NCBI GenBank assembly: GCA_026025075.1
Contig: JAPEUI010000096.1
Location: 1-63,532, forward strand
DNA length: 63,532 bases
From: Vezdaea acicularis
Taxonomy: Eukaryota
Direction: 5' to 3'
Part shown: positions 1-63,532 of the stretch, one piece after another
Numbering within the stretch: the first letter of the stretch is position 1
Layout of the letters: the number at the start of each line of letters is the position of its first letter
The notes under the pieces: model-generated
Databases searched by the model: none
Told to the model about the DNA's origin: nothing
Seen by the model: the letters and a program-made list of their open reading frames with translations, nothing else
Translations under genes and position numbers: made by a program

Positions 1-760
1 GTATAATAAGAGACGGAAATGCGCTACCAAATAAGGCCATAAACCAGCACCAATTGTCTTCATTCTCCGTAGCAACAAGAGCCCAAGCTAACGGTAGCGT
101 TTCATTGTTAGCATCTAAGCCTACGGCAATTAACAGAACTCCGCCATAGGCACTAGTGCAATGAGCACCGTCAACTGCCGTAAAGAGGCGCATAGTTCTA
201 GCTGCGTGTTTTGTAGCTTCAGGAGCTATGAAACAGCGGAAAAATTGGCCTTCTGTTGTCTCTAAGACAGCAGTATGTTCCAAATTACTCTGTTCAATAG
301 CCGTAAAGTACGCTGGCAGCTTGTAAAAGCTATCAGCGCCGCTAACTATAAGGTTTGCTTGAGCGGCTTCTTGAATACGGTATGCTTGTCGATATGGCAG
401 AGTATTACCGTAACTGATACGTTCGTGAGCTATGATAGCTCGTGGAGTAGTCTTTGAATTGACCGCAACGTAATCCTCATGATGTGGTAAAGCAGCTGCA
501 ACACTGTTTGCTAACTTCCAACCTTGATGCACTGCCGGTGAACACGTATGCTCCGTAGCAGTTTTGATTTTTGCGGTGCCATCTTTTTGCCGGACCGCGT
601 GCCACCTGAACGGACATTCAACGGAGCGACAACCCACCGTATATCGTGTCTTTTCAGCCTTAAGGACCCGATAAGAGGTGCCTTGCTGAATTGCAGCAGT
701 TAAAAACGCCCGACCGGCGTCACTACATGATGGATAGATCTGATCAACAGTGATGGACAT
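1..760 (-). mobile_element. Mutator (MULE/MuDR-like) transposase, 5' part; ORF runs off the window edge
   Basis: Manual translation from ATG at 760 is open for 253 codons to position 1. It has an N-terminal C-x4-C...HTC zinc motif (GCRSVECPFRWHA...EHTC) and the MULE core start FTAVDGAHCTSAYGGVLLIAVGLDANNETLPLAWALVATENEDNWCWF. Absent from the ORF track because it has no stop in the window. Confidence 0.92.
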
Positions 761-1027
761 ATTGACGGACTTGATATGCGTAAATACAGGCTATAGCTAT
801 GGAAAACGGATTTCAGCAGGATATATACCCCGCTAAGTATAAAATAGCCACAAAGCGGTGAGGAAAGGCGGTGTAGCGTGGGTATCCGAGTCATTAATTC
901 AAGAACCTGGGTATCCAAGTCATTTGCCGAAATACTTATCATTAACTACCAAACTATTTTTTCATTCATTATATGCTTCTTGCATGTTCACTGCGTGCCC
1001 ACTGCATCCTGCATCGCTTATTTAGAT

Positions 1028-2214
1028 CGAAGCTGTGGACAAAATTGATGGCGCATAAGCGAGCGATCAGTATGGCGTTTGGAGCCCCTTGCGGTCAACG
1101 ACTGCGATAATGCGATCGCGCATGCTGGATATGTAGGAGTTGATTTCTTTATGTGTGATGTTATCCCATTCCTCTTCAATAGCCCTGCGCAATTCGTTAG
1201 GGTCTGTGCATTTGCGCTTTTTGACTCGCTGTTTGAGTATACGCTACACATTTTCAATAGGGCTAAGATCTGGTGATTGAGGGGGCCAAGGCTGCAATAG
1301 AGGAATATTATGATCCATTTTCCACTTATAATTGTTGTTCTGATGTGTGAGAGTCCCATGTGAAGGGTCATTATCTTCTTGTAGTATGTAGTCTTCATAG
1401 CCAGATTCACGAGCAGCAGCCCAAGCCGGGCCCACAAACCCATCCAAGACAAATTTTTGATAGTCTTCTTGGGTAAATCCTCCTCTTTTCCCAGTACCTC
1501 CATAGAAAATAAGGGGAGTTTTGAGGTTCCAGCCCACTCCTCCCCAAACAGACCAAAGAACTTTGGTTTGAGGCCGGCGGATTTGTATGCAGTCGTTACA
1601 GTATCGCTCTTCAGAATTCCGGATCACTAACTGAGATCTTCGTTGATTAAGGGCAAAATGGGCTTCATCTGTGAATACAACCCGATGCCATTGTTCATCA
1701 GTCCATTCCAAGTGATTTAAGCCAAATTCTTCTCTTTTTTTCTGATTATTGGGTGATATATACCCCTTTTGACAAGCTTTGCACTTATGATATCCCTCTT
1801 TTGAAAATGCCCGCTGCAAAGTCCTGTCACTTATATCCAATTTCCATTCCTCTATTAATTCATTCCAAGATTTTATACGCTCATTATAATGCCCTTGCAT
1901 TGCACTAATCATCTTATGTACTGTGTCACGATCAATTTTGTGTTTTCGGCCTCGTGTGGATCTTCTTGTTCGTGGGGTGGGCATTTTTACCCATCGGCGT
2001 ACATTGCTCTCGGCAGTATCAAGATCACCAGCAATTTCATAATTGCTCTTCTTGGTATGAGCTCGGGAGTACTGTGCCTTCGCTCTCTTTGGAGTATTGT
2101 GCTCTGGGCCATGCCCGCGGCCTCGGGGGGGCGTTTGGTGCGTTCGTGCCCGAGGCATTTTGTGTTGTGTGGGGGAAAATCGCTTATGCGCCATCAATTT
2201 TGTCCACAGCTTCG
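1028..2214 (-). mobile_element. Compact Tc1/IS630-superfamily DNA transposon (1187 bp) with perfect 35-bp TIRs
   Basis: CGAAGCTGTGGACAAAATTGATGGCGCATAAGCGA at 1028-1062 and its exact reverse complement at 2180-2214. Both ends are flanked by GAT (1025-1027, 2215-2217) and enclose a DDE transposase. Confidence 0.92.
1067..2158 (-). pseudogene. Tc1-like transposase with one premature stop
   Basis: Motifs VVFTDE, QEDNDPSHG and WPPQSPDLSPIENV are present. TAG at 1244-1246 replaces the conserved W; the frame then continues RILKQRVKKR...RKGLQTPY to a TGA at 1067. Confidence 0.9.
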
Positions 2215-2501
2215 GATTGACCCTAGCCACTTTCTGCTTGTACGCTACATTCTTACAGTATCTGTACGATTGAATACTAAAGAGCTATTCTACAATGCTT
2301 CCCCGCTTTGCTATATGACGATGGTCACGTGACGCAAGGGTAACGCAGGGGTGCAGCAAGGGTGGTCACGGGTAGGCAGGTTCATGACAGGGAGGGTGGT
2401 CATGACAATGCGGTTGGATCCTTTGTGAATAAACGAAACTAGCTAACTGTCGCGTGTATGGCTTTGGGCGATTTATAGAACAGCGTTCAATGAAATTTGG
2501 T

Positions 2502-4638
2502 CTAGACTGCCTCTTTAGTATCCTCTACCAGATTGCAACTTAACACCATGCCTCCATGCTCTTGATCTCGTCCTACTACAGTGTCCTCAACGTCCTCTGG
2601 CGTTCCGTCCCGGCATGCCCAAGCGTCCAAATATCTAAGAGTCTCTCTCCGCCACAATCTTCTCATCACAACGAGTCTAATTGGCACTAAGGCGATTATT
2701 ATGATCGGAAACACCGGCGCTGCTTTGGTCAAAGTAACAATGAAGATGACAATTGTGGTGATAATCTGTACTACAGTGTAGATATGGATGCCGCGGTACG
2801 TATGCACTGATTCTGGCAGATGCGGCAGCTCGGAAGTAGGCGTAAGTAGGTCGAAGAAGCGAAAAAGAATTGGACTACTTGGGATTAAAGACTTAAGAAG
2901 TTTAAAAACTGGAATTTAGTACTCACTTGATACTTAAGCTTTGTTCGCCCATAAAGAGGAACAGTCCCGCCAAAACACTCGTAGGGACCAACCCAAGCAC
3001 ATGCATGAATGGCGGGCTGACGAAGACAAGAATTGCTCCTGCGTGCAGAAAGTGGCTCCACCTTTGCTCGTACACTCGTTCGACCTCTCTGACCTCTGTG
3101 ATTTTGCTGCCATCAGCTCCCACCACTTGGACATTCGTCTTTGCTCTATACGTCAGGCTCTTTGTGTGTAAGGGCGCTTGAGGTAGAAGTCCATTAGCAG
3201 GAGGTATGCCAAGGATACCACATAATGCTGTGGTTGTACCAAGCAGCGCGATATCCCAGGCATACCCTCCCGGCTTCCTCTTTCCTTGGATGTCTGCAGT
3301 GCAAATAATGCTGCTTACCTCATGATCGAAGAAGAAGAGAACAGTTATGATGAATCCAGGTATGATTGCTGCAAAGACCCATGAGATAGGCAAGTGCCAA
3401 AATTGGACGAAAAATTTGGAGCGCTCCGGACTTGTTGGCCGGAATGAAGTGCTGACCTGGAGCAATTGCTTATCAAGGGTGGCAAGCTCCCCAATGCGTG
3501 GTATACCAATGAATATTATGATGCTTATAGCTGCGGCGTACTCGTTGAGACCCATCCTAACGTACCTATGGAAAAGCGGTCGCCACTTCTCAGCAGTAGA
3601 TAGCGTTACTGCAACTAGGAATGTTCCAATGGTCCCAATGACAGAGTAAAGAAAAGATGCAAAGCTATTGCTCGTATGTGCTCGTTGGAGCTCCTGTATA
3701 GCTTTATGGAAGTAAATAATACTATTGAGAAGGGAGAAGATTTCTGTAGAGAAAGTTGTAACATATCGCATAGTCCAATCATGGGCGTTGACGATAGCCA
3801 GAATGTAATGCATCCAAGCTGCATGTATCAATGACCATGCCATGAATGACAGAAAAGGTATCTAGGAAGACAAACTATGAGAGTCTATATGATTAAGGAA
3901 AGAAGGGGCTTAACAAGCGTACATGAAAGGAAGAATTGCACAGAGAGTAGATGGTTTCTGCCAGAATAGAGAAAGGACCGGTGACGCCAAGAATTGTCAG
4001 TGGTTGGAGGGAAAATCTAACGGAGTAAAGAATAAGAGTTAGTTTGGGACTCTATGAATGAGTAAAATGAGCTTATGTCTGAGGACGAAAGGGGCACAGC
4101 AGTCTTTAGAAGACCAAATAGGGCTACATTGGGGAATACGATTTGTTTTTCTTCGCAATGATTGAGCTATATATCATGAGTACAGTTTAGATAAAACATA
4201 CATAGAGAATATCACTCCACAAAGGCCAGTACTAAACACAACCTCTATCGTCCCCCAATTTTGGCCAGTAAGAACGTATAGATCACTGGCAAACGTGATC
4301 CCTGGTAGAAGATTTGTAAAGAAGACATATACTGCACTTGCAATAATCAGTTGGTTGAAAATTGTCCAGTCTGAGATGTATCTTTGGGTCAAATGGTTGA
4401 TGTCCTGTCGTAAGAGTCGGAATGGCCGGAGAGGGGCACCGACTCCAACGACACTATTAAGCCACGATTTTTGTGCTCGTGTATTAGGCTTGGACGACCG
4501 TAAATCGGGTTTGGAAGAGGGGGAAGCTTTCTCGGCCAGCGATGGTAATTCTGAGGCATGATCGCCAGCATCATGAGCGATTTGACGCGTAGCAGCCAAT
4601 CCGCTGGGTGTATCAGTCGGCGGTGAGCCTGAGCTCAT
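2502..4638 (-). CDS. BOR1: Borate/bicarbonate (SLC4, BOR1-like) anion transporter, 4 exons
   Basis: Motifs YVFFTNLLPGITFA, QPLTILGVTGP, LFFFDHEVSS, NGLLPQAPLH and YEQRWSH. GT-AG introns join the ORFs 4174-4725, 2923-3843 and 2502-2807. Confidence 0.88.
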
Positions 4639-4941
4639 ATCGAGAGACCGGGGAGAACGCGCAAACCCGTTCTTTCGATCTTGTTGCCGAACGACTTCCA
4701 ACCAGTATATGCCGATTGCGAGCACAATCCAAAGTGAGACTTAGGCTGACCTCTGCACTTGATAGAATAATTAAGATCCCATTTGGACTAGGGAAGAAGC
4801 AAACTTCAGTTTACGTCATCCAGAGAGGGTTCACTGATAGGTTTATTGAGTTATTGTAATCAATGTAGACATGCACGCCAAGGGCCAACAGGCTTAAAGG
4901 GTGAGGATTTGATAGAGATTAACGTCTCGGCATTGGTCCTC

Positions 4942-4949
4942 TGACGTCA
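4942..4949. promoter_or_regulatory. Palindromic CRE/ATF-type site TGACGTCA in a divergent promoter
   Basis: Exact TGACGTCA between the head-to-head borate transporter and small conserved gene. A single 8-mer; function is inferred only. Confidence 0.3.
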
Positions 4950-5215
4950 TCACATCACGGACGACTATATGCGGAGTCCAAGCAAAGGTATGGAAGAATG
5001 GGGTTTCGCCTCGATCATGAATTTTGAGATAATTGACTGTATTACCTCAGGGCTGGTGATCATAGAAGCTTGATCAGGAATCTCACCGGATCAGCCCTCA
5101 TCCCGTTAGCAGCAACGGGATGGCTCCATCTTTCTCTATTCGGATGTTGCATGGACTCCACCCTTATTGCACAGTGAAGTCAGTCTGTTACGCATTTCCT
5201 CATCGGAACTACGAC

Positions 5216-5628
5216 ATGAATTCAGGTGAGATACTAAAACCATGCGGTTACTGAAATGATCTTATCGGTTGATGTTAAACGCACTCCTAACAGCGCACGC
5301 TGACCTCTTCACTTTGCCTGTCTTAGGGGCCCCCTTGGACTCTGTGACCGAATCTCATCCCCGACGCTTCTCGACCTCTGTAGAAAAAGCTGCAGCTCAA
5401 GAACCAGAAGACATTCAAGTTCAAAACGAGAAAGAAAAACCTACAGAAATTCAAGAGCGGAAAGGTCAACAACAGAGAAAAAAGAGCTTAGCAGAGCTGG
5501 ATGATGAGCTTCGAGCGAAACTTGAGGAAAGATCTGGAGATGGAGGGTCAGCGGGTCTAGAGCTAGAGGATGGCAACCCTGTTAGTATGAAGAGAGGGGT
5601 CAAAAATAACATGTTTCGATATATATGA
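5216..5628 (+). CDS. Small conserved fungal hypothetical protein (2 exons)
   Basis: ATG at 5216, intron GTGAG...CTAACAG, and C-terminus SGDGGSAGLELEDGNPVSMKRGVKNNMFRYI resembling a recurring ascomycete small protein. Confidence 0.7.
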
Positions 5629-6084
5629 ATCAACCACAGCGTCATAAGTGTGAAAGAGAGGGGGGGAGGTTGAAGAGATGAGAAGTCAAGGTCTCAACAT
5701 ATCAGCTACTTTGAGGGTCACCTCCACAAGACACCAAAAAACCGCAAGACTCAATTAAATCGCTATCGTACCTTAGGAGCGGTCATCCCTTCATCAGTTG
5801 ATGTAAGTTCTTTGGTCCGATACCAATCAATCACAAGAACGGGGATAGTTGTGTCATCAAGTTCTCGTGCCCTAGAAATACAAGGTCTCAATTCTTCCGT
5901 GGGACAAGACATGGCTCGACGCAGGAATTCAGAAATCCTCAAGTTTCCCAGGCTATACAAGTTGCATATCCTCAATTTAAGACTCTTATGGTTTTAAGCG
6001 ATGGCTAAACTGGTTACCATACCGACGTATCAAGTTTGAGATTAATTTAGTCCTTGACTGCCACCTTGGGCAGATGCCACCATC

Positions 6085-7319
6085 TCAGCGCTCAGTCTCC
6101 TCAATCCTGTACACAAATTTGCGCCCGGCCGCCTTACCCTCCTTTAATCTTTGCAATCCAACCTGGACACCACGTAGACCTCCGGGTATCACCTCAAATG
6201 GATGTCCCTCAATCTCTCTTCTACTCAACAATCGCGCAAGGTATCGAAAGAAAAGATATGCGAAATCAACATCGTTTTCAACACTTTCTTGGTCCTTCGG
6301 CTGTTTTGGCATGGAAGTTTTGTAACTGCCATAGTGAGCTGTGCCGACATATGTGTATTTAATCTCGACGTTTTCTCCTAATTCTGGCTCATCGTACCTG
6401 TTGGCTCCGGAAACCACAGATAATTGCCCGCCATTTGAACCGATCAGTTGTGCAAGTGGTACCCACGTGCCATTCGAGCTAATCGCATCCAGAGCATGCT
6501 GGACTTGAAGCTTTCCCAGAGCTTCTCGTACCTCTTGTATCATGGTTTCCGTCCCACGGCGATAGTCGACGATCACGTCTCCTTTATCAGCATCGAGCAG
6601 TGAATATGCATATTCGTAACTTCCGCCACAAATGGCAATAATAGGGTGGATGTTGGCAACCTTCGCAAGCTTGATCGCAAAGCATCCCAGGGCGGAAGAT
6701 GCGCCATAAATTACGAGCGGTACTGGACCAGCTTTGGGAGATAGGGGGAACCACGGTGGCGGCAGACTCTGACGGCGGAAGAGCGATATTGCTGCGGTCA
6801 TGGAGACAAGTGGGATCGTCGCTGCTTCTAGCAGCGGGTAAAGTTAAGGGGGAATATATATGCCCCAATTGAAAGAGTTGCTCACCCTCAAAACCGACAT
6901 GCTGCGGAATGAGAAAGACGGTATGTGCGGGAGCTACAGCATATTCTGCATAGGCACCATGTGGAGTAAGCATCGGGTGAAATGCGGCAACGCGATCACC
7001 TTTGCTGAACTCTCCAGACGCATTGACGTTAGATCCAATACTGTAAACAATACCAGCTATGTCGTCACCACTGTTTATGGAAATCTTCAAAGCTATAATA
7101 TGAGCCCAATCTACATAACATCTATGGTGAGCTTTTGAGCAATTGGATGATGTCCAAGACATCTGGAATCAAGGAATGCTCAAAGTAGAGATCACCTTTC
7201 ACGTTACTTCCTGCGGCGACAACTTTGATCACTACTTCGTCCGGTCCTGCGGTTGGAATCGGTACATCATGAATCTCAACCGTGAATTCAGGGAGCGCGT
7301 TCACCACCGCTTCTTTCAT
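6085..7319 (-). CDS. MDR-family zinc-independent oxidoreductase (trans-enoyl reductase/quinone oxidoreductase-like), 3 exons
   Basis: GroES-like N-terminus (EVVIKVVAAGSNVKDW, NSGDDIAG, GDRVAAFH, GAYAEYA) and Rossmann motif VIYGASSALG; C-terminus GLQRLKEGKAAGRKFVYRI. Confidence 0.88.
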
Positions 7320-7822
7320 TTTTTCACTAGTTGTTGATGGCGTTTAGCAAGATTACTTGACTTGTGCACAAAGACTACAAATTGAAATATCAGGGTTATC
7401 GTTTGAGAATAGTCTTTGCAAGATGTATTTTCCAAAGGTAAGGTGGTTTTACCAAGCGAGCTATATACAAGGGAGGGGCATCCGGGCCCTCCCGCATTAC
7501 GTGAGAAGCGTAAGCAATAGGGAATGATCGTTGCTTCCATGGATGTGCCGACACCACTGAACGGAATGCAGAAGCGCAGACTATTCAAGCTATCCTTTCT
7601 AGAAGATTAGAAAACAATTTGCTTGACTAAGCTTATTGGTTTTGTGGACCTATATACTGAAGCTTGCAGACGCGTATCAAAACAGGATATTAGAGCTGTG
7701 TGCATAGGCATTCAGGACTCTATATTTCATAAAAAAGTATTATCACAAGCATTTCAATAGAACTTCCTGCGCCAAAAGATAAAACCGGCTAAAAAAACCT
7801 TTGAGTCCACGCCTGGGTATAT

Positions 7823-9739
7823 TTAAATAGAAGTCACACGCCTCTCTCGCAAACCTATTACGGTCTCGAGTTCCCTCAACATATGCGTGTTAGCTTCTCT
7901 ATTTTCTCGTATTGTCCCTGCTTTAACCCTTTCCTCCTTCATTTTCGCCATTCTCTGTTCTCGAGTTAAAGAGCTTCTTTGTCGAGGGGCAGCAATTGCT
8001 TCAAAGATCTCATCGTCAGAGCTCATCTCTCCATTCAGAGCTCGAAGGGCATCTGAAGGACTCCCTTCAACTGCAGTCCTTCCACTCAGAGACAATGTTG
8101 GTGACGTCATAGATTCTGATATCCTTTTTTCGTTTTTGTCGATGTTTGAAGCAAGCGCAGCTTTGCCATTCTCCCATTCGTGCATTAACATCCGCAAGTC
8201 TGCCCCAATTGATTCAAATTGAGACATCAGGTTGGAACCAATCTCCGTCACTTCCTCAGAATCATCAAGCGTACGGTCCGATTCTTCTCGAAGGACATGC
8301 ATCTTCGCCTGAAGGCTTCGAACACCCTGTGATAGAGAGTTTAATTTCCGCAGTTGTCCTCGTACCCGTTCTCGACCAGGTTCAAGCGGTTTTGAAGGAG
8401 GCACGACGTCTATCTCAGAGTGAGCGAGGGAAAAGTGCCAGTTGATAGACGCTACTTACGCTCCTCCTCAGCTAGGATATCTTTGATCATCTCCCCACGG
8501 TCAGCGGTGATCCGTGCGAGTACCTCCATCTCCTCAACGGCGGTCTTCCACCTTATTATATCCAGCTTTCCGCCTTCTGCCTCAAGCGCTAATAGGCAGC
8601 ATAGCAAAATCTTTCTTGTTGTGTGTAATCGATTGAAGAGGGTTTTCAGCGCCTTCAAGCTATCCGGGTCATCGGACTCCACATTGTTCACTTCTTGCAG
8701 ATCGACTATACCGATTTCGTAAATGTCATAATACTTTTCCAGGTCAACTTCTCGGGCTAACGGTTGGAGAGTAGTACATGCTTGAGCGAATGGAGTGATC
8801 GAGTCTACCAGCGCCGTACGTATGGTCTTTCGAAGTCGAACACATCGTCGGCTCTGCCGGTCTTCAAGACGTGACACTGGTGGCAATGGTGTACTCCTAC
8901 AAAGGTCAAAGAATGCTTTCAAATGCTCTGTCGGCATCACTTACAGTCTGTAACCTCTCGATACCAGCTCAACTTCTTGCACCAGGCTTATTGCTGTTGA
9001 CGCAGCCACGTCGAAGGCTTGTGAATTCGATATCAACAAAGATAAGTTCTCAATAGCTTGCATCCTTAAGTATTGGAGCCACTGGCGTCGTGCAAATGAG
9101 TATGAAATGATGGCGACTGCTAACAAGAGGATCATGACACCAGCCACCCTTCCAATACTCCCATTTCGAGCCCAATGTATCAACCAAACCACACAAAATG
9201 CGCCGCCAGCTGTAATAAGTGCTCCCATAATATTGGACGATCCATTTTCTCTTCGCGAATCGTTTGAAGGTCCAACATAATCGGCAAAAGATACGTTTGT
9301 GTGATCATTTAGAAGCTGCGACGCAACCACCAAATACCGAAATTGTTCGAGGAATTTGGAGTTATCTGTCGCTCCAAGCTGTGAATTCGCAGCGCGCTAA
9401 TTTATCATGAGTAACTATTTCTGCAATCTCAATAAAAGTTCTTACCGAACATATACTGTGAACTCGTGATATTGTAGAGCCTTTTGGCAGCTTGAGCTGG
9501 AGAGCTCGAGGTATTTTACTCTGAAACCTCGAAGAGCCACTCGAGAGACCTTGCGGAGCAAACGAATGCAGAGTGGGAGATGGCGACTGCTCTGTAACGC
9601 GCGTCAAAGTGATCTCAGAGTCCGCTACACCTTCTCCTGAAACAGTATTAGTCTCAGCTGTCCCATTACTAGTATCCCGAAGCATCATACCTTGCAAGTA
9701 CTCGGCCAGAGGCGAATCTTCATAAACGACAGACTCCAT
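7823..9739 (-). CDS. Vezatin-like (myosin-binding domain) membrane protein, multi-exon
   Basis: N-terminus MESVVYEDSPLAEYL, KFLEQFRYLVVASQLL, two TM segments, VQEVELVSRGY, PLPPVSRLE and a coiled-coil C-terminus typical of fungal vezatin homologues. Confidence 0.8.
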
Positions 9740-10215
9740 ATTATTTTCACTGTCATCTTCTCGGTTTCATCGTTTATTGATGCTTAATGCTATGGAGTTG
9801 TATGAATTCGCTGGAATTGAGAACTGTCGTGAAGGTACACAGGACTAGCTGAAATTAATACCTGCTGATGAAACCTTCACATAAGGATAGCAGTAAACTT
9901 TAGAGATAGTTGATATTAGTGAACTAAGCAAAAACTTAAGAATAGAGTGACGGCACCACAGATAAAAAGCAGGCGGCGCAAAGGAAATTGAAATACTTGC
10001 TTTCAAGGCGATGCATGGATTTACGGCAAGTGCCGATGTCAGGAGGTGACGCAGTCTCGTCCTGCTAAGCGCAAAATCTGTCCAGTTACCTTATGCATCT
10101 CGCATCAAATGCCTAGCCTCATTAGGTACCACGCACCGAACCTTCTTGTAAAAACCTTCGGAAAGCCTTTCCGACTGGATATCTCCGGAGAACAGCTATC
10201 AGACGAAAGTCGAAC

Positions 10216-10605
10216 ATGGTTGAGGAGCAAGCGCTGATCATCAATCCAATTGTGCATGAATCAATTCAACACAATGCAAGGGTAAAAATCGCACACATCC
10301 GAGGCAGGCAGTCCATAGAATGTATCCTAATTTTCTGACAGATAATATCCAATATTCGATCGTTGACTGCTTCACTATTTGGGATCTGTGCTGGAATTCT
10401 AGGCCTTGAATCCTGGCCAGGTTTTCTCTTCTACCTCATCGGTACCCTCTTCGTCTCCGGCTTGGCTTCGGTGATCCTCGCCCAAAGGCAGCCTGAGAAC
10501 TTCTTTCATGGAGGAGCTATGGAACTGGTGGGCAAAGACGTTTTGGGGGGATTAAGCAGCTTTGTACTTACGTGGACTCTATTTTTTGGGCTAGTCCGGG
10601 CTTGA
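10216..10605 (+). CDS. EMC6: ER membrane protein complex subunit 6
   Basis: MVEEQALIINPIVHESIQHNAR, one intron, then NIRSLTASLFGICAGILGLES...FVLTWTLFFGLVRA. Confidence 0.9.
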
Positions 10606-10774
10606 CAACGTTGGAGTCCATGCTTCTTTTAGCGTTCGAGTTTCGATATACAGATCTACTGGACCAGGCATTTTGCTAGTACTGTACTACATCACTAGGT
10701 CCATTCTGGTTCAAGTGACCCGGAGAACTTGTCGAGAGTCTTACATTTTGGGGCTTTTCGCTCATCTCTGCTAT

Positions 10775-13762
10775 TTATGCAATTTCCACGAAACCACGCT
10801 TCTTTAAGCTCGGGATCTTTTCGTTCCATGCTTCTTCGTCGACATAATCCTTGGACCCACTCTCATCGATTGCCCTTCCCATAAACCTTAACCCGGCGAT
10901 GTTTACGCCCATTTCATCCTTTTGTCTCTTTAAGGACAGTCGAAGGCTTCCTCGGATTTCATCAAGCAAAGATCGCATCATTTTGCTTGCTATAATTTGG
11001 CGATGATGTATTTTTAGCATGAAAAAGAGTATTCGACATGTCAACGATATATTCCATCCTTTGTCCGCCCAGAATTTGAGGAAAATAAAGAGTTGTGGGA
11101 CTCGCGCAAATGGGAGGACGATAAGGGCGTCTTGCAGGGCAGCGGCGTGTATCTTCTGGATCACATTGAGGACATGCTGCTCTGCAGATATATTACCCAT
11201 GGCTATGAAAAGTAGATTCCGGGCTGGTGGGACAAGGCCAGGTTTCTCGGATTTCGCTTTGGCCCAAGCCTGCATGAGCTCCAAGTCCTCGATTCCGACA
11301 TCAAGAGCCTCGACTATCTTTTCTCCTGCCATCAAAGTTTCAGTTGTCTGCTTTCCAGCTGTTTGAACCTCATTCTGTGTTTGATCAGTTTGTTCCAGCG
11401 AGGCCGTTAAGGTCTGCTCGTACATCTCTTCAAACTCTTTCTCCCGCTCTTCCTCAAGAAATATTTGCTCGTCGGTCTGCTTCCATATGCGTATGCTTTT
11501 GTCATGGCTTGCGCTGATAAAGTAGTCTCCAGATCGGCTGACGGCTAGCGCCCATATTTCGCCGTGGTGGCCATCCAACTTCTGAATTTGCTCGAACTTG
11601 TCACCGTCCCAATACTTGATCAGCCGATCTTTACTAGCGCTTAAGAAATGGTGTCCATTTCCATCCCGGTTGTGAGGAATGAAGGAGACCTGCATGATAC
11701 TGTCTTGGTGAGCGAAAAAGGCCTTGTGGCAGTCACCAAAATCGAGACCCCAAAGTCGCACGTTTTTGTCTGCGGAGCAAGTCACTATCAGCTTGCTATC
11801 GAAGGAAATGTCCATATTCAGTACAGGCAATTTATGCCCGTAAAGATTAAGAAAGTGCTTAAGAGTGTCAAGGAAGAAGATTTTGACTGTGTTGTCCAGC
11901 TGCGCAACAGCAAGTAGTCGTGAATCAGGACTGAATCGAAGACTAAGCACGTCGTCTGTTACTTTCAACGTCCGAGTGTGTACTAGGCGAAGCTGGGGGC
12001 TGGTTCTTCGAGTGCCAGGAACTTCTTCCTGGACGATACGAAAGTTCCAAAATTTGACCGTTTTGTCCGCGCTCCCAGTTGCCATTGACTTCCCGTCAGG
12101 ATGAACCTGTAAAGTCCATATCGGCCCTTCATGGGCCTTCACCACTTCCGTCATCGAAGATGAGACGACATCAAATACTTCCAAATCTCCGCTTTTGGTA
12201 CCAACGGTGACAATTTTGTCACCTGGCAAGAAGGAGCAACAAAGTGCATATCCACAGTCAAATGTCCTTATACATCTCTGAGCCTTGACATTCCAGATTT
12301 TGAGACTGCCATTCGATGCAGAGGCTAACATCTTATCGTCCGAACTTATAGACAGCGCTCGTATGTCATTCCTGTGTCCTGGCAAGTCGACTGAGTACGT
12401 TCTGGAGTAATTGGGATGTGAGCTTCTTGAATCTTTCGCGATATGGGATACTCCATAAGTTTCTAATTGATTGTTGGCAGTGGCAACAAGTAATTGCACT
12501 GACTTGTTCCCACTTAGCGCATCCCATGAGATTGAGCGAACTTTTCCTCCAGTACGAACGATAACATGTGGGACGAATATCTCTGAGACATCAGCCTCAG
12601 ATAAATCAATGTGACCTATCTCGTTGTCTAGTACGGCTTCTCTTGCTTTAGCTTCTCTTTCCGCTTTCTCCCTCTTTCGACGACGTTTTCGTGATAAAGT
12701 TTTCTGGACTTCACCTTCTGACTTGATGCGCCATATTTCAACAGCTTTCTCTGATCCATGGACAGCGAAGTAGTCCTCGTGAGGCGAGAACTTCACCCCT
12801 AACGTACGCTCCCTTCCTTGGCGCAAAAGAGTCCCCATACTGCGCAGGAATGACTTTTCTACATCCTCAGAATAACGGCTCTTGAGCAATTTTAGACCAT
12901 CCGAATCAATAGACCAGAATCGCAGCTCTCCATCATTGCCAGCAGTGATGAGCCTGCCATCTCTAGATGCGCTTGCCAGCGCCCAGCACTCTCCACTTGT
13001 CTGGACGACATGTGTTTCAATGCAGTGACGTGAATCAAGGTCCCAAAGCTTTAGGAGAGAATCCTTTCCCGTCGAAATGATGAAGCCTGCCTCAGTATCA
13101 GTCCCTATCTGGTCATTGAAGAGTTCCTCGTTCGACTCCTGTGAAGCCGGATCAAGGAAGCTCAGCCCAGTGATCTGATCTTTGTGGCCTCGAAGCCTAA
13201 ACAATCCGACCTCGGAAACAAGATCCCACACGATGATATCCGTGTCTTTCGCCCCACTTGCAAGTTGTACTCCGGATTTATTGAATGTTAACGTCGTAAC
13301 TGCAGAGCGGTGTCCGTTGAATGTTACGATTACAGATGAATATTTCGAGTCCCACAGCCTAATACTGCCATCTTCATAGCTGCACCAGGATAGATTAGCG
13401 GTTTTTTTGGGTCGCTTTTACTCATCAAAGACCATACCCTACAGCGAAGACCTCTGGATCTTGTACACTTTGCTCAATGACCGTGACTTCAGATTTGCAT
13501 TTCGGATCCAGCCATCTTTTCAGTAACTCTCCCTTCTTGACGTCCCAGCACAATACTCCTTCGTTCGCCGGTGCCACAGCACGACCAGCGCCAGTACTGC
13601 GCAAGGCTGTTTTTGGGTCATGGCTATCCGACGTCCACACAACGTTGGAGCTAAGAGATGTTATAACTCCAAAGGTCTGGTCATGCTCATACTTCCTGTG
13701 CAATCCAGGTCAGCGATGCAAGGTGTAGAGTCATGAAGTTCTTACAGGTATGATTTGACCAT
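10775..13762 (-). CDS. DIP2: U3 snoRNP WD40 protein Dip2/Utp12
   Basis: Start MVKSYLR, many WD40 repeats (LYGHKLPVLNMDISFDSKLIVTCSADKNVRLWGLDFGDCHKAFFAH) and a Utp12 C-terminal domain; two 5' introns. Confidence 0.95.
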
Positions 13763-14044
13763 CTTCAAGTCGCTTGCGCACCGGAAATTTCTCTTGGTCC
13801 ACAAACAGTGACTAGGTCTTCCTATAACTGTAAATAAGCTTTGACGTGCATAACACAGCACTAACCGGATAACCTTCGCTTGAATGGGCTAACCTAAGGT
13901 TATCGCTTGCACTTGTTCCGGCCAAAGTAGTCAACTTTGAGTCGCCAGGTGACCCTCCGAGTCACGGAAGCAAAGAAACCACGCTGAAAAAGCTTGCCAT
14001 AGTCCTCCCTAAATTGATTGAGCTTTACTTTCATTTCAACAAAT

Positions 14045-15327
14045 ATGCTTCTCCTGGATTATCAAAATGTCCTTATTCAATCGCTGCTTACGGAACGGTT
14101 TTCCGGGTCCGTATCACCCTACAACGAGTAGGAGATGAACCAATACTGAACTGATATCATTCAGAGCGCCCCCGGTATCGATCGATCAAGTAGTCTCCGA
14201 CTTTGATGGGGTGACATTCCATATTTCCACTCCTGAAATGAAGTCAAAAATTCAGATCTCGCTATCTGTGCGTTGCTACAACGAGCTGGTCAAATTTGGA
14301 GCAAAATCAGTCCTAGAAAGAGAATATGGACCTTACATTGTGGCACCTGAACAAGGGTATGACTTCTCCCTAGTTCTGGACCTTGAAAATCTTCCTGCAG
14401 ATAAGGGTGAGTCCTATGGTCGTCCAATATAGAACCCTTAGAACTGACAATGATCGAGAATCTCGTGATGATCTGATCCGACGGGTTTCATTGTTGAAAC
14501 GCAATGCTATGGCTGCACCTTTCGAGCGCGCTTTTGACGAGTTCTCACACCTTCAAGCTGAGGCATCAAAGTTTACTTCCGAGTCTGCTCCTGAAGGTGT
14601 TCGCGAAGGGGGAGAAGTTATGGCGATTCATTATAGAGATGAAGAGGCGATTTACATCAAGGCGAGCCATGATAGAGTCACAGTAATCTTTAGTACTGTG
14701 TTCCGAGAAGAGACTGATCGAATATTCGGGAAGGTTTTCCTACAAGTCTGGGCACCCCTGAAGCCCTTCATGTCAATATCAGCTGACCCTTGGCCTGATT
14801 CAGGAATTTGTTGATGCCAGGAGAAGAGCTATTCAGAATGCACCCCAGGTGTTGTTCAGGAATGACCCTCCCTTAGAACTGCAGAATGTGCCAGGTCTCA
14901 AAGACTCAGGAGCTGGGGAGATAGGTTACGTTACTTTCGGTATGCATATGATAATCCCCACATGGTATAGTGCTCATCTTTTAGTATTATTTCCTCGGCA
15001 TTTGATGACTCAACGGCGCGAGGAGGTCATCTCACACATTCAGACATTCCGCGACTATTTTCACTATCATATCAAAGCGTCTAAGGTTAGTAACTGATAC
15101 GCTAATCGTTACTGCTGTATTCTCCTCATAATCTCGAGCTTCTGCAATAATCATTTACTGCAAACAGGTTTCATGGTACGTCTGCTGATACTTTATAGGC
15201 CTTTATCCACTCGAGGATGCGGAAGCGAACTGCAGACTTTCTCCAAGTTTTACGGCGGGCAAGACCGGAGAACGAGGAGAAAGAACGCAAAACTGCAAGT
15301 GGGCGGACTTTCAGAGTACAAGGATGA
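14045..15327 (+). CDS. ARC35: Arp2/3 complex 34-kDa subunit (ARPC2), multi-exon
   Basis: MLLLDYQNVLIQSLL, SDFDGVTFHIST, DRVTVIFST, FRDYFHYHIKASKAFIHSRMRKR. Confidence 0.96.
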
Positions 15328-15610
15328 AACATGAAAACTTTGTCAATTATCATCTCAGTAAGCCGTATACGTTAGATGAAATGTTAGGCAGTATTGTGAG
15401 CGCTCCGTTGAAGATGGGAGACTCCAAGTATAATTAAGCCGATATCTATTGAAAACTCCTAAAAAATTTAAAAGAAAAATTTAAAGGGTATAAACAGCGC
15501 GCTGAAAGCTTGGTCTGATTCAATGTGATTTGCCCGGATTGTATGTCAAACCTGTTTCCATTCTTTGAGTTTCTCGGCACTCAAGATCTTCCCGCCTCCC
15601 TATTAAAATC

Positions 15611-16428
15611 ATGCAAGGGCCGACCTCATCGAATAATGACAAGACTAATCAAGCCAATAAGCGTTCAAAAACACTTAGAGGTGCTGAATGGTCGCACTAC
15701 GCGGACCCCCAGAATATAATTCCGACTTTACTGCTCACCTCTACAGTGCTACTACTCGTACATTTTTACAGATCTTATCTCAGGCGCATACCCGAGGCGA
15801 CCAATATCTCATCTGGATTCTTTAGAAAGCGAAGTCTGTTTGGGAGGGTTACAAGCGTGGGAGATGGAGATAACTTTCGACTGTTTCATACGCCAGGAGG
15901 TAGATTTGCGGGCTGGGGCTGGATGCCAGGACGAATAGTACCCAAGAAACGAGATAAATTAAAGGCACGAACGGTACCATTATCCTCATCTGGTTGTTTT
16001 GGGTCAAAAGCTAATCTACTTCCCTCTAGGTGCACGTTAGGCTTGCTGGGATAGATGCTCCAGAACTAGCCCACTTTGGACGACCTGCACAACCATATTC
16101 AGACGAAGCATTGAGTTGGCTGCGGGCCTATATCCTAGACCGAAGAGTCCGAGCATATGTCTACAAACGTGATCAATACGACCGGGTGGTAGCAACGGTC
16201 TATGTTCGTCGAGGGCTATTTCGGAGAGATGTAGGATTACAGATGCTTAGAAAAGGGCTGGCTACTGTCTACGAAGCAAAGTCGGGAGCAGAATTCGGAA
16301 GATTCGAGAGTAAATATCGGAGTGCAGAAAGGTGGGCAAAGCTATGGAAGAAGGGGATCTGGGCCGGGAACAGAAGTGAGTTTGAAAGTCCTAGGGAGTA
16401 TAAAACAAGGATGGGTGCTGGGGGATGA
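15611..16428 (+). CDS. LCL3: Staphylococcal-nuclease-family endonuclease Lcl3 (2 exons; start uncertain)
   Basis: TM segment then [52 protein letters not shown]. Confidence 0.9.
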
Positions 16429-16899
16429 GCTTTCACAGCAGTGACCTGGAGGGCTTCTGTCGCATCGTTCTGGTATCTTAGGAGTACTCAGCAGGCGTTC
16501 AAGCATTGGCTCTTTAGAACCTTGCTTGAAATGCAAGTGACATGACTGAATCTGTTATATTACAATTCCAACTTTCGAGCCTTCGCAGAGCATACTTCAT
16601 TCCTCTCATAATTAGAGCCTGCCTGCTTATGTAGGAAAATTACTCTTGCTTCAACCTTCCTACACTATCGCACCATTCGTGATTACCTGTGGTACATCAG
16701 AAGACGTGAGGTTCAAAAGGGCTGCATCGGATATAACTCGGGGCCCCCGCAAGCGAGGCTAAAGCTCGGCTTGAAACTCAGCCTCCACAATTCACAAGCA
16801 ACTCCCAGCGCCAAGGGCCTGCTGCCTTCTTTAAAGACCGTCTCACTTGACATAACTACTACCATAAGATAATTCCCTAGATTTGATTCTCATTCTCTC

Positions 16900-18267
16900 A
16901 TGATGAAGAAATTTGGTTTTAGCAAAAAGTCTACAGATAGAGGTGGAGAAGAGGACGATGGCCGATCCGCTTTATTTGGCTCGCGCTCGAAAAAGTCCTC
17001 ACCAGCTCCAGCATCGGCGAACCCCTACGCACAGCCGCAAGGTGTATCGGACCCTTATGCTCAAGATACAAACAAGTATTCCAACATGGGTCAACCCTAC
17101 TCCCAGCGTAGTCGATCATATGGTCAGGACGCCCAAAGTAAGGGAGCCTATGAGGGCCCAGATGGTAATGACCGTGGAGGTCGAGGAGGCGTAAATAACA
17201 GAGGAGGCTATGGTGCAGAAAAATATGGGAATGGTGGGGGGTATGGAGATGACCGATACGGCACGGGTTCAACGCGTCCTGGAGGCTATGGTGGCCTTGG
17301 ACGGACTGAGAGCTATAACACTACAACGACGGAAGACAATAGAGATGCTCTCTTTGGAGGTGCGAGAGAACGCAATCAGCAAAAGCCTTCAGTACCAACT
17401 ATGGGACAGCAAGGCAATTACAATCAGGGTAGCGGCTACGGGGTACCCAGCGCGTACGGTGAAGACAGCGGTGGATACGGAGCTTATGGCGAAGAACGGC
17501 AACTCACCGCCGAAGAGCAAGAAGCAGAAGATGTTGAGGCAGACAAGCAACAGATTCGGTTCATGAAAAAAGAAGACGTTGGGGCTACAAGGAGAGCTCT
17601 TCAAATGGCAAACCAGGCAGAAGAATCTGGAAGGTCGACCTTAGAACGGCTAGGAGCCCAAGGCGAACGGATTCATAACGTTGAGAAGAATCTTGATATC
17701 GCACACAACCAGAATCGTATCGCAGAAGAAAGGGCAAAGGAGATTAAGACTCTCAACCGGAGCATGTTTGCCGTCCACGTCAAGAACCCTCTGAACAGCG
17801 CTCAACGTCGCCAGCAGCGGGATGAGGAGGTTTTAGCTAAGCACCAGGTAGAACGTGAACAGCGAGACAACGCCCGGCAGGCTGCATATGGAACAAGAGC
17901 TCGGACAGGAGAAGCTCTGGGTCAGTTGCAGCCGGGTGATGCTGGCTACAAGCCTCCGCCGAAGAAGAACCTCGCCGAACGTGCTAAATACCAATTCGAG
18001 GCAGATAGTGAAGATGACGAGATGGAGAACGAGATTGACTCCAACCTGGACGCCCTCAGCGGCGCAGCGGGAAGACTCAACCTTTTAGCCCGAGCTACTG
18101 GAAAGGAAGTAGATGAGCAAAACAAGCACATCGAACGAATCATCCAAACGGTAGGTCGTGTTGCAATAATGGTTCTTGAGTTGCAGTCTGCTTACAAATG
18201 AAATATAGGCTGATCGGGTCGATGATGGCATTGCCATGAACCGCGCTCGGCTGGACCGCATCCATTA
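16900..18267 (+). CDS. SEC9: Plasma-membrane t-SNARE Sec9 (SNAP-25 family)
   Basis: Gly/Tyr-rich N-terminus and two SNARE helices (TLERLGAQGERIHNVEKNLD; EMENEIDSNLD); final short exon after an intron at ~18151-18208. Confidence 0.94.
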
Positions 18268-19078
18268 GTATTTGCTCAACGATTGTGCGAGCACCAGAGA
18301 AGGCAATCTTTAACTATAATCGATGAGAATAACGTTCTTTTTACCTCATGCTCCATGACATTGCCGTGAAAGAAAATGAGCTACGCATGTACAATCAGGT
18401 TCTGCGGACGAGGGAACCAGCGCGTGTCTTCGGACGATATACTCGGCTCCTACAGAGCGGGGTGGTGGAGAGTGGCCGCACCAGGCCACAATTAGCTCAG
18501 ACTCAAGTAATCTAGTCTAGTTACGCTCTTGCTCTATGCCGCATGTGATAGGTTGGATGCTACGAATCAGCCGCGGATGTCGGAACAGAGAGAAACCGAT
18601 AATTGCCAGGGTTCGGTCAGGGACGGCAAGTGTAATAATTTCGGATGCTGACAAAACGCTTTGAAATACCTACGAAAGGCGACAAGTGCACTCACAAGAG
18701 CTCGACTGTGCATTTTCCCACAAGGTGCTGCGGGAGGATCCTGGTCTAGTCACTCGATCCTTCCCCCATTTGCGCAAGCCCGCAAGATGGTGATTGGTGT
18801 GCTGGCCGAATTGAGGCCGGTGCTACTCGTCACTTGTTATCGCAAGTGGGGCATTTGCATCACTTGCAATGGTTTCGCAATGGGCCTTCCTTCCCGCTGG
18901 GACTTGGGAGATTTCCATGTACTTCAGTGGGAGAAGTATAAAGTTCAGCTCGTTCGCCTCTTGCTACCACCTTTGCCGTGAAGCATAGTTCTTGTTTCTC
19001 TGCGAATTCGAATTGCCCCCCTCATTCTTCCGCATCTCCCTTCCCGACACTTACGCCAGTTCGTCGAATCTCATCAGC

Positions 19079-19882
19079 ATGGCTCCTAAAGTTGCCATCG
19101 TCATTGTAAGACCGCTCCTGTCTCGGGATGATGCTAGAGGCGAGCCCAAGCTTTGACAGCCTTGCCTGACTTGCACGTTTAGTACTCCCTGTACGGGCAT
19201 ATTGCCAAACTGGCCGAAGCCGAGAAAAAGGGCATCGAGGAAGCTGGCGGAACAGCTGAAATATACCAGTGACTTTCTCTCGTCTTAGAGATTCAATCGT
19301 TCCGGTCCTAACCTCTACTTACCATAGAGTTGCAGAGACACTTCCCGAGGAAGTCCTCACGAAGATGAAGGCCCCTCCTAAGCCAGATTATCCAATTGTC
19401 AATCCTACAACCCTTTTAAATCATGATGCTTTCCTCATGGGCGTCCCAACTCGTTATGGGAATATGCCAGCTCAGTGGAAAGCATTCTGGGACAGCACAG
19501 GTCAAGTTTGGGCGACTGGTGGCTACGTTGGAAAGTATGTTGGAGTCTTCGTTTCTTCTGGGAGCTCAGGTGGTGGGCAGGAGTCTACTGCCATTGCCTG
19601 CATGAGCACGATTGCTCACCATGGTCTTATTTACGTCCCTCTCGGATATGGGACTGCGTTCCCAATATTAACAAACCTGAGCGAGGCTCGAGGTGGTTCT
19701 CCGTGGGGAGCTGGGACGTTTGTGAGTACTTCCTTACCTACCCATTGTCATGGCGCCTTGGCTTATGTTGTCGTTAGGCTGGCGATGGAACCCGCACACC
19801 TTCATCACTTGAACTTGAGCTAGCCCAAATTCAGGGGAAACTTTTCTATAGCACTGTCTCGAAGGTCGACTTCTCCAAGTGA
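19079..19882 (+). CDS. Flavodoxin-like NAD(P)H:quinone oxidoreductase (WrbA/Pst2/Ycp4 family), 4 exons
   Basis: [52 protein letters not shown]. Confidence 0.94.
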
Positions 19883-20938
19883 CTACGTGATAATGCCATG
19901 CGAGAAGATGCAAGTCGCAAATATTAGCTCTAATAAATGAGGAAATTTTGTGGCAATGGACAAGGAGCGCCTGAACCACCTCTACCATGGAAGGCTAAGG
20001 GAAAGGGAGGTTCCTGCGGTCTACCCTCAAAATGCAAAATACTCTTAAGACGGCGCGATTGGTTTTATGTTATTCTTACGTCCAGTAGATAATGTTTATA
20101 AGGCAATCATCTAGTTTGTTTGCGTCCCTTCAGCAGTGAAATATCAGCATGCACGTTTCTGTCCCATCCCGGTCGAGTTTGATTCTCCCTTTCAGCTCTA
20201 CACTAAAGGCGTTCGTCCAAACACTCTTCGTCGTGCGTCCCTCTGAAAGCAAACTTCCATCGATATCCACTGGCTTTTCCAATTCGCTTTCAAGAAAATG
20301 ATACCTGTCCTCAAAAGGTCTTGAGCTCTGGCGCCCAACCAATCGTACAAGGGAATAGAGAGTAGAATAATCCAACCACAACATCGGTCGGGGCGATCGA
20401 AGATGGAACACACGTTCCATGGTCGGCGCATTTCGTTTCCTTGGAAAGATTTATGCAGGACTTAAGCGCTTGCTGCGTATGTATAATTCCGCGACTAGTC
20501 AAATATCAGCTTGATGAGCTGCGTGAAGAAAGTCCCATGGATCCGCGTGAGGGAAGTCCCACGAATCGCTGTAGGAGCAATTGGATTTAGGAAAGTGACA
20601 CGAAACAAAGCTTGGTCAAGTTGCACTTGTTTACACGATATACTAGGCTGAGGGTAGGCCGCTACACGTTTAGCAGTACTAAATACGTAGTGGATGGCTC
20701 TAACAGCTGCGGCCAGCTGCAGCGTTGCCAAGTCAATTGGTAGCAACCAGTGCGGGATCTCATCAGTCTTCACGTATGCTATCGTGCTCATGAAGTGCGC
20801 CACCGCATGACGTAGAAAGGTGATTTGATGTAGAGTACACATAGTCTAACAGGGTTTCCGTTCACATAGTAGCATATCCACATCTAAGCTCGTGACAATG
20901 GGCCATCATTCCTAATATGCAAAAATCCCTTTTCCTGA

Positions 20939-23900
20939 TCAATGCAAGAGATTCCTGAGAGAGGGGCTTGCGCTAGCACCGCTAGGCGTGCGGCCTTCGC
21001 CAGGTCTTCGGCTTCCACCCATATATCCATTAGGGGCGGATTCTCCAGGCGTAGTTGGCCGACCTTGTATCAGTGAGCTGCTGCCATGAGCGGGACCAAA
21101 AGTGTGCTGGACTGGGTGGTGAGGGGGTAGTTGATGATGCTGATAAGGTTGATCCGGATATCGGGGCGCGTAGGGTCCATTTACTAGGTGCTGGTGTGGG
21201 ATCGGAGGCGGGTTGTCGTTCATGACATGCCTAGGAGGCGGCCCACTCATCATGGGCGGAGCATGAGCTATCACTCCGTTGATCTGATGAGGCGATCCAT
21301 GTAGCTGTGGCGATCTAATGTTTTGAGGAGGTGGCACGTTGGTAGCGTACCCATTGAAGAGAGGAGGGTTTCCTGTATGTGTAGGAGACATGCTATTGAC
21401 AAGGGGAGGGTGTGTTGCAGTAGGTGGTGGATGCCAAGCTTGATAGTGCCCCATCGACGATTGGTGAGCAGAAGGCCACTGAGGCTGGTGATTGGGCGCA
21501 TGCGAAACAGGTAAGATCGGAGGTGACTGTTGAGCCTGTATTTGTGGCTGTGGCAGCAACGCCGCTACTTGTGGCGGTGGTGAGGGCGGTTCCTCGAGCT
21601 TCTTGAGAAAGCATTTATGGCACATATAGGCTGAGTTTTCTTCTCCAACTGCGGCGGTGTCAACAGTGAGAGCAGCCGCAGCAAGAGCAGTGGAAGTTTC
21701 TAGAGGTTCACGGCCGGTGGAAACACCGTTCAGCCTCATTTGATGAGTTGCATCGGGATTCCTGGAATGGGTATTGCCGTTGGTGATACCTGCAATCCGG
21801 GTAACTCCCCACAGATCCATGGGATCATCTGTGTGAAGAGGAACCTGACCTGGTGATTGTTTTGGATTTTTGGGTTTTCTTGCGGCGACCTTCCTCCACC
21901 TCGGGCTCACGTCGACACCACAGGTGATACAGACCCGTTTACTCGGGTCTGCCTCTTTGGCACTTATCAGAAGTTCGTGATCTTCAAGGTCTTCTCCCTT
22001 GAAAGTTGTTCTTGTGGCTGATTGTGATGTACCCGAAAAACCCGCAGTAGTTGCTGTGGAAGCTCTTCTGTTCCCTGTCGCCGATGCTACTGACGTGACG
22101 GCTTTTGTAGATTGGTTGACAAGGTTTGCCTTCCGAACGGTTCCTGTCAAAGTCAAGTCGGCTTGCTTATAACTTTGCACGTAGAGTTGCATGGCATTGA
22201 TGCCTGCCTCGTCTACAACCTCGTCCATCGAATGAATTATTGTCTTGACCGAATGGTCTTTACACCAAACGGCGGCAGTCATTGAACCAGATTCATTCCC
22301 TAAGTTTACCGTGTTGACAAGATCTCGGCGCGAGCTTTTGACTGGGGTGATATCAAATCCTAGGACGTAGCCTCGCTGTTTCGCACAACCAACATGAACT
22401 ATATTGTCAGCATGAAAACTCTCTAGAACAGGGTGGGTGCTCGTGGACTTACCGGGAGCGTGACAAGCGTGACAAGTGACGCACGCACCAGCGCTTGTCT
22501 TGCAGAGCTTGCAAACCTGCTCAAACTTGAAAGACGGAATGGTACCCAAGCCCTCCAATGGCTCCAGGGCTTTGGCATTACCAAACTTCAGCTCGGGTGT
22601 CCACACAGCACAGACGACATGGACCCAATTATTTCCAGCAGTTCGTTTAAGGGGCTCCCGAGGATTTACTGGTCGATTCATGTCCTCTTGCCTCTGACGG
22701 TAGAACTCAGCCGCAGCAACCGCTCTTTCGCGCTCAAGGCGGTCCTTTTCACGTTCTTTGTCTGTTTTCTTCTTGTGCGAAATCTTCGGTGGCTCAACAA
22801 AATCATGTTCTGTATGCCGCACCGGACATAATAGGCACTCATAGGACTATTCAAGTCAGCGGGTATAGGTGATAGAATTGACAGACAACATACCGTTGAG
22901 ACTTGGGGATTTTTGTCGTTTGAGCACATGTCACACACCCATTTTAACACATTTCGGACCTCACTGACTCCATAGCATTGACGGTGTACTGTCATGCGGC
23001 ACTCCTTGCAAGAGAGGTGCTGCTCTCCCATAGGTTCCATTTTGTCGCAGATCGCACAAGGTAATACCTTGGGCTTTGGCATCTCGGGTGTTGGAGAGCG
23101 TTCTGGTTTTTCAGTGATCTTCTTTTTATTTCCGGCACTAGTAATTGACACAGAAGTTGAGGTTGGAGTTGCTCCTCGGTCTTTCTCGGATCCAAGTTTC
23201 GCCTTCTTTTTAGGGGGCTGGTCTTGCGTCCCTTGGGAGTTGGAGGTCACACCGTTGGTGCTGTTCACGGGATGAACAACCACATTTGAGGCGTTACTGT
23301 TGTTAGATTGTGATCCTTCGTTTGCGACCATTAGCTCTTTCAAAAGCTCTTCGTCGATCCTCCTCTTCCAAGCAAGACCGCCCCGCTGAGTTACCTTCTT
23401 TAATATTTCTTCTGGGTCTTCCCACTGCACACCGTAGCGTCGCCAGAGCTCAGCACAGCGTCGACATAGAGCAAGCATGTACTGGGCACCTTTGTCTTTA
23501 GACCCACCTTTTAAAAAGAGATCCGCGGATATCGTTGCTCCCGGCGTTACATTCGGAGCCCTACGCCATTGTCTTGACTTGGTCGTCTTACAGAATTTGC
23601 AGGCAAACCCCCTCTTCTTCTCAACCGCTTTATCATTATCAAATGCTGAATCGTCGTCATCATCTGCCACGTCGTCCACGAGTTTAGACGAGTTGACTTC
23701 AACACGCTTAGCTTGCTTCTTCCCTTTCCTCCCTTCATAATTGCCCCAGATCTGCATCCCAGCATCAGTTTTCTTCCACACGTAGTAAAATCGAACAATA
23801 TCTGCATGTTCGCGAGTTCCGACATGCTTGGTGATGTTGTAGAGTTCGGAACCGTGCATTCTAACACCCTCTTCGAACCGTTTGACCTCGTCTTTACTGA

Positions 23901-26337
23901 GTTCAGGTTCCCCAAGATCTTTACGACGTATTATGGTTTTCAGCTGCTTGAGAGCTGCGTCCGCATCCAGTCGGTTATCCCAGAAAGCCTTCACCGCCTT
24001 GTCTAGAAAGTTCGTTGATCCTTTCTTCACGCCGAGGCTCTTACCTAAGTCTTTAGCTTGAGCCATATAGTCATCAACAAGCTTCTCTCTTTCTTCGCCA
24101 CTCGTAGAGAGAGTCGTAGCAACAGTACTCTCACCAGCGCCTCTTGATGATGGTTCGCCAACTTCTGGTAGTCTGATCGTAGCCCTTGCGGTGCAATCGG
24201 GATCGTCATTGTTTTTATCCAATCCGCGGTGAACATAGCCTGGAGGCTCGTCCAGAACCCATTTAGGCCTTCGCTCCTTAGCTAGCTTCTCCGCTTCCAA
24301 GGTTTGTAGGGTCTCCTTCGACAGTTTACCATCCTTCTTGTGACCGCCACCTTTGACGTATTTCTTCCTAATCTCGGCAGGTTTGACTAGTTCTACTGGT
24401 CGACCGTGCCATACGTTCACATTGGCCTGGTGACGAGGACCAAGCCTCGAACTAGCTCGGGGATAGATCCGGTCATCGTAGTCCAAGACGTCTTCGACTC
24501 TGCAATGGACGCCGAGGTATCGGTAAGGCCACATTCTTGCCTGAGCAACTTGCTCTGGAGTCGCGGGATGAATATCGATATCCAGAGTCGCTGACGCTGG
24601 GCTAACCCCATTGGCTGTCCGGGCTCCTACAGCCAATGCTTCGTCCTCATCCTCATCCATCAGCTCCTCTTCGTCGCCTTCCACTTTGTTTTCGTTGACT
24701 ATCGGAGTATTTCGAGCATCTAACTTTTTCTCCTGGGCACGGCTGCAGGGACCGCATGACCAACCAAACCCACGGGAGGGCTTTTTCTGCAGAGGGGGAT
24801 CCAGACATTTCATATGGAAGGTTGAGCGGCAGACAGCACACTCTACAGAGTCATTACTGAAATGGACCCTATTAGCAATTATCATGGTTTGGAGCCAAGA
24901 TTGACATGCGTACCTCGCGCAAAAGCCGCTACAGCGTTTGCATGATTTGGCCGGAGTGATTAATTCCTTGGTCCGGCTACCCTCAGCGACGACAAACCGC
25001 CATCTCTCATCGAGAACTCGCTTCACCTTAGGGGGCACATTGATGACTTGGCTGGTAGGAACCACATCATAGTGTCGATGCATGTACCGTTCGTATACTT
25101 TATCGTACCAAAAACTGTCTGTTCTCTTGCGGTATTCATCGATATCACCAAACTCGCTCCTGTGGAGAATTTGGCATTTTCCTCGCAAGGACGTTATCGG
25201 GCAAGTGTCTGAATGCATTGTTGCGAAGACAAGACGAGTGTCGGTGACTTTACGTGGAATCTCTCTTGGACGATAGTACCAATTCACTCGGATCGAGCTG
25301 ATAGGCCGGCTATGATCGTTGTTGGCGTGTAAGAACTCCATGATCCGGCCTAAGTAATAAGGGTCACCCGGTGGCTCGCAGATGAGATAGACATGGTCTA
25401 GAACAGGTCAGCACCGAGACAGAAGCAGCAAGAGGGCAAGAGAGCAATGGAGATGGGGTCGGAGTTTTAAGGTGACTGCAAAGCGATTAACAATGGAGGA
25501 CAAACCGTTTACAGCTAACACAGTGCCGTCGTCCGCTTTGAGCGTTCCCTGCTTTGAAAGATAGGCCTGAGAGCTGTTGAAGGTTAACATATTCGACTCT
25601 TCTTTGCCACTTATACCTGCTGCCATGCTAGCTCTTCTTGTTGTGATATGGCCACTGCTGGCGGTGACGACGTGAGACGAATGCCCGTTGGTGGAGTGGC
25701 CGGCTTGTGCGGCTTTCCGTTTCTTAGATGGGGCTGGCGTGGTACTGGAGCTGAAACTGGCGGAAAAGGTGGACGTGCCAGGCAGAGAGTCTTTTGGTGC
25801 GGAAGTCGTTATCGTGGAATCTTGGTTGTTTACGGCGTTGCTTGCGGTATTGGTTCCCGTTGCGGTCCGACGTGTAGTATCGCCCACTGCCCTTCCAGAA
25901 TCGACGACCTGAGCTCTGCTGAAGCCATCACCTCCAGTTGCTGATTTGTTGGCTGCTGTTATCGCCGCAGAATCATCGAACTCTGCCTCCATCTCTTTGT
26001 CTTCTGCATAATTAGGTCGCGCTCCTCCAATTCGATTTCGAGAGCGTGTGCCATATGGAGAAGCGGTACTAGACGTATTTGCGGACTCTTTCACCGAAGC
26101 GTGGGAGGACGACGACGAGTTCGCAGTCATGGGTTGTGATTCAGCCAAACTCGGTGGCATTGCCGCTGCCCGCTGCGGTGACGAGAGAAAGGTGCTTGGT
26201 CCTGCCGCAGAAGATGGATTCAACGATCGATCTACCTGGTGCGTCTCAGACTGTGCAGTGGGGTTGGATAAGGTGGTGGTATCAGCGGCCGATGAGGTGA
26301 CATGAGCAGTTGTCGATTTGCGGCCCTCATCTGCCAT
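20939..26337 (-). CDS. SNT2: Snt2/SntB chromatin regulator (BAH, PHD, ELM2/SANT, PHD/ePHD)
   Basis: BAH (CEPPGDPYYLGRIMEF, RVNWYYRPRE, TMHSDTCP), PHD (CAVC...HMKC...CGPC), RLGPRHQA, SANT (IVRFYYVWKK) and WVHVVCAVW. Confidence 0.94.
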
Positions 26338-28793
26338 GACGAGGAAGAAAGCGCGCCCACAACTACCCACGGAAGTAGTGGGCGGCAGCCTTGGGCCAGT
26401 TCAAGCCACGCCGCGTGAAGAGAGAAACCCAAGCACGCTCGTCGTTTGAGCACAGTTCAGTGTGAGCGGCAGGGTTGTTGGGCTGGAGAGTCAGAATCGG
26501 TCGTATCGATTGGTCTGTCCGTAGGGACGGCGATTGATTGGAGCTGACGCAGCAATCGACTTGTTCCCAGCCTGTGCGGTGTAAGCGTCGAGGTTCCCTT
26601 GCGAATTCAAGAGAGCGGTGGCAAGATCGGTCTGTCCTTGCGAGGATGCAATATCAAGATTGGTGGGCCAGCACCTTACAGGCACAGATGCACGAGGGTC
26701 GAAGCGTGCGAGCAAAATGGGTCGCAGTGCAAGGGTCGAGCGTTTGGAGGCAGCGAATCGTGCGTAGGTCGGATGAGGATAAAAGGTGGCAGACGGTGAT
26801 GAAATTCAAAGGAATGGAGGAGAGTAGCAGCCGCGAGTGGGGGGAGGGAGGAGCACGAGGGAAAAGAAGCTGCAGAGCCTGACGTGGAATGTGTCGAAGA
26901 GCGAGGAGCGAAGAGAGCGAGGATTGCTGGCCAACGGGAGGAAGGGCACGATGGCGGCGCAAGGTAACGGGACGGTGGATATCAGACAGCGGAAGAGGCG
27001 AGAGGCTACCGTAGGGCGATTGAGAGTGGGATCCCTATCAAACCGGGGCTCTGCCTCTGCATTTCTCCTCTTTCCTCTCTTTACGTCCGCTCTAGCCACC
27101 GCCAGCTACTTGACATTACTACCGCACGCACAGATATGTTTGCTATGCGCGCTGTGAGCAGGTGCGGTCTCGTGTCTACTACTTGTACGCGTTACGGCGC
27201 TTGGCGTCAGGCGGCGTCGCGCGGCGCAAGGGACCGCTCAGGAAGGCCAGACAGCGATTTGGCATGTCTTCGATGATAATATGCCCAGCCGACTGGACCT
27301 TTCAAAGAGAGACCCGTGAACCCTCCCTCAACCGCCGTCCCCTGCATTGGCCCTCCGAAGCCTCATGCCGAGATGCAAACCTTACAGGCAGAGGCGGCCG
27401 GCTCCTGAGCGTCTTGTCGGCAGACGCCCCCCAACGCAGTGCATCGGTCTGCCCGTGTATCCGAATCTGCAGATACCGACACCTTGTTCCCTTCCAGCTG
27501 CTCGTCGTCCTCGCTCGGCGGTCACTCAGGCCGCCCCCCAGCGCTGGTCGTGAGCAAATGGCGAGTTGGGCCTTTGACGGTCGCCGTATTTGCCGACCTA
27601 CGCTAGCGGCTAATGTTACGCGTTTCACATCGCCTCCAATATCAGAAACGTCTCCTGCGGTAGACACCATATGCGAAATCCTCAGAACTCTCTTGGATGG
27701 ACTCGCCTTCTCAGGGCGCAGAACGTCGGCCCTCCGCCCAACACTTGACGATTCTTGATCTCGAGGCTTCTGTCCTACTGGAGGAAGTATGACTAAGAGC
27801 AAGTCGCAGCAGCCAAGGGAGCCTTTCTTCAAGCCCCGCACTCGTGTAGTGTGTCATATATCATGCAGTATCATTTGTTGCTGTCAATGTAGCGCCGAAC
27901 GACTTATGGAAGTCCTTGAAGGACCATCTGAGCGCACTCAAATAACCTTTCAAAGCTATAGCTTAGTGACCCGAGAGAGCGAGAGAGATGTTGCGAGTAG
28001 ACCTATCATGTGTTGCAGCACCCAATTGTCTCACCGACTCCACATACGATGTGCCCTCACGACTTGATGAGGCTTTCAAACATGAGAAGGCTGTCGGAAC
28101 TAATTGCCCACACTCGGCAGGTATTACGACTTTCAAACCCGATAACCTTTGCGCCCCTGGAGCCGTGACACTTCCCTGATCAGACGAAGTCCGCTTCACG
28201 GTACTCGCCGTTATTTCTCATAACTACATCGGCATGAAATCTAGTCTTTGGGCTATGCGGGTGGCTGCGATATAGAACAGGTCCAAGGAGATATTGGCAT
28301 GGAGTTTGCTCACTCGCTTCGGTGCCTTGCGCGACCGGGACCCTGGCTTGGCGCGGTTGACACTGGCACTGGCGCATGCGATTCCCCACGTTCCGCCGTT
28401 CCGCCGCTCGCTAAACGGACGAATCGTTCCCCTGCTAATCTCTCCATCCATGAACAACAATGCAACAACAGTTGCTGGTGTAATGCTGTATCGAGGACCG
28501 GCCGTTAAATTCTGCTATATTTGTTTCAAGAGGGCAAGGTAGGCGTCAAAATTCTCGCACACGCAAAATGATCAGCCACCTGCGGAACCCTATTGGAGCA
28601 CCAGATTTGGCCGAAATTCTCCAAAACTCTAAAGTCGTATACTGCATTTGCCGTACAACATACACTGTAATTTAGAAGATCCAAGGGCATATCTTGGGAT
28701 AACAAAGCGCCGCGAGCCAGCAAAAATATTGACGATATACCCAGAAGATCAGGAAACGTGCAGTCTCACTACGTGCAGAGTCAGGTCTAAGTA

Positions 28794-30782
28794 TTGACTC
28801 CTACGGTGGTCCAGAATCCCCTCTTTGCTCTTTCGCACTCTCAGTATGGCTTACTTCAAGGCCCGGTGTGTGATTTCTCAGCCATGTAAATGAACACTAT
28901 ATATTTACGACAGTCTTCTAGTCTAGTATGTCGTGGAGTTATGGCGCCGAAAAGACCTTTTTAAACTTGGTGCCATTAGATGCAGGCAAAGTCGCTAGTT
29001 GCAATGTGCCGTCGAGGGAACCCAAAGGTACATCCTGAATCTATCCCAGGTCGTAGCGGAAATACTAGGTGACGTAGTCGAGAAAACGAAAATTGAATTT
29101 GGGTAGCAGGGTTGTTGGACAGAGGCAGAGCCGTGTGAGCTGAGCTGATGTTGAACTTGCGATGATTATGTATAGTTGAGAAAGTAGCTTTCTTGGACCC
29201 CTAAAACCTTCCTGTAAACTGACAAATATCTTACAAGCCATATCTCCTTAGTTACTTTGATAGTCGGAGGCTGCTTTTTTACAAATCTTAGAGTTTTTGA
29301 AGATGAACGAACTGCAGATGACCAATGGCGATAGTCATGGCTATATCATAGAACTTATAGCAACCAGGCCTCATCATCTTGGATTCAAAGTGCAGATCAA
29401 ATTGATAAGGGCGACGGTAGTCGTGCGGACAAGTGCTCGGCTCCTCTGAATTCCCCCCCCCCCCTCTAAAAAATTAATCCCAATACATGAACACTGAGCT
29501 CCTTGCAGACTGGCTAGATGTTAGATACCATGAGTTAAATATCACCAAAGGCCGGTCAGGGAATCCGAATCCCCCATGAAAAATCGGTTCACCCTGTTTG
29601 GGCTTCCTTCAATCTTCTGGAGCTCTAACTCAGCTTCATGGCCGCTACATTACGCAAAAAGCGGGTGTCCATGGTTGACTCGTTCAGGGTTCAGGCCGTC
29701 CAGAGCTAAATTTTCGGTCATGAATGCTGTTGTTAGTCTACTGAGCGAAATGATAGCTTCTGGATACAACGCTATTGTCTTCTGTGGGTGTTGAGTAGGG
29801 TGCAAGCAGGATGCTATGCTCATCAGCCGAAAAATGCCTGCTATAGCAGACGTACCTGCGAAGCTGAGAGATGCAAGGCTGAATGTGGATCGTCCACTTG
29901 ACTTACACAAAAAGCCGGAGTCCTTGTTCATGACGAAGTCAAAAGAGAATTGCAAACCTCCTTCCTAGGTAGGATCACGCATATCTTCTACAGGTTCATC
30001 TTTGTGCAATCTTAGGAAACTTTAGAGATCAACCGGCATGCATCTCTCAAGGAGATAGAGCGCTGGGATGGAAGTAAGATATGAGAGCTCTTGATACGTA
30101 AGTATCACAATTCATGTGGCCGTAAAGCTGTCGGACATCTGGACTAAGCCTTTGTCCGGTATTGCCCATTACTAATTGACAAATGAATCAAATATCGGAT
30201 CTCTCAAAGAGGAAAAGCCAGAAGAGATACACATCACTCGTCTATGCCGGTATATCTATACAGCCTTTCAATGTCGGTATCTTGTATTGAGTTCCAATAC
30301 AAGCGGCCCCTCGCGATACGACAACTACGAAGATCTGTACAGAATGATGCTTGGACCTGCCGGGATTTCGTTCCTAGAACCATCAAGTATTGCGAGTGCA
30401 TGAGATGGAGAATAGTTCAAGCATTATGAGCGCACATGACTGCTCGTCTTCATCATCAAGGATCACTTCCGGCTGACTCAGCCCATGCAGGCGGTCGAGC
30501 AAATCTGCTTGATTCGGGCCTAGACCACCTTCCTGAGAGAACAAATGGCGCGAGTATTTCAGCAGCGCGAGCTGAGGGATGTTTACTCCTGGTAAGTGCT
30601 GCAAGAGGTGCTGTCTGTCTGGTCCGGCAATGCCGGCGCTTGCGAGGCACGCTAAAGATTCCATGCGGGCTCAACCGAGAAAGTCAGGGTTGCATGGAGT
30701 CAAGGAAGTCTCAAAACTAAGGTCAGAGCCAGAGATCATAAGGCAATCTGTCAGTTGGATTTGGAATAAGTGGATCGGATGA
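28794..30782 (+). pseudogene. Decayed HELQ/Hel308 (DNA polymerase theta-like) helicase pseudogene with internal deletion
   Basis: Collinear remnants: LTPTVVQNPLFALSHSQYGL (28794), frameshifted Walker A AGK/SLVA (28982-29003), MNELQM...HGYIIELIAT...VQI...RAT (29303-29416), NTELLADWLD (29490), NAVVSL...GYNAIVFCGC*VGC (29723-29803), GVLVHDEVKRELQ...HIFYRF, RRSVQNDAWTC...IKYCECMRW, AGGRANLLD and MRAQPRK. Many stops and frameshifts. Confidence 0.85.
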
Positions 30783-31447
30783 AAGCGGCTTCTCGTATTT
30801 TCATTTTTATATTCACCAAAATTGATGTTCTTGGACTGAGTTGAAGGAATTGCAATCGGGAGGCAAAAGTCCAAACACGTCGTATTGAGAGTTTTGCCTT
30901 CCTCATTGAAGACCACCCTCGAACACCTACCCTGCGGCTCACAAGTCCCACTACCAAGAAGCTATCATAGCGCCACATGATCTGATTTGAATTTGAGGAT
31001 ATGTTGACCCAGTTCGGCTGTGCTACCGCTATACCTTTTGCAGTAATTCGAAATCCCTCCGCTCTTAGGCGCGTTGATGTCGAACAGGCTATCCCCCGGC
31101 TACCCGGAAGTCGACCAACGCGTATTTCCTTAATAAGGATGATACTGTGTCCCCACACAATCTAAGTTTCAACCGTCGTTCAGGCTATGATTACCAAAAT
31201 CTTGGTCATTAACCTTCCTTGCTTGAGGCGTTGTGAGCCCAGCTACAACTGCATGTGTCTGCTTGTGATGATCGATCTCAATAAGGTGACCTCCAATCTG
31301 ATTTGGAATATAAAACCCTCGGGATGATCATATCAAGATTTAAACGCATTCCGTCGCACTCCAATTCCTATTTTGAAGGATCATCTCGAAACTTGCTTGT
31401 TCCAAACTCTTCTTCTCCCTCAATAGCTCAACTCAAGACTAATATAG

Positions 31448-32544
31448 ATGGCTCCATATAATTATGACCCTGTCATACAAGGCTTCTATGACTTTGTCGC
31501 GAAGCAAGGCGGCCCAGGTTTAGTTGATCTCGATGTCGTAGGTGCTCGAAACCTCCTCGAAACCGTCCAGAAACATGAGCCTGCCGATGATGTTGTGACT
31601 GAAGAGCTTGGAGATCCAGTGTCAGCGAAGAGCTCGCGCAAGTCGCTCATTTACAAGCCAGTTGGAGCATCAGGAGACTTAAAGACGGTTATTTATTTCC
31701 ATGGTGGTGGCTGGGTACTTGGAAGGTCCAAGACCATTCTCCAATTCCCTGTCTTTAGCTGATCATTTCAAAGCCCCAATACCCATGATCGTTTAATAAG
31801 AGATCTTGTTCGAGAGTCCGGACTTGCATTTGTCTTTATTTATTATACACCTGCTCCAGACAAACAGTTCCCGGACACCTTCGAGGAGGTGTTTGAAGTC
31901 GTTCAATGGGTCAAAGCAAATGGCGCCAAGAAGGGCCTAAAGACTGACAAATTCGCCTTCGCTGGTGACAGCGCCGGAGGTTAGCGTCCTTGAAGCTATT
32001 CATCAAGAGCCCCGCAAACTCTCAAATCACTTTTTATGACGTTTGATGACTATCATTTTGCTGACTCCTTATTAAAGGTCATATGTCCATCGCCATGAGC
32101 AACTATTGCATCGAACGCAACGGCCCTAAAGTCGTCTTCCAGGCCATTGTGTATCCCGTAACAGACCTGGCCCACGAAAGCTCCACTTTCAAAGACTTTG
32201 CCGACAACCCGGCCTTGAGCGCAGCCGCAATCCGCTGGGTCTACCATCACTGGATTCCCAACAGTGATGATCGTCTGGACTACCACGCCTCACCGATCCT
32301 GATGACTAAGGAGCAGGCGGCCAAGCAGCCGCCAACGCTGCTCATCACGGCTGATGTCGACTGCTTGCGAGAGGAAGGCGAGTTGTTCGGCCGTCTTTTG
32401 CAAAAGGCCGGCGTGCAGACAAGTACGTTTCGCGCGTTGGGGGCCAGCCATGATTTTTGCATGATCAATGGTGTTGCCGGCAGCCCAACTACACAGGCGA
32501 CTATAGAGTTCGTGGCTTGGAAGCTAAAGAAATCCCTACGTTAA
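31448..32544 (+). CDS. Alpha/beta hydrolase fold-3 (HSL-family) esterase/lipase, 3 exons
   Basis: YFHGGGWVLG oxyanion motif, AGDSAGG nucleophile elbow, D-x-LR-x-EG and H-D-F catalytic motifs. Confidence 0.92.
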
Positions 32545-32678
32545 GTAATTGGTCATCACCGCGTGTGCATTTTCCTACTACTTAAGCAAGCCTCAGATTT
32601 ATTAATGCCTATAATGTACCTCATCCAAAATAAACACTTTTTCCAAGCTCCATTATAACAGAAAACGCAAGCTATCGA

Positions 32679-33664
32679 TCACGGACCGTCCTCCAATCTC
32701 GGCCCGTTATGCCACTCACATACCCGGCCTCCGACGCCCAATCCTATCCTCGAGTTGTATTCACACTGCCTTGGCCTTCGGCGGCGGCGAGGCACCTCGT
32801 CGAACAACCCATGCGAACCCAAGACTTCCTCAAGACTTCCAGCCATGGGTTCTGCCGTCGCGCCATAAAATCTGGTTGCAAAAATATGCGATGACAGTAG
32901 GACTGCAGCCAGGTTGCTTCGAGGAATCCTTTTAGTCGTTTGCTGGGGGGGGTGATGCGCCCAGATCTGGTTTATAACGTTTGTTGTCAAATGCTGGGGA
33001 ATTGGGGAGCGATGAAAGGCTTGAAGCGCGTCTGGCAATGGACTGATCCCAGATCGGAGTAGAATATCCGCAATGAGCTCCTGGGGCAGAGGAAGTGCTC
33101 TCAGCAGCTCGAATCTGTCATGTACGGCATTCTAAAAGTTCATTTAGCAAGATATTAAAAATCACACTGGAGTATACCATATATCCATACAGTCAGCTGC
33201 GCAACCATTCTTTCCGCTTGAGATGCACAGATGCAATGTTGCCTGCAGATTGATATTGCTTGTGACGGATACGTCCTCTCGACAGGCTCATAACCCGTGT
33301 GTTTCAGGTAAACGGTATGATGGAGCCGGCCGCCTTTCACCCTTTGTGACTCTGGCTCGCAAATCATGCCCAGCGTTTTATATATCTTCATGGGATCATC
33401 CACATAGGGGTCATCCTCTGCTATGTTTGCCTGGCACGAGTCTAACGTGAACGGTAATAAGTCCCGCGCTCCCAGATTTGGAAATCTGCGTTCGACCTGG
33501 AGCCCTGCTGGTGCCTCCCCATAGCAAGCGAGTGCAAGTGGATGAGGTACGGTACCATCCCAGGTCTGAGGAGGGTCGTAAGGGGGGTGAAAAGTTTCCG
33601 CAATCAGCCCCTGAATCCACAGCATCAAAACCGCCAGTAAAGATACTGCAAAGTTGCGCGACAT
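32679..33664 (-). CDS. Secreted Cys-rich protein of unknown function (exons 33664-33191 and 33131-32679; 308 aa)
   Basis: Signal-peptide-like N-terminus and a six-Cys domain ending CRQHCIC. A phase-0 intron (GTATGG...GCTAAA...TTTTAG) joins it in frame to ORF 32679-33038. Confidence 0.7.
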
Positions 33665-34222
33665 GCGGAGAGACGTAGAAAACTTTCACAAGCTCTTTGC
33701 AGCAAAAATAAGGAAGACGATGTAAACTATTTAAATAAGTGCGATGAAAGCATCGACTTATGATGGACCAAGGTAGAGTGCGGCATTTGAGTCGTTTACC
33801 TAAGCTTCGGAATCTTTATAAGCGTACACACCCAGTGTGGTTGGTGAGAGATAATAGAGGAACGCAGCCAAGTAAGCTTGGACTTATACAAGCAAGACGT
33901 GACGAATTGCCAAGATACAACGTGATTGTGCTATCATGATAAATTCATCCAAGCTCGAGCAACCCCATCTGCCGTTCCCGAGCATCCTCCTACCCGAATG
34001 TCCAATCACGCCATCAGATTCACTAAACGCCATTTCCCCAATGCAAACACCGCCGTTATACGGTATGCCTCCGTAGACATGGATGAAAATATATGTACTC
34101 GCCCGCCAAACGCTAACAGTAAACAGACATTGTAAGGTGGACCGTGAGATCGCTCCGTATGGTTCTATATCGAAGAGGAAAGACTTTTTACAGTGAATAT
34201 TAGTTTGATTTCTGGAGTGATT

Positions 34223-35958
34223 CTATATTTTGTTTCGGTTAAAATGAGCAGAGCCACCCCCTGCTTCGCTGATGGGGGTGGTGATTGGGGTTTGCTCCGG
34301 GCGTTGGAATTTCGTCGGGGCTTTGGGACTCGAGAATGAGCCGCGCGAGGGGGCGAACCGAGCCTCTCGACCGAAATAGTCAACTTCGTTGGCCTCTTTA
34401 TTCATGGGTGCGAAAGCAGGTACAGGGGAAGCAGTCGTGGTCATGAGCGAGTCGGGAGATTTTATGGCGGGTTGTGGAGTCGAGGCAAGCATCTCGTATG
34501 TGCGGGGATCGGCAGAGAGGCGACGTGCATCAACGGAAACGAAGTCGTTGCTGCGGTGAAATTTAGAATGAATGAGAGCGACCCAGCCTGTAACCATGGA
34601 CCAGCGGCCTAAGAGCAGACAGAGCCAGATACCATTTGTAGAAAGAAGAATGAGTACGGCTATGACAGTGGCTTCGCTCAGGACCAACCCCTTGGCAAGA
34701 TCGAGACAGGCATTCTTATCTCCGGCGTGGGTGACGAGGCACAAAAGCCATGGCTGAGCTTTGGCGACATCATTCTTAGCCGATTGAGTAGCATTGTCCA
34801 TGTAAACGAACACGATAGCAAAGAAGACGACATCGACGACAATGAGCATCACGATGAAGATACCGCGCCATTGGAGCATGAGCACCTTCCGTACTCGTCG
34901 ATATGCTTGTCGAGCGGTCGGGACGGTGCGAACGCTATTTGAATAAGATGGTAGGCCAGAGCTGTTTTGGGTTGACGAGGTGTCATCCATTAGAGAACGC
35001 AAATAAACTTGGATGCAGTAACCAAACCTATCGTAATCAGCATCGCAAAACATTGATCACGCTTGGGACTCGACTCACGTAGCGAATTGAACAACGATTG
35101 CTGCACCAGCAAAGGCTAGCATGGGACCCCAAAAATCTTTCAAAGCTCCCTCATGGTTGATGTGGCAGGTATCCCCAAATCGGTACGAGACGCCGGTGAC
35201 GGTAAGAGCGACCGCGCAAGAGATGGCAGGTATGCCCCAACCAGCAAGCTGTGCACCATAGAAAAACTTGTTGCCGGGAACCAATTGCCAGCATATCTGT
35301 AAATGAAGTGACAAGGCCCGAAGGAAAACTAAGTTCGAGATTAGAAACCTTCACAAGCAGGTGCAAGGCGAAAGTTTGCTCACCCCACATGATCCCGCAC
35401 CAACCTCCTGCAAGAAGGCATGCTCCAGATAACGCGCAGGGTATGCTCGAATACATGTCATTTGGTGTGATGTTGTTGTAGCATTGCTCCGGCTTCGCCC
35501 CCAATGGTATTATAAACCCCAATTGCATTAAGATTATTCCAATTGCAAGGCATATGCTGAGATAATGTCGATGCGTTTTGGCGATTGGTAAGAAGAGAAA
35601 GGACGCCATGAGAAAGACTGAACAGGCCACGCCAATGACATTAAGGTAATTCGCAACTCGTGTGAGCCGGAAGAAGTCTGGCCAAACGCGTTAACTTCGA
35701 TATCTCGCAAGCTTTGTCAGAAGGACTACCTACTGTCTCCATAAACCCAATCTGTTTGAGGGCACGGTAGGCAACATACTGTAGCTCCCACTGGGGCACA
35801 AAATCGGCCAGGAATGACTACAACCGTGAGTATGGATTCAACAACTGATTGATAGCGGATGGGGCAATCTCACATCCTCCTGAGCTAGGGTAGTTTGCGG
35901 CTTCCAAGAAGGGTTTCGGGCACGCCCCGGATCTTGCCTCCAGGACGAGAGGCATCAT
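34223..35958 (-). CDS. Seven-TM G-protein-coupled receptor (GprM/family-2-like), multi-exon
   Basis: N-terminal CPKPF...RFC...CCLPCPQTDW, HYLSICL, SLHLQICW, GVSYRFGDTCH and RRVRKVLMLQWRGI, with seven hydrophobic segments. Confidence 0.82.
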
Positions 35959-38900
35959 ATTCAGGCCTTCAGGACTTGACTGACTAGAGGAAATGAGGGG
36001 GTGTTGTTCCGTAATACAATAGCTAGTTGATCGCGGTAGCTATTGTTCCCGGAGGACGATGATCGCGTCGCGCCGGCAGTGGTGAGGACAGGTGAGACAT
36101 GCAAACGCTGAGGCTAGAAAATATCGGGGTTTTGTCGATTCCTCCGATTCTAGGAGGTCTGAAGACTTAGGTCACGTAGTAAGGCAGATCGAGTTCGTCA
36201 TGACGCAGCAGCAATGGTGGATAAGACAGGCGGGACTCCAGAAAATTGATAGGTAAGGGGGGGCGTCGAAGTTGATAAAAGAACTCGTCCCTATCGACAA
36301 AAGCATCGAGAGCACTAGATAGAGATCTGACGGAGCCGAAGGGGTTTGGATCCGGCGGATATGTCTATGAGCTTAACAGAGTGGTCGGCAGGGAGCAACG
36401 CTCGGCCCAGCTGCCAGGTACCCATGGCAGTACAACGTGCGATGCTCGTTCCAATATGCTCGCCCCCGTTGGAATGTGCAACGTGAAGGAGGGACGTCGG
36501 CAGGGGATAGGTGGAGGGGGTTACGATGGAGAGAAGGATGGGAGAAGGTGGATGGTGGGGCTGGTGCGTGGGCGGAACGAATGCAGAGGCGGAAGTCGCC
36601 AGTCGACCGGGGCAGCGCGAACAGGGGTGGAGCTTAGCGTCGGCGTGGGCAGGGCGAGCGCGCGGCGGAGGGTGGCCAGAAAAGCCCCGAACTCCGCTTG
36701 GAGCGGACTGATTCGCGCAGAGGCTGAAATTCCGTGGTGGAGCGGCAAGCCAGGGCCGGCCACTCCTCCCCAACATCGGCCACATCTTTTCCCTCGACGT
36801 GCGCCGCTTGGGTGTCTCACAGCGCCAAAGACGGCCACTCAGGGTCCACGAACGCGCTTTCCATGCCCAGGTCGAGATCCGTAGCCCCAGACCCATATCC
36901 GCCCATGTCCTCCAGTCATTCGCGATATGCGCTTTGACGTATCGCATACCTCTGCGCGCTCGACAGTACGCCGTCGTGCGACGGCGCGTCTCCCGCAGAT
37001 AATGCATCTCGAGAATGCCCAGACGCGCGACGTAACCTTTTGGCTTGCGCAACGTTGCGGCCCGTATGCTCTTACTTTCTGCATCTCCATCCTGCGTAGA
37101 ACAATGCGCTTCCATTAGGAGGATTGGATCAAGGAAGCGGGGAGAGGATGGAAGCGTCGTATATGCCTCAGGCCCCTCCCTGCTTGAGCCTGCGAGCTTG
37201 GCGGGTTCTCCACGCGGGCGTATGTGCAACTCCTGTCGCCATCGCCGTTGCTTTTGTCAAGCCGTACCGAGTACCGAAGGCCCCCCCTGTCAATTCCTGC
37301 TTACTCACCGCGCTGCAGTCCAGAAGCCGATCGGCACAAGAAACCCCACCGATGTCATGCCGACCGCTGTGGGTGAGACGGCGTCTGGCATTGCTTTATC
37401 CCATACGAAAGAAGCACGTCGTCGCCCGCGACCTCTCCCGGAATGCCGTCTCCTCCTCGACGCTCTGCCAGAGCCCATGAGTGAATACGTTTAATGCGAT
37501 TCGACACCCGCCTTGAGCATGAGTCCGGTCAGCTGGAGAGTCTAGGTCAGCTCCAGCTGATCCGCACAGCTCACGTGCGCCTCTGGAGCCTGCGTACAGT
37601 GGTGCAACGGTAAACGGCGAACGGCGCACGGCGAGGAAAGGGTAAGCCACTGCAAAAGCACTTACACAGGCAATCATCCGCCGGGAAGCTCCAGTCGGAG
37701 AAGGTGGCTAGTCCAGTTCGGCTTCGATAGCTGATCGGGCAGGCCACTTGTCGGCTTCTACTTTTTGAGAATTGCTTTGTGTGAGGAATTCCTCGCCTGC
37801 AACATTTCTGAAAAAGGGTTTGATTCGCAGCCGAGCCTCCACGAAGAATTTTGGATCTCGCCAATCAGGAGGCGGCAGACCGAAGCGCCCAGTTTGGGCT
37901 AACAGTCCCTCCACCGACAGCCGATCCGTGCAAATGTCTCCTCGATCCTCGCCCAGATACCCAATAGGGACGCACAACACCCCGAGATGGTGATGAGTCC
38001 GGCGACTGGATGAAATCGTGACCTGGGGATCATAGCTCATTTTCCGTGGCCCTGAAAGCTCACCGTGGATCGCCGCAAGTGGCAGCGGCTGCAAACGTTG
38101 AGCTCGCGATTCGCGCTTGTCATTGATCGCTCATTCATCTAGTCGTAATCTTACCTCTCCTGCTCAACGGAAAGATCCCGAACTATTTTAGTCCTTCACC
38201 GGGTGTCGATCAGGGAGGTATGTCCCCCACAGCAACGCGAATGGACTGATACGATTTCACGAGATTGGTTGCGATCTTGCCACAAGTCGCGCTATGACCA
38301 GTGAAGCGTTCTGTACGAACGCCCACATGGTTGAATCAAACCGCCCATTCAGCTCGACAGTGCCAAGACGGCGGTGCCATCATTGGTAAAAGTTGCTATG
38401 GAGAGAGAAAGGCGATAGTATTTAGGAGCCAAGTTTCAAAGTTCCGGAGCAGTTCCGCAACAATTAGATATCAAACTTCCCCTTAGCTTGTTAGATGCGA
38501 CAATATGACGCATATGATTTAATCTAGATGTTTCCAATAAAAGGCAGATTGCAGTGCCGAATCAAGTGGCAATAGGTGCCCATAGTTCAGGAATTGTTGA
38601 CTGCAATTGAATGGATTTCAAGGGTAGTACTGTTCCTAGCGATCCAGAGGAGACGCCATGTTAGAAAACAACAAGACTTTATTACCGTGCATATTCTGCA
38701 ATCACCGTGCGAGCCCTCTTTATCCTCGGCTGCGTGGTAATGATATTTCTACTCTCGTGGGCTGTGCATACTGCTGTCTGGAAGAAGCGGGCCGTAACAG
38801 GCCATATTATAATTACTCATATATAGCAAGAGTTCCATTGCTAGGTCGATCAGTTTCCCGCTGTCCCTGCAGATGACGTTAGCTTTACATTGGTAGTAAT

Positions 38901-39480
38901 GCGAATCGCATAGGCTAAGAAAAGCACGAGTCTACCAGGCTAGAATAGCTGAGGTGAAGAGATCAGAAGTCCATTAAGATCATCGGAGCCAATTTAAACT
39001 CCTGACATAAGAGGTACCAGAAAAAATTGTAATAGGAATGTATCATCATAGAGCATTCGTGTTAGACTGGAAGAAAACTATTACGTACCTTCGGAGAGCT
39101 TTGATCGAGGTGCGGTGGTTAGCCAACTAAACATCAGGAGTGCTCCATGTTCTGCTAACAGCGAATGGCGATGACTTTTCTTAAGACTTTTGCAATATCG
39201 AGAGAGATCTAGCTATGCTATCAAGAGTTCTTGGACTTGATTAAGGTGTGAAGGTGCCATTTGGGAACGGTCTTGAGCGATATGAGATGAATCATAGAGG
39301 GGGTTAGAGAGCCCTGTAAAGTCTGTGGTTCGTTGTCCGCCTGACTCGAGTCGCCAAAATTTTTGTGAGGGTTCTCGACCTATCACCCACTTTCGCCTAG
39401 CGCAAGAGGCCTCAAACTAAATACAACGACCCGAAGTAAACCCACTTATTGACAACTTCCCCACGACAACTATCGCTAAG

Positions 39481-40201
39481 ATGGGCCGTCTTCACAGCAA
39501 CGGCAAGGGCATTTCTGCCAGTGCTATTCCGTATTCCCGAACACCTCCTGCGTGGCTCAAGACAACCCCCGAGCAAGTCGAAGATCAAATCTGTAAACTC
39601 GCAAAAAAGGGTGCAACGCCGTCACAGATTGGTGTCGTTCTTCGAGACTCGCATGGAATCGCCCAGGTCAAAGTAGTTACAGGTATGCGAAAGCTAGCTA
39701 GCAAACCTTAACCTTTCTACAGCTAACAACGGCGCTCCAGGAAACAAGATACTCCGTATTCTCAAGTCTAATGGTATGATGATTCCCACTTAGCCAGCTA
39801 TGATTTTGGAGCTTGAGGCGGTGGAGCCTGGTTCTCAACGTATTCTACCGCATGAGACATGCAGTATCAATATTGCCTCTAATTGGTCTTATGACTGATA
39901 GAGTGACTCCTCGACAGGCCTTGCCCCGGAAATACCAGAGGACTTGTACATGTTAATCAAGAAGGTATAGCTAACGATCAGCTACGTTTTAATTCCTTAC
40001 AATTGCTCGGTAACTAACAGATCAAAGGCTGTAGCTGTAAGAAAGCATCTTGAGCGAAATAGGAAGGACAAAGACTCTAAATTCCGTCTCATTCTCATCG
40101 AATCCCGAATCCACCGTCTATCTCGATACTACAAGACTGTCGGCGTTCTCCCACCTACCTGGAGATATGAGAGTGCAACTGCGAGCACGATGGTTGCATA
40201 G
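39481..40201 (+). CDS. RPS13: 40S ribosomal protein S13 (uS15); exons 39481-39682, 39741-39773, 39918-39964, 40028-40201
   Basis: [18 protein letters not shown]...[63 protein letters not shown]. Confidence 0.98.
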
Positions 40202-40704
40202 TTTGATGTTTGTGGCGGAAATAGAAGCATGAAGGCGGCTTGTTGGGACAGGAGTTCTCCCAATCAGAAGCATTCACAGGATGTACTTTAGGTAGCTCAA
40301 GTAAAAGTCTCCAGCTATGCACTAGCCCCCAAAAACGAGCAGCATCTAAACTTGAGAATATTTCAGCACTCTGATTGCATTTGCCTCATTCGAACCAATG
40401 ACCGTAAATACGCAAAGTTCAAGGACACCTAAATCTAAGTCTTGATGCAATTGAAATCTCAAGCCTGCCGGTCGAGCAGAAGATCCTCTAATGACTGAGA
40501 ACGAAATATTGCCTTCAGTCAACGCTTCAAAGGGGGTACTCCAAAGCACCCAAAGTAATCCAAGAATGGCTTTCACACGGTGACAATTTTTGGTACCCAG
40601 TGCAAACTCCGAGCAGCGTGTTCTTTGAGGCCACAAACAATGCAGAATTGTAGGCTGAACGCTTCAAATATCTGGAACCCTTCAATGAACTGTAGTTGGT
40701 ATAG

Positions 40705-41205
40705 CTATGTTGTACCTTCAACCTCTCGGCTTTTCTGGAGGAGGAAATCCCCCAAAAATTGCAGTGGGTTGTTAGGCACGGGGCTAAGAAATTTTAGCAG
40801 AGCGTTTTCCTGTCAACTCTACAGCACTTACTCTTGTACCACAAGCTGCTTCATAGCGTCCAGCAGATGAGGCGTCACTTTCTCGTTGACGTACTGCCGG
40901 ACTTGAGATCCATGAAGCACACGAGCTTGTGCAGCTTGTACAGAGCTTACTGCGGTCTCTGCGACTGTTGGTGGAGGATCACCTTGCCCATTTGATACTG
41001 CAGCAGGAGGTTCTGGAGGGGCCTGAGAGGTTTTTAGTATTGTTCTAGTCAATGAGGTGTGTTAGGAACGTACTACAGTCTCGATTGGAGCTCCATCTGG
41101 CATTGTCGTATCGGGTCGGTCATGTGGTATTGTTGCTGGAGGCGGCACTTCAGGTTCTTGACTTTCTGGAGCCATAGATACCTCTGTGTTGATAGTTTCG
41201 TCCAT
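40705..41205 (-). CDS. SDC1: COMPASS subunit Sdc1/Dpy-30, 3 exons
   Basis: GSQVRQYVNEKVTPHLLDAMK...PNNPLQFLGDFLLQKS Dpy-30 motif; ATG at 41205, stop at 40705. Confidence 0.88.
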
Positions 41206-41389
41206 TGTTACTTGTATCAAATTTCTCAAGGGTTGTACTTTAATGATGGGGGAGCTTTCCCACAGTTCGCATTTGATAAGTTATGTTGCGGACCGGAATA
41301 ATTTCTGCTAAGCTCCGATACTTCAGTCTGTTGCCTTGCGACATGCTGCAAATTTGTCGACGCGACGTCATGCAACTCCAAATTCAAAT

Positions 41390-44091
41390 ATGGGCAGGCT
41401 TATCAAGCAGACTCCTTGGACAAACTGTAATGATAATGGGACCGACGTGCCACTTGCTAAAAGACTGAAGAGATCACAGCACACAGATGGTTCAATAACT
41501 CGAAGAACTCCTAGCTCTGAGTTAGAGAACCAAGGATTGCCTATACCAACAGAGTACATTACAGAAATACCAGATTCAGATGTGGACGAAGATAGTAAAG
41601 ATCTCATTTCGGGGCCACCACTCCGGCCGACAGCTTTGGAGAGCGCTTTGGCTCCCGTGACGACGGATAAGGAAGCAATCGCAGAATACGAAGCATCAAG
41701 ACTCGGCGGCGACGCGTTAGGGCTTGAGGACCGACTCGGTCAAAGAAAATGGACTAAGGGCAAGAGTTCTATTTATGTAGACGCCTTTAACTTAGCACTA
41801 GAAACAGTGCTCCAGGACGAAGGCCATTTGTTTGACGAAACTGAGATTGAGGTGTTTCAGCAGTGGCGAAGTCTCGAATATGAAGCACAATACCTGTACG
41901 TTTCCTACCAACAAGTTACTAAACAGGTTGTTCTCCGCCAGTGAGCTGGTTCTCTAGACGTTCCTGCGGAATCAAGATCATCTGACCCGTTCAGAATCCA
42001 GAGGTTGATAACTTGATGTAGTTACGTTCGTCTTTTCCTAAGGAAAACCTCGGCCTGGCATCGCATCAACAAACTGGGCTACTTCAATGATATTGCAGAT
42101 CTCCCTAAAGCCGTGCAAATACTTCAAAATGTTCGACCCCTGCCAGCCTCAACAGCTCCGCTACCAGTGAATCCCGGGGAACTAGAGCCCCCAGTAGGCT
42201 TTACTCTTCGCTCAGAATTCACATTTGCAGACGCCTCAAGTCAAGAGATTACTACTCTTGAAGAAGCTTCATCTTTATTGAGCCTTGAAGAGCTTAAAAC
42301 TCTTGCAAAAGAAGTCAAGGTGCAGGGGAAGAACAAAATAGAATTGCTGAAAGCGTTCCGACGAGCAAGCAGGAGGCAAAGTGGTCTGGATTGGGGACTT
42401 CAACGGACCGAAAGCGAGGAGACTACCGTCTCCACAGATTCTGTCAATGAACAACAAGGGGAAATAGGAATTCGGGAGTCACCTGTCAGAACCAATCGAG
42501 ACGAGCATTTCGTAAGGAAGATCCTTCACCACACTGGTCCCTGTATTCGGCTTTCCTTGGCACCGTTAAAGGTTTTTGAAAGAGTGCATCTTGTGTTTTA
42601 TCGTTCCACAGAGTGGACAGAAAACTCATTGACAACAATCATCCTGGCTCGAATATCTCGCCGTAATTTCCCGGATTATGTTGTCTCCCGCTCCGCCAAT
42701 ATCTTCAAATCTCGGGCCGCGTTGTTAGAATTCGAAGCATCCATTCGTACTCAGTACCGAGTCGATAGCATACTTGAATTTAACGGCAACCCTACTAAAG
42801 AAGGATTGCAAGAAGTCCTAGATATTTTTGAAGAAGTGTATCCAAGGTGGAAAATACTATTGCGGGAAGAACAATTGAAAGAGGACCGTGTGTATGAGAG
42901 TGGAGAGGGTGCCTACCTTCGACGATTTTCGCCTGCTTGGGTCTATACCCGCATTGTCCATAAAGGCGTTTGGGTGTTGGGGCGTTTCAAGATGCACAAA
43001 CGAGAGCATCAGATACACGGAGAATTGCTAGCTCAACATCTATTCCATGCAGCAAGAAGAGGGGCATGGTACCAACGAAAAGCTCTACTTGAGGAACATT
43101 ACATGGCCGCCCTCATACCCCTGGAGGGCAGAGATACTGATGCGCAGAAGAAGCATTGGAAACGAATCGCACTTCGAACTTGTGAGGAAGGTCTTCGGGA
43201 CAAAGACTGTCATGTTATTTATCACTATGATCTGCAGAAACGAATCACGAAGCTTGAGAAAAGCCTAAAAGTTGTCAAAAGAGAGCAGCATGATTTCAGT
43301 CATGCAAGACTAATCAAGCCTACAGAGAGGACTGTAGAAGGTACAAGAATTGAGAGAGCGAGTACGCCTGGCAGTCGGCCCAATGGCGAATCAACGACCT
43401 CTGGCCGTGGAGCCAAGACGATTTGGCGTGACGAGCGGGAAGGAGGAGGGGAGTACGGTGTAGAAGCTATGTGTCTCAGTCACTATAGAAACGAGGGATG
43501 GAAGGGTTATCACGCAGAGGGCGGCATCATCCGAACCCTGGTAGGCCCACCAACAACTCCATCTCTGATCTGTTGCTAATTAGGTTCCAGTTTGCATACC
43601 TCTTTTTTGATATCCTTTTCACCTACATCCCCAATGTATTCCAAACTGCCTACCAAATTTGCCCTCTAGATCTGCATACAGACGCTTTCTACTCGTCCCG
43701 AATATCAGAAATCAACCATAGACTCGTTGAGATTGGTAACGGAGAGGCAGGTCGCCTGGTTCGCGAAGTTCACGCACATCACTCCCAAAAGCAAACCTGT
43801 GTAATTGGTCTAGACTGGTCATACAAGCTTGATGACCTTCTAGAAATAGTGAAATGCTTTGACGGGGTAGCGCTAGCGACCATCTGTCAGGTAATGGCGC
43901 AAGAGTATAGACAAAGGGGTGGCGGGATCCCAGATCTGTTCCTCTGGCATCCAGAGCGCCAAGAAGTCATGTTCTCGGAAGTAAAGTCGGAGAATGACCG
44001 CCTGAGCGATACGCAGCGTCTTTGGATTCATGTGCTTACGGGTGCTGGAATAAAAGTGGAGTTGTGTAACGCGTTAGCTAGGACGAGTTGA
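41390..44091 (+). CDS. FAN1: Fanconi-associated nuclease 1 (VRR-NUC), 3 exons
   Basis: SSIYVDAFNLAL, YVRLFLRK, RRGAWYQRKAL, GWKGYHAEGGI and the PD-(D/E)xK motif GGIPDLFLW...FSEVKSENDRLSDTQRLW. Confidence 0.94.
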
Positions 44092-44469
44092 TTGGCAGCG
44101 CAGATCAAGGAAGATTTTCTCCCCGACCTCTTATCTCCAAGCATTTAGCACAACTCAGATGACTCTTTCCCTGGTTATTGATACGATATTTTGACTTAAA
44201 GCAGCTCCAGTAATCATTGCGACGGCCACAGAGCTTATAATGGAGAACCTACAGAAGGAAAATATGAAACATCGACTGCCATAATTGAAGGAATCGAATC
44301 GGTCAAATCACAGGAACTAATCCACCATCATCGAGAAATTCAGACAGATCGTGGCCAAACACCGCCTTTCAACAAGCGCTGGCCATTCATTCATCAGTCA
44401 CTAGCCATCCACTGGTTCAAATCTTGGCCAAAGCTCATATAGTATCACGCTTAGTTCCAGACGTAGACT

Positions 44470-45814
44470 TCAATTACCAACACCGCTGCCTCCGCTATCA
44501 CCAGCACTACCACTTGATATCTCGACAAGTTCTAAAGCGATCTTTGCGACTGATGCTCCACCCTTAACGATATCGGAGATGTTAACAATATCCAGAATAG
44601 CCCTCCCAACGTGAGGGCGTCTTTCGATGTTCTCTTCCATTACTCCTGAGGCTCGATGAGCTACCGGCGTCGCATGCTTGTAAGGCGAGGCAGAGAAGAC
44701 CCAGAAAAATAATAAGGAGAACAAGAACATTTCACAACTGACTAGAAGATTCTGAAGTCCCTTGTTCAGGTCGTCGGAGCTGGCGGTTGGCGTCGGCTGA
44801 GGCGTCTGTAATGTGCGAAGACGTATGAGGATGGAGTTTTGTACAATGCCAGTAAAGATAAGAGCCTTCAAGGCAACAAATTTTAGGAGAGGTTTATGCG
44901 GTTTAAGCTCCAGCTTTAGGCGCCATTCAAATGCGATTATGGCTATAGCCGCCGTTACGACGCTAAGGCTTGCTACGCCTCTGATGATGAGCTGAGAGAC
45001 TCTACCCTTTGGTGTTCTCGGGCATTCGTACGCCAGCGTTACTTCTGTAGCAACTAATGTCGCAATCATGGCGTACAGAAGCTGGAAGACACAAAACCAA
45101 ATCCCCTATTCGGATTATCAGTACAGGTTTTCACTATCGACTCAAGGAACACAAACTCGAAACCACTTCATACTAGCTTTAGCCAATTGTCCATTCTTCG
45201 ATACGTGGCCCTTTGCCGATAGTTGTTCGAGAACCGCATCTCGTTCGGCGTCTTTGCCTGGCGCTACGTACTGTATAAAGAGCTGGAACAAACTAACGAT
45301 CGCTATGGCTTCAAATAATCTCGGAACGGCTTGAAGGTAGTCGGATGCTTGATAGAAGATAGCGCCAAAGAGACTACACACCGAATAAAAGACTGGAATC
45401 AAGACGATGCGGACAATCCTTCGCACGCATCAGCCACTCGGAGTATTGAGTGTTGAGGATACACCCGATATGCAGAAGAGCTTACAATTTCTGTTCTTTC
45501 GGATTCCTGTAATACTTCAGATGAAGCGCTGCAAGAGTAAGTGATATAAGGCATGCGAAACCAGTGGTTATGGCGCAGACTATGATAAAAATATCATGGA
45601 GACTCAGGCTACCAATGACATTGTGCGTTCCGCCTGCATTCATTGTCAGCCGTTATAACAGTCGCAGTCAAATGTACAAAAAACAGTGCCGGGGCTTCAT
45701 ACCTATGACTATAGGCGCCGCACAGGAGGATTTACTTGCAAGCGGAGGTGCTAACATAGACGCTTGCAATGGAGTTGCCTGCATTGGTCTGGTACGGTCT
45801 ATCTTTGCTACCAT
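44470..45814 (-). CDS. Organic solute transporter Ost-alpha (DUF300/TMEM184) family membrane protein, multi-exon
   Basis: HLKYYRNPKEQK-IVRIVLIPVFY, FEAIAIVSLFQL, HKPLLKFVALKALIF, LVSCEMFLFS and AILDIVNISDI. Start uncertain. Confidence 0.85.
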
Positions 45815-47818
45815 GATGCTGGACAAAGATTCTAGAATTGAGAAAGCGGCAGCGTCTGCGGAGAGAAATCAACAATAGGTTCTGACGGAGCTCAGACTGA
45901 AGCGTTTGATCAGACATTCTGTTAAGGGGCAGATGTGATGCTTGTTTATAAGCGTTTCTAAAATGGGCACAGTACGACCAGCTTTGTCCGCGTCAAACAG
46001 GCTTTCGCCAGTCCAGAGCTCAATCTTACGGCAAGGCATATCTACGAGTCTCCTTGGGCTAACTAACTCCAAGTGAACCGTTCTAACCCTTTCTGATATG
46101 AGGATCTTTTGACGGTCCTCGGTGGCACTCTGCTGCTTCTCTCCGTCACGTCCATCGCCATTGCCTATAGAGATCTGTCTTGCCACATGCCGTCAAGCTG
46201 GAACTTGCGAAGTGATACTATTAACGCGTTGTGACCAGGATTCTCATTCAGATATGCGGCCAGCCCACCAACCCAGAGCGATGCACGAACGGATTGAAGT
46301 TGGATACACCTGAATTAAGCTTCGCGTTTGATGCCCCAGAAGGGTCGTAGCGCCTGACTAGTGGCGCCTGGCGAGCCTATCCGGCCGTAGCGTGCGTCAA
46401 GCTCTTACGCCCACGATGCGCCCGTGTTGTGTCAGCCCTGATCTACACTGACTTCTTGTCAACCTTGCGAAAAGTTCTAGACATGATAACAATCTCCAGA
46501 CCTGATTTATACGTCGGATCGTCCTCGTGTAAAAGCAACGGTCAAGGAGATGTGCATGGCCTTTACCGGCGATACCGTGTGAACGCATCAACGACCACGG
46601 ATAAATTGTGCGAAAACAATTCTCCAGCCACGGGCAACCAATTTCCAGTAATGATCCATGATATTGGGTGATGTTTTTTCATACACGACAGCTCATCCCT
46701 GCTGCTAGGCGGGATATTGAGGATCCATCCGTTGTCGTCCTTTCTAGCACCGACCCTCCTTTGCACAAATTTCATCCTCGCAGTCATCTTCATCTCGTGG
46801 CTTCTCCGAGATTCGCAGATCAGTTTCCGCACAACGGAATTCTTCTGCGAGCTCGTGGACGGCGATCTGCGTCAGCAGTGGACCACCACGATATTTCACG
46901 ATGCCCAATAACAGCACATTCCAGGCGCCGCATTCTATTCTAGAGATCCTACGATGGGATGCCTGGCCTATTGACGCTGGCTCTCGTTTTCTCCACTAGC
47001 ATCGGGTTTGGCTCCCATTCTAAGTCAAAGTCATAGCCACAGTTAAGCCTTTCATGTCAAATTTCCTCTTTTGTCAAATAACAGCTCTGTGTCAAGAATA
47101 TTTACATCCGTGGCCTTCTAATTCGAAGGCTATAGAGCCTTTCCAGGTGTGCGCAAGGCACACTCTATCTTATGATCTGCCAATCATGTTTAAGGAAGTG
47201 GCAAGATTGGAAAATTGACCTTGCCATTTCCTTGCTTCATGTTTCTACATGAGTCTTGAGCCTCAAGTTGCTGCGTTATGTGGCGAGTCGCGGCCGATCA
47301 AATGTGTTCACTTTGCATATTTGTCTTGCGTTTGGCCTCGACACCTGAAGATCTGAATGAGAGTGCCATGGGATCTTCAGGATACTTAAGGTCATACCGG
47401 TCCGTGCCTTTGAGGTGGCACGTTGTTGCCAAAAAAACCGCATGTCAAGGATTCGGCGAGGTACCTGATCACCAAAATTGTGTGGAGGAGTACTTCGCTT
47501 CCCGAGCGAAACCTGCCTCTTTGGCCCGTACAGCGTGCGGCCTAAGTTCTTCCAAGCTCTTATTTCGTACACTGAAAGTGCTCTTCAACCCATTCTCCAA
47601 TTTACAAAAGAGCTAAGTCATTCTGGTGCCGCTATTCTTCCCCTAACACAGCACATTTCTGGTCGGGGCGACTTCAGTCGACTCGCTTGCACGTGCGAGA
47701 ATTTTAAAATCCGCCTCGCTGCAAGTTACAGTACCAGCAAGTCACTTCGACGTTGATATATAGAGATCAGGTTCTATCAGTTGCTCCCTTAAACTCTGTC
47801 TCTTCCTATAATCACGAG

Positions 47819-50303
47819 ATGAAGCTGCGCTATCATCTGTCTCTCCTAGGAGCTGGGGTCGTTCTTGCGTCTCCTGAAGCAAGTAGTATCAACTCTAGCA
47901 TGTCCAGCGCTACAACCGTAAGCGCTGTCAGCGCGAGCGCGAATCCGTGCGCTGTTCTATCGGAGTCTGCCAAGACGTATGCCTCTCAGCACCCTCAAGG
48001 TAGGTCCCTCGAGAAAATCCGAGCAGAAGAGCGATGTTAACTTTCCCCATAGCCACCACCATCCCACTCAAGCCCTCCGAAGTTTACGCTTGCCAACAAG
48101 ACGTACCCTTTAATGAGACTTTAGCGACAGCTCTGCTTGATTGGTTACATAATTTCCTCCAATTTCAAAGCACGTTGGCCTACCTAAAGAAGCCTCCTCC
48201 GGCATATCAACTTCCTGCGGTGGACTTGATTGATGGTTTGAAGGACTTGTCGAACAAAGTATTAACAGGGGATTACAGAAATGAGTACGACTTCGAATAT
48301 GACGTTTACAGTCTCATCAATAGCGCCGCTGATGGCCATTTATCTTATTTTCCATTCGTTGTATTCCTGTTTAGTTTAGACCGAGGAGCTCCTCTGGTAT
48401 CTGTATCCTCGGACGGCGTTCAACTGCCAAAAGTATATTTACTTAGTCAGTCAATTTATCCCAACTGCTCAATTTATAACAGGTTCTCTTTCTAATACCT
48501 GTCCCAGACGATATTCAAGAAGTTTTCGGCAATACTAAGACAAATTACACACCTTCGGCGCTTAAGTCAATCAATGGTCAAGATATTGAGCAACATCTAG
48601 ACGGTATAGCCATAGAAGCGGGGCAGTTTCAAGATCTAGACGCTCAATACAATGCATTGTTCTACAACCCCTCCACAGAACAGTTCGCGCTGTATACAAA
48701 AGGTAGATACAATACAGATCCCGGGTCTCTCTATCACAGCGACTCTGCCATTTACACTTTCGAAAATGGGACAAACATCACGATCCCTATCACAAGTACA
48801 GCACCTGTGGATATACGGTTTGGAAGCGGCCAGGAGCTCTTCACAAAATATCTCATTCCACCTAAAGCAAATTCGTCTTCGGCATCAGCATCGTCTACCG
48901 CATCGGGCACTCCCACTTCATCTTCTGCAACAAGTGTTGCTGCTAGCAGCTCAGCTAGTATTCCAACTGTAACATCAATACCCGGTTATCCCCATGCTGA
49001 AGTGATTACAGATGGGGGCATCGTTTCTGGCTATTTCTTAAATAGCAACAACACAGATGCCGCCGTACTCAGTGTTCCCACCTTCGATGTAACCTCCCAC
49101 GCAATCGATGTAACCTCCCACGCAATGGATTTCCAGCAAGCGGTCCAAAATTTTCTTGCAGATTGTAGATCTGCCGGTAAATCGAAGCTTATCATCGACG
49201 TCCGAGGTAATCCTGGTGGAAGCCCTTATGTTGCGTTTGATCTTTTCAAGCAACTCTTCCCTGACGACACCCCCTACTCCGGGCTACGGATCCGCGACTT
49301 CCCCGTTGCAAATGCTCTTGGACAGGAGGTCTCAAAAATAACCCTTGATGATGCTATGAACGGCGACAATAATACAGCGGATGCGTACCATTCTGTTTAT
49401 AATTATCAAATTTCACTGCAGAAACCGGACGGCGCAAACTTCACCTCATGGCAACAGCTCTACGGACCGAACCAAATATATGGCGACTCTTTTTCAGCCA
49501 TTCACTCTTGGTCCTTTTCTAACGCAATCCTTGACATCGTGCTTAATGATATCGTCGTCAGCGGATACGCGAACAACACTAACATCGCCCCAGCGGCCTT
49601 TGCCAGTGAGAACATCACTCTAGTGAGTAACACTCAACTTCACTTTCCTTACTTGGCACCAAAGCTAGAGCTCAAACTAATTCCTTCACAGCTGACAGAT
49701 GGCCGATGCTCATCTACATGTGCGCTTTTCTCCAATTTACTTGTCAGACAAGGCAAAGTCAAGACTGTCACTGCCGGTGGCCGTCCCAACAAGCAGCCTA
49801 TGGCCGCCATTGGCGGCACCCAAGGTGGCGAATTCGTAACATTCGACCTCATCGCCAGCATCGCAAATGCCGCTCTCGAAGTTGCAAAAAACAGCAGCAA
49901 TTCGTCCGAATTACCCAGTGTCTCGTCTCTCCTCGGTCCACTGATCCTCCCGCCGCCGATCTTGCCCCACGGGGGCCTCAGTGCACAAGGACTCAACCTC
50001 CGCGACAATATCGCACAAGACGACTCCACTCAGACGCCTCTACAGTTCACATATACCCCCGCCGACTGTCGCATTTTCTACACGCCGGCCGATATACTCG
50101 ACGTTAGCAACACCTGGCTGCGCGTGGCTAATGGCGGACTAGGCCTCTGCCTCAATACAACCACTCCTCCCACCACCATGGTCAGTACAACAACCGCTAC
50201 CCCGACCGCGAGCGCCACTCGGTTCCTAAGCGGCGCAGGTAGCCTACGCCTTCGATGGGGAGCTCTGTTCCTTGCTCCTGTGATCTATTTTGTAGCCATG
50301 TAA
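47819..50303 (+). CDS. Secreted, probably GPI-anchored S41 (tail-specific/CPAF-like) peptidase, multi-exon
   Basis: Signal peptide, QFQSTLAYLKKPP, DGHL, LIIDVRGNPGG, LTDGRCSSTCALF, GGRP, GGTQG, ADCRIFYT, a Thr-rich stalk and a hydrophobic C-terminus. Confidence 0.9.
49084..49125 (+). repeat. Perfect 21-bp in-frame tandem duplication inside the S41 peptidase
   Basis: TCGATGTAACCTCCCACGCAA occurs twice, giving DVTSHA-I-DVTSHA. Confidence 0.95.
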
Positions 50304-50753
50304 ACAAGAGGTGCGCTTGCTGCTGCCAACAGGCACCAATGTGACTATACTTGAGGCGGTTTCGGGGGTGAGCATGCATAATGGAATCACGTTCCATCGC
50401 TGGCAAGCCTGATATGTGTATCAGGCAGAGTTGCATTGGGGTTGATATTGCGGTATTCCTTATGATCTTAAAGTCAAAAAATCAGACACGCCCGATGTAA
50501 TGCACTGGTCAAATGATCGTGATATGCCCTACGTGCCTGTTTTCATGAGCGCCCATGAATCCATGGGTACTGGATATAGAAATTTTGGCTCGACGATTCA
50601 CGACCTGGGGTCGGGCCGTTCTAACCCCGGGTCTAATTTAGGATAACATAGCTTGGAACCATATTAGATCACACAACTCTAGATCAGGATTCCATTACAT
50701 GACCGACATTACTTGATAAAGCGTACAGAGCGGACAGTACTAGAGGCCTTGCT

Positions 50754-52935
50754 TCAGTCCCAGTTCGACATATGAATTGGGACTGGCATCGCCTGCTCCT
50801 GCGAATGCGCAAACTTGACCATGTCGCTCTCCACACGATCGGTCACGCCCTCGACCTTGACGGGCGACCTCCCCAGCCGCGTGAACGAGAACATGTGACG
50901 CGAGAGCTCGAAGCAGGAGGAGTCGGCGATGATCTCCATCATCCGGATGACCCATTTCACTTTTTCGATTTCGTGGGCTACGCTCAGGGCGAGGAAACTG
51001 TTCAGTGGAGACTTGGTGAGTTTTTTTTCGCGTTGGAATGAGAGAAGGTGTGCTTACCTCATACGCAGGGATACCATTAGAGGAATCGAGCCGACGCTGA
51101 CTTGGTGGTGCATGAGGTGGTAGTCAACGGAGCGACAGATCTCCATGATGATATCAGACATCTCTCTTACTTCGTGGGGTAGCTTCAGAGGGTTCTTCTT
51201 CTCGACGCCTCCATCATCCGGCTCGACCTCTAGCGTTGCCCATACCGCGTCGAGGCACTGGTTGAAGGAACCAATCCAGAACATTGTTCCGAAAGTGGCG
51301 TTATAGAGCAGAATGGTGTTCACGGTTTCGAGATCGGAGTAGTACAGAAGTGTAGGGAACAGGGGGTTGCCGTTTAAGTCTAGAGTGAGGCTACTCTCAG
51401 GGTCTGTAACGATCTCGAAAGCTACCGTTTCATGGCTTGATTCCCATTCACGACGCCATTGTATCAAGCGCTTCAGTAAAGTTGTGACGGTTGCTATGAG
51501 TGACTCGCGACGAGCAGTCACATCAATACCCTTTTCACGGTCTCGCTTTATTGAAAGAGAGTCTTCCATCATTCCAGGTGTATGACATAGGATGTCGACT
51601 AGACGTTCTCTTGAAGTCTTCCACTCTGGGTGCTTTTCCCAAGGTATGGTTTGCCATTCCTCTCTTTCGAGGAATGTCCTCTTTCTATTCACAATAGACT
51701 CGGTTATCTAGATAGACATTAGCAAGTTTCTAAAGGAATTCAAGCTGATGATATTACTTACAACCATGAGACGGCTTATGATGAAATATCTAGTGCACCA
51801 TGCAGTGAGATTTTTTGCATAGATTAGTCGAGCGCAGGGCACAAACATACCCGTAATCTGGATATTCCTGGTGCGCCTCCGGGCCTCGCACCTCCATTAA
51901 ACACCCGATTCCACCGGCATGCTGAGCCCAGCCCATTCGGCCCGTGTAAGCGAATAACTAAAGAGTTGAATAAGCTCAATTTAAACGGTGGAGTTTGTCC
52001 TTACCTCATAAAGGTTGAGTGCCATGGTCGCTGCTATATTCGTTGGGTCATAGCAGGTTCGAGCATCCGCAATGTTTCTGTGTAGCTGACGCAACGCTTT
52101 ACCATATAAAGCCGCTCCCTGGGCCATAATATCTCTCCTACGACCATGCATTCCTAGCACTATCAGCTACCTTACACCATAGACTCAAGTCTGCAAAGGT
52201 CATACGGCCGAAAAAAGTTGTCGCAAGACATTGCAGGGCAACATATGAAACAGTTGATGTATCTTCTGTTATGCTTGATGTAAACCAGTGCTGATATGCT
52301 TCTCCCTATTCGATTATAAGCCTCGGACGAAGTAAGCAAGAGCAAGAAGCTGACCACTTCTCCTGAGCAACCCGTGGGCATTGTATGGACAAGAAAAGTT
52401 ATGAATGTGTCCTAATGAGCGTTAACACAACATGAAATACATAGAGAGAACAAGCGAAGTTAGGTGCTGTTGCGTACAGTGGAAAGGGAAGAAAGATTTC
52501 GTAGTATCTGGAGGTCTCCATGGCTATATGTCCCCCTATTCTGAGGGGTACTTCGCTTTTGTTTCACGCGTGGTGGGCTCAAGCTGGTCGCTTTCTCATG
52601 CGTGGCTGCCTTTGATCGGCTCCGGTCTAGTAGACTGATCAGGATGATGATGAAGAGTCTTATTGGGATCTTTCACCTGCTCCAATCCATATAAGATCTC
52701 TCTTATACCCTTCGCACAGGATTCGAGCACGTTGGCATCGTTCGCAGTACGGACGAGATTCATCTACATCGAGTACTCGTCAATCAAGTAATTGTTAAAG
52801 ACATTGGCCGCACCACTAACCGCACTTGATCTTTCTACGGCGACAGGTTGCGCACCCCTTAGAGTACCCTACCGGATCAACGCTTCAGGCTGGTCGTTCG
52901 ACAAAGCCATGCCTTAATCCAAGGGACATACTCAT
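50754..52935 (-). CDS. Zn2Cys6 binuclear-cluster transcription factor, many exons
   Basis: Spliced YSKGCATCRRRKIKC-DESRPYCERCQRARILCEGY, followed by fungal TF-domain motifs WAQHAGGI...RGP, RKRTFLEREEW...PW and EICRSVDYHL. Start exon uncertain. Confidence 0.86.
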
Positions 52936-53470
52936 GATAGATATGGTTGCCTCAATAGAGCTGAGTATTAAGCACTAGTCCCCAGCATGCGCCAGTGACA
53001 GAAGTGAACCACGTTCAAGTGAGGTTAAAAGTCGAAATGTACGGCCGTTTTACCAACTTGAGATGGCCGAGCTCTGCAGCCCGAAATTTTTTCCAACAGC
53101 ATCCAGAGATTATTCAAGGTTCTTCTATTCTAATTTATAACGCGCAACGGATCTACATCAGTGGTCCGTTATGATAGCTTGCAGCGAGCATCCAGAGAAC
53201 AACCCTTTTTCCCTGTCGCAAGCAGGCATCCACAGTCAGCCACGGACGTCATCCGAACACAAGCTTTCGCCGCGCGAAACTAAGCGGGACGCCATGCGCG
53301 ATCAAGCATAGTCAATCAAAGGTTATCGATTCTCAAGACGATTTTTGTTTCATGCACGGAATGATAGATCGCGGTAGCATTGCATGGCTTTTCTATTTCT
53401 TATTATTTAGTCTAATTTTATGTGCATCATTATATTTACCCCAGCATCGCTCACAATATCCTCCGTAAAC

Positions 53471-55264
53471 TCATGGTGCTCCATTAGTGACATTTCCATA
53501 CGGTACCGCTGGATATTTTCCATTACACGCGTAGGTGTAGTTGGCGAGAGCAAGTGAGTTATTCTGTGTCCCAACGAAAGTGTTAAATTCGCACCACCCA
53601 TCCAGGCGATTGCCGCAGGCCGGGAAGCTGACACCGAGGGGCAAGGTGCGTTGATTCAGAATGAAGTGTACGTAGGTCGTTGGTGGTCCAGAAGTGTAGT
53701 TTGCCGATCTATTAGCAGGTACTGGTTGAGGGCTCTTAATAATCTCGATATCTAAGCGCGTACCAAATGGCTCGAGATGAGAGACAATAAGGCTATGCGA
53801 TGGCGGAGGCCCTGTAGGCGGTAGATACTGCTGGAACTGAGTAAGGCCAAACGCGGTAAGAATGGCCATAATGTTTGTATCATGGGAGAAGTCAAAATAA
53901 AGCGTTTGGTTGAGGGGGAAGGTTGAAGTGTTGTTGTCCAAGGTGATGTTGGCCGACGTGTTTGGAGTATTAAGCGTATGATTTTGAAGGCGGGCCATGA
54001 TTTCTTGTTGATAACCAATGCCTACCGCGCGGCCGGTTGGCGATTGGAAGCCGTTGTTTCCATTGAACTGAAGGTCAATAGAGTACTCGAACCCTTGCCA
54101 CTCTGTAAAGTTGAAGAGATTACAGAAAGCCGAATACCCGAAAGCAACGGTTTCATAAGGGCATAAGGTTTGGGCAGCATAGGTATCCGCAAGTGTCCAG
54201 TTGTAACCTTTGACGAGGCTCTTGAAGCGGTTCGTTGCGTCTGCAAGATATATACCTTCCCAGACAAGGCTTGCATTGGTTCCACCAGTGCTAACCGGAA
54301 GGTTTGAATTGTTGCACTGGAAATAGCCAGCCAAACTATCATTGTAGCCATTTTGCTCGATTATGACCTCCAGCGTAGCATTGTTGGTCCACGAAAGTCC
54401 AAAAAACCCTGCCATGAAATATTCGGCACTCTTCAACATACGGTCCTGTGTGGTTGTGCGAGCAATGATCTTTGTGCTAGGGTCGTAAAGGTGTCCATAT
54501 TGGTAGGCGTGTAAGACGCCTGAGTCAAACAGCCTGGATGCTTGTTAGCCACCCCAACCTATCATGCAAAAGTTGAAAGCAGAACTAGCACGTACTCTTG
54601 GCGACCAACCGGCACGAGGATCTCAGCTCCAAGGCCGTATTTCCAAGTGTTCAAAAACGACAATACTCCTGAAGCACTGAAGTTGCCGGTTTTCGTTGCA
54701 TTTGCGATCCGTCCACCAAACAACTCCACATTGTTGCCCGTAGTGGGATAGCGGCTGCCATGACGGTGAAGGACATGGACTTGGGATATGTTACTACCGG
54801 CGGGCAGAGGATATTCTTGAACACCAAAGCCGTCAGGATTTGGAAAATATGGGCTGACTTGACCCATCAACTGGAATATGCTCTGATTTTTGGTGTTTCC
54901 AGCAATTGGAATGGCTGTCTCCAGCGGCATATTCGGCACAAAGGAGACAGTAGGCCCAAACGGAGCTGGGTTGCTCTGCGCCAGGAATGGAGCAACACCC
55001 GTAATTGTTGGACCTAACGTTGAGTGTCAGCCTTGCAGGTGAACCAAAGAAGCGGGGGGTCTGCAAGATTATTCAAGGCAATGCCACCTCTCAAGCTGAC
55101 CGCCTGACCATGTACTTACCAGCAAATAGCTCTGGGGACGTCTGAAAGACCTGTGGAATGGGGCTGCTGCTACTGCCTGACGTGGTTGATGTTGCTTGTC
55201 GCTTCTCAAAGTATGCAGCGTTGGCATAGCCAACCGCGGCCAACACAAGCAATGGGTTCACCAT
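53471..55264 (-). CDS. Secreted histidine acid phosphatase / 3-phytase, 3 exons
   Basis: Signal peptide, catalytic RHGSRYP and HD (FDFSHDTNI) motifs, RTTTQDRMLKSAEYF, many N-glycosylation sequons. Confidence 0.94.
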
Positions 55265-55501
55265 CGTGAAACTCGAAAAGAAGTAACGTGGAATAGGCCT
55301 TAGCCTGGGCAGAACTTCTCCGGTACGATACAGAGAGTTGGTGTGGGTTGTGCAAGTCGATTGGGGTGATGCTGTCTGTCTTTAATAGGTTCACCTTGAG
55401 AGCAGTGCTCCACCCCAGGGCTACTGGCCCACCCTGGCCGTGCGCACAGCTCTCGTCCCTCAGACATAGCTCTTGATATAGCTAAGTCACCATCAAGAAT
55501 A

Positions 55502-55895
55502 CACGTGTTGAAGGTTGCGCTGTTGAGAGGGCCGGCAGGCGAGGTAGTTCGCCAGAAGTTACTACGCAATGAGCAAGTACCCCGCCTTATGCAGTTCGGT
55601 TCACAGCTATCCCAATGGAGGGGATGAGGTCATGCAGGCCAAAGCTTCGGAGGGTCGTTCCTCGTTGGGAAGCTCCCATTGGAAGCGCTGCATGCATCCA
55701 ACCGTGTACGAGAGCGGCGGAGAAAGCAGTTGCGCGTCCTAACGCAGAGGCGGGCAGCTATCCGGTAGGTACCTGCCAGGTGCAGCTAGCTTGATAGTCG
55801 TCGAGATCCAAAGCGGACGATTCGAAAAGCGTGGTGTAGGTGGCTAAATCAAGGTTGAATCCCACCAATCGTATTATGCATGCTCGCAACACGTG
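55502..55895. promoter_or_regulatory. Two CACGTG E-boxes (candidate Pho4/NUC-1 sites) upstream of the phytase
   Basis: CACGTG at 55502-55507 and 55890-55895, about 240 and 630 bp upstream of the ATG at 55264. Confidence 0.45.
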
Positions 55896-57085
55896 CGCCG
55901 AGGGCAAGAAAGATTGGGAGGCGCTTAACGCTATGTTGGTTCCCGCAAGCCACATGCATGATCAGTGCCTCTGATGACGCATAAACGACGATGGTCGTGC
56001 GAGATTCGTGAGCAGAGTGGGGATATCGGAAGCGTGCACGACAGATGGAAGCCTGCTCTATCTCCTAGCAGACATCGTCAAGTAGCTTGCGCAAGGTTTA
56101 GTGAGATGAAGAAATCGCCTGAGGGTGCGGCATAGTGGTTGAAGGGCGCGAAGACGGCCCGGAAGAGCGTTTTTCCATCCCCGATATTGGACCGTGTGCG
56201 GTTCGCAATTCACTTCTCCTTTAGGGAAGCATGACTCAAAGACGCTTTACCTTATGAATTAGCAGCAGCGGCTTATAATCAATGTTGGGTGCTCATATCC
56301 ATTCAGGACCGCGCGGATCGCATCATATGGAGACCACGGACGAAGTCTTGGCGCTGTCAGAAAAACAGCAGGCCTAGCTGAGCGGATCTCTCCAACCCTC
56401 ATTCGCACTGGATGAGTCCCGCTGATTGAATTAATACTTTGAGAGCGCGAAGTACGGAGAATCGCAACGTGAGACCATCAAGATTTCCTGCAGCCGAGGG
56501 ACCCAAAGACCACTCGAAGACGATCGGCTACGCGCCGTGCATTGAACGTCTCTCATCTTGTCTTCCACGACATTGCAAATTCGGGGAACCTTCTTATAGT
56601 GGCCTTAGCACGGCGACTGCCACGGCCTTACGGTGCCAGCCACCACGAACACTAGCGAGGAAGATGATGGCACATGAGACTGCCCCATCTGGCTCTTGAT
56701 CCAATGTATGGAGTCGACCTCATCACACACCAACAGCTTCATTTAATAGGCACAACTTCATTTTGTTACTACTCATTAGCGATACTTCTCATACAATTTC
56801 TTGCCATATATATTTTGATTCTACACTCATAGGGATACCTCTGAACGGACGAAACTGGAACTGGAAACATCAAAATTGGTCCATGGGTGGTGACTTGTGC
56901 GATTTCTTGTCACATTTACAAAAGTTTACACCCTGCAAAATGTTCGCAAGAAGTCCGTAAATGGTTGCAAGAGGCCCGTAACGCTGTCAATCCCAACGCA
57001 AAATCGTACAGATCACATGATTATCACCTGATTTGCACATTTTGCGTTGCAGTCACCAAAGTTTACGGGCTCTTTACAGTCCGTA

Positions 57086-58402
57086 CGGAGGTACAGCGGT
57101 TAAGTAAAGTAATAGCGCTAGCAAGGGCTCGCTTCCCCTAACCTAGAAGGGTATCGTGTCAGCCAATATGAAAAACCGACTTTTTCTGCCGTTAAGATAT
57201 GAGAGATGAAATGAAGCTCACACAAGCATCAATCTGTTGAGATATTGAGATATGTGAGACAAAATGGAGCCCACACAAGCAATTCCCCATCCTCCTAACA
57301 GAAAAGCTAAACATCCAGATCTTTCTAGGGATCAACGGCGTGACTGTCAGCTTTTACACCAGATAGGATGGTCTTACACTCACATACAAAGTCATACAGG
57401 CTTTACAATCCGGCAGATTCAGAAAGCTTGTGTCAATAGAGCTACGCCAACCAAACGATCAGGACGTCCACCCGCTCTCACACAAGCGCAAATTGAAGAG
57501 CTTGTTGAGTTTGTGTGCGCCAGTACAAAGAACAGACGCATGTCCTTTCAAAATCTTGCTGATGTTCTGGAATTTGGTGTTAAGAAGGATGCAATTCGAT
57601 CTGCCCTTGTGCGTGAGGGTTTTCATCGTCGACTAGCTATGCAGAAGCCCCCTATAACAGAAAAAAATCGAAAAATTCGCCTTGCGTGGGCATTAGAGCA
57701 TGTCAATTGGTCTTTGGATCAGTGGTACCAAATCCTATGGACTGATGAGACATGGATTACTGGAGGAAGACATATACGAACGTGGGTCACGCGACGGGCA
57801 GGAGAAGAGTGGAATGAGACATGTATAGTGGAAAAACATCAACGTAAAAGAGGATGGATGTTTTGGGGCAGTTTTCACGGACACACACAAGGCCCTGGGA
57901 TCTTTTGGGAGAAGGACTGGGGGTCTATTAACAAAGATACATATCAAGCTCATACAGTTCCTGTTATACATGGGTATATGGAACTTTGTCGGCAGCAAGG
58001 CATAGAGCTAACTCTTATGCAAGATGGAGCGCCAGGTCACGCAGCAGCAGATACACAAGCAGATTTAAGGGAAAGAGGTATATATATTCTTCAATGGCCT
58101 CCATTTTCACCAGATTTAAACCCTATTGAGAGGATTTGGCATATTATGAAGAATTATCTACAGGACAACTATCCGGAAATCATGTCATATGATCAATTAA
58201 GAGCAGCAGTCAAAAGTGCTTGGGAGAATGTTGGGGAGTTTGAATTCAAAGCTCTAATAGAGAGTATGCCTAGCAGATGTCAAGCAGTCATAGATGCACA
58301 GGGTAGATTCACGAAATACTAGTTATGGACGCGATACCCTTCTAGGTTAGGGGAAGCGAGCCCTTGCTAGCGCTATTACTTTACTTAACCGCTGTACCTC
58401 CG
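57086..58402 (+). mobile_element. Intact Tc1-like (DD34E) transposon, 1317 bp, 75-bp TIRs, TA target duplication
   Basis: TIRs 57086-57160 and 58328-58402 differ at one position; TA at 57084-57085 and 58403-58404. Confidence 0.95.
57264..58322 (+). CDS. Tc1-family DD34E transposase, 352 aa, uninterrupted
   Basis: HTH region with SGRP, ILWTDE, QDGAPGH, and 34 residues from that D to the E of WPPFSPDLNPIE. Confidence 0.96.
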   Translation: MEPTQAIPHPPNRKAKHPDLSRDQRRDCQLLHQIGWSYTHIQSHTGFTIRQIQKACVNRATPTKRSGRPPALTQAQIEELVEFVCASTKNRRMSFQNLADVLEFGVKKDAIRSALVREGFHRRLAMQKPPITEKNRKIRLAWALEHVNWSLDQWYQILWTDETWITGGRHIRTWVTRRAGEEWNETCIVEKHQRKRGWMFWGSFHGHTQGPGIFWEKDWGSINKDTYQAHTVPVIHGYMELCRQQGIELTLMQDGAPGHAAADTQADLRERGIYILQWPPFSPDLNPIERIWHIMKNYLQDNYPEIMSYDQLRAAVKSAWENVGEFEFKALIESMPSRCQAVIDAQGRFTKY

Positions 58403-59599
58403 TAAAGTGTCCGTAACCACCTCCGTAACAAGCCCGCAACGGACTTAACCCCAACGCGAAATCGCACAAATCACATACTCCTCACATGACCTATAGAATT
58501 TCCTGCCACGCTCACAAAAGTTTACGGACCGTAAGGACCGAAACTAGTCTTCTCTCCGGGCGGAAGGATCTCAAGGTCTGCTGCATATGCTTCCCTTCGT
58601 CGCAGAACAGCCAGGCCGCCGAGCCAGGCCAGGCAAGTTCGGCAATGATCCGGCCTTTTAGCACATCTCCGCAGTCCAATACGGACTTGAGCGTATGCCC
58701 TACAAGTGGCGACTAGACGCGGAAACCCTCCCAATATGATGTTGCAGATGTGGCGGCGTTTTTGCTTCAGCATCTGGAATCGCATTCGTCGTAATTCGCC
58801 CTGGCCAATCTCCAAACACATCTTGCGAGTAAGGCTGGCATACGAGCTCGGATGTATGACTATCTTCAACAAAGTTGCACACGCCGCAGTCAGTAAGTAG
58901 TTTCCGACCGAGCCAGTTATCGGACCATCATCTGAACTTCCAGCTGGTAGCAGGCCGTTGGTTGCATCCACTGACAATAGTCTAGGTTATCTAATCGACA
59001 AGAATTGACCTCAAATACGGCCAGAGTACGACATTGGGGTGCATTGGATCACCCATCATCAAATAGGGTCGGTCAGATAAGCTTGCGGCCACACCCGTCC
59101 CGAAAGAGGCTAAAGATAGCGTAAAGCGGGGTCGCGCGGAGCCAACGGCGCACAACAAGGGGATTCCATGGAAATCAATGCAACACCGCATGAGGGGGCA
59201 TGAACAGCTCTTCGATGAATGCGCCGAACAAGCTTTCAGGCTTCAGGGCACTGCATCAAGCAGCAGGTTTTCCCTTGCTATACGCTGCAGGGGATTACAC
59301 AATGAGGTGGCGGAGCGCCAGGTCCTGATGCGAGGAGTTCCGAGTTGAGGTGCGGCCGCCTCGTAATTTGTATGGCTGGACCACGTGAGGGTCTGCGAAT
59401 GAAGCTGCTACAACGACTGGCCTTCCCCTCACCTGTTCTTTTCATCTCTCGATCGTCCCATTTCCTGTTCTACCCGTCTCTCGTTTTGAGATCGTTATAG
59501 CCCAGCATACACTGCTACCCTCGTTCGTTGACATACAGAGCCTAATTCCAACCGCCTACTCTTGTTGACTAGAGAGACACACACACTCGCTCAATCGAA

Positions 59600-60335
59600 A
59601 TGCATTCGTTCATCCTGCCCGCGATCGTGACGGCAGCGTCTTTCTTGCTTCAAGGTGTCCAGGCGGACACATATCCCGGCTTGCCTGCCTGTGCGGTGAG
59701 AACTTCCACATGCGCCTAGAGCTGTACCCACGTCCATGGACCAGCAAAAGCTAACACCTTGATATAGCAAACCTGCGCCGTCGGACCCATCCAGAGCAAA
59801 TGCGGGGCTCTCACGCGTGATTTCTGCACGTGCTTCGAGTCCGGCCTCCCACTCATCATCCAATGTATCAGTTCCGCCTGCAGCTGCAGCGACTCCACGA
59901 GTACGTTCGCCATCGTCCACATATACTGCCCAGAAGAGCCCCCCCTTCTAATGAAAGGCCCAAAACTAACCTCCTCATCCACGTCTAGTCGCCGTCGGCG
60001 TCTTCCAGACCGTGTGTGCCCCACAGGGCCTACCTGTCTACGGCGTCCCCTGCACCACTTCTTCGTCCAATAGCTCGTCCACGCCAATCACACCTACTCC
60101 CCCATTCGGCGGCGGGAACGCTACTGTAGTCCTCCCGAGCGGGAGTGGCGTTGGAGGTGCCGGGGGTGCGGGAGGGAAAACCACGAGCACGCCGGCAAAG
60201 GGATCACCGACTGCCTCGCCCACGGGCCCGTCGACTGCCTCGCCATCTCCGTTCAAGGGCGCTGCCGCTGCTGTTGTGCAGGCTGGTTGGTTCGCTGGCG
60301 TTGTAGCCGCGGCGGGCTTTGTTGCGGGGTTGTAG
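59600..60335 (+). CDS. CFEM-domain GPI-anchored cell-surface protein, 3 exons
   Basis: Signal peptide, spliced LPACAQTC...C...DFCTC...QCISSAC...VC cysteine pattern, Ser/Thr/Pro stalk and a GPI signal (FKGAAAAV...AGL). Confidence 0.85.
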
Positions 60336-60557
60336 ACCTTTACGGGGAATGCGGCTTGGCTATCAAAGAAGCTAGTGGAGAACACTTCATCACGAAAAGG
60401 GAAAAAGGGGAGGGGGGAGGGGCTTTTGGTCCAGGGGGATGAAGCGCTCGTATTAGGGCGAAGTTAATAGTAATACCAACCAAACAGATCCCATACCCAC
60501 TCACAAATCCCAGCCCAAAAATAAATAAGCCTATCCCAACTTTTCCCCCATCCCCCT

Positions 60558-61688
60558 CTACCCCCTGACCAACTCCCCCCACTCGTCCACCCCCACAATC
60601 CTGCCCCCTTTCCCCTCTGCCTCCCACACCACCCCGTCCACACTTCCACAACAAGCTTCACCCGCATACGTTCCATTACACGGACACCTCCTGGCCTCCC
60701 TCCTATCCACCACCTCATCCCTACGACGCAGCCCACCCCCCAGCACCGACTGATGCTGCGCGGCACAACTCCCCAGTGCAAAGAACAGACCCGCACTGAT
60801 CTCCTTAACAACGCAGTCAAGACGCGGACACCACTCCCGCCGCCTTTGCGTCGCTGAAGTCTGGTCCTCCCCGAACGTGACATCCGCCCTACTAACCCCC
60901 CTTCCGCCCCCGCCATCTCCGCCAGGCACATCCGCGCGCACACCCGCTTGCCGGCCCCAGCCCGCCGTCGAGGGAGGGGGACAGGGGTTATCATGCGAAC
61001 ACGTCTGTCCTTCCTGAGGACAACGTCTGGAATAAATCGTCGCCATCCCCGCCATCATGAGCGCCGCGCTGCCCCCCTGCGACGCCGCCGAGGTATCCCC
61101 CGGGAGCAAAAAGGCCGACTCGGCGGAACCCTGGGAGCGGAGAGAAGATTTGAGGCGGGACCAGAGAGAAGGTTTTCGTGGTTTCTTGCGGCGGGGGTCG
61201 AGGCGGTCGACGTCGAGGGGGCAGATGCAGCGGTCCCGACAGTATTGCGATTGGCCGAGGGTGAGGCGGATGGAGGGGGGACTGGGGGTGCAGACTAGGC
61301 CGTCGCGGTGGTGGCATTGGCAGGAGAAATGGGGGGGGATGGCTAGAGAGGAGGTGGAGGCGGAAGAGGAGGAGGAGGAGGAGGACCAGCCGCCGGAGGA
61401 CTGGCCGAGGGCTTGGCTGCCGTCGATGAAGTGCGCGTCTTGGCCGAGGACGGAGAAGGGCGTGTCGGCGCTGCCGGTGCAGAGGGTGTAGAGAGGGTTG
61501 GGGAAGGCGGCGTAGTCTGCTGGAGTGAAGCCGGCGGGGAGGGTCGGTGGGAGAGGGCCGGTGCAGGAGAAGGGGGCGGTGTAGGCGCGGGGGCGGAGGT
61601 TGGTGGCGGTTGTGGTGAGAGGGAGGAGGGTGATGAGAGGGAGGAGGAGGAGGTTGAGGTGGGCGAGGAAGAGGAGGAGAGCGTACAT
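60558..61688 (-). CDS. Secreted multi-module Cys-rich protein of unknown function, 376 aa, intronless
   Basis: Hydrophobic signal peptide and three Cys clusters (ending YCRDRCIC; CPQEGQTC...WCPRLDC...SC; CPCNGTYAGEACC) separated by basic sites. Confidence 0.8.
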   Translation of the reverse strand: MYALLLFLAHLNLLLLPLITLLPLTTTATNLRPRAYTAPFSCTGPLPPTLPAGFTPADYAAFPNPLYTLCTGSADTPFSVLGQDAHFIDGSQALGQSSGGWSSSSSSSSASTSSLAIPPHFSCQCHHRDGLVCTPSPPSIRLTLGQSQYCRDRCICPLDVDRLDPRRKKPRKPSLWSRLKSSLRSQGSAESAFLLPGDTSAASQGGSAALMMAGMATIYSRRCPQEGQTCSHDNPCPPPSTAGWGRQAGVRADVPGGDGGGGRGVSRADVTFGEDQTSATQRRREWCPRLDCVVKEISAGLFFALGSCAAQHQSVLGGGLRRRDEVVDRREARRCPCNGTYAGEACCGSVDGVVWEAEGKGGRIVGVDEWGELVRG

Positions 61689-62984
61689 CGTGAGCGCCGT
61701 GCGGTAGGCGGAAGTGTCGTATCAACCAGAACGACCCATCCGGATCAACTCCAACAAGTCCAAGACTCAAGTACGACCAAAAAAACCGGGGGCGACGGCG
61801 GATACGCAAAAGCTGCAAATCCTCTCCCTCCACCCTCCCGTGAGCAACGTCGTAGATATAAAGCAGACGAGAAAGGATTCCCCACGCGCCTCTCCCCCCT
61901 CAAACGGGCTTACGTGAGACCCTCTTCCTCCCCCCTCCCATCCCAAACTTACCCAGAACGCAGCCCGTCCAAGCTTCTCGCGATCGCAATTCACCCATCC
62001 CACAAATCGCACGCAACCTCCCGCACCACAGCAGCATCGCATACCTCAGAATGTCGATCCCCTCCGTCTCGGATCCGGGGGCGGGCCGTGCCATCCTCGA
62101 TGAGACAACGGCCCACACACACCCCCCCACCTGGTCCCACCATCTATCTCACACATCTTAGCATTTGTTGTCGCGTGTTTTTTTTCCCTTGAAATTGCCT
62201 CTCAGCCCTAGCGGCATGCGGGTATCCCTCCTCCTTGCCGTCAAAGCGTTTCGGTTCCGGTTTCAGGGGGGGTTCACCTCTCGCTTCGTTGTTGTTTCGT
62301 GAGCAAAATAGTTTCGACCCACCCACCCAAAAAAAAAAATGAATAACGCCCCCATTACATTCCCTCTCAAGCCCTGTGGAATTTACTGAATGCAAAAAAG
62401 CTCAGGCAACCTAACTACATAGGCCGCAAGTAAATAGCCGAGCATCCACACCACAGCGCTCGATCATTTTTCGTAAGCATTCAGGTTTCTCTCGAGTGGC
62501 TGTGTTGATTATCTATATTTCTCATGAATGAGTCAAGCGCAAATCGCCCCAGCCAACTCTTTTTTTTTTGGTGTGTCGACTTCTTTGCTCACGGCGTGAT
62601 TAGGCCCCTCATATTACATTCATCTAGCAGCTCCCCATTGGGGGAACGGAGGTACAGTGGTATCCACGGTTCATGAAATGCTCACCCAAGCAGATCCTCA
62701 CTATATCGATAACACGACGGGAGGATGGCCGCCGGGAGGGCGTTGATGGGAGAGGTCAAAGCAAGCCCAGAAAAAAAACACCGCGGTTGTAGTTGCGAAG
62801 CCGCTGAGCTCGCGGTTACGGGGGCTCGCCTCTATAGGCGAGCCTGACTAAGCGGTACGTACATAGTCCCCCCCTTAACGTTCTCGCCCCCGAGAACATC
62901 TAGCCCAGCTATAATTGAGTTATAACTCACTTATAACTCACTTTCACTTCACTTTCACTTCACTTCTACTTCACTTTGACTACG

Positions 62985-63532
62985 ATGGACGCCACGAGCA
63001 TCCCCAGCTCGCCCTCGAGTCCCTTGAGCGACTCGAGTGATTCGACCCTCCCGGAACCCCCTATTGAGCCCGGCCCTATTGCGACCCCTTACGGCCTTGC
63101 TACGGCCCGAGTCCCAGTTATCTCGGGCTTTCAGGCGACCGATAATCAGCGTCGCCTGGCGGCAAAGCCGGTTTTGCGCCCCCTGATCACGTACGATCAT
63201 AAGGGGGAGCTAATTCTGACCCGAAAGGTCAATATAGAGGCCGCCATGATTTACATGACCGGCCAACGGGCAGAAAATGCTTGTGGGTACTGCTCGGAAG
63301 GCCTGGGATGGCTCGCCGGGTGCGTTTACGACCCGACAGTGCTGCAAGGGGGGTGCGCCAGCTGCGCTCAGCAAGGGGCAACCACCCGGTGTACCCTCCG
63401 GACCGATAGGCTGCTTACAGCCCCGGCCCAGCCCCCGATGCCCGCTGGAGCCCCGACACTCCCCGGGCCTCCAGCGCTCCGCCGGCCCCCAGCGCACCGC
63501 CAGCCCCCAACAACCATTGCTGGGGCCTCGTC
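62985..63532 (+). CDS. DUF3716-like Cys-rich zinc-binding protein, open to the window end; probably transposon-borne
   Basis: Manual translation from ATG 62985 has no stop: NIEAAMIYMTGQRAENACGYCSEGLGWLAGCVYDPTVLQGGCASCAQQGATTRCTLR fits the DUF3716 CxxCxxGxG...CV...GxCAxC...C pattern as I recall it. Confidence 0.72.
   Translation, partial: MDATSIPSSPSSPLSDSSDSTLPEPPIEPGPIATPYGLATARVPVISGFQATDNQRRLAAKPVLRPLITYDHKGELILTRKVNIEAAMIYMTGQRAENACGYCSEGLGWLAGCVYDPTVLQGGCASCAQQGATTRCTLRTDRLLTAPAQPPMPAGAPTLPGPPALRRPPAHRQPPTTIAGAS

Follow-up and report, generated by a model that had tools for sequence, protein, structure and literature searches.

The helicase-only homologue of DNA polymerase theta (Pol theta) of the Pezizomycotina is a protein of 900-1010 aa, in which the domains DEAD, Helicase_C, HTH_61, POLQ_helical and DUF7898 follow one another in this order. 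The POLQ_helical Pfam domain is common to human POLQ and the fungal family, but the fungal proteins differ from human Pol theta in having no polymerase domain. They also share their superfamily, that of the Ski2-like DNA helicases, and a five-domain plan with Hel308/HELQ. For the animal and archaeal enzymes, functions in crosslink repair and in recombination are established; the same cannot be said of the fungal family, and we know of no established function of the helicase-only Pol theta homologue in filamentous ascomycetes. In databases, members of the family go by the names 'DNA polymerase theta subunit' and 'DNA-directed DNA polymerase theta'. Passages of a study on Hypoxylon sp. CO27-5 call the Pezizomycotina homologue 'HelQ' or a POLQ-like helicase, likewise describe it as devoid of a polymerase domain, and mention the patchy distribution of the helicase-only family ('many taxa'), so that both the family and its distribution are already in print (PMC8469720). 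A 2026 review states that Hel308/HELQ proteins do not occur in all fungi (PMC13623763). Fungi are treated in reviews of HELQ/Hel308 as organisms that lack enzymes of this kind. Our literature search found no published account of a pseudogene or a loss of this fungal helicase.

Among solved structures, the closest to an intact member of the family (P0006) was the helicase domain of human POLQ (PDB 5A9J, 5AGA, 8W0A and 9BH6; E 7e-119, 401 bits). Archaeal Hel308 structures matched far more weakly (E 4e-56 to 8e-44), in a ranking of POLQ against Hel308 that leaves HELQ proper aside, none of the 51 PDB matches being a structure named HELQ. In the window analysed here, i.e. the whole stretch of 63.5 kb, an interval between two fungal genes that looks empty consists of the badly decayed remains of a DNA-repair helicase gene, which is still intact in many related fungi. 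On the plus strand, from about 28523 to 30782, the helicase-only Pol theta homologue of the Pezizomycotina survives as a relic that is collinear with its parent family but heavily decayed; the domain order is that of the family, Helicase_C and HTH_61 having been deleted. The initial annotation had spoken of a fossil of HELQ/Pol theta type; the Hel308 superfamily and the Pol theta type both hold, and the parent can be refined to the helicase-only homologue of the Pezizomycotina.

Identity of the relic

A phmmer search with a frame read-through of the relic (P0002) against 1.84e9 proteins returned 11 matches at E<=1e-3, the best of them with E 1.9e-7. The five that carry any Pfam family have helicase or POLQ-helicase domains only, and the remaining six are short fragments without any Pfam family. 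Furthermore, all 130 family proteins compared by tblastn (130/130) matched the plus strand at 28.6-30.8 kb with their segments in order, in line with the earlier claim that collinear remnants of a Ski2-like Hel308/HELQ helicase run here across stops and frameshifts. The family HMM recognised plus-strand domains with E 1.1e-13, 4.5e-12 and 5.7e-11, as against only E>5 on the minus strand, and no second match anywhere in the 63.5-kb window. In a frameshift-aware profile alignment, the relic reached 238.5 bits over profile positions 41-924 of 932, whereas none of the 52 controls (43 shuffles, 8 natural stretches and 1 reverse complement) exceeded 44.7 bits. More precisely, 40 shuffles had a mean of 31.6 bits (sd 5.7, max 44.7), three earlier shuffles gave 21-35.5 bits, the natural stretches 25-41.3 bits and the reverse complement 22.2 bits. 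Since blocks of 3-9 residues in this alignment are at noise level, indel counts and exact deletion edges vary with the parameters. The significant homology extends collinearly along the length of the protein and at the C-terminal end includes POLQ_helical and DUF7898, ordered as in the family (29917-30450 and 30484-30770).

Several other searches were blind to the relic. Pfam gave only three noise matches (E>=0.19) with 12 single-frame fragments, a phmmer search of the PDB with a 61-aa fragment spanning motifs II-III gave four noise matches (E>=1.4), a 349-aa frame read-through (P0001) had no match in either the PDB or Pfam, and NCBIfam had none in all three plus-strand frames. For P0001, a word-index search for homologues among longer proteins yielded 1361 scored candidates, of which not one reached E<=10. 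Such an absence of anything relevant in four kinds of search would suit intergenic DNA that resembles helicase motifs merely by chance. The probability of such a coincidence is nevertheless negligible, given the phmmer E-value among 1.84e9 proteins and the collinearity of every tblastn match, and it is refuted by the alignment controls. We attribute the failed searches to the degree of decay and not to missing homology. It took an exhaustive phmmer search and a profile of the family to detect the relic, and, as it is invisible to standard searches, annotation pipelines will call the locus empty intergenic DNA.

The remnants are mapped in Table 1. All motifs singled out in the initial annotation (PLDAG/KSLVA, NELQ, RAT, NTELLADWLD, AIVFCGC, HAGGRANLLD and MRAQPRK) are where it had placed them, with a similarity far above chance. 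The interval 28794-30782 that it had proposed is right at its end, where an in-frame TGA (30780-30782) follows the last aligned block. Its start, however, has to be moved, as the relic reaches further upstream: of the 25 best among the 130 tblastn queries, 20 start to match between 28602 and 28782, and the profile alignment begins, weakly, at 28523. A GTAAGT occurs at 30592-30597, within a 49-nt gap of the DUF7898 remnant.

Table 1. Remnants, spacers and deletion junction along the decayed helicase gene (positions in the window).
Feature	Position	Strand	Alignment	Lesions and details
N-terminal remnant, weak, in a poorly conserved region	28523..28796	+	Profile 41-105; blocks of 10.4 and 5.0 bits	5' limit soft
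Conserved N-terminal block QNPLxxLxHxxYGL...IY..Q	28797..28955	+	Profile 106-158; 45.5 bits; HMM domain 28746-29000, E 5.7e-11	In-frame TAA at 28887-28889
Motif I/Walker A remnant NLV..PLDAG/KSLVA	28964..29003	+	Consensus NLV...PTGGGKSLVA	PLDAG/KSLVA at 28973-29003, split by a 1-nt frameshift at 28988
RecA1, middle part, badly decayed	29004..29189	+	Profile ~175-267	No counterpart for about 57 profile positions, motif Ia among them; in-frame TGA at 29141-29143
Intron-sized spacer, 55 nt	29190..29244	+	After CIVEKVA (profile 267)	CTGAC branch-site-like motif at 29219-29223
Motif II-III block LKMNELQMTNGDSHGYIIELIATR...VQIKLIRATV	29245..29419	+	37.4 bits for 29297-29419; HMM E 9.9e-6	1-nt frameshift at 29296; DELH to NELQ at 29306-29317 (288D>N, 291H>Q); SAT to RAT at 29408-29416 (322S>R)
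Intron-sized spacer, 67 nt	29420..29486	+	Directly after the SAT-L position (profile 325)	12-C run at 29453-29464
MNTELLADWLDVRYHE / KYHQRPVRE block, then decayed variable linker	29487..29713	+	Profile 326-351; 23.1 and 10.2 bits	NTELLADWLD at 29490-29519; P0011 HSP covers 29490-29534
RecA2 start/motif IV, SVMNAVVSLLSEMIASGYNAIVFCGC (stop) VGCKQDAMLISRKMP	29714..29839	+	Profile 404-445; 51.2 bits; HMM E 4.5e-12; best phmmer stretch	AIVFCGC (motif IV) at about 29774-29794; near-invariant Arg replaced by an in-frame TGA (29792-29794)
Deletion junction	29840..29916	+	tblastn, HMM and profile alignment	
POLQ_helical (ratchet) remnants GVLVHDEVKRELQ..., ...KEEKPEEIHITRLCRYIYTAFQCRY..., ...LRRSVQNDAWTCRDF...KYCECMRW...	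29917..30450	+	Profile 677-837; blocks of 36.4, 30.3 and 41.9 bits; HMM domain 29896-30453, E 1.1e-13	In-frame TAG at 30013-30015 and TGA at 30427-30429; several 1-2 nt frameshifts
C-terminal DUF7898 remnants HAGGRANLLDSGL, TTFLREQMARVFQQRELRDVY, MRAQPRKSG, SKLRSEPEIIRQSVSWIWNK	30484..30782	+	Profile 838-924; P0098 aa 894-947 matches 30663-30821 (tblastn HSPs)	HAGGRANLLD at 30484-30513; MRAQPRK at 30663-30683

Disabling lesions

A functional member of the family has an uninterrupted frame of about 900-1010 codons, but the longest plus-strand ORF in the interval encodes 96 aa. In total, the relic contains five in-frame stops and about 15 frame-changing gaps of at most 15 nt. Motifs I-III, which read PTGGGKS, DELH and SAT in intact proteins, are all mutated; in Walker A, near-invariant positions are replaced by T>L, G>D and G>A. 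In addition, about 200-227 codons (profile ~446/472 to ~672) have been deleted and are represented by at most ~77 nt, the alignments jumping from profile ~445-470 to ~672-677 at the junction. A jump near 29905 from just after motif IV to GVLVHDEVKRELQ, which begins at 29917, had been noticed before, together with the deletion of HHAGL and motifs V-VI, and our alignments agree with it. With domain coordinates for Helicase_C and HTH_61 taken from the intact member P0006, the deletion comprises GVAFHHAGL, motifs V and VI, which form the Helicase_C core, and the HTH_61 winged-helix domain. Lost with it is at least one intron position, present in relatives after profile ~487.

The remaining sequence is heavily substituted. 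Among 233 near-invariant columns of the family, 72 lie within the deletion; 148 of the other 161 align, with 75 residues kept and 73 replaced. Identity to the family majority consensus is 130/322 (40%) over the nine best blocks, compared with 65-86% for intact members, and in the same columns intact members show 53-93% identity versus 31-43% for the relic. The terminal branches of 34 intact members have a median of 0.136 and do not exceed 0.41, whereas that of the relic measures 1.74. In the family tree the relic falls in a deep polytomy, a position made uninformative by this long branch. The age ascribed to the relic from the start is supported.

We give practically no credence to a live gene hidden by sequencing or assembly error, unusual splicing or recoding. 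Apart from the stops, the frameshifts and the missing RecA2 core and winged helix, the replaced near-invariant residues include two of motif II (D>N, H>Q) and one of motif III (S>R), and the neighbours of the relic in the window are clean long ORFs. No helicase can be made from this locus, because the motifs for ATP binding and hydrolysis are hit, the RecA2 core and the winged helix are gone, and stops and frameshifts occur throughout.

Intron-sized spacers

The two spacers of Table 1 correspond to intron-like gaps that had previously been placed at ~29174 and ~29417. A pyrimidine tract with a TAG (29249-29251) lies just downstream of the 55-nt spacer. Both spacers fall within one or two codons of exon boundaries of relatives, as these can be read from aberrant gene models: P0005 lacks profile 266-326, which puts a boundary at 265/266, while P0004 and P0008 have inserts of 20 and 19 aa after profile 325, and the gap of P0005 ends at 326. 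The relic shares these two intron positions with relatives in its parent family and has to this extent retained the intron-exon structure of the parent. A third candidate spacer (29004-29070, after profile 174) is ambiguous, as it can alternatively be taken for decayed coding sequence of motif Ia (ILNLSQV), and the two readings are within a few bits of each other. At profile 135/136, where one relative appears to have an exon boundary, the relic has no spacer.

A processed retrocopy, i.e. a reverse-transcribed copy of an mRNA that was dead on arrival, is highly improbable, since the 55- and 67-nt spacers interrupt the coding remnants at intron positions of relatives. Moreover, neither a poly-A tract nor flanking direct repeats were reported at 27500-32000. 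The conclusion that the relic is not a retrocopy, already drawn in the initial annotation, is thus supported.

The locus and the origin of the relic

RIP targets duplicated segments in many Pezizomycotina, and the usual thresholds of its indices are about 0.89 and 1.03. The relic has a TpA/ApT ratio of 0.76, a (CpA+TpG)/(ApC+GpT) ratio of 1.38 and a GC content of 0.464, all within the range of the neighbouring genes. On these normal indices we rejected a RIP-inactivated repeat, a class into which the relic does not fall. An origin from a transposon or repeat was rejected as well, the only matches at 27500-32000 being short two-copy ones.

Other features are absent from both strands of the relic interval. 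Neither an Rfam family nor a tRNA was found in it, and the five longest minus-strand ORFs and one plus-strand ORF at 28224-31161 had no Pfam match at E<=0.01. The persistence of the relic at near full length despite heavy substitution could suggest that it was retained as non-coding sequence with a new role, for instance in a promoter, UTR or lncRNA of the neighbouring alpha/beta-hydrolase (Abhydrolase_3) or SNT2 gene; such a role would account for 2.2 kb of dead DNA still being undeleted. We regard this as very unlikely, because nothing on either strand, be it an Rfam family, a tRNA, a repeat or a Pfam-matching ORF, speaks for such a role, and because the load of substitutions and indels is spread along the entire relic, as in neutral decay.

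As for the neighbourhood, a FAN1 gene lies 10.5 kb downstream of the relic, close to the 11 kb first claimed, and a Utp12 gene lies 15 kb away. In the lichen fungi Xylographa pallens and Pycnora praestabilis, the locus tags of the intact helicase and of Utp12 are 14 and 62 apart, and in each species both proteins are listed with one and the same contig size (85,840 bp in X. pallens and 309,916 bp in P. praestabilis), the linkage being read from locus-tag numbers and equal listed contig sizes only. Going by these locus tags and contig sizes, the relic may still be in its ancestral neighbourhood, near Utp12. The Utp12 of the window is 63-67% identical to every named match, across several classes, so that the organism has no close named relative. 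In being disabled, in keeping its intron spacers and perhaps in occupying the usual neighbourhood of the gene, it may be likened to unitary pseudogenes.

We thus take the relic for a pseudogene, non-processed and long dead, of the Pol-theta-like helicase gene that Pezizomycotina have in single copy, most likely at the ancestral locus and reflecting a loss in this lineage, i.e. a unitary pseudogene (probability roughly 0.65). According to this reading, a gene with RecA1, RecA2, winged-helix, ratchet and C-terminal domains would have been inactivated in place and lost in the lineage, and would since have accumulated roughly 0.3-0.7 substitutions per site by neutral drift. From the observations above we infer this neutrality, as well as the great age of the relic, its ancestral position and the lack of an intact copy elsewhere.

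Alternatively, the relic could be a dead duplicate, with an intact Pol-theta-like helicase elsewhere in the genome and no function lost. Nothing direct favours a duplicate; the search covered the 63.5-kb window, where the family HMM matched the relic alone. Among the 120 matches listed, no named species has two family entries apart from Paecilomyces variotii, whose two tags look like those of different strains. The intron-sized spacers kept in the relic and its position near Utp12, where the intact gene also seems to lie in two named relatives, argue against a duplicate, and so does the absence of a RIP signature, which would be expected in a duplicated segment. On balance, we consider a dead duplicate unlikely and favour the unitary pseudogene.

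Implications

The relic is real, but as an old dead gene from a family already known it is, its detection and the probable loss aside, an ordinary pseudogene. A documented natural loss with a readable relic would nevertheless provide a lineage in which it can be asked what the gene is needed for, and would show the patchy distribution of the helicase-only family to arise by decay in place. It is possible, although we can propose it only tentatively, that the loss was truly unitary and occurred early on the long branch to an isolated Pezizomycotina lineage, leaving a barely sampled clade without a Pol-theta-type helicase but with FAN1 kept. If this is true, the lineage would be a natural knockout in which to study what the uncharacterised fungal homologue does, with microhomology-mediated end joining and crosslink repair as two possible fields of action.

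Homology of the remnant to the POLQ-like helicase family

Stop-to-stop ORFs of at least 150 aa are absent from 27853-32065 on either strand, the longest ORFs inside 28794-30782 being 104 aa (minus) and 96 aa (plus), and the base composition is ordinary (GC 0.46-0.49). Searches of single fragments and frame read-throughs, in which stops were written as X, returned nothing relevant in Pfam, NCBIfam and the PDB sequence set, and a word-index search against longer proteins (1361 candidates scored) gave none at E<=10. Taken by themselves, these results would have allowed the helicase motifs to be dismissed as wishful reading. A phmmer search of the read-through P0002 (494 residues, 28922-30403) against 1.84 billion representatives retrieved 11 proteins with E-values of 1e-3 or less, the best being 1.9e-7. 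Five carried Pfam matches, every one a helicase or POLQ-helicase domain (together DEAD, Helicase_C, HTH_61 [PF20470], POLQ_helical [PF21099] and DUF7898 [PF25453]), and the other six, fragments of 129-239 aa, had no Pfam match.

Of 7998 candidates scored in a search with P0006, an intact full-length member of the parent family (926 aa), 981 proteins reached E<=1e-20; named members, most of 900-1010 aa, go under the database names 'DNA polymerase theta subunit', 'DNA-directed DNA polymerase theta' or 'DEAD/DEAH box helicase'. Judging class by genus, we take them to belong to Eurotiomycetes, Leotiomycetes, Lecanoromycetes and other Pezizomycotina classes. The closest solved structure to P0006 is the human Pol theta helicase-like domain (E 7e-119), followed by archaeal Hel308 (E 4e-56 to 8e-44), ASCC3 (E 2.4e-42) and Brr2 (from 1.5e-38 down). 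According to PMC8469720, many taxa of Pezizomycotina possess a helicase of this POLQ-like kind that has no polymerase domain, which the paper names HelQ; a 2026 review states that proteins of the Hel308/HELQ type do not occur throughout fungi (PMC13623763).

In tblastn, 130 of 130 family proteins matched 28.6-30.8 kb on the plus strand in constant order, in agreement with the collinear helicase remnants claimed in the initial annotation. Residues ~90-165 align at 28720-28955, ~280-470 at 29290-29887, ~665-850 at 29902-30513 and, for some queries, ~885-947 at 30663-30821; the remaining matches in the window at E<=1 were scattered noise. A family HMM built from 102 of the 130 members (900-1010 aa; 28 were left out for length) gave four plus-strand domains (E 5.7e-11, 9.9e-6, 4.5e-12 and 1.1e-13), no minus-strand match fell below E 5, and in six frames the remnant was the only matching locus of the whole window. 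A purpose-written profile-to-DNA alignment permitting frameshifts covered positions 41-924 of the 932-position profile over 28523-30770 with 238.5 bits. Controls were far lower: 40 mononucleotide shuffles averaged 31.6 bits (sd 5.7, max 44.7), eight natural stretches of equal length elsewhere in the window, on both strands, reached 25.0-41.3, the reverse complement 22.2 and three earlier shuffles 21.2-35.5. Alignment blocks below about 10 residues are at noise level and not individually interpretable. The anatomy proposed initially was accurate except at the 5' end, which belongs ~100-270 nt further upstream. We consider the remnant a pseudogene of the Pezizomycotina POLQ-like helicase family, with a probability of about 97%.

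Decay and age

Five stops lie within aligned blocks (TAA 28887, TGA 29141, TGA 29792, TAG 30013 and TGA 30427), along with 15 frame-changing gaps of up to 15 nt and seven gaps of 49-97 nt. The decayed motifs were read correctly at the outset: Walker A is PLDAG/KSLVA against the consensus PTGGGKSLVA, with one extra base at 28988, motif II has changed from DELH to NELQ and motif III from SAT to RAT. The jump noted near 29905 is also real, since within 29840-29916 the alignment passes directly from profile ~446-472 to ~672-677, the edge being imprecise in that 29840-29902 is readable as a decayed continuation to about profile 470. Within the missing 200-227 codons fall GVAFHHAGL and motifs V and VI, as had been suspected, as well as the winged-helix domain HTH_61 (the lost domains correspond to P0006 residues 470-544 and 549-640) and, after profile ~487, at least one position where relatives have an intron. 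A smaller second loss removed most of profile 178-239, in RecA1.

The 102 intact members share 233 columns of 95% or more invariance, 72 of which are in the large deletion; 148 of the other 161 are aligned and 75 of these retained. Over the nine best blocks (322 columns), the remnant is identical to the majority consensus at 130 columns (40%), as compared with 65-86% (median 73.5%) for intact members, and pairwise it shares 31-43% identity with members, which share 53-93% among themselves. In a maximum-likelihood tree of these columns, with 34 intact sequences hand-picked from the 102 (~1-2 per named genus) plus P0006, it joins at the base, where the classes are unresolved, on a terminal branch of 1.74 (others: median 0.136, maximum 0.41). 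Assuming a probability of about exp(-2.3 d) that a codon still encodes its original amino acid, the retained fraction corresponds to d of ~0.3 substitutions per site, and the tree branch suggests a higher value. From these sequence comparisons we infer a divergence of 0.3-0.7 substitutions per site since inactivation, which, scaled by fungal substitution rates, would make the event old: its age would be of the order of tens of millions of years, if not greater.

Introns and mode of origin

Fragments and mis-modelled proteins are common among the database entries of this helicase family (P0004, P0005 and P0007-P0013, predicted proteins of relatives), with introns read through or skipped, and the exon boundaries of relatives were inferred from such aberrant proteins. 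P0004 and P0008 have inserts of 20 and 19 residues right after profile 325 (after MSATL), P0005 starts at 175 and lacks 266-326 and 489-593, P0011 lacks 136-175, six fragments match up to 486-490 and then carry unrelated tails, and in one protein there is an insert after 487. The two intron-like gaps initially described correspond to two intron-sized spacers (see the table) beside these boundaries; a pyrimidine tract and TAG (29249-29251) lie just downstream of the 55-nt one. A retrocopy origin is ruled out by spacers at positions matching exon boundaries in relatives. A third possible spacer, at 29004-29070 (after profile 174), is of ambiguous nature, being partly readable as decayed motif Ia at nearly equal score, and no spacer was found in the remnant at the 135/136 boundary inferred in one relative.

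Inactivation by RIP was excluded, as RIP indices resemble those of neighbouring genes, and so was a repeat origin, no repeats of note being present at 27500-32000. A minus-strand gene over the remnant was likewise excluded, the five longest minus-strand ORFs there having no Pfam match. The sole Rfam hit in the window was RF01505, with no family in the remnant interval, and no tRNA was found in the window.

Locus and probable loss

Features of the remnant and its surroundings
Feature	Position	Strand	Remarks
Utp12/WDR3 ORF	10775-13417	-	880 aa; 15 kb from the remnant
FMN_red/flavodoxin-like ORF	19260-19823	+	E 3.1e-8
SNT2-like gene	20939-26400	-	BAH, PHD, Myb, PHD-like fingers; flanks the remnant
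Intron-sized spacer, 55 nt	29190-29244	+	after profile 267; CTGAC at 29219-29223 inside
Intron-sized spacer, 67 nt	29420-29486	+	after profile 325; run of 12 C at 29453-29464
Alpha/beta-hydrolase gene	31448-32544	+	Abhydrolase_3; flanks the remnant
C/D-box snoRNA	38961-39053	-	RF01505 (A. fumigatus snoRNA Afu_264), 76.3 bits, E 7.4e-13, full model length
FAN1 gene	~41312-44091	+	Pfam FAN1_TPR E 5.4e-11, VRR_NUC E 1.7e-30
CPAF-like PDZ + peptidase S41 ORF	48480-50303	+	E 7e-18 and 2.1e-6

The window is fungal DNA of Pezizomycotina type. The nearby FAN1 gene, which also matches human FAN1 structures (E 6e-19 and 6.9e-24), was called intact in the initial annotation; this holds in the sense that both its domains lie on long clean ORFs. 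Between the SNT2-like gene and the remnant, a GC-rich stretch (0.56-0.57) of ~2 kb (26400-28500) holds long overlapping ORFs on both strands (27114-27758 plus, 27302-27853 minus) with no Pfam match, and could be either a promoter or UTR region that is shared, or coding sequence of low complexity. A second, very GC-rich stretch (0.62-0.64) at 60464-62192 has five overlapping ORFs of 150-387 aa across both strands, the two searched against Pfam giving no match, and drew low-complexity tblastn noise from helicase N-termini.

An indirect clue to the ancestral locus comes from two named species. The locus tags of the helicase and Utp12 are 008151 and 008165 in Xylographa pallens, with 85,840 bp given as the longest contig for each, and 004356 and 004294 in Pycnora praestabilis, with 309,916 bp for each. 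A unitary loss at the ancestral locus appears the likelier history, at somewhat reduced confidence. The Utp12 ORF shares 63-67% identity with each of the named hits, which come from several classes, presumably Leotiomycetes, Lecanoromycetes, Geoglossomycetes and Eurotiales, and 99% with one further record. Judged by this sequence, the host seems to represent a poorly sampled, deep-branching Pezizomycotina lineage, and because of this isolation the loss would be 'lineage-specific' almost by default, a label that as yet says little.

Our literature search found no paper on loss or pseudogenes of the fungal POLQ-like helicase. The remnant represents a non-processed pseudogene, long dead, whose parent family is known and patchy in distribution; decay in place is an ordinary process of gene loss, and the family's incomplete distribution is already in print. 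The family's mis-modelled entries serve as accidental markers of intron positions, yet they can mislead homology searches.
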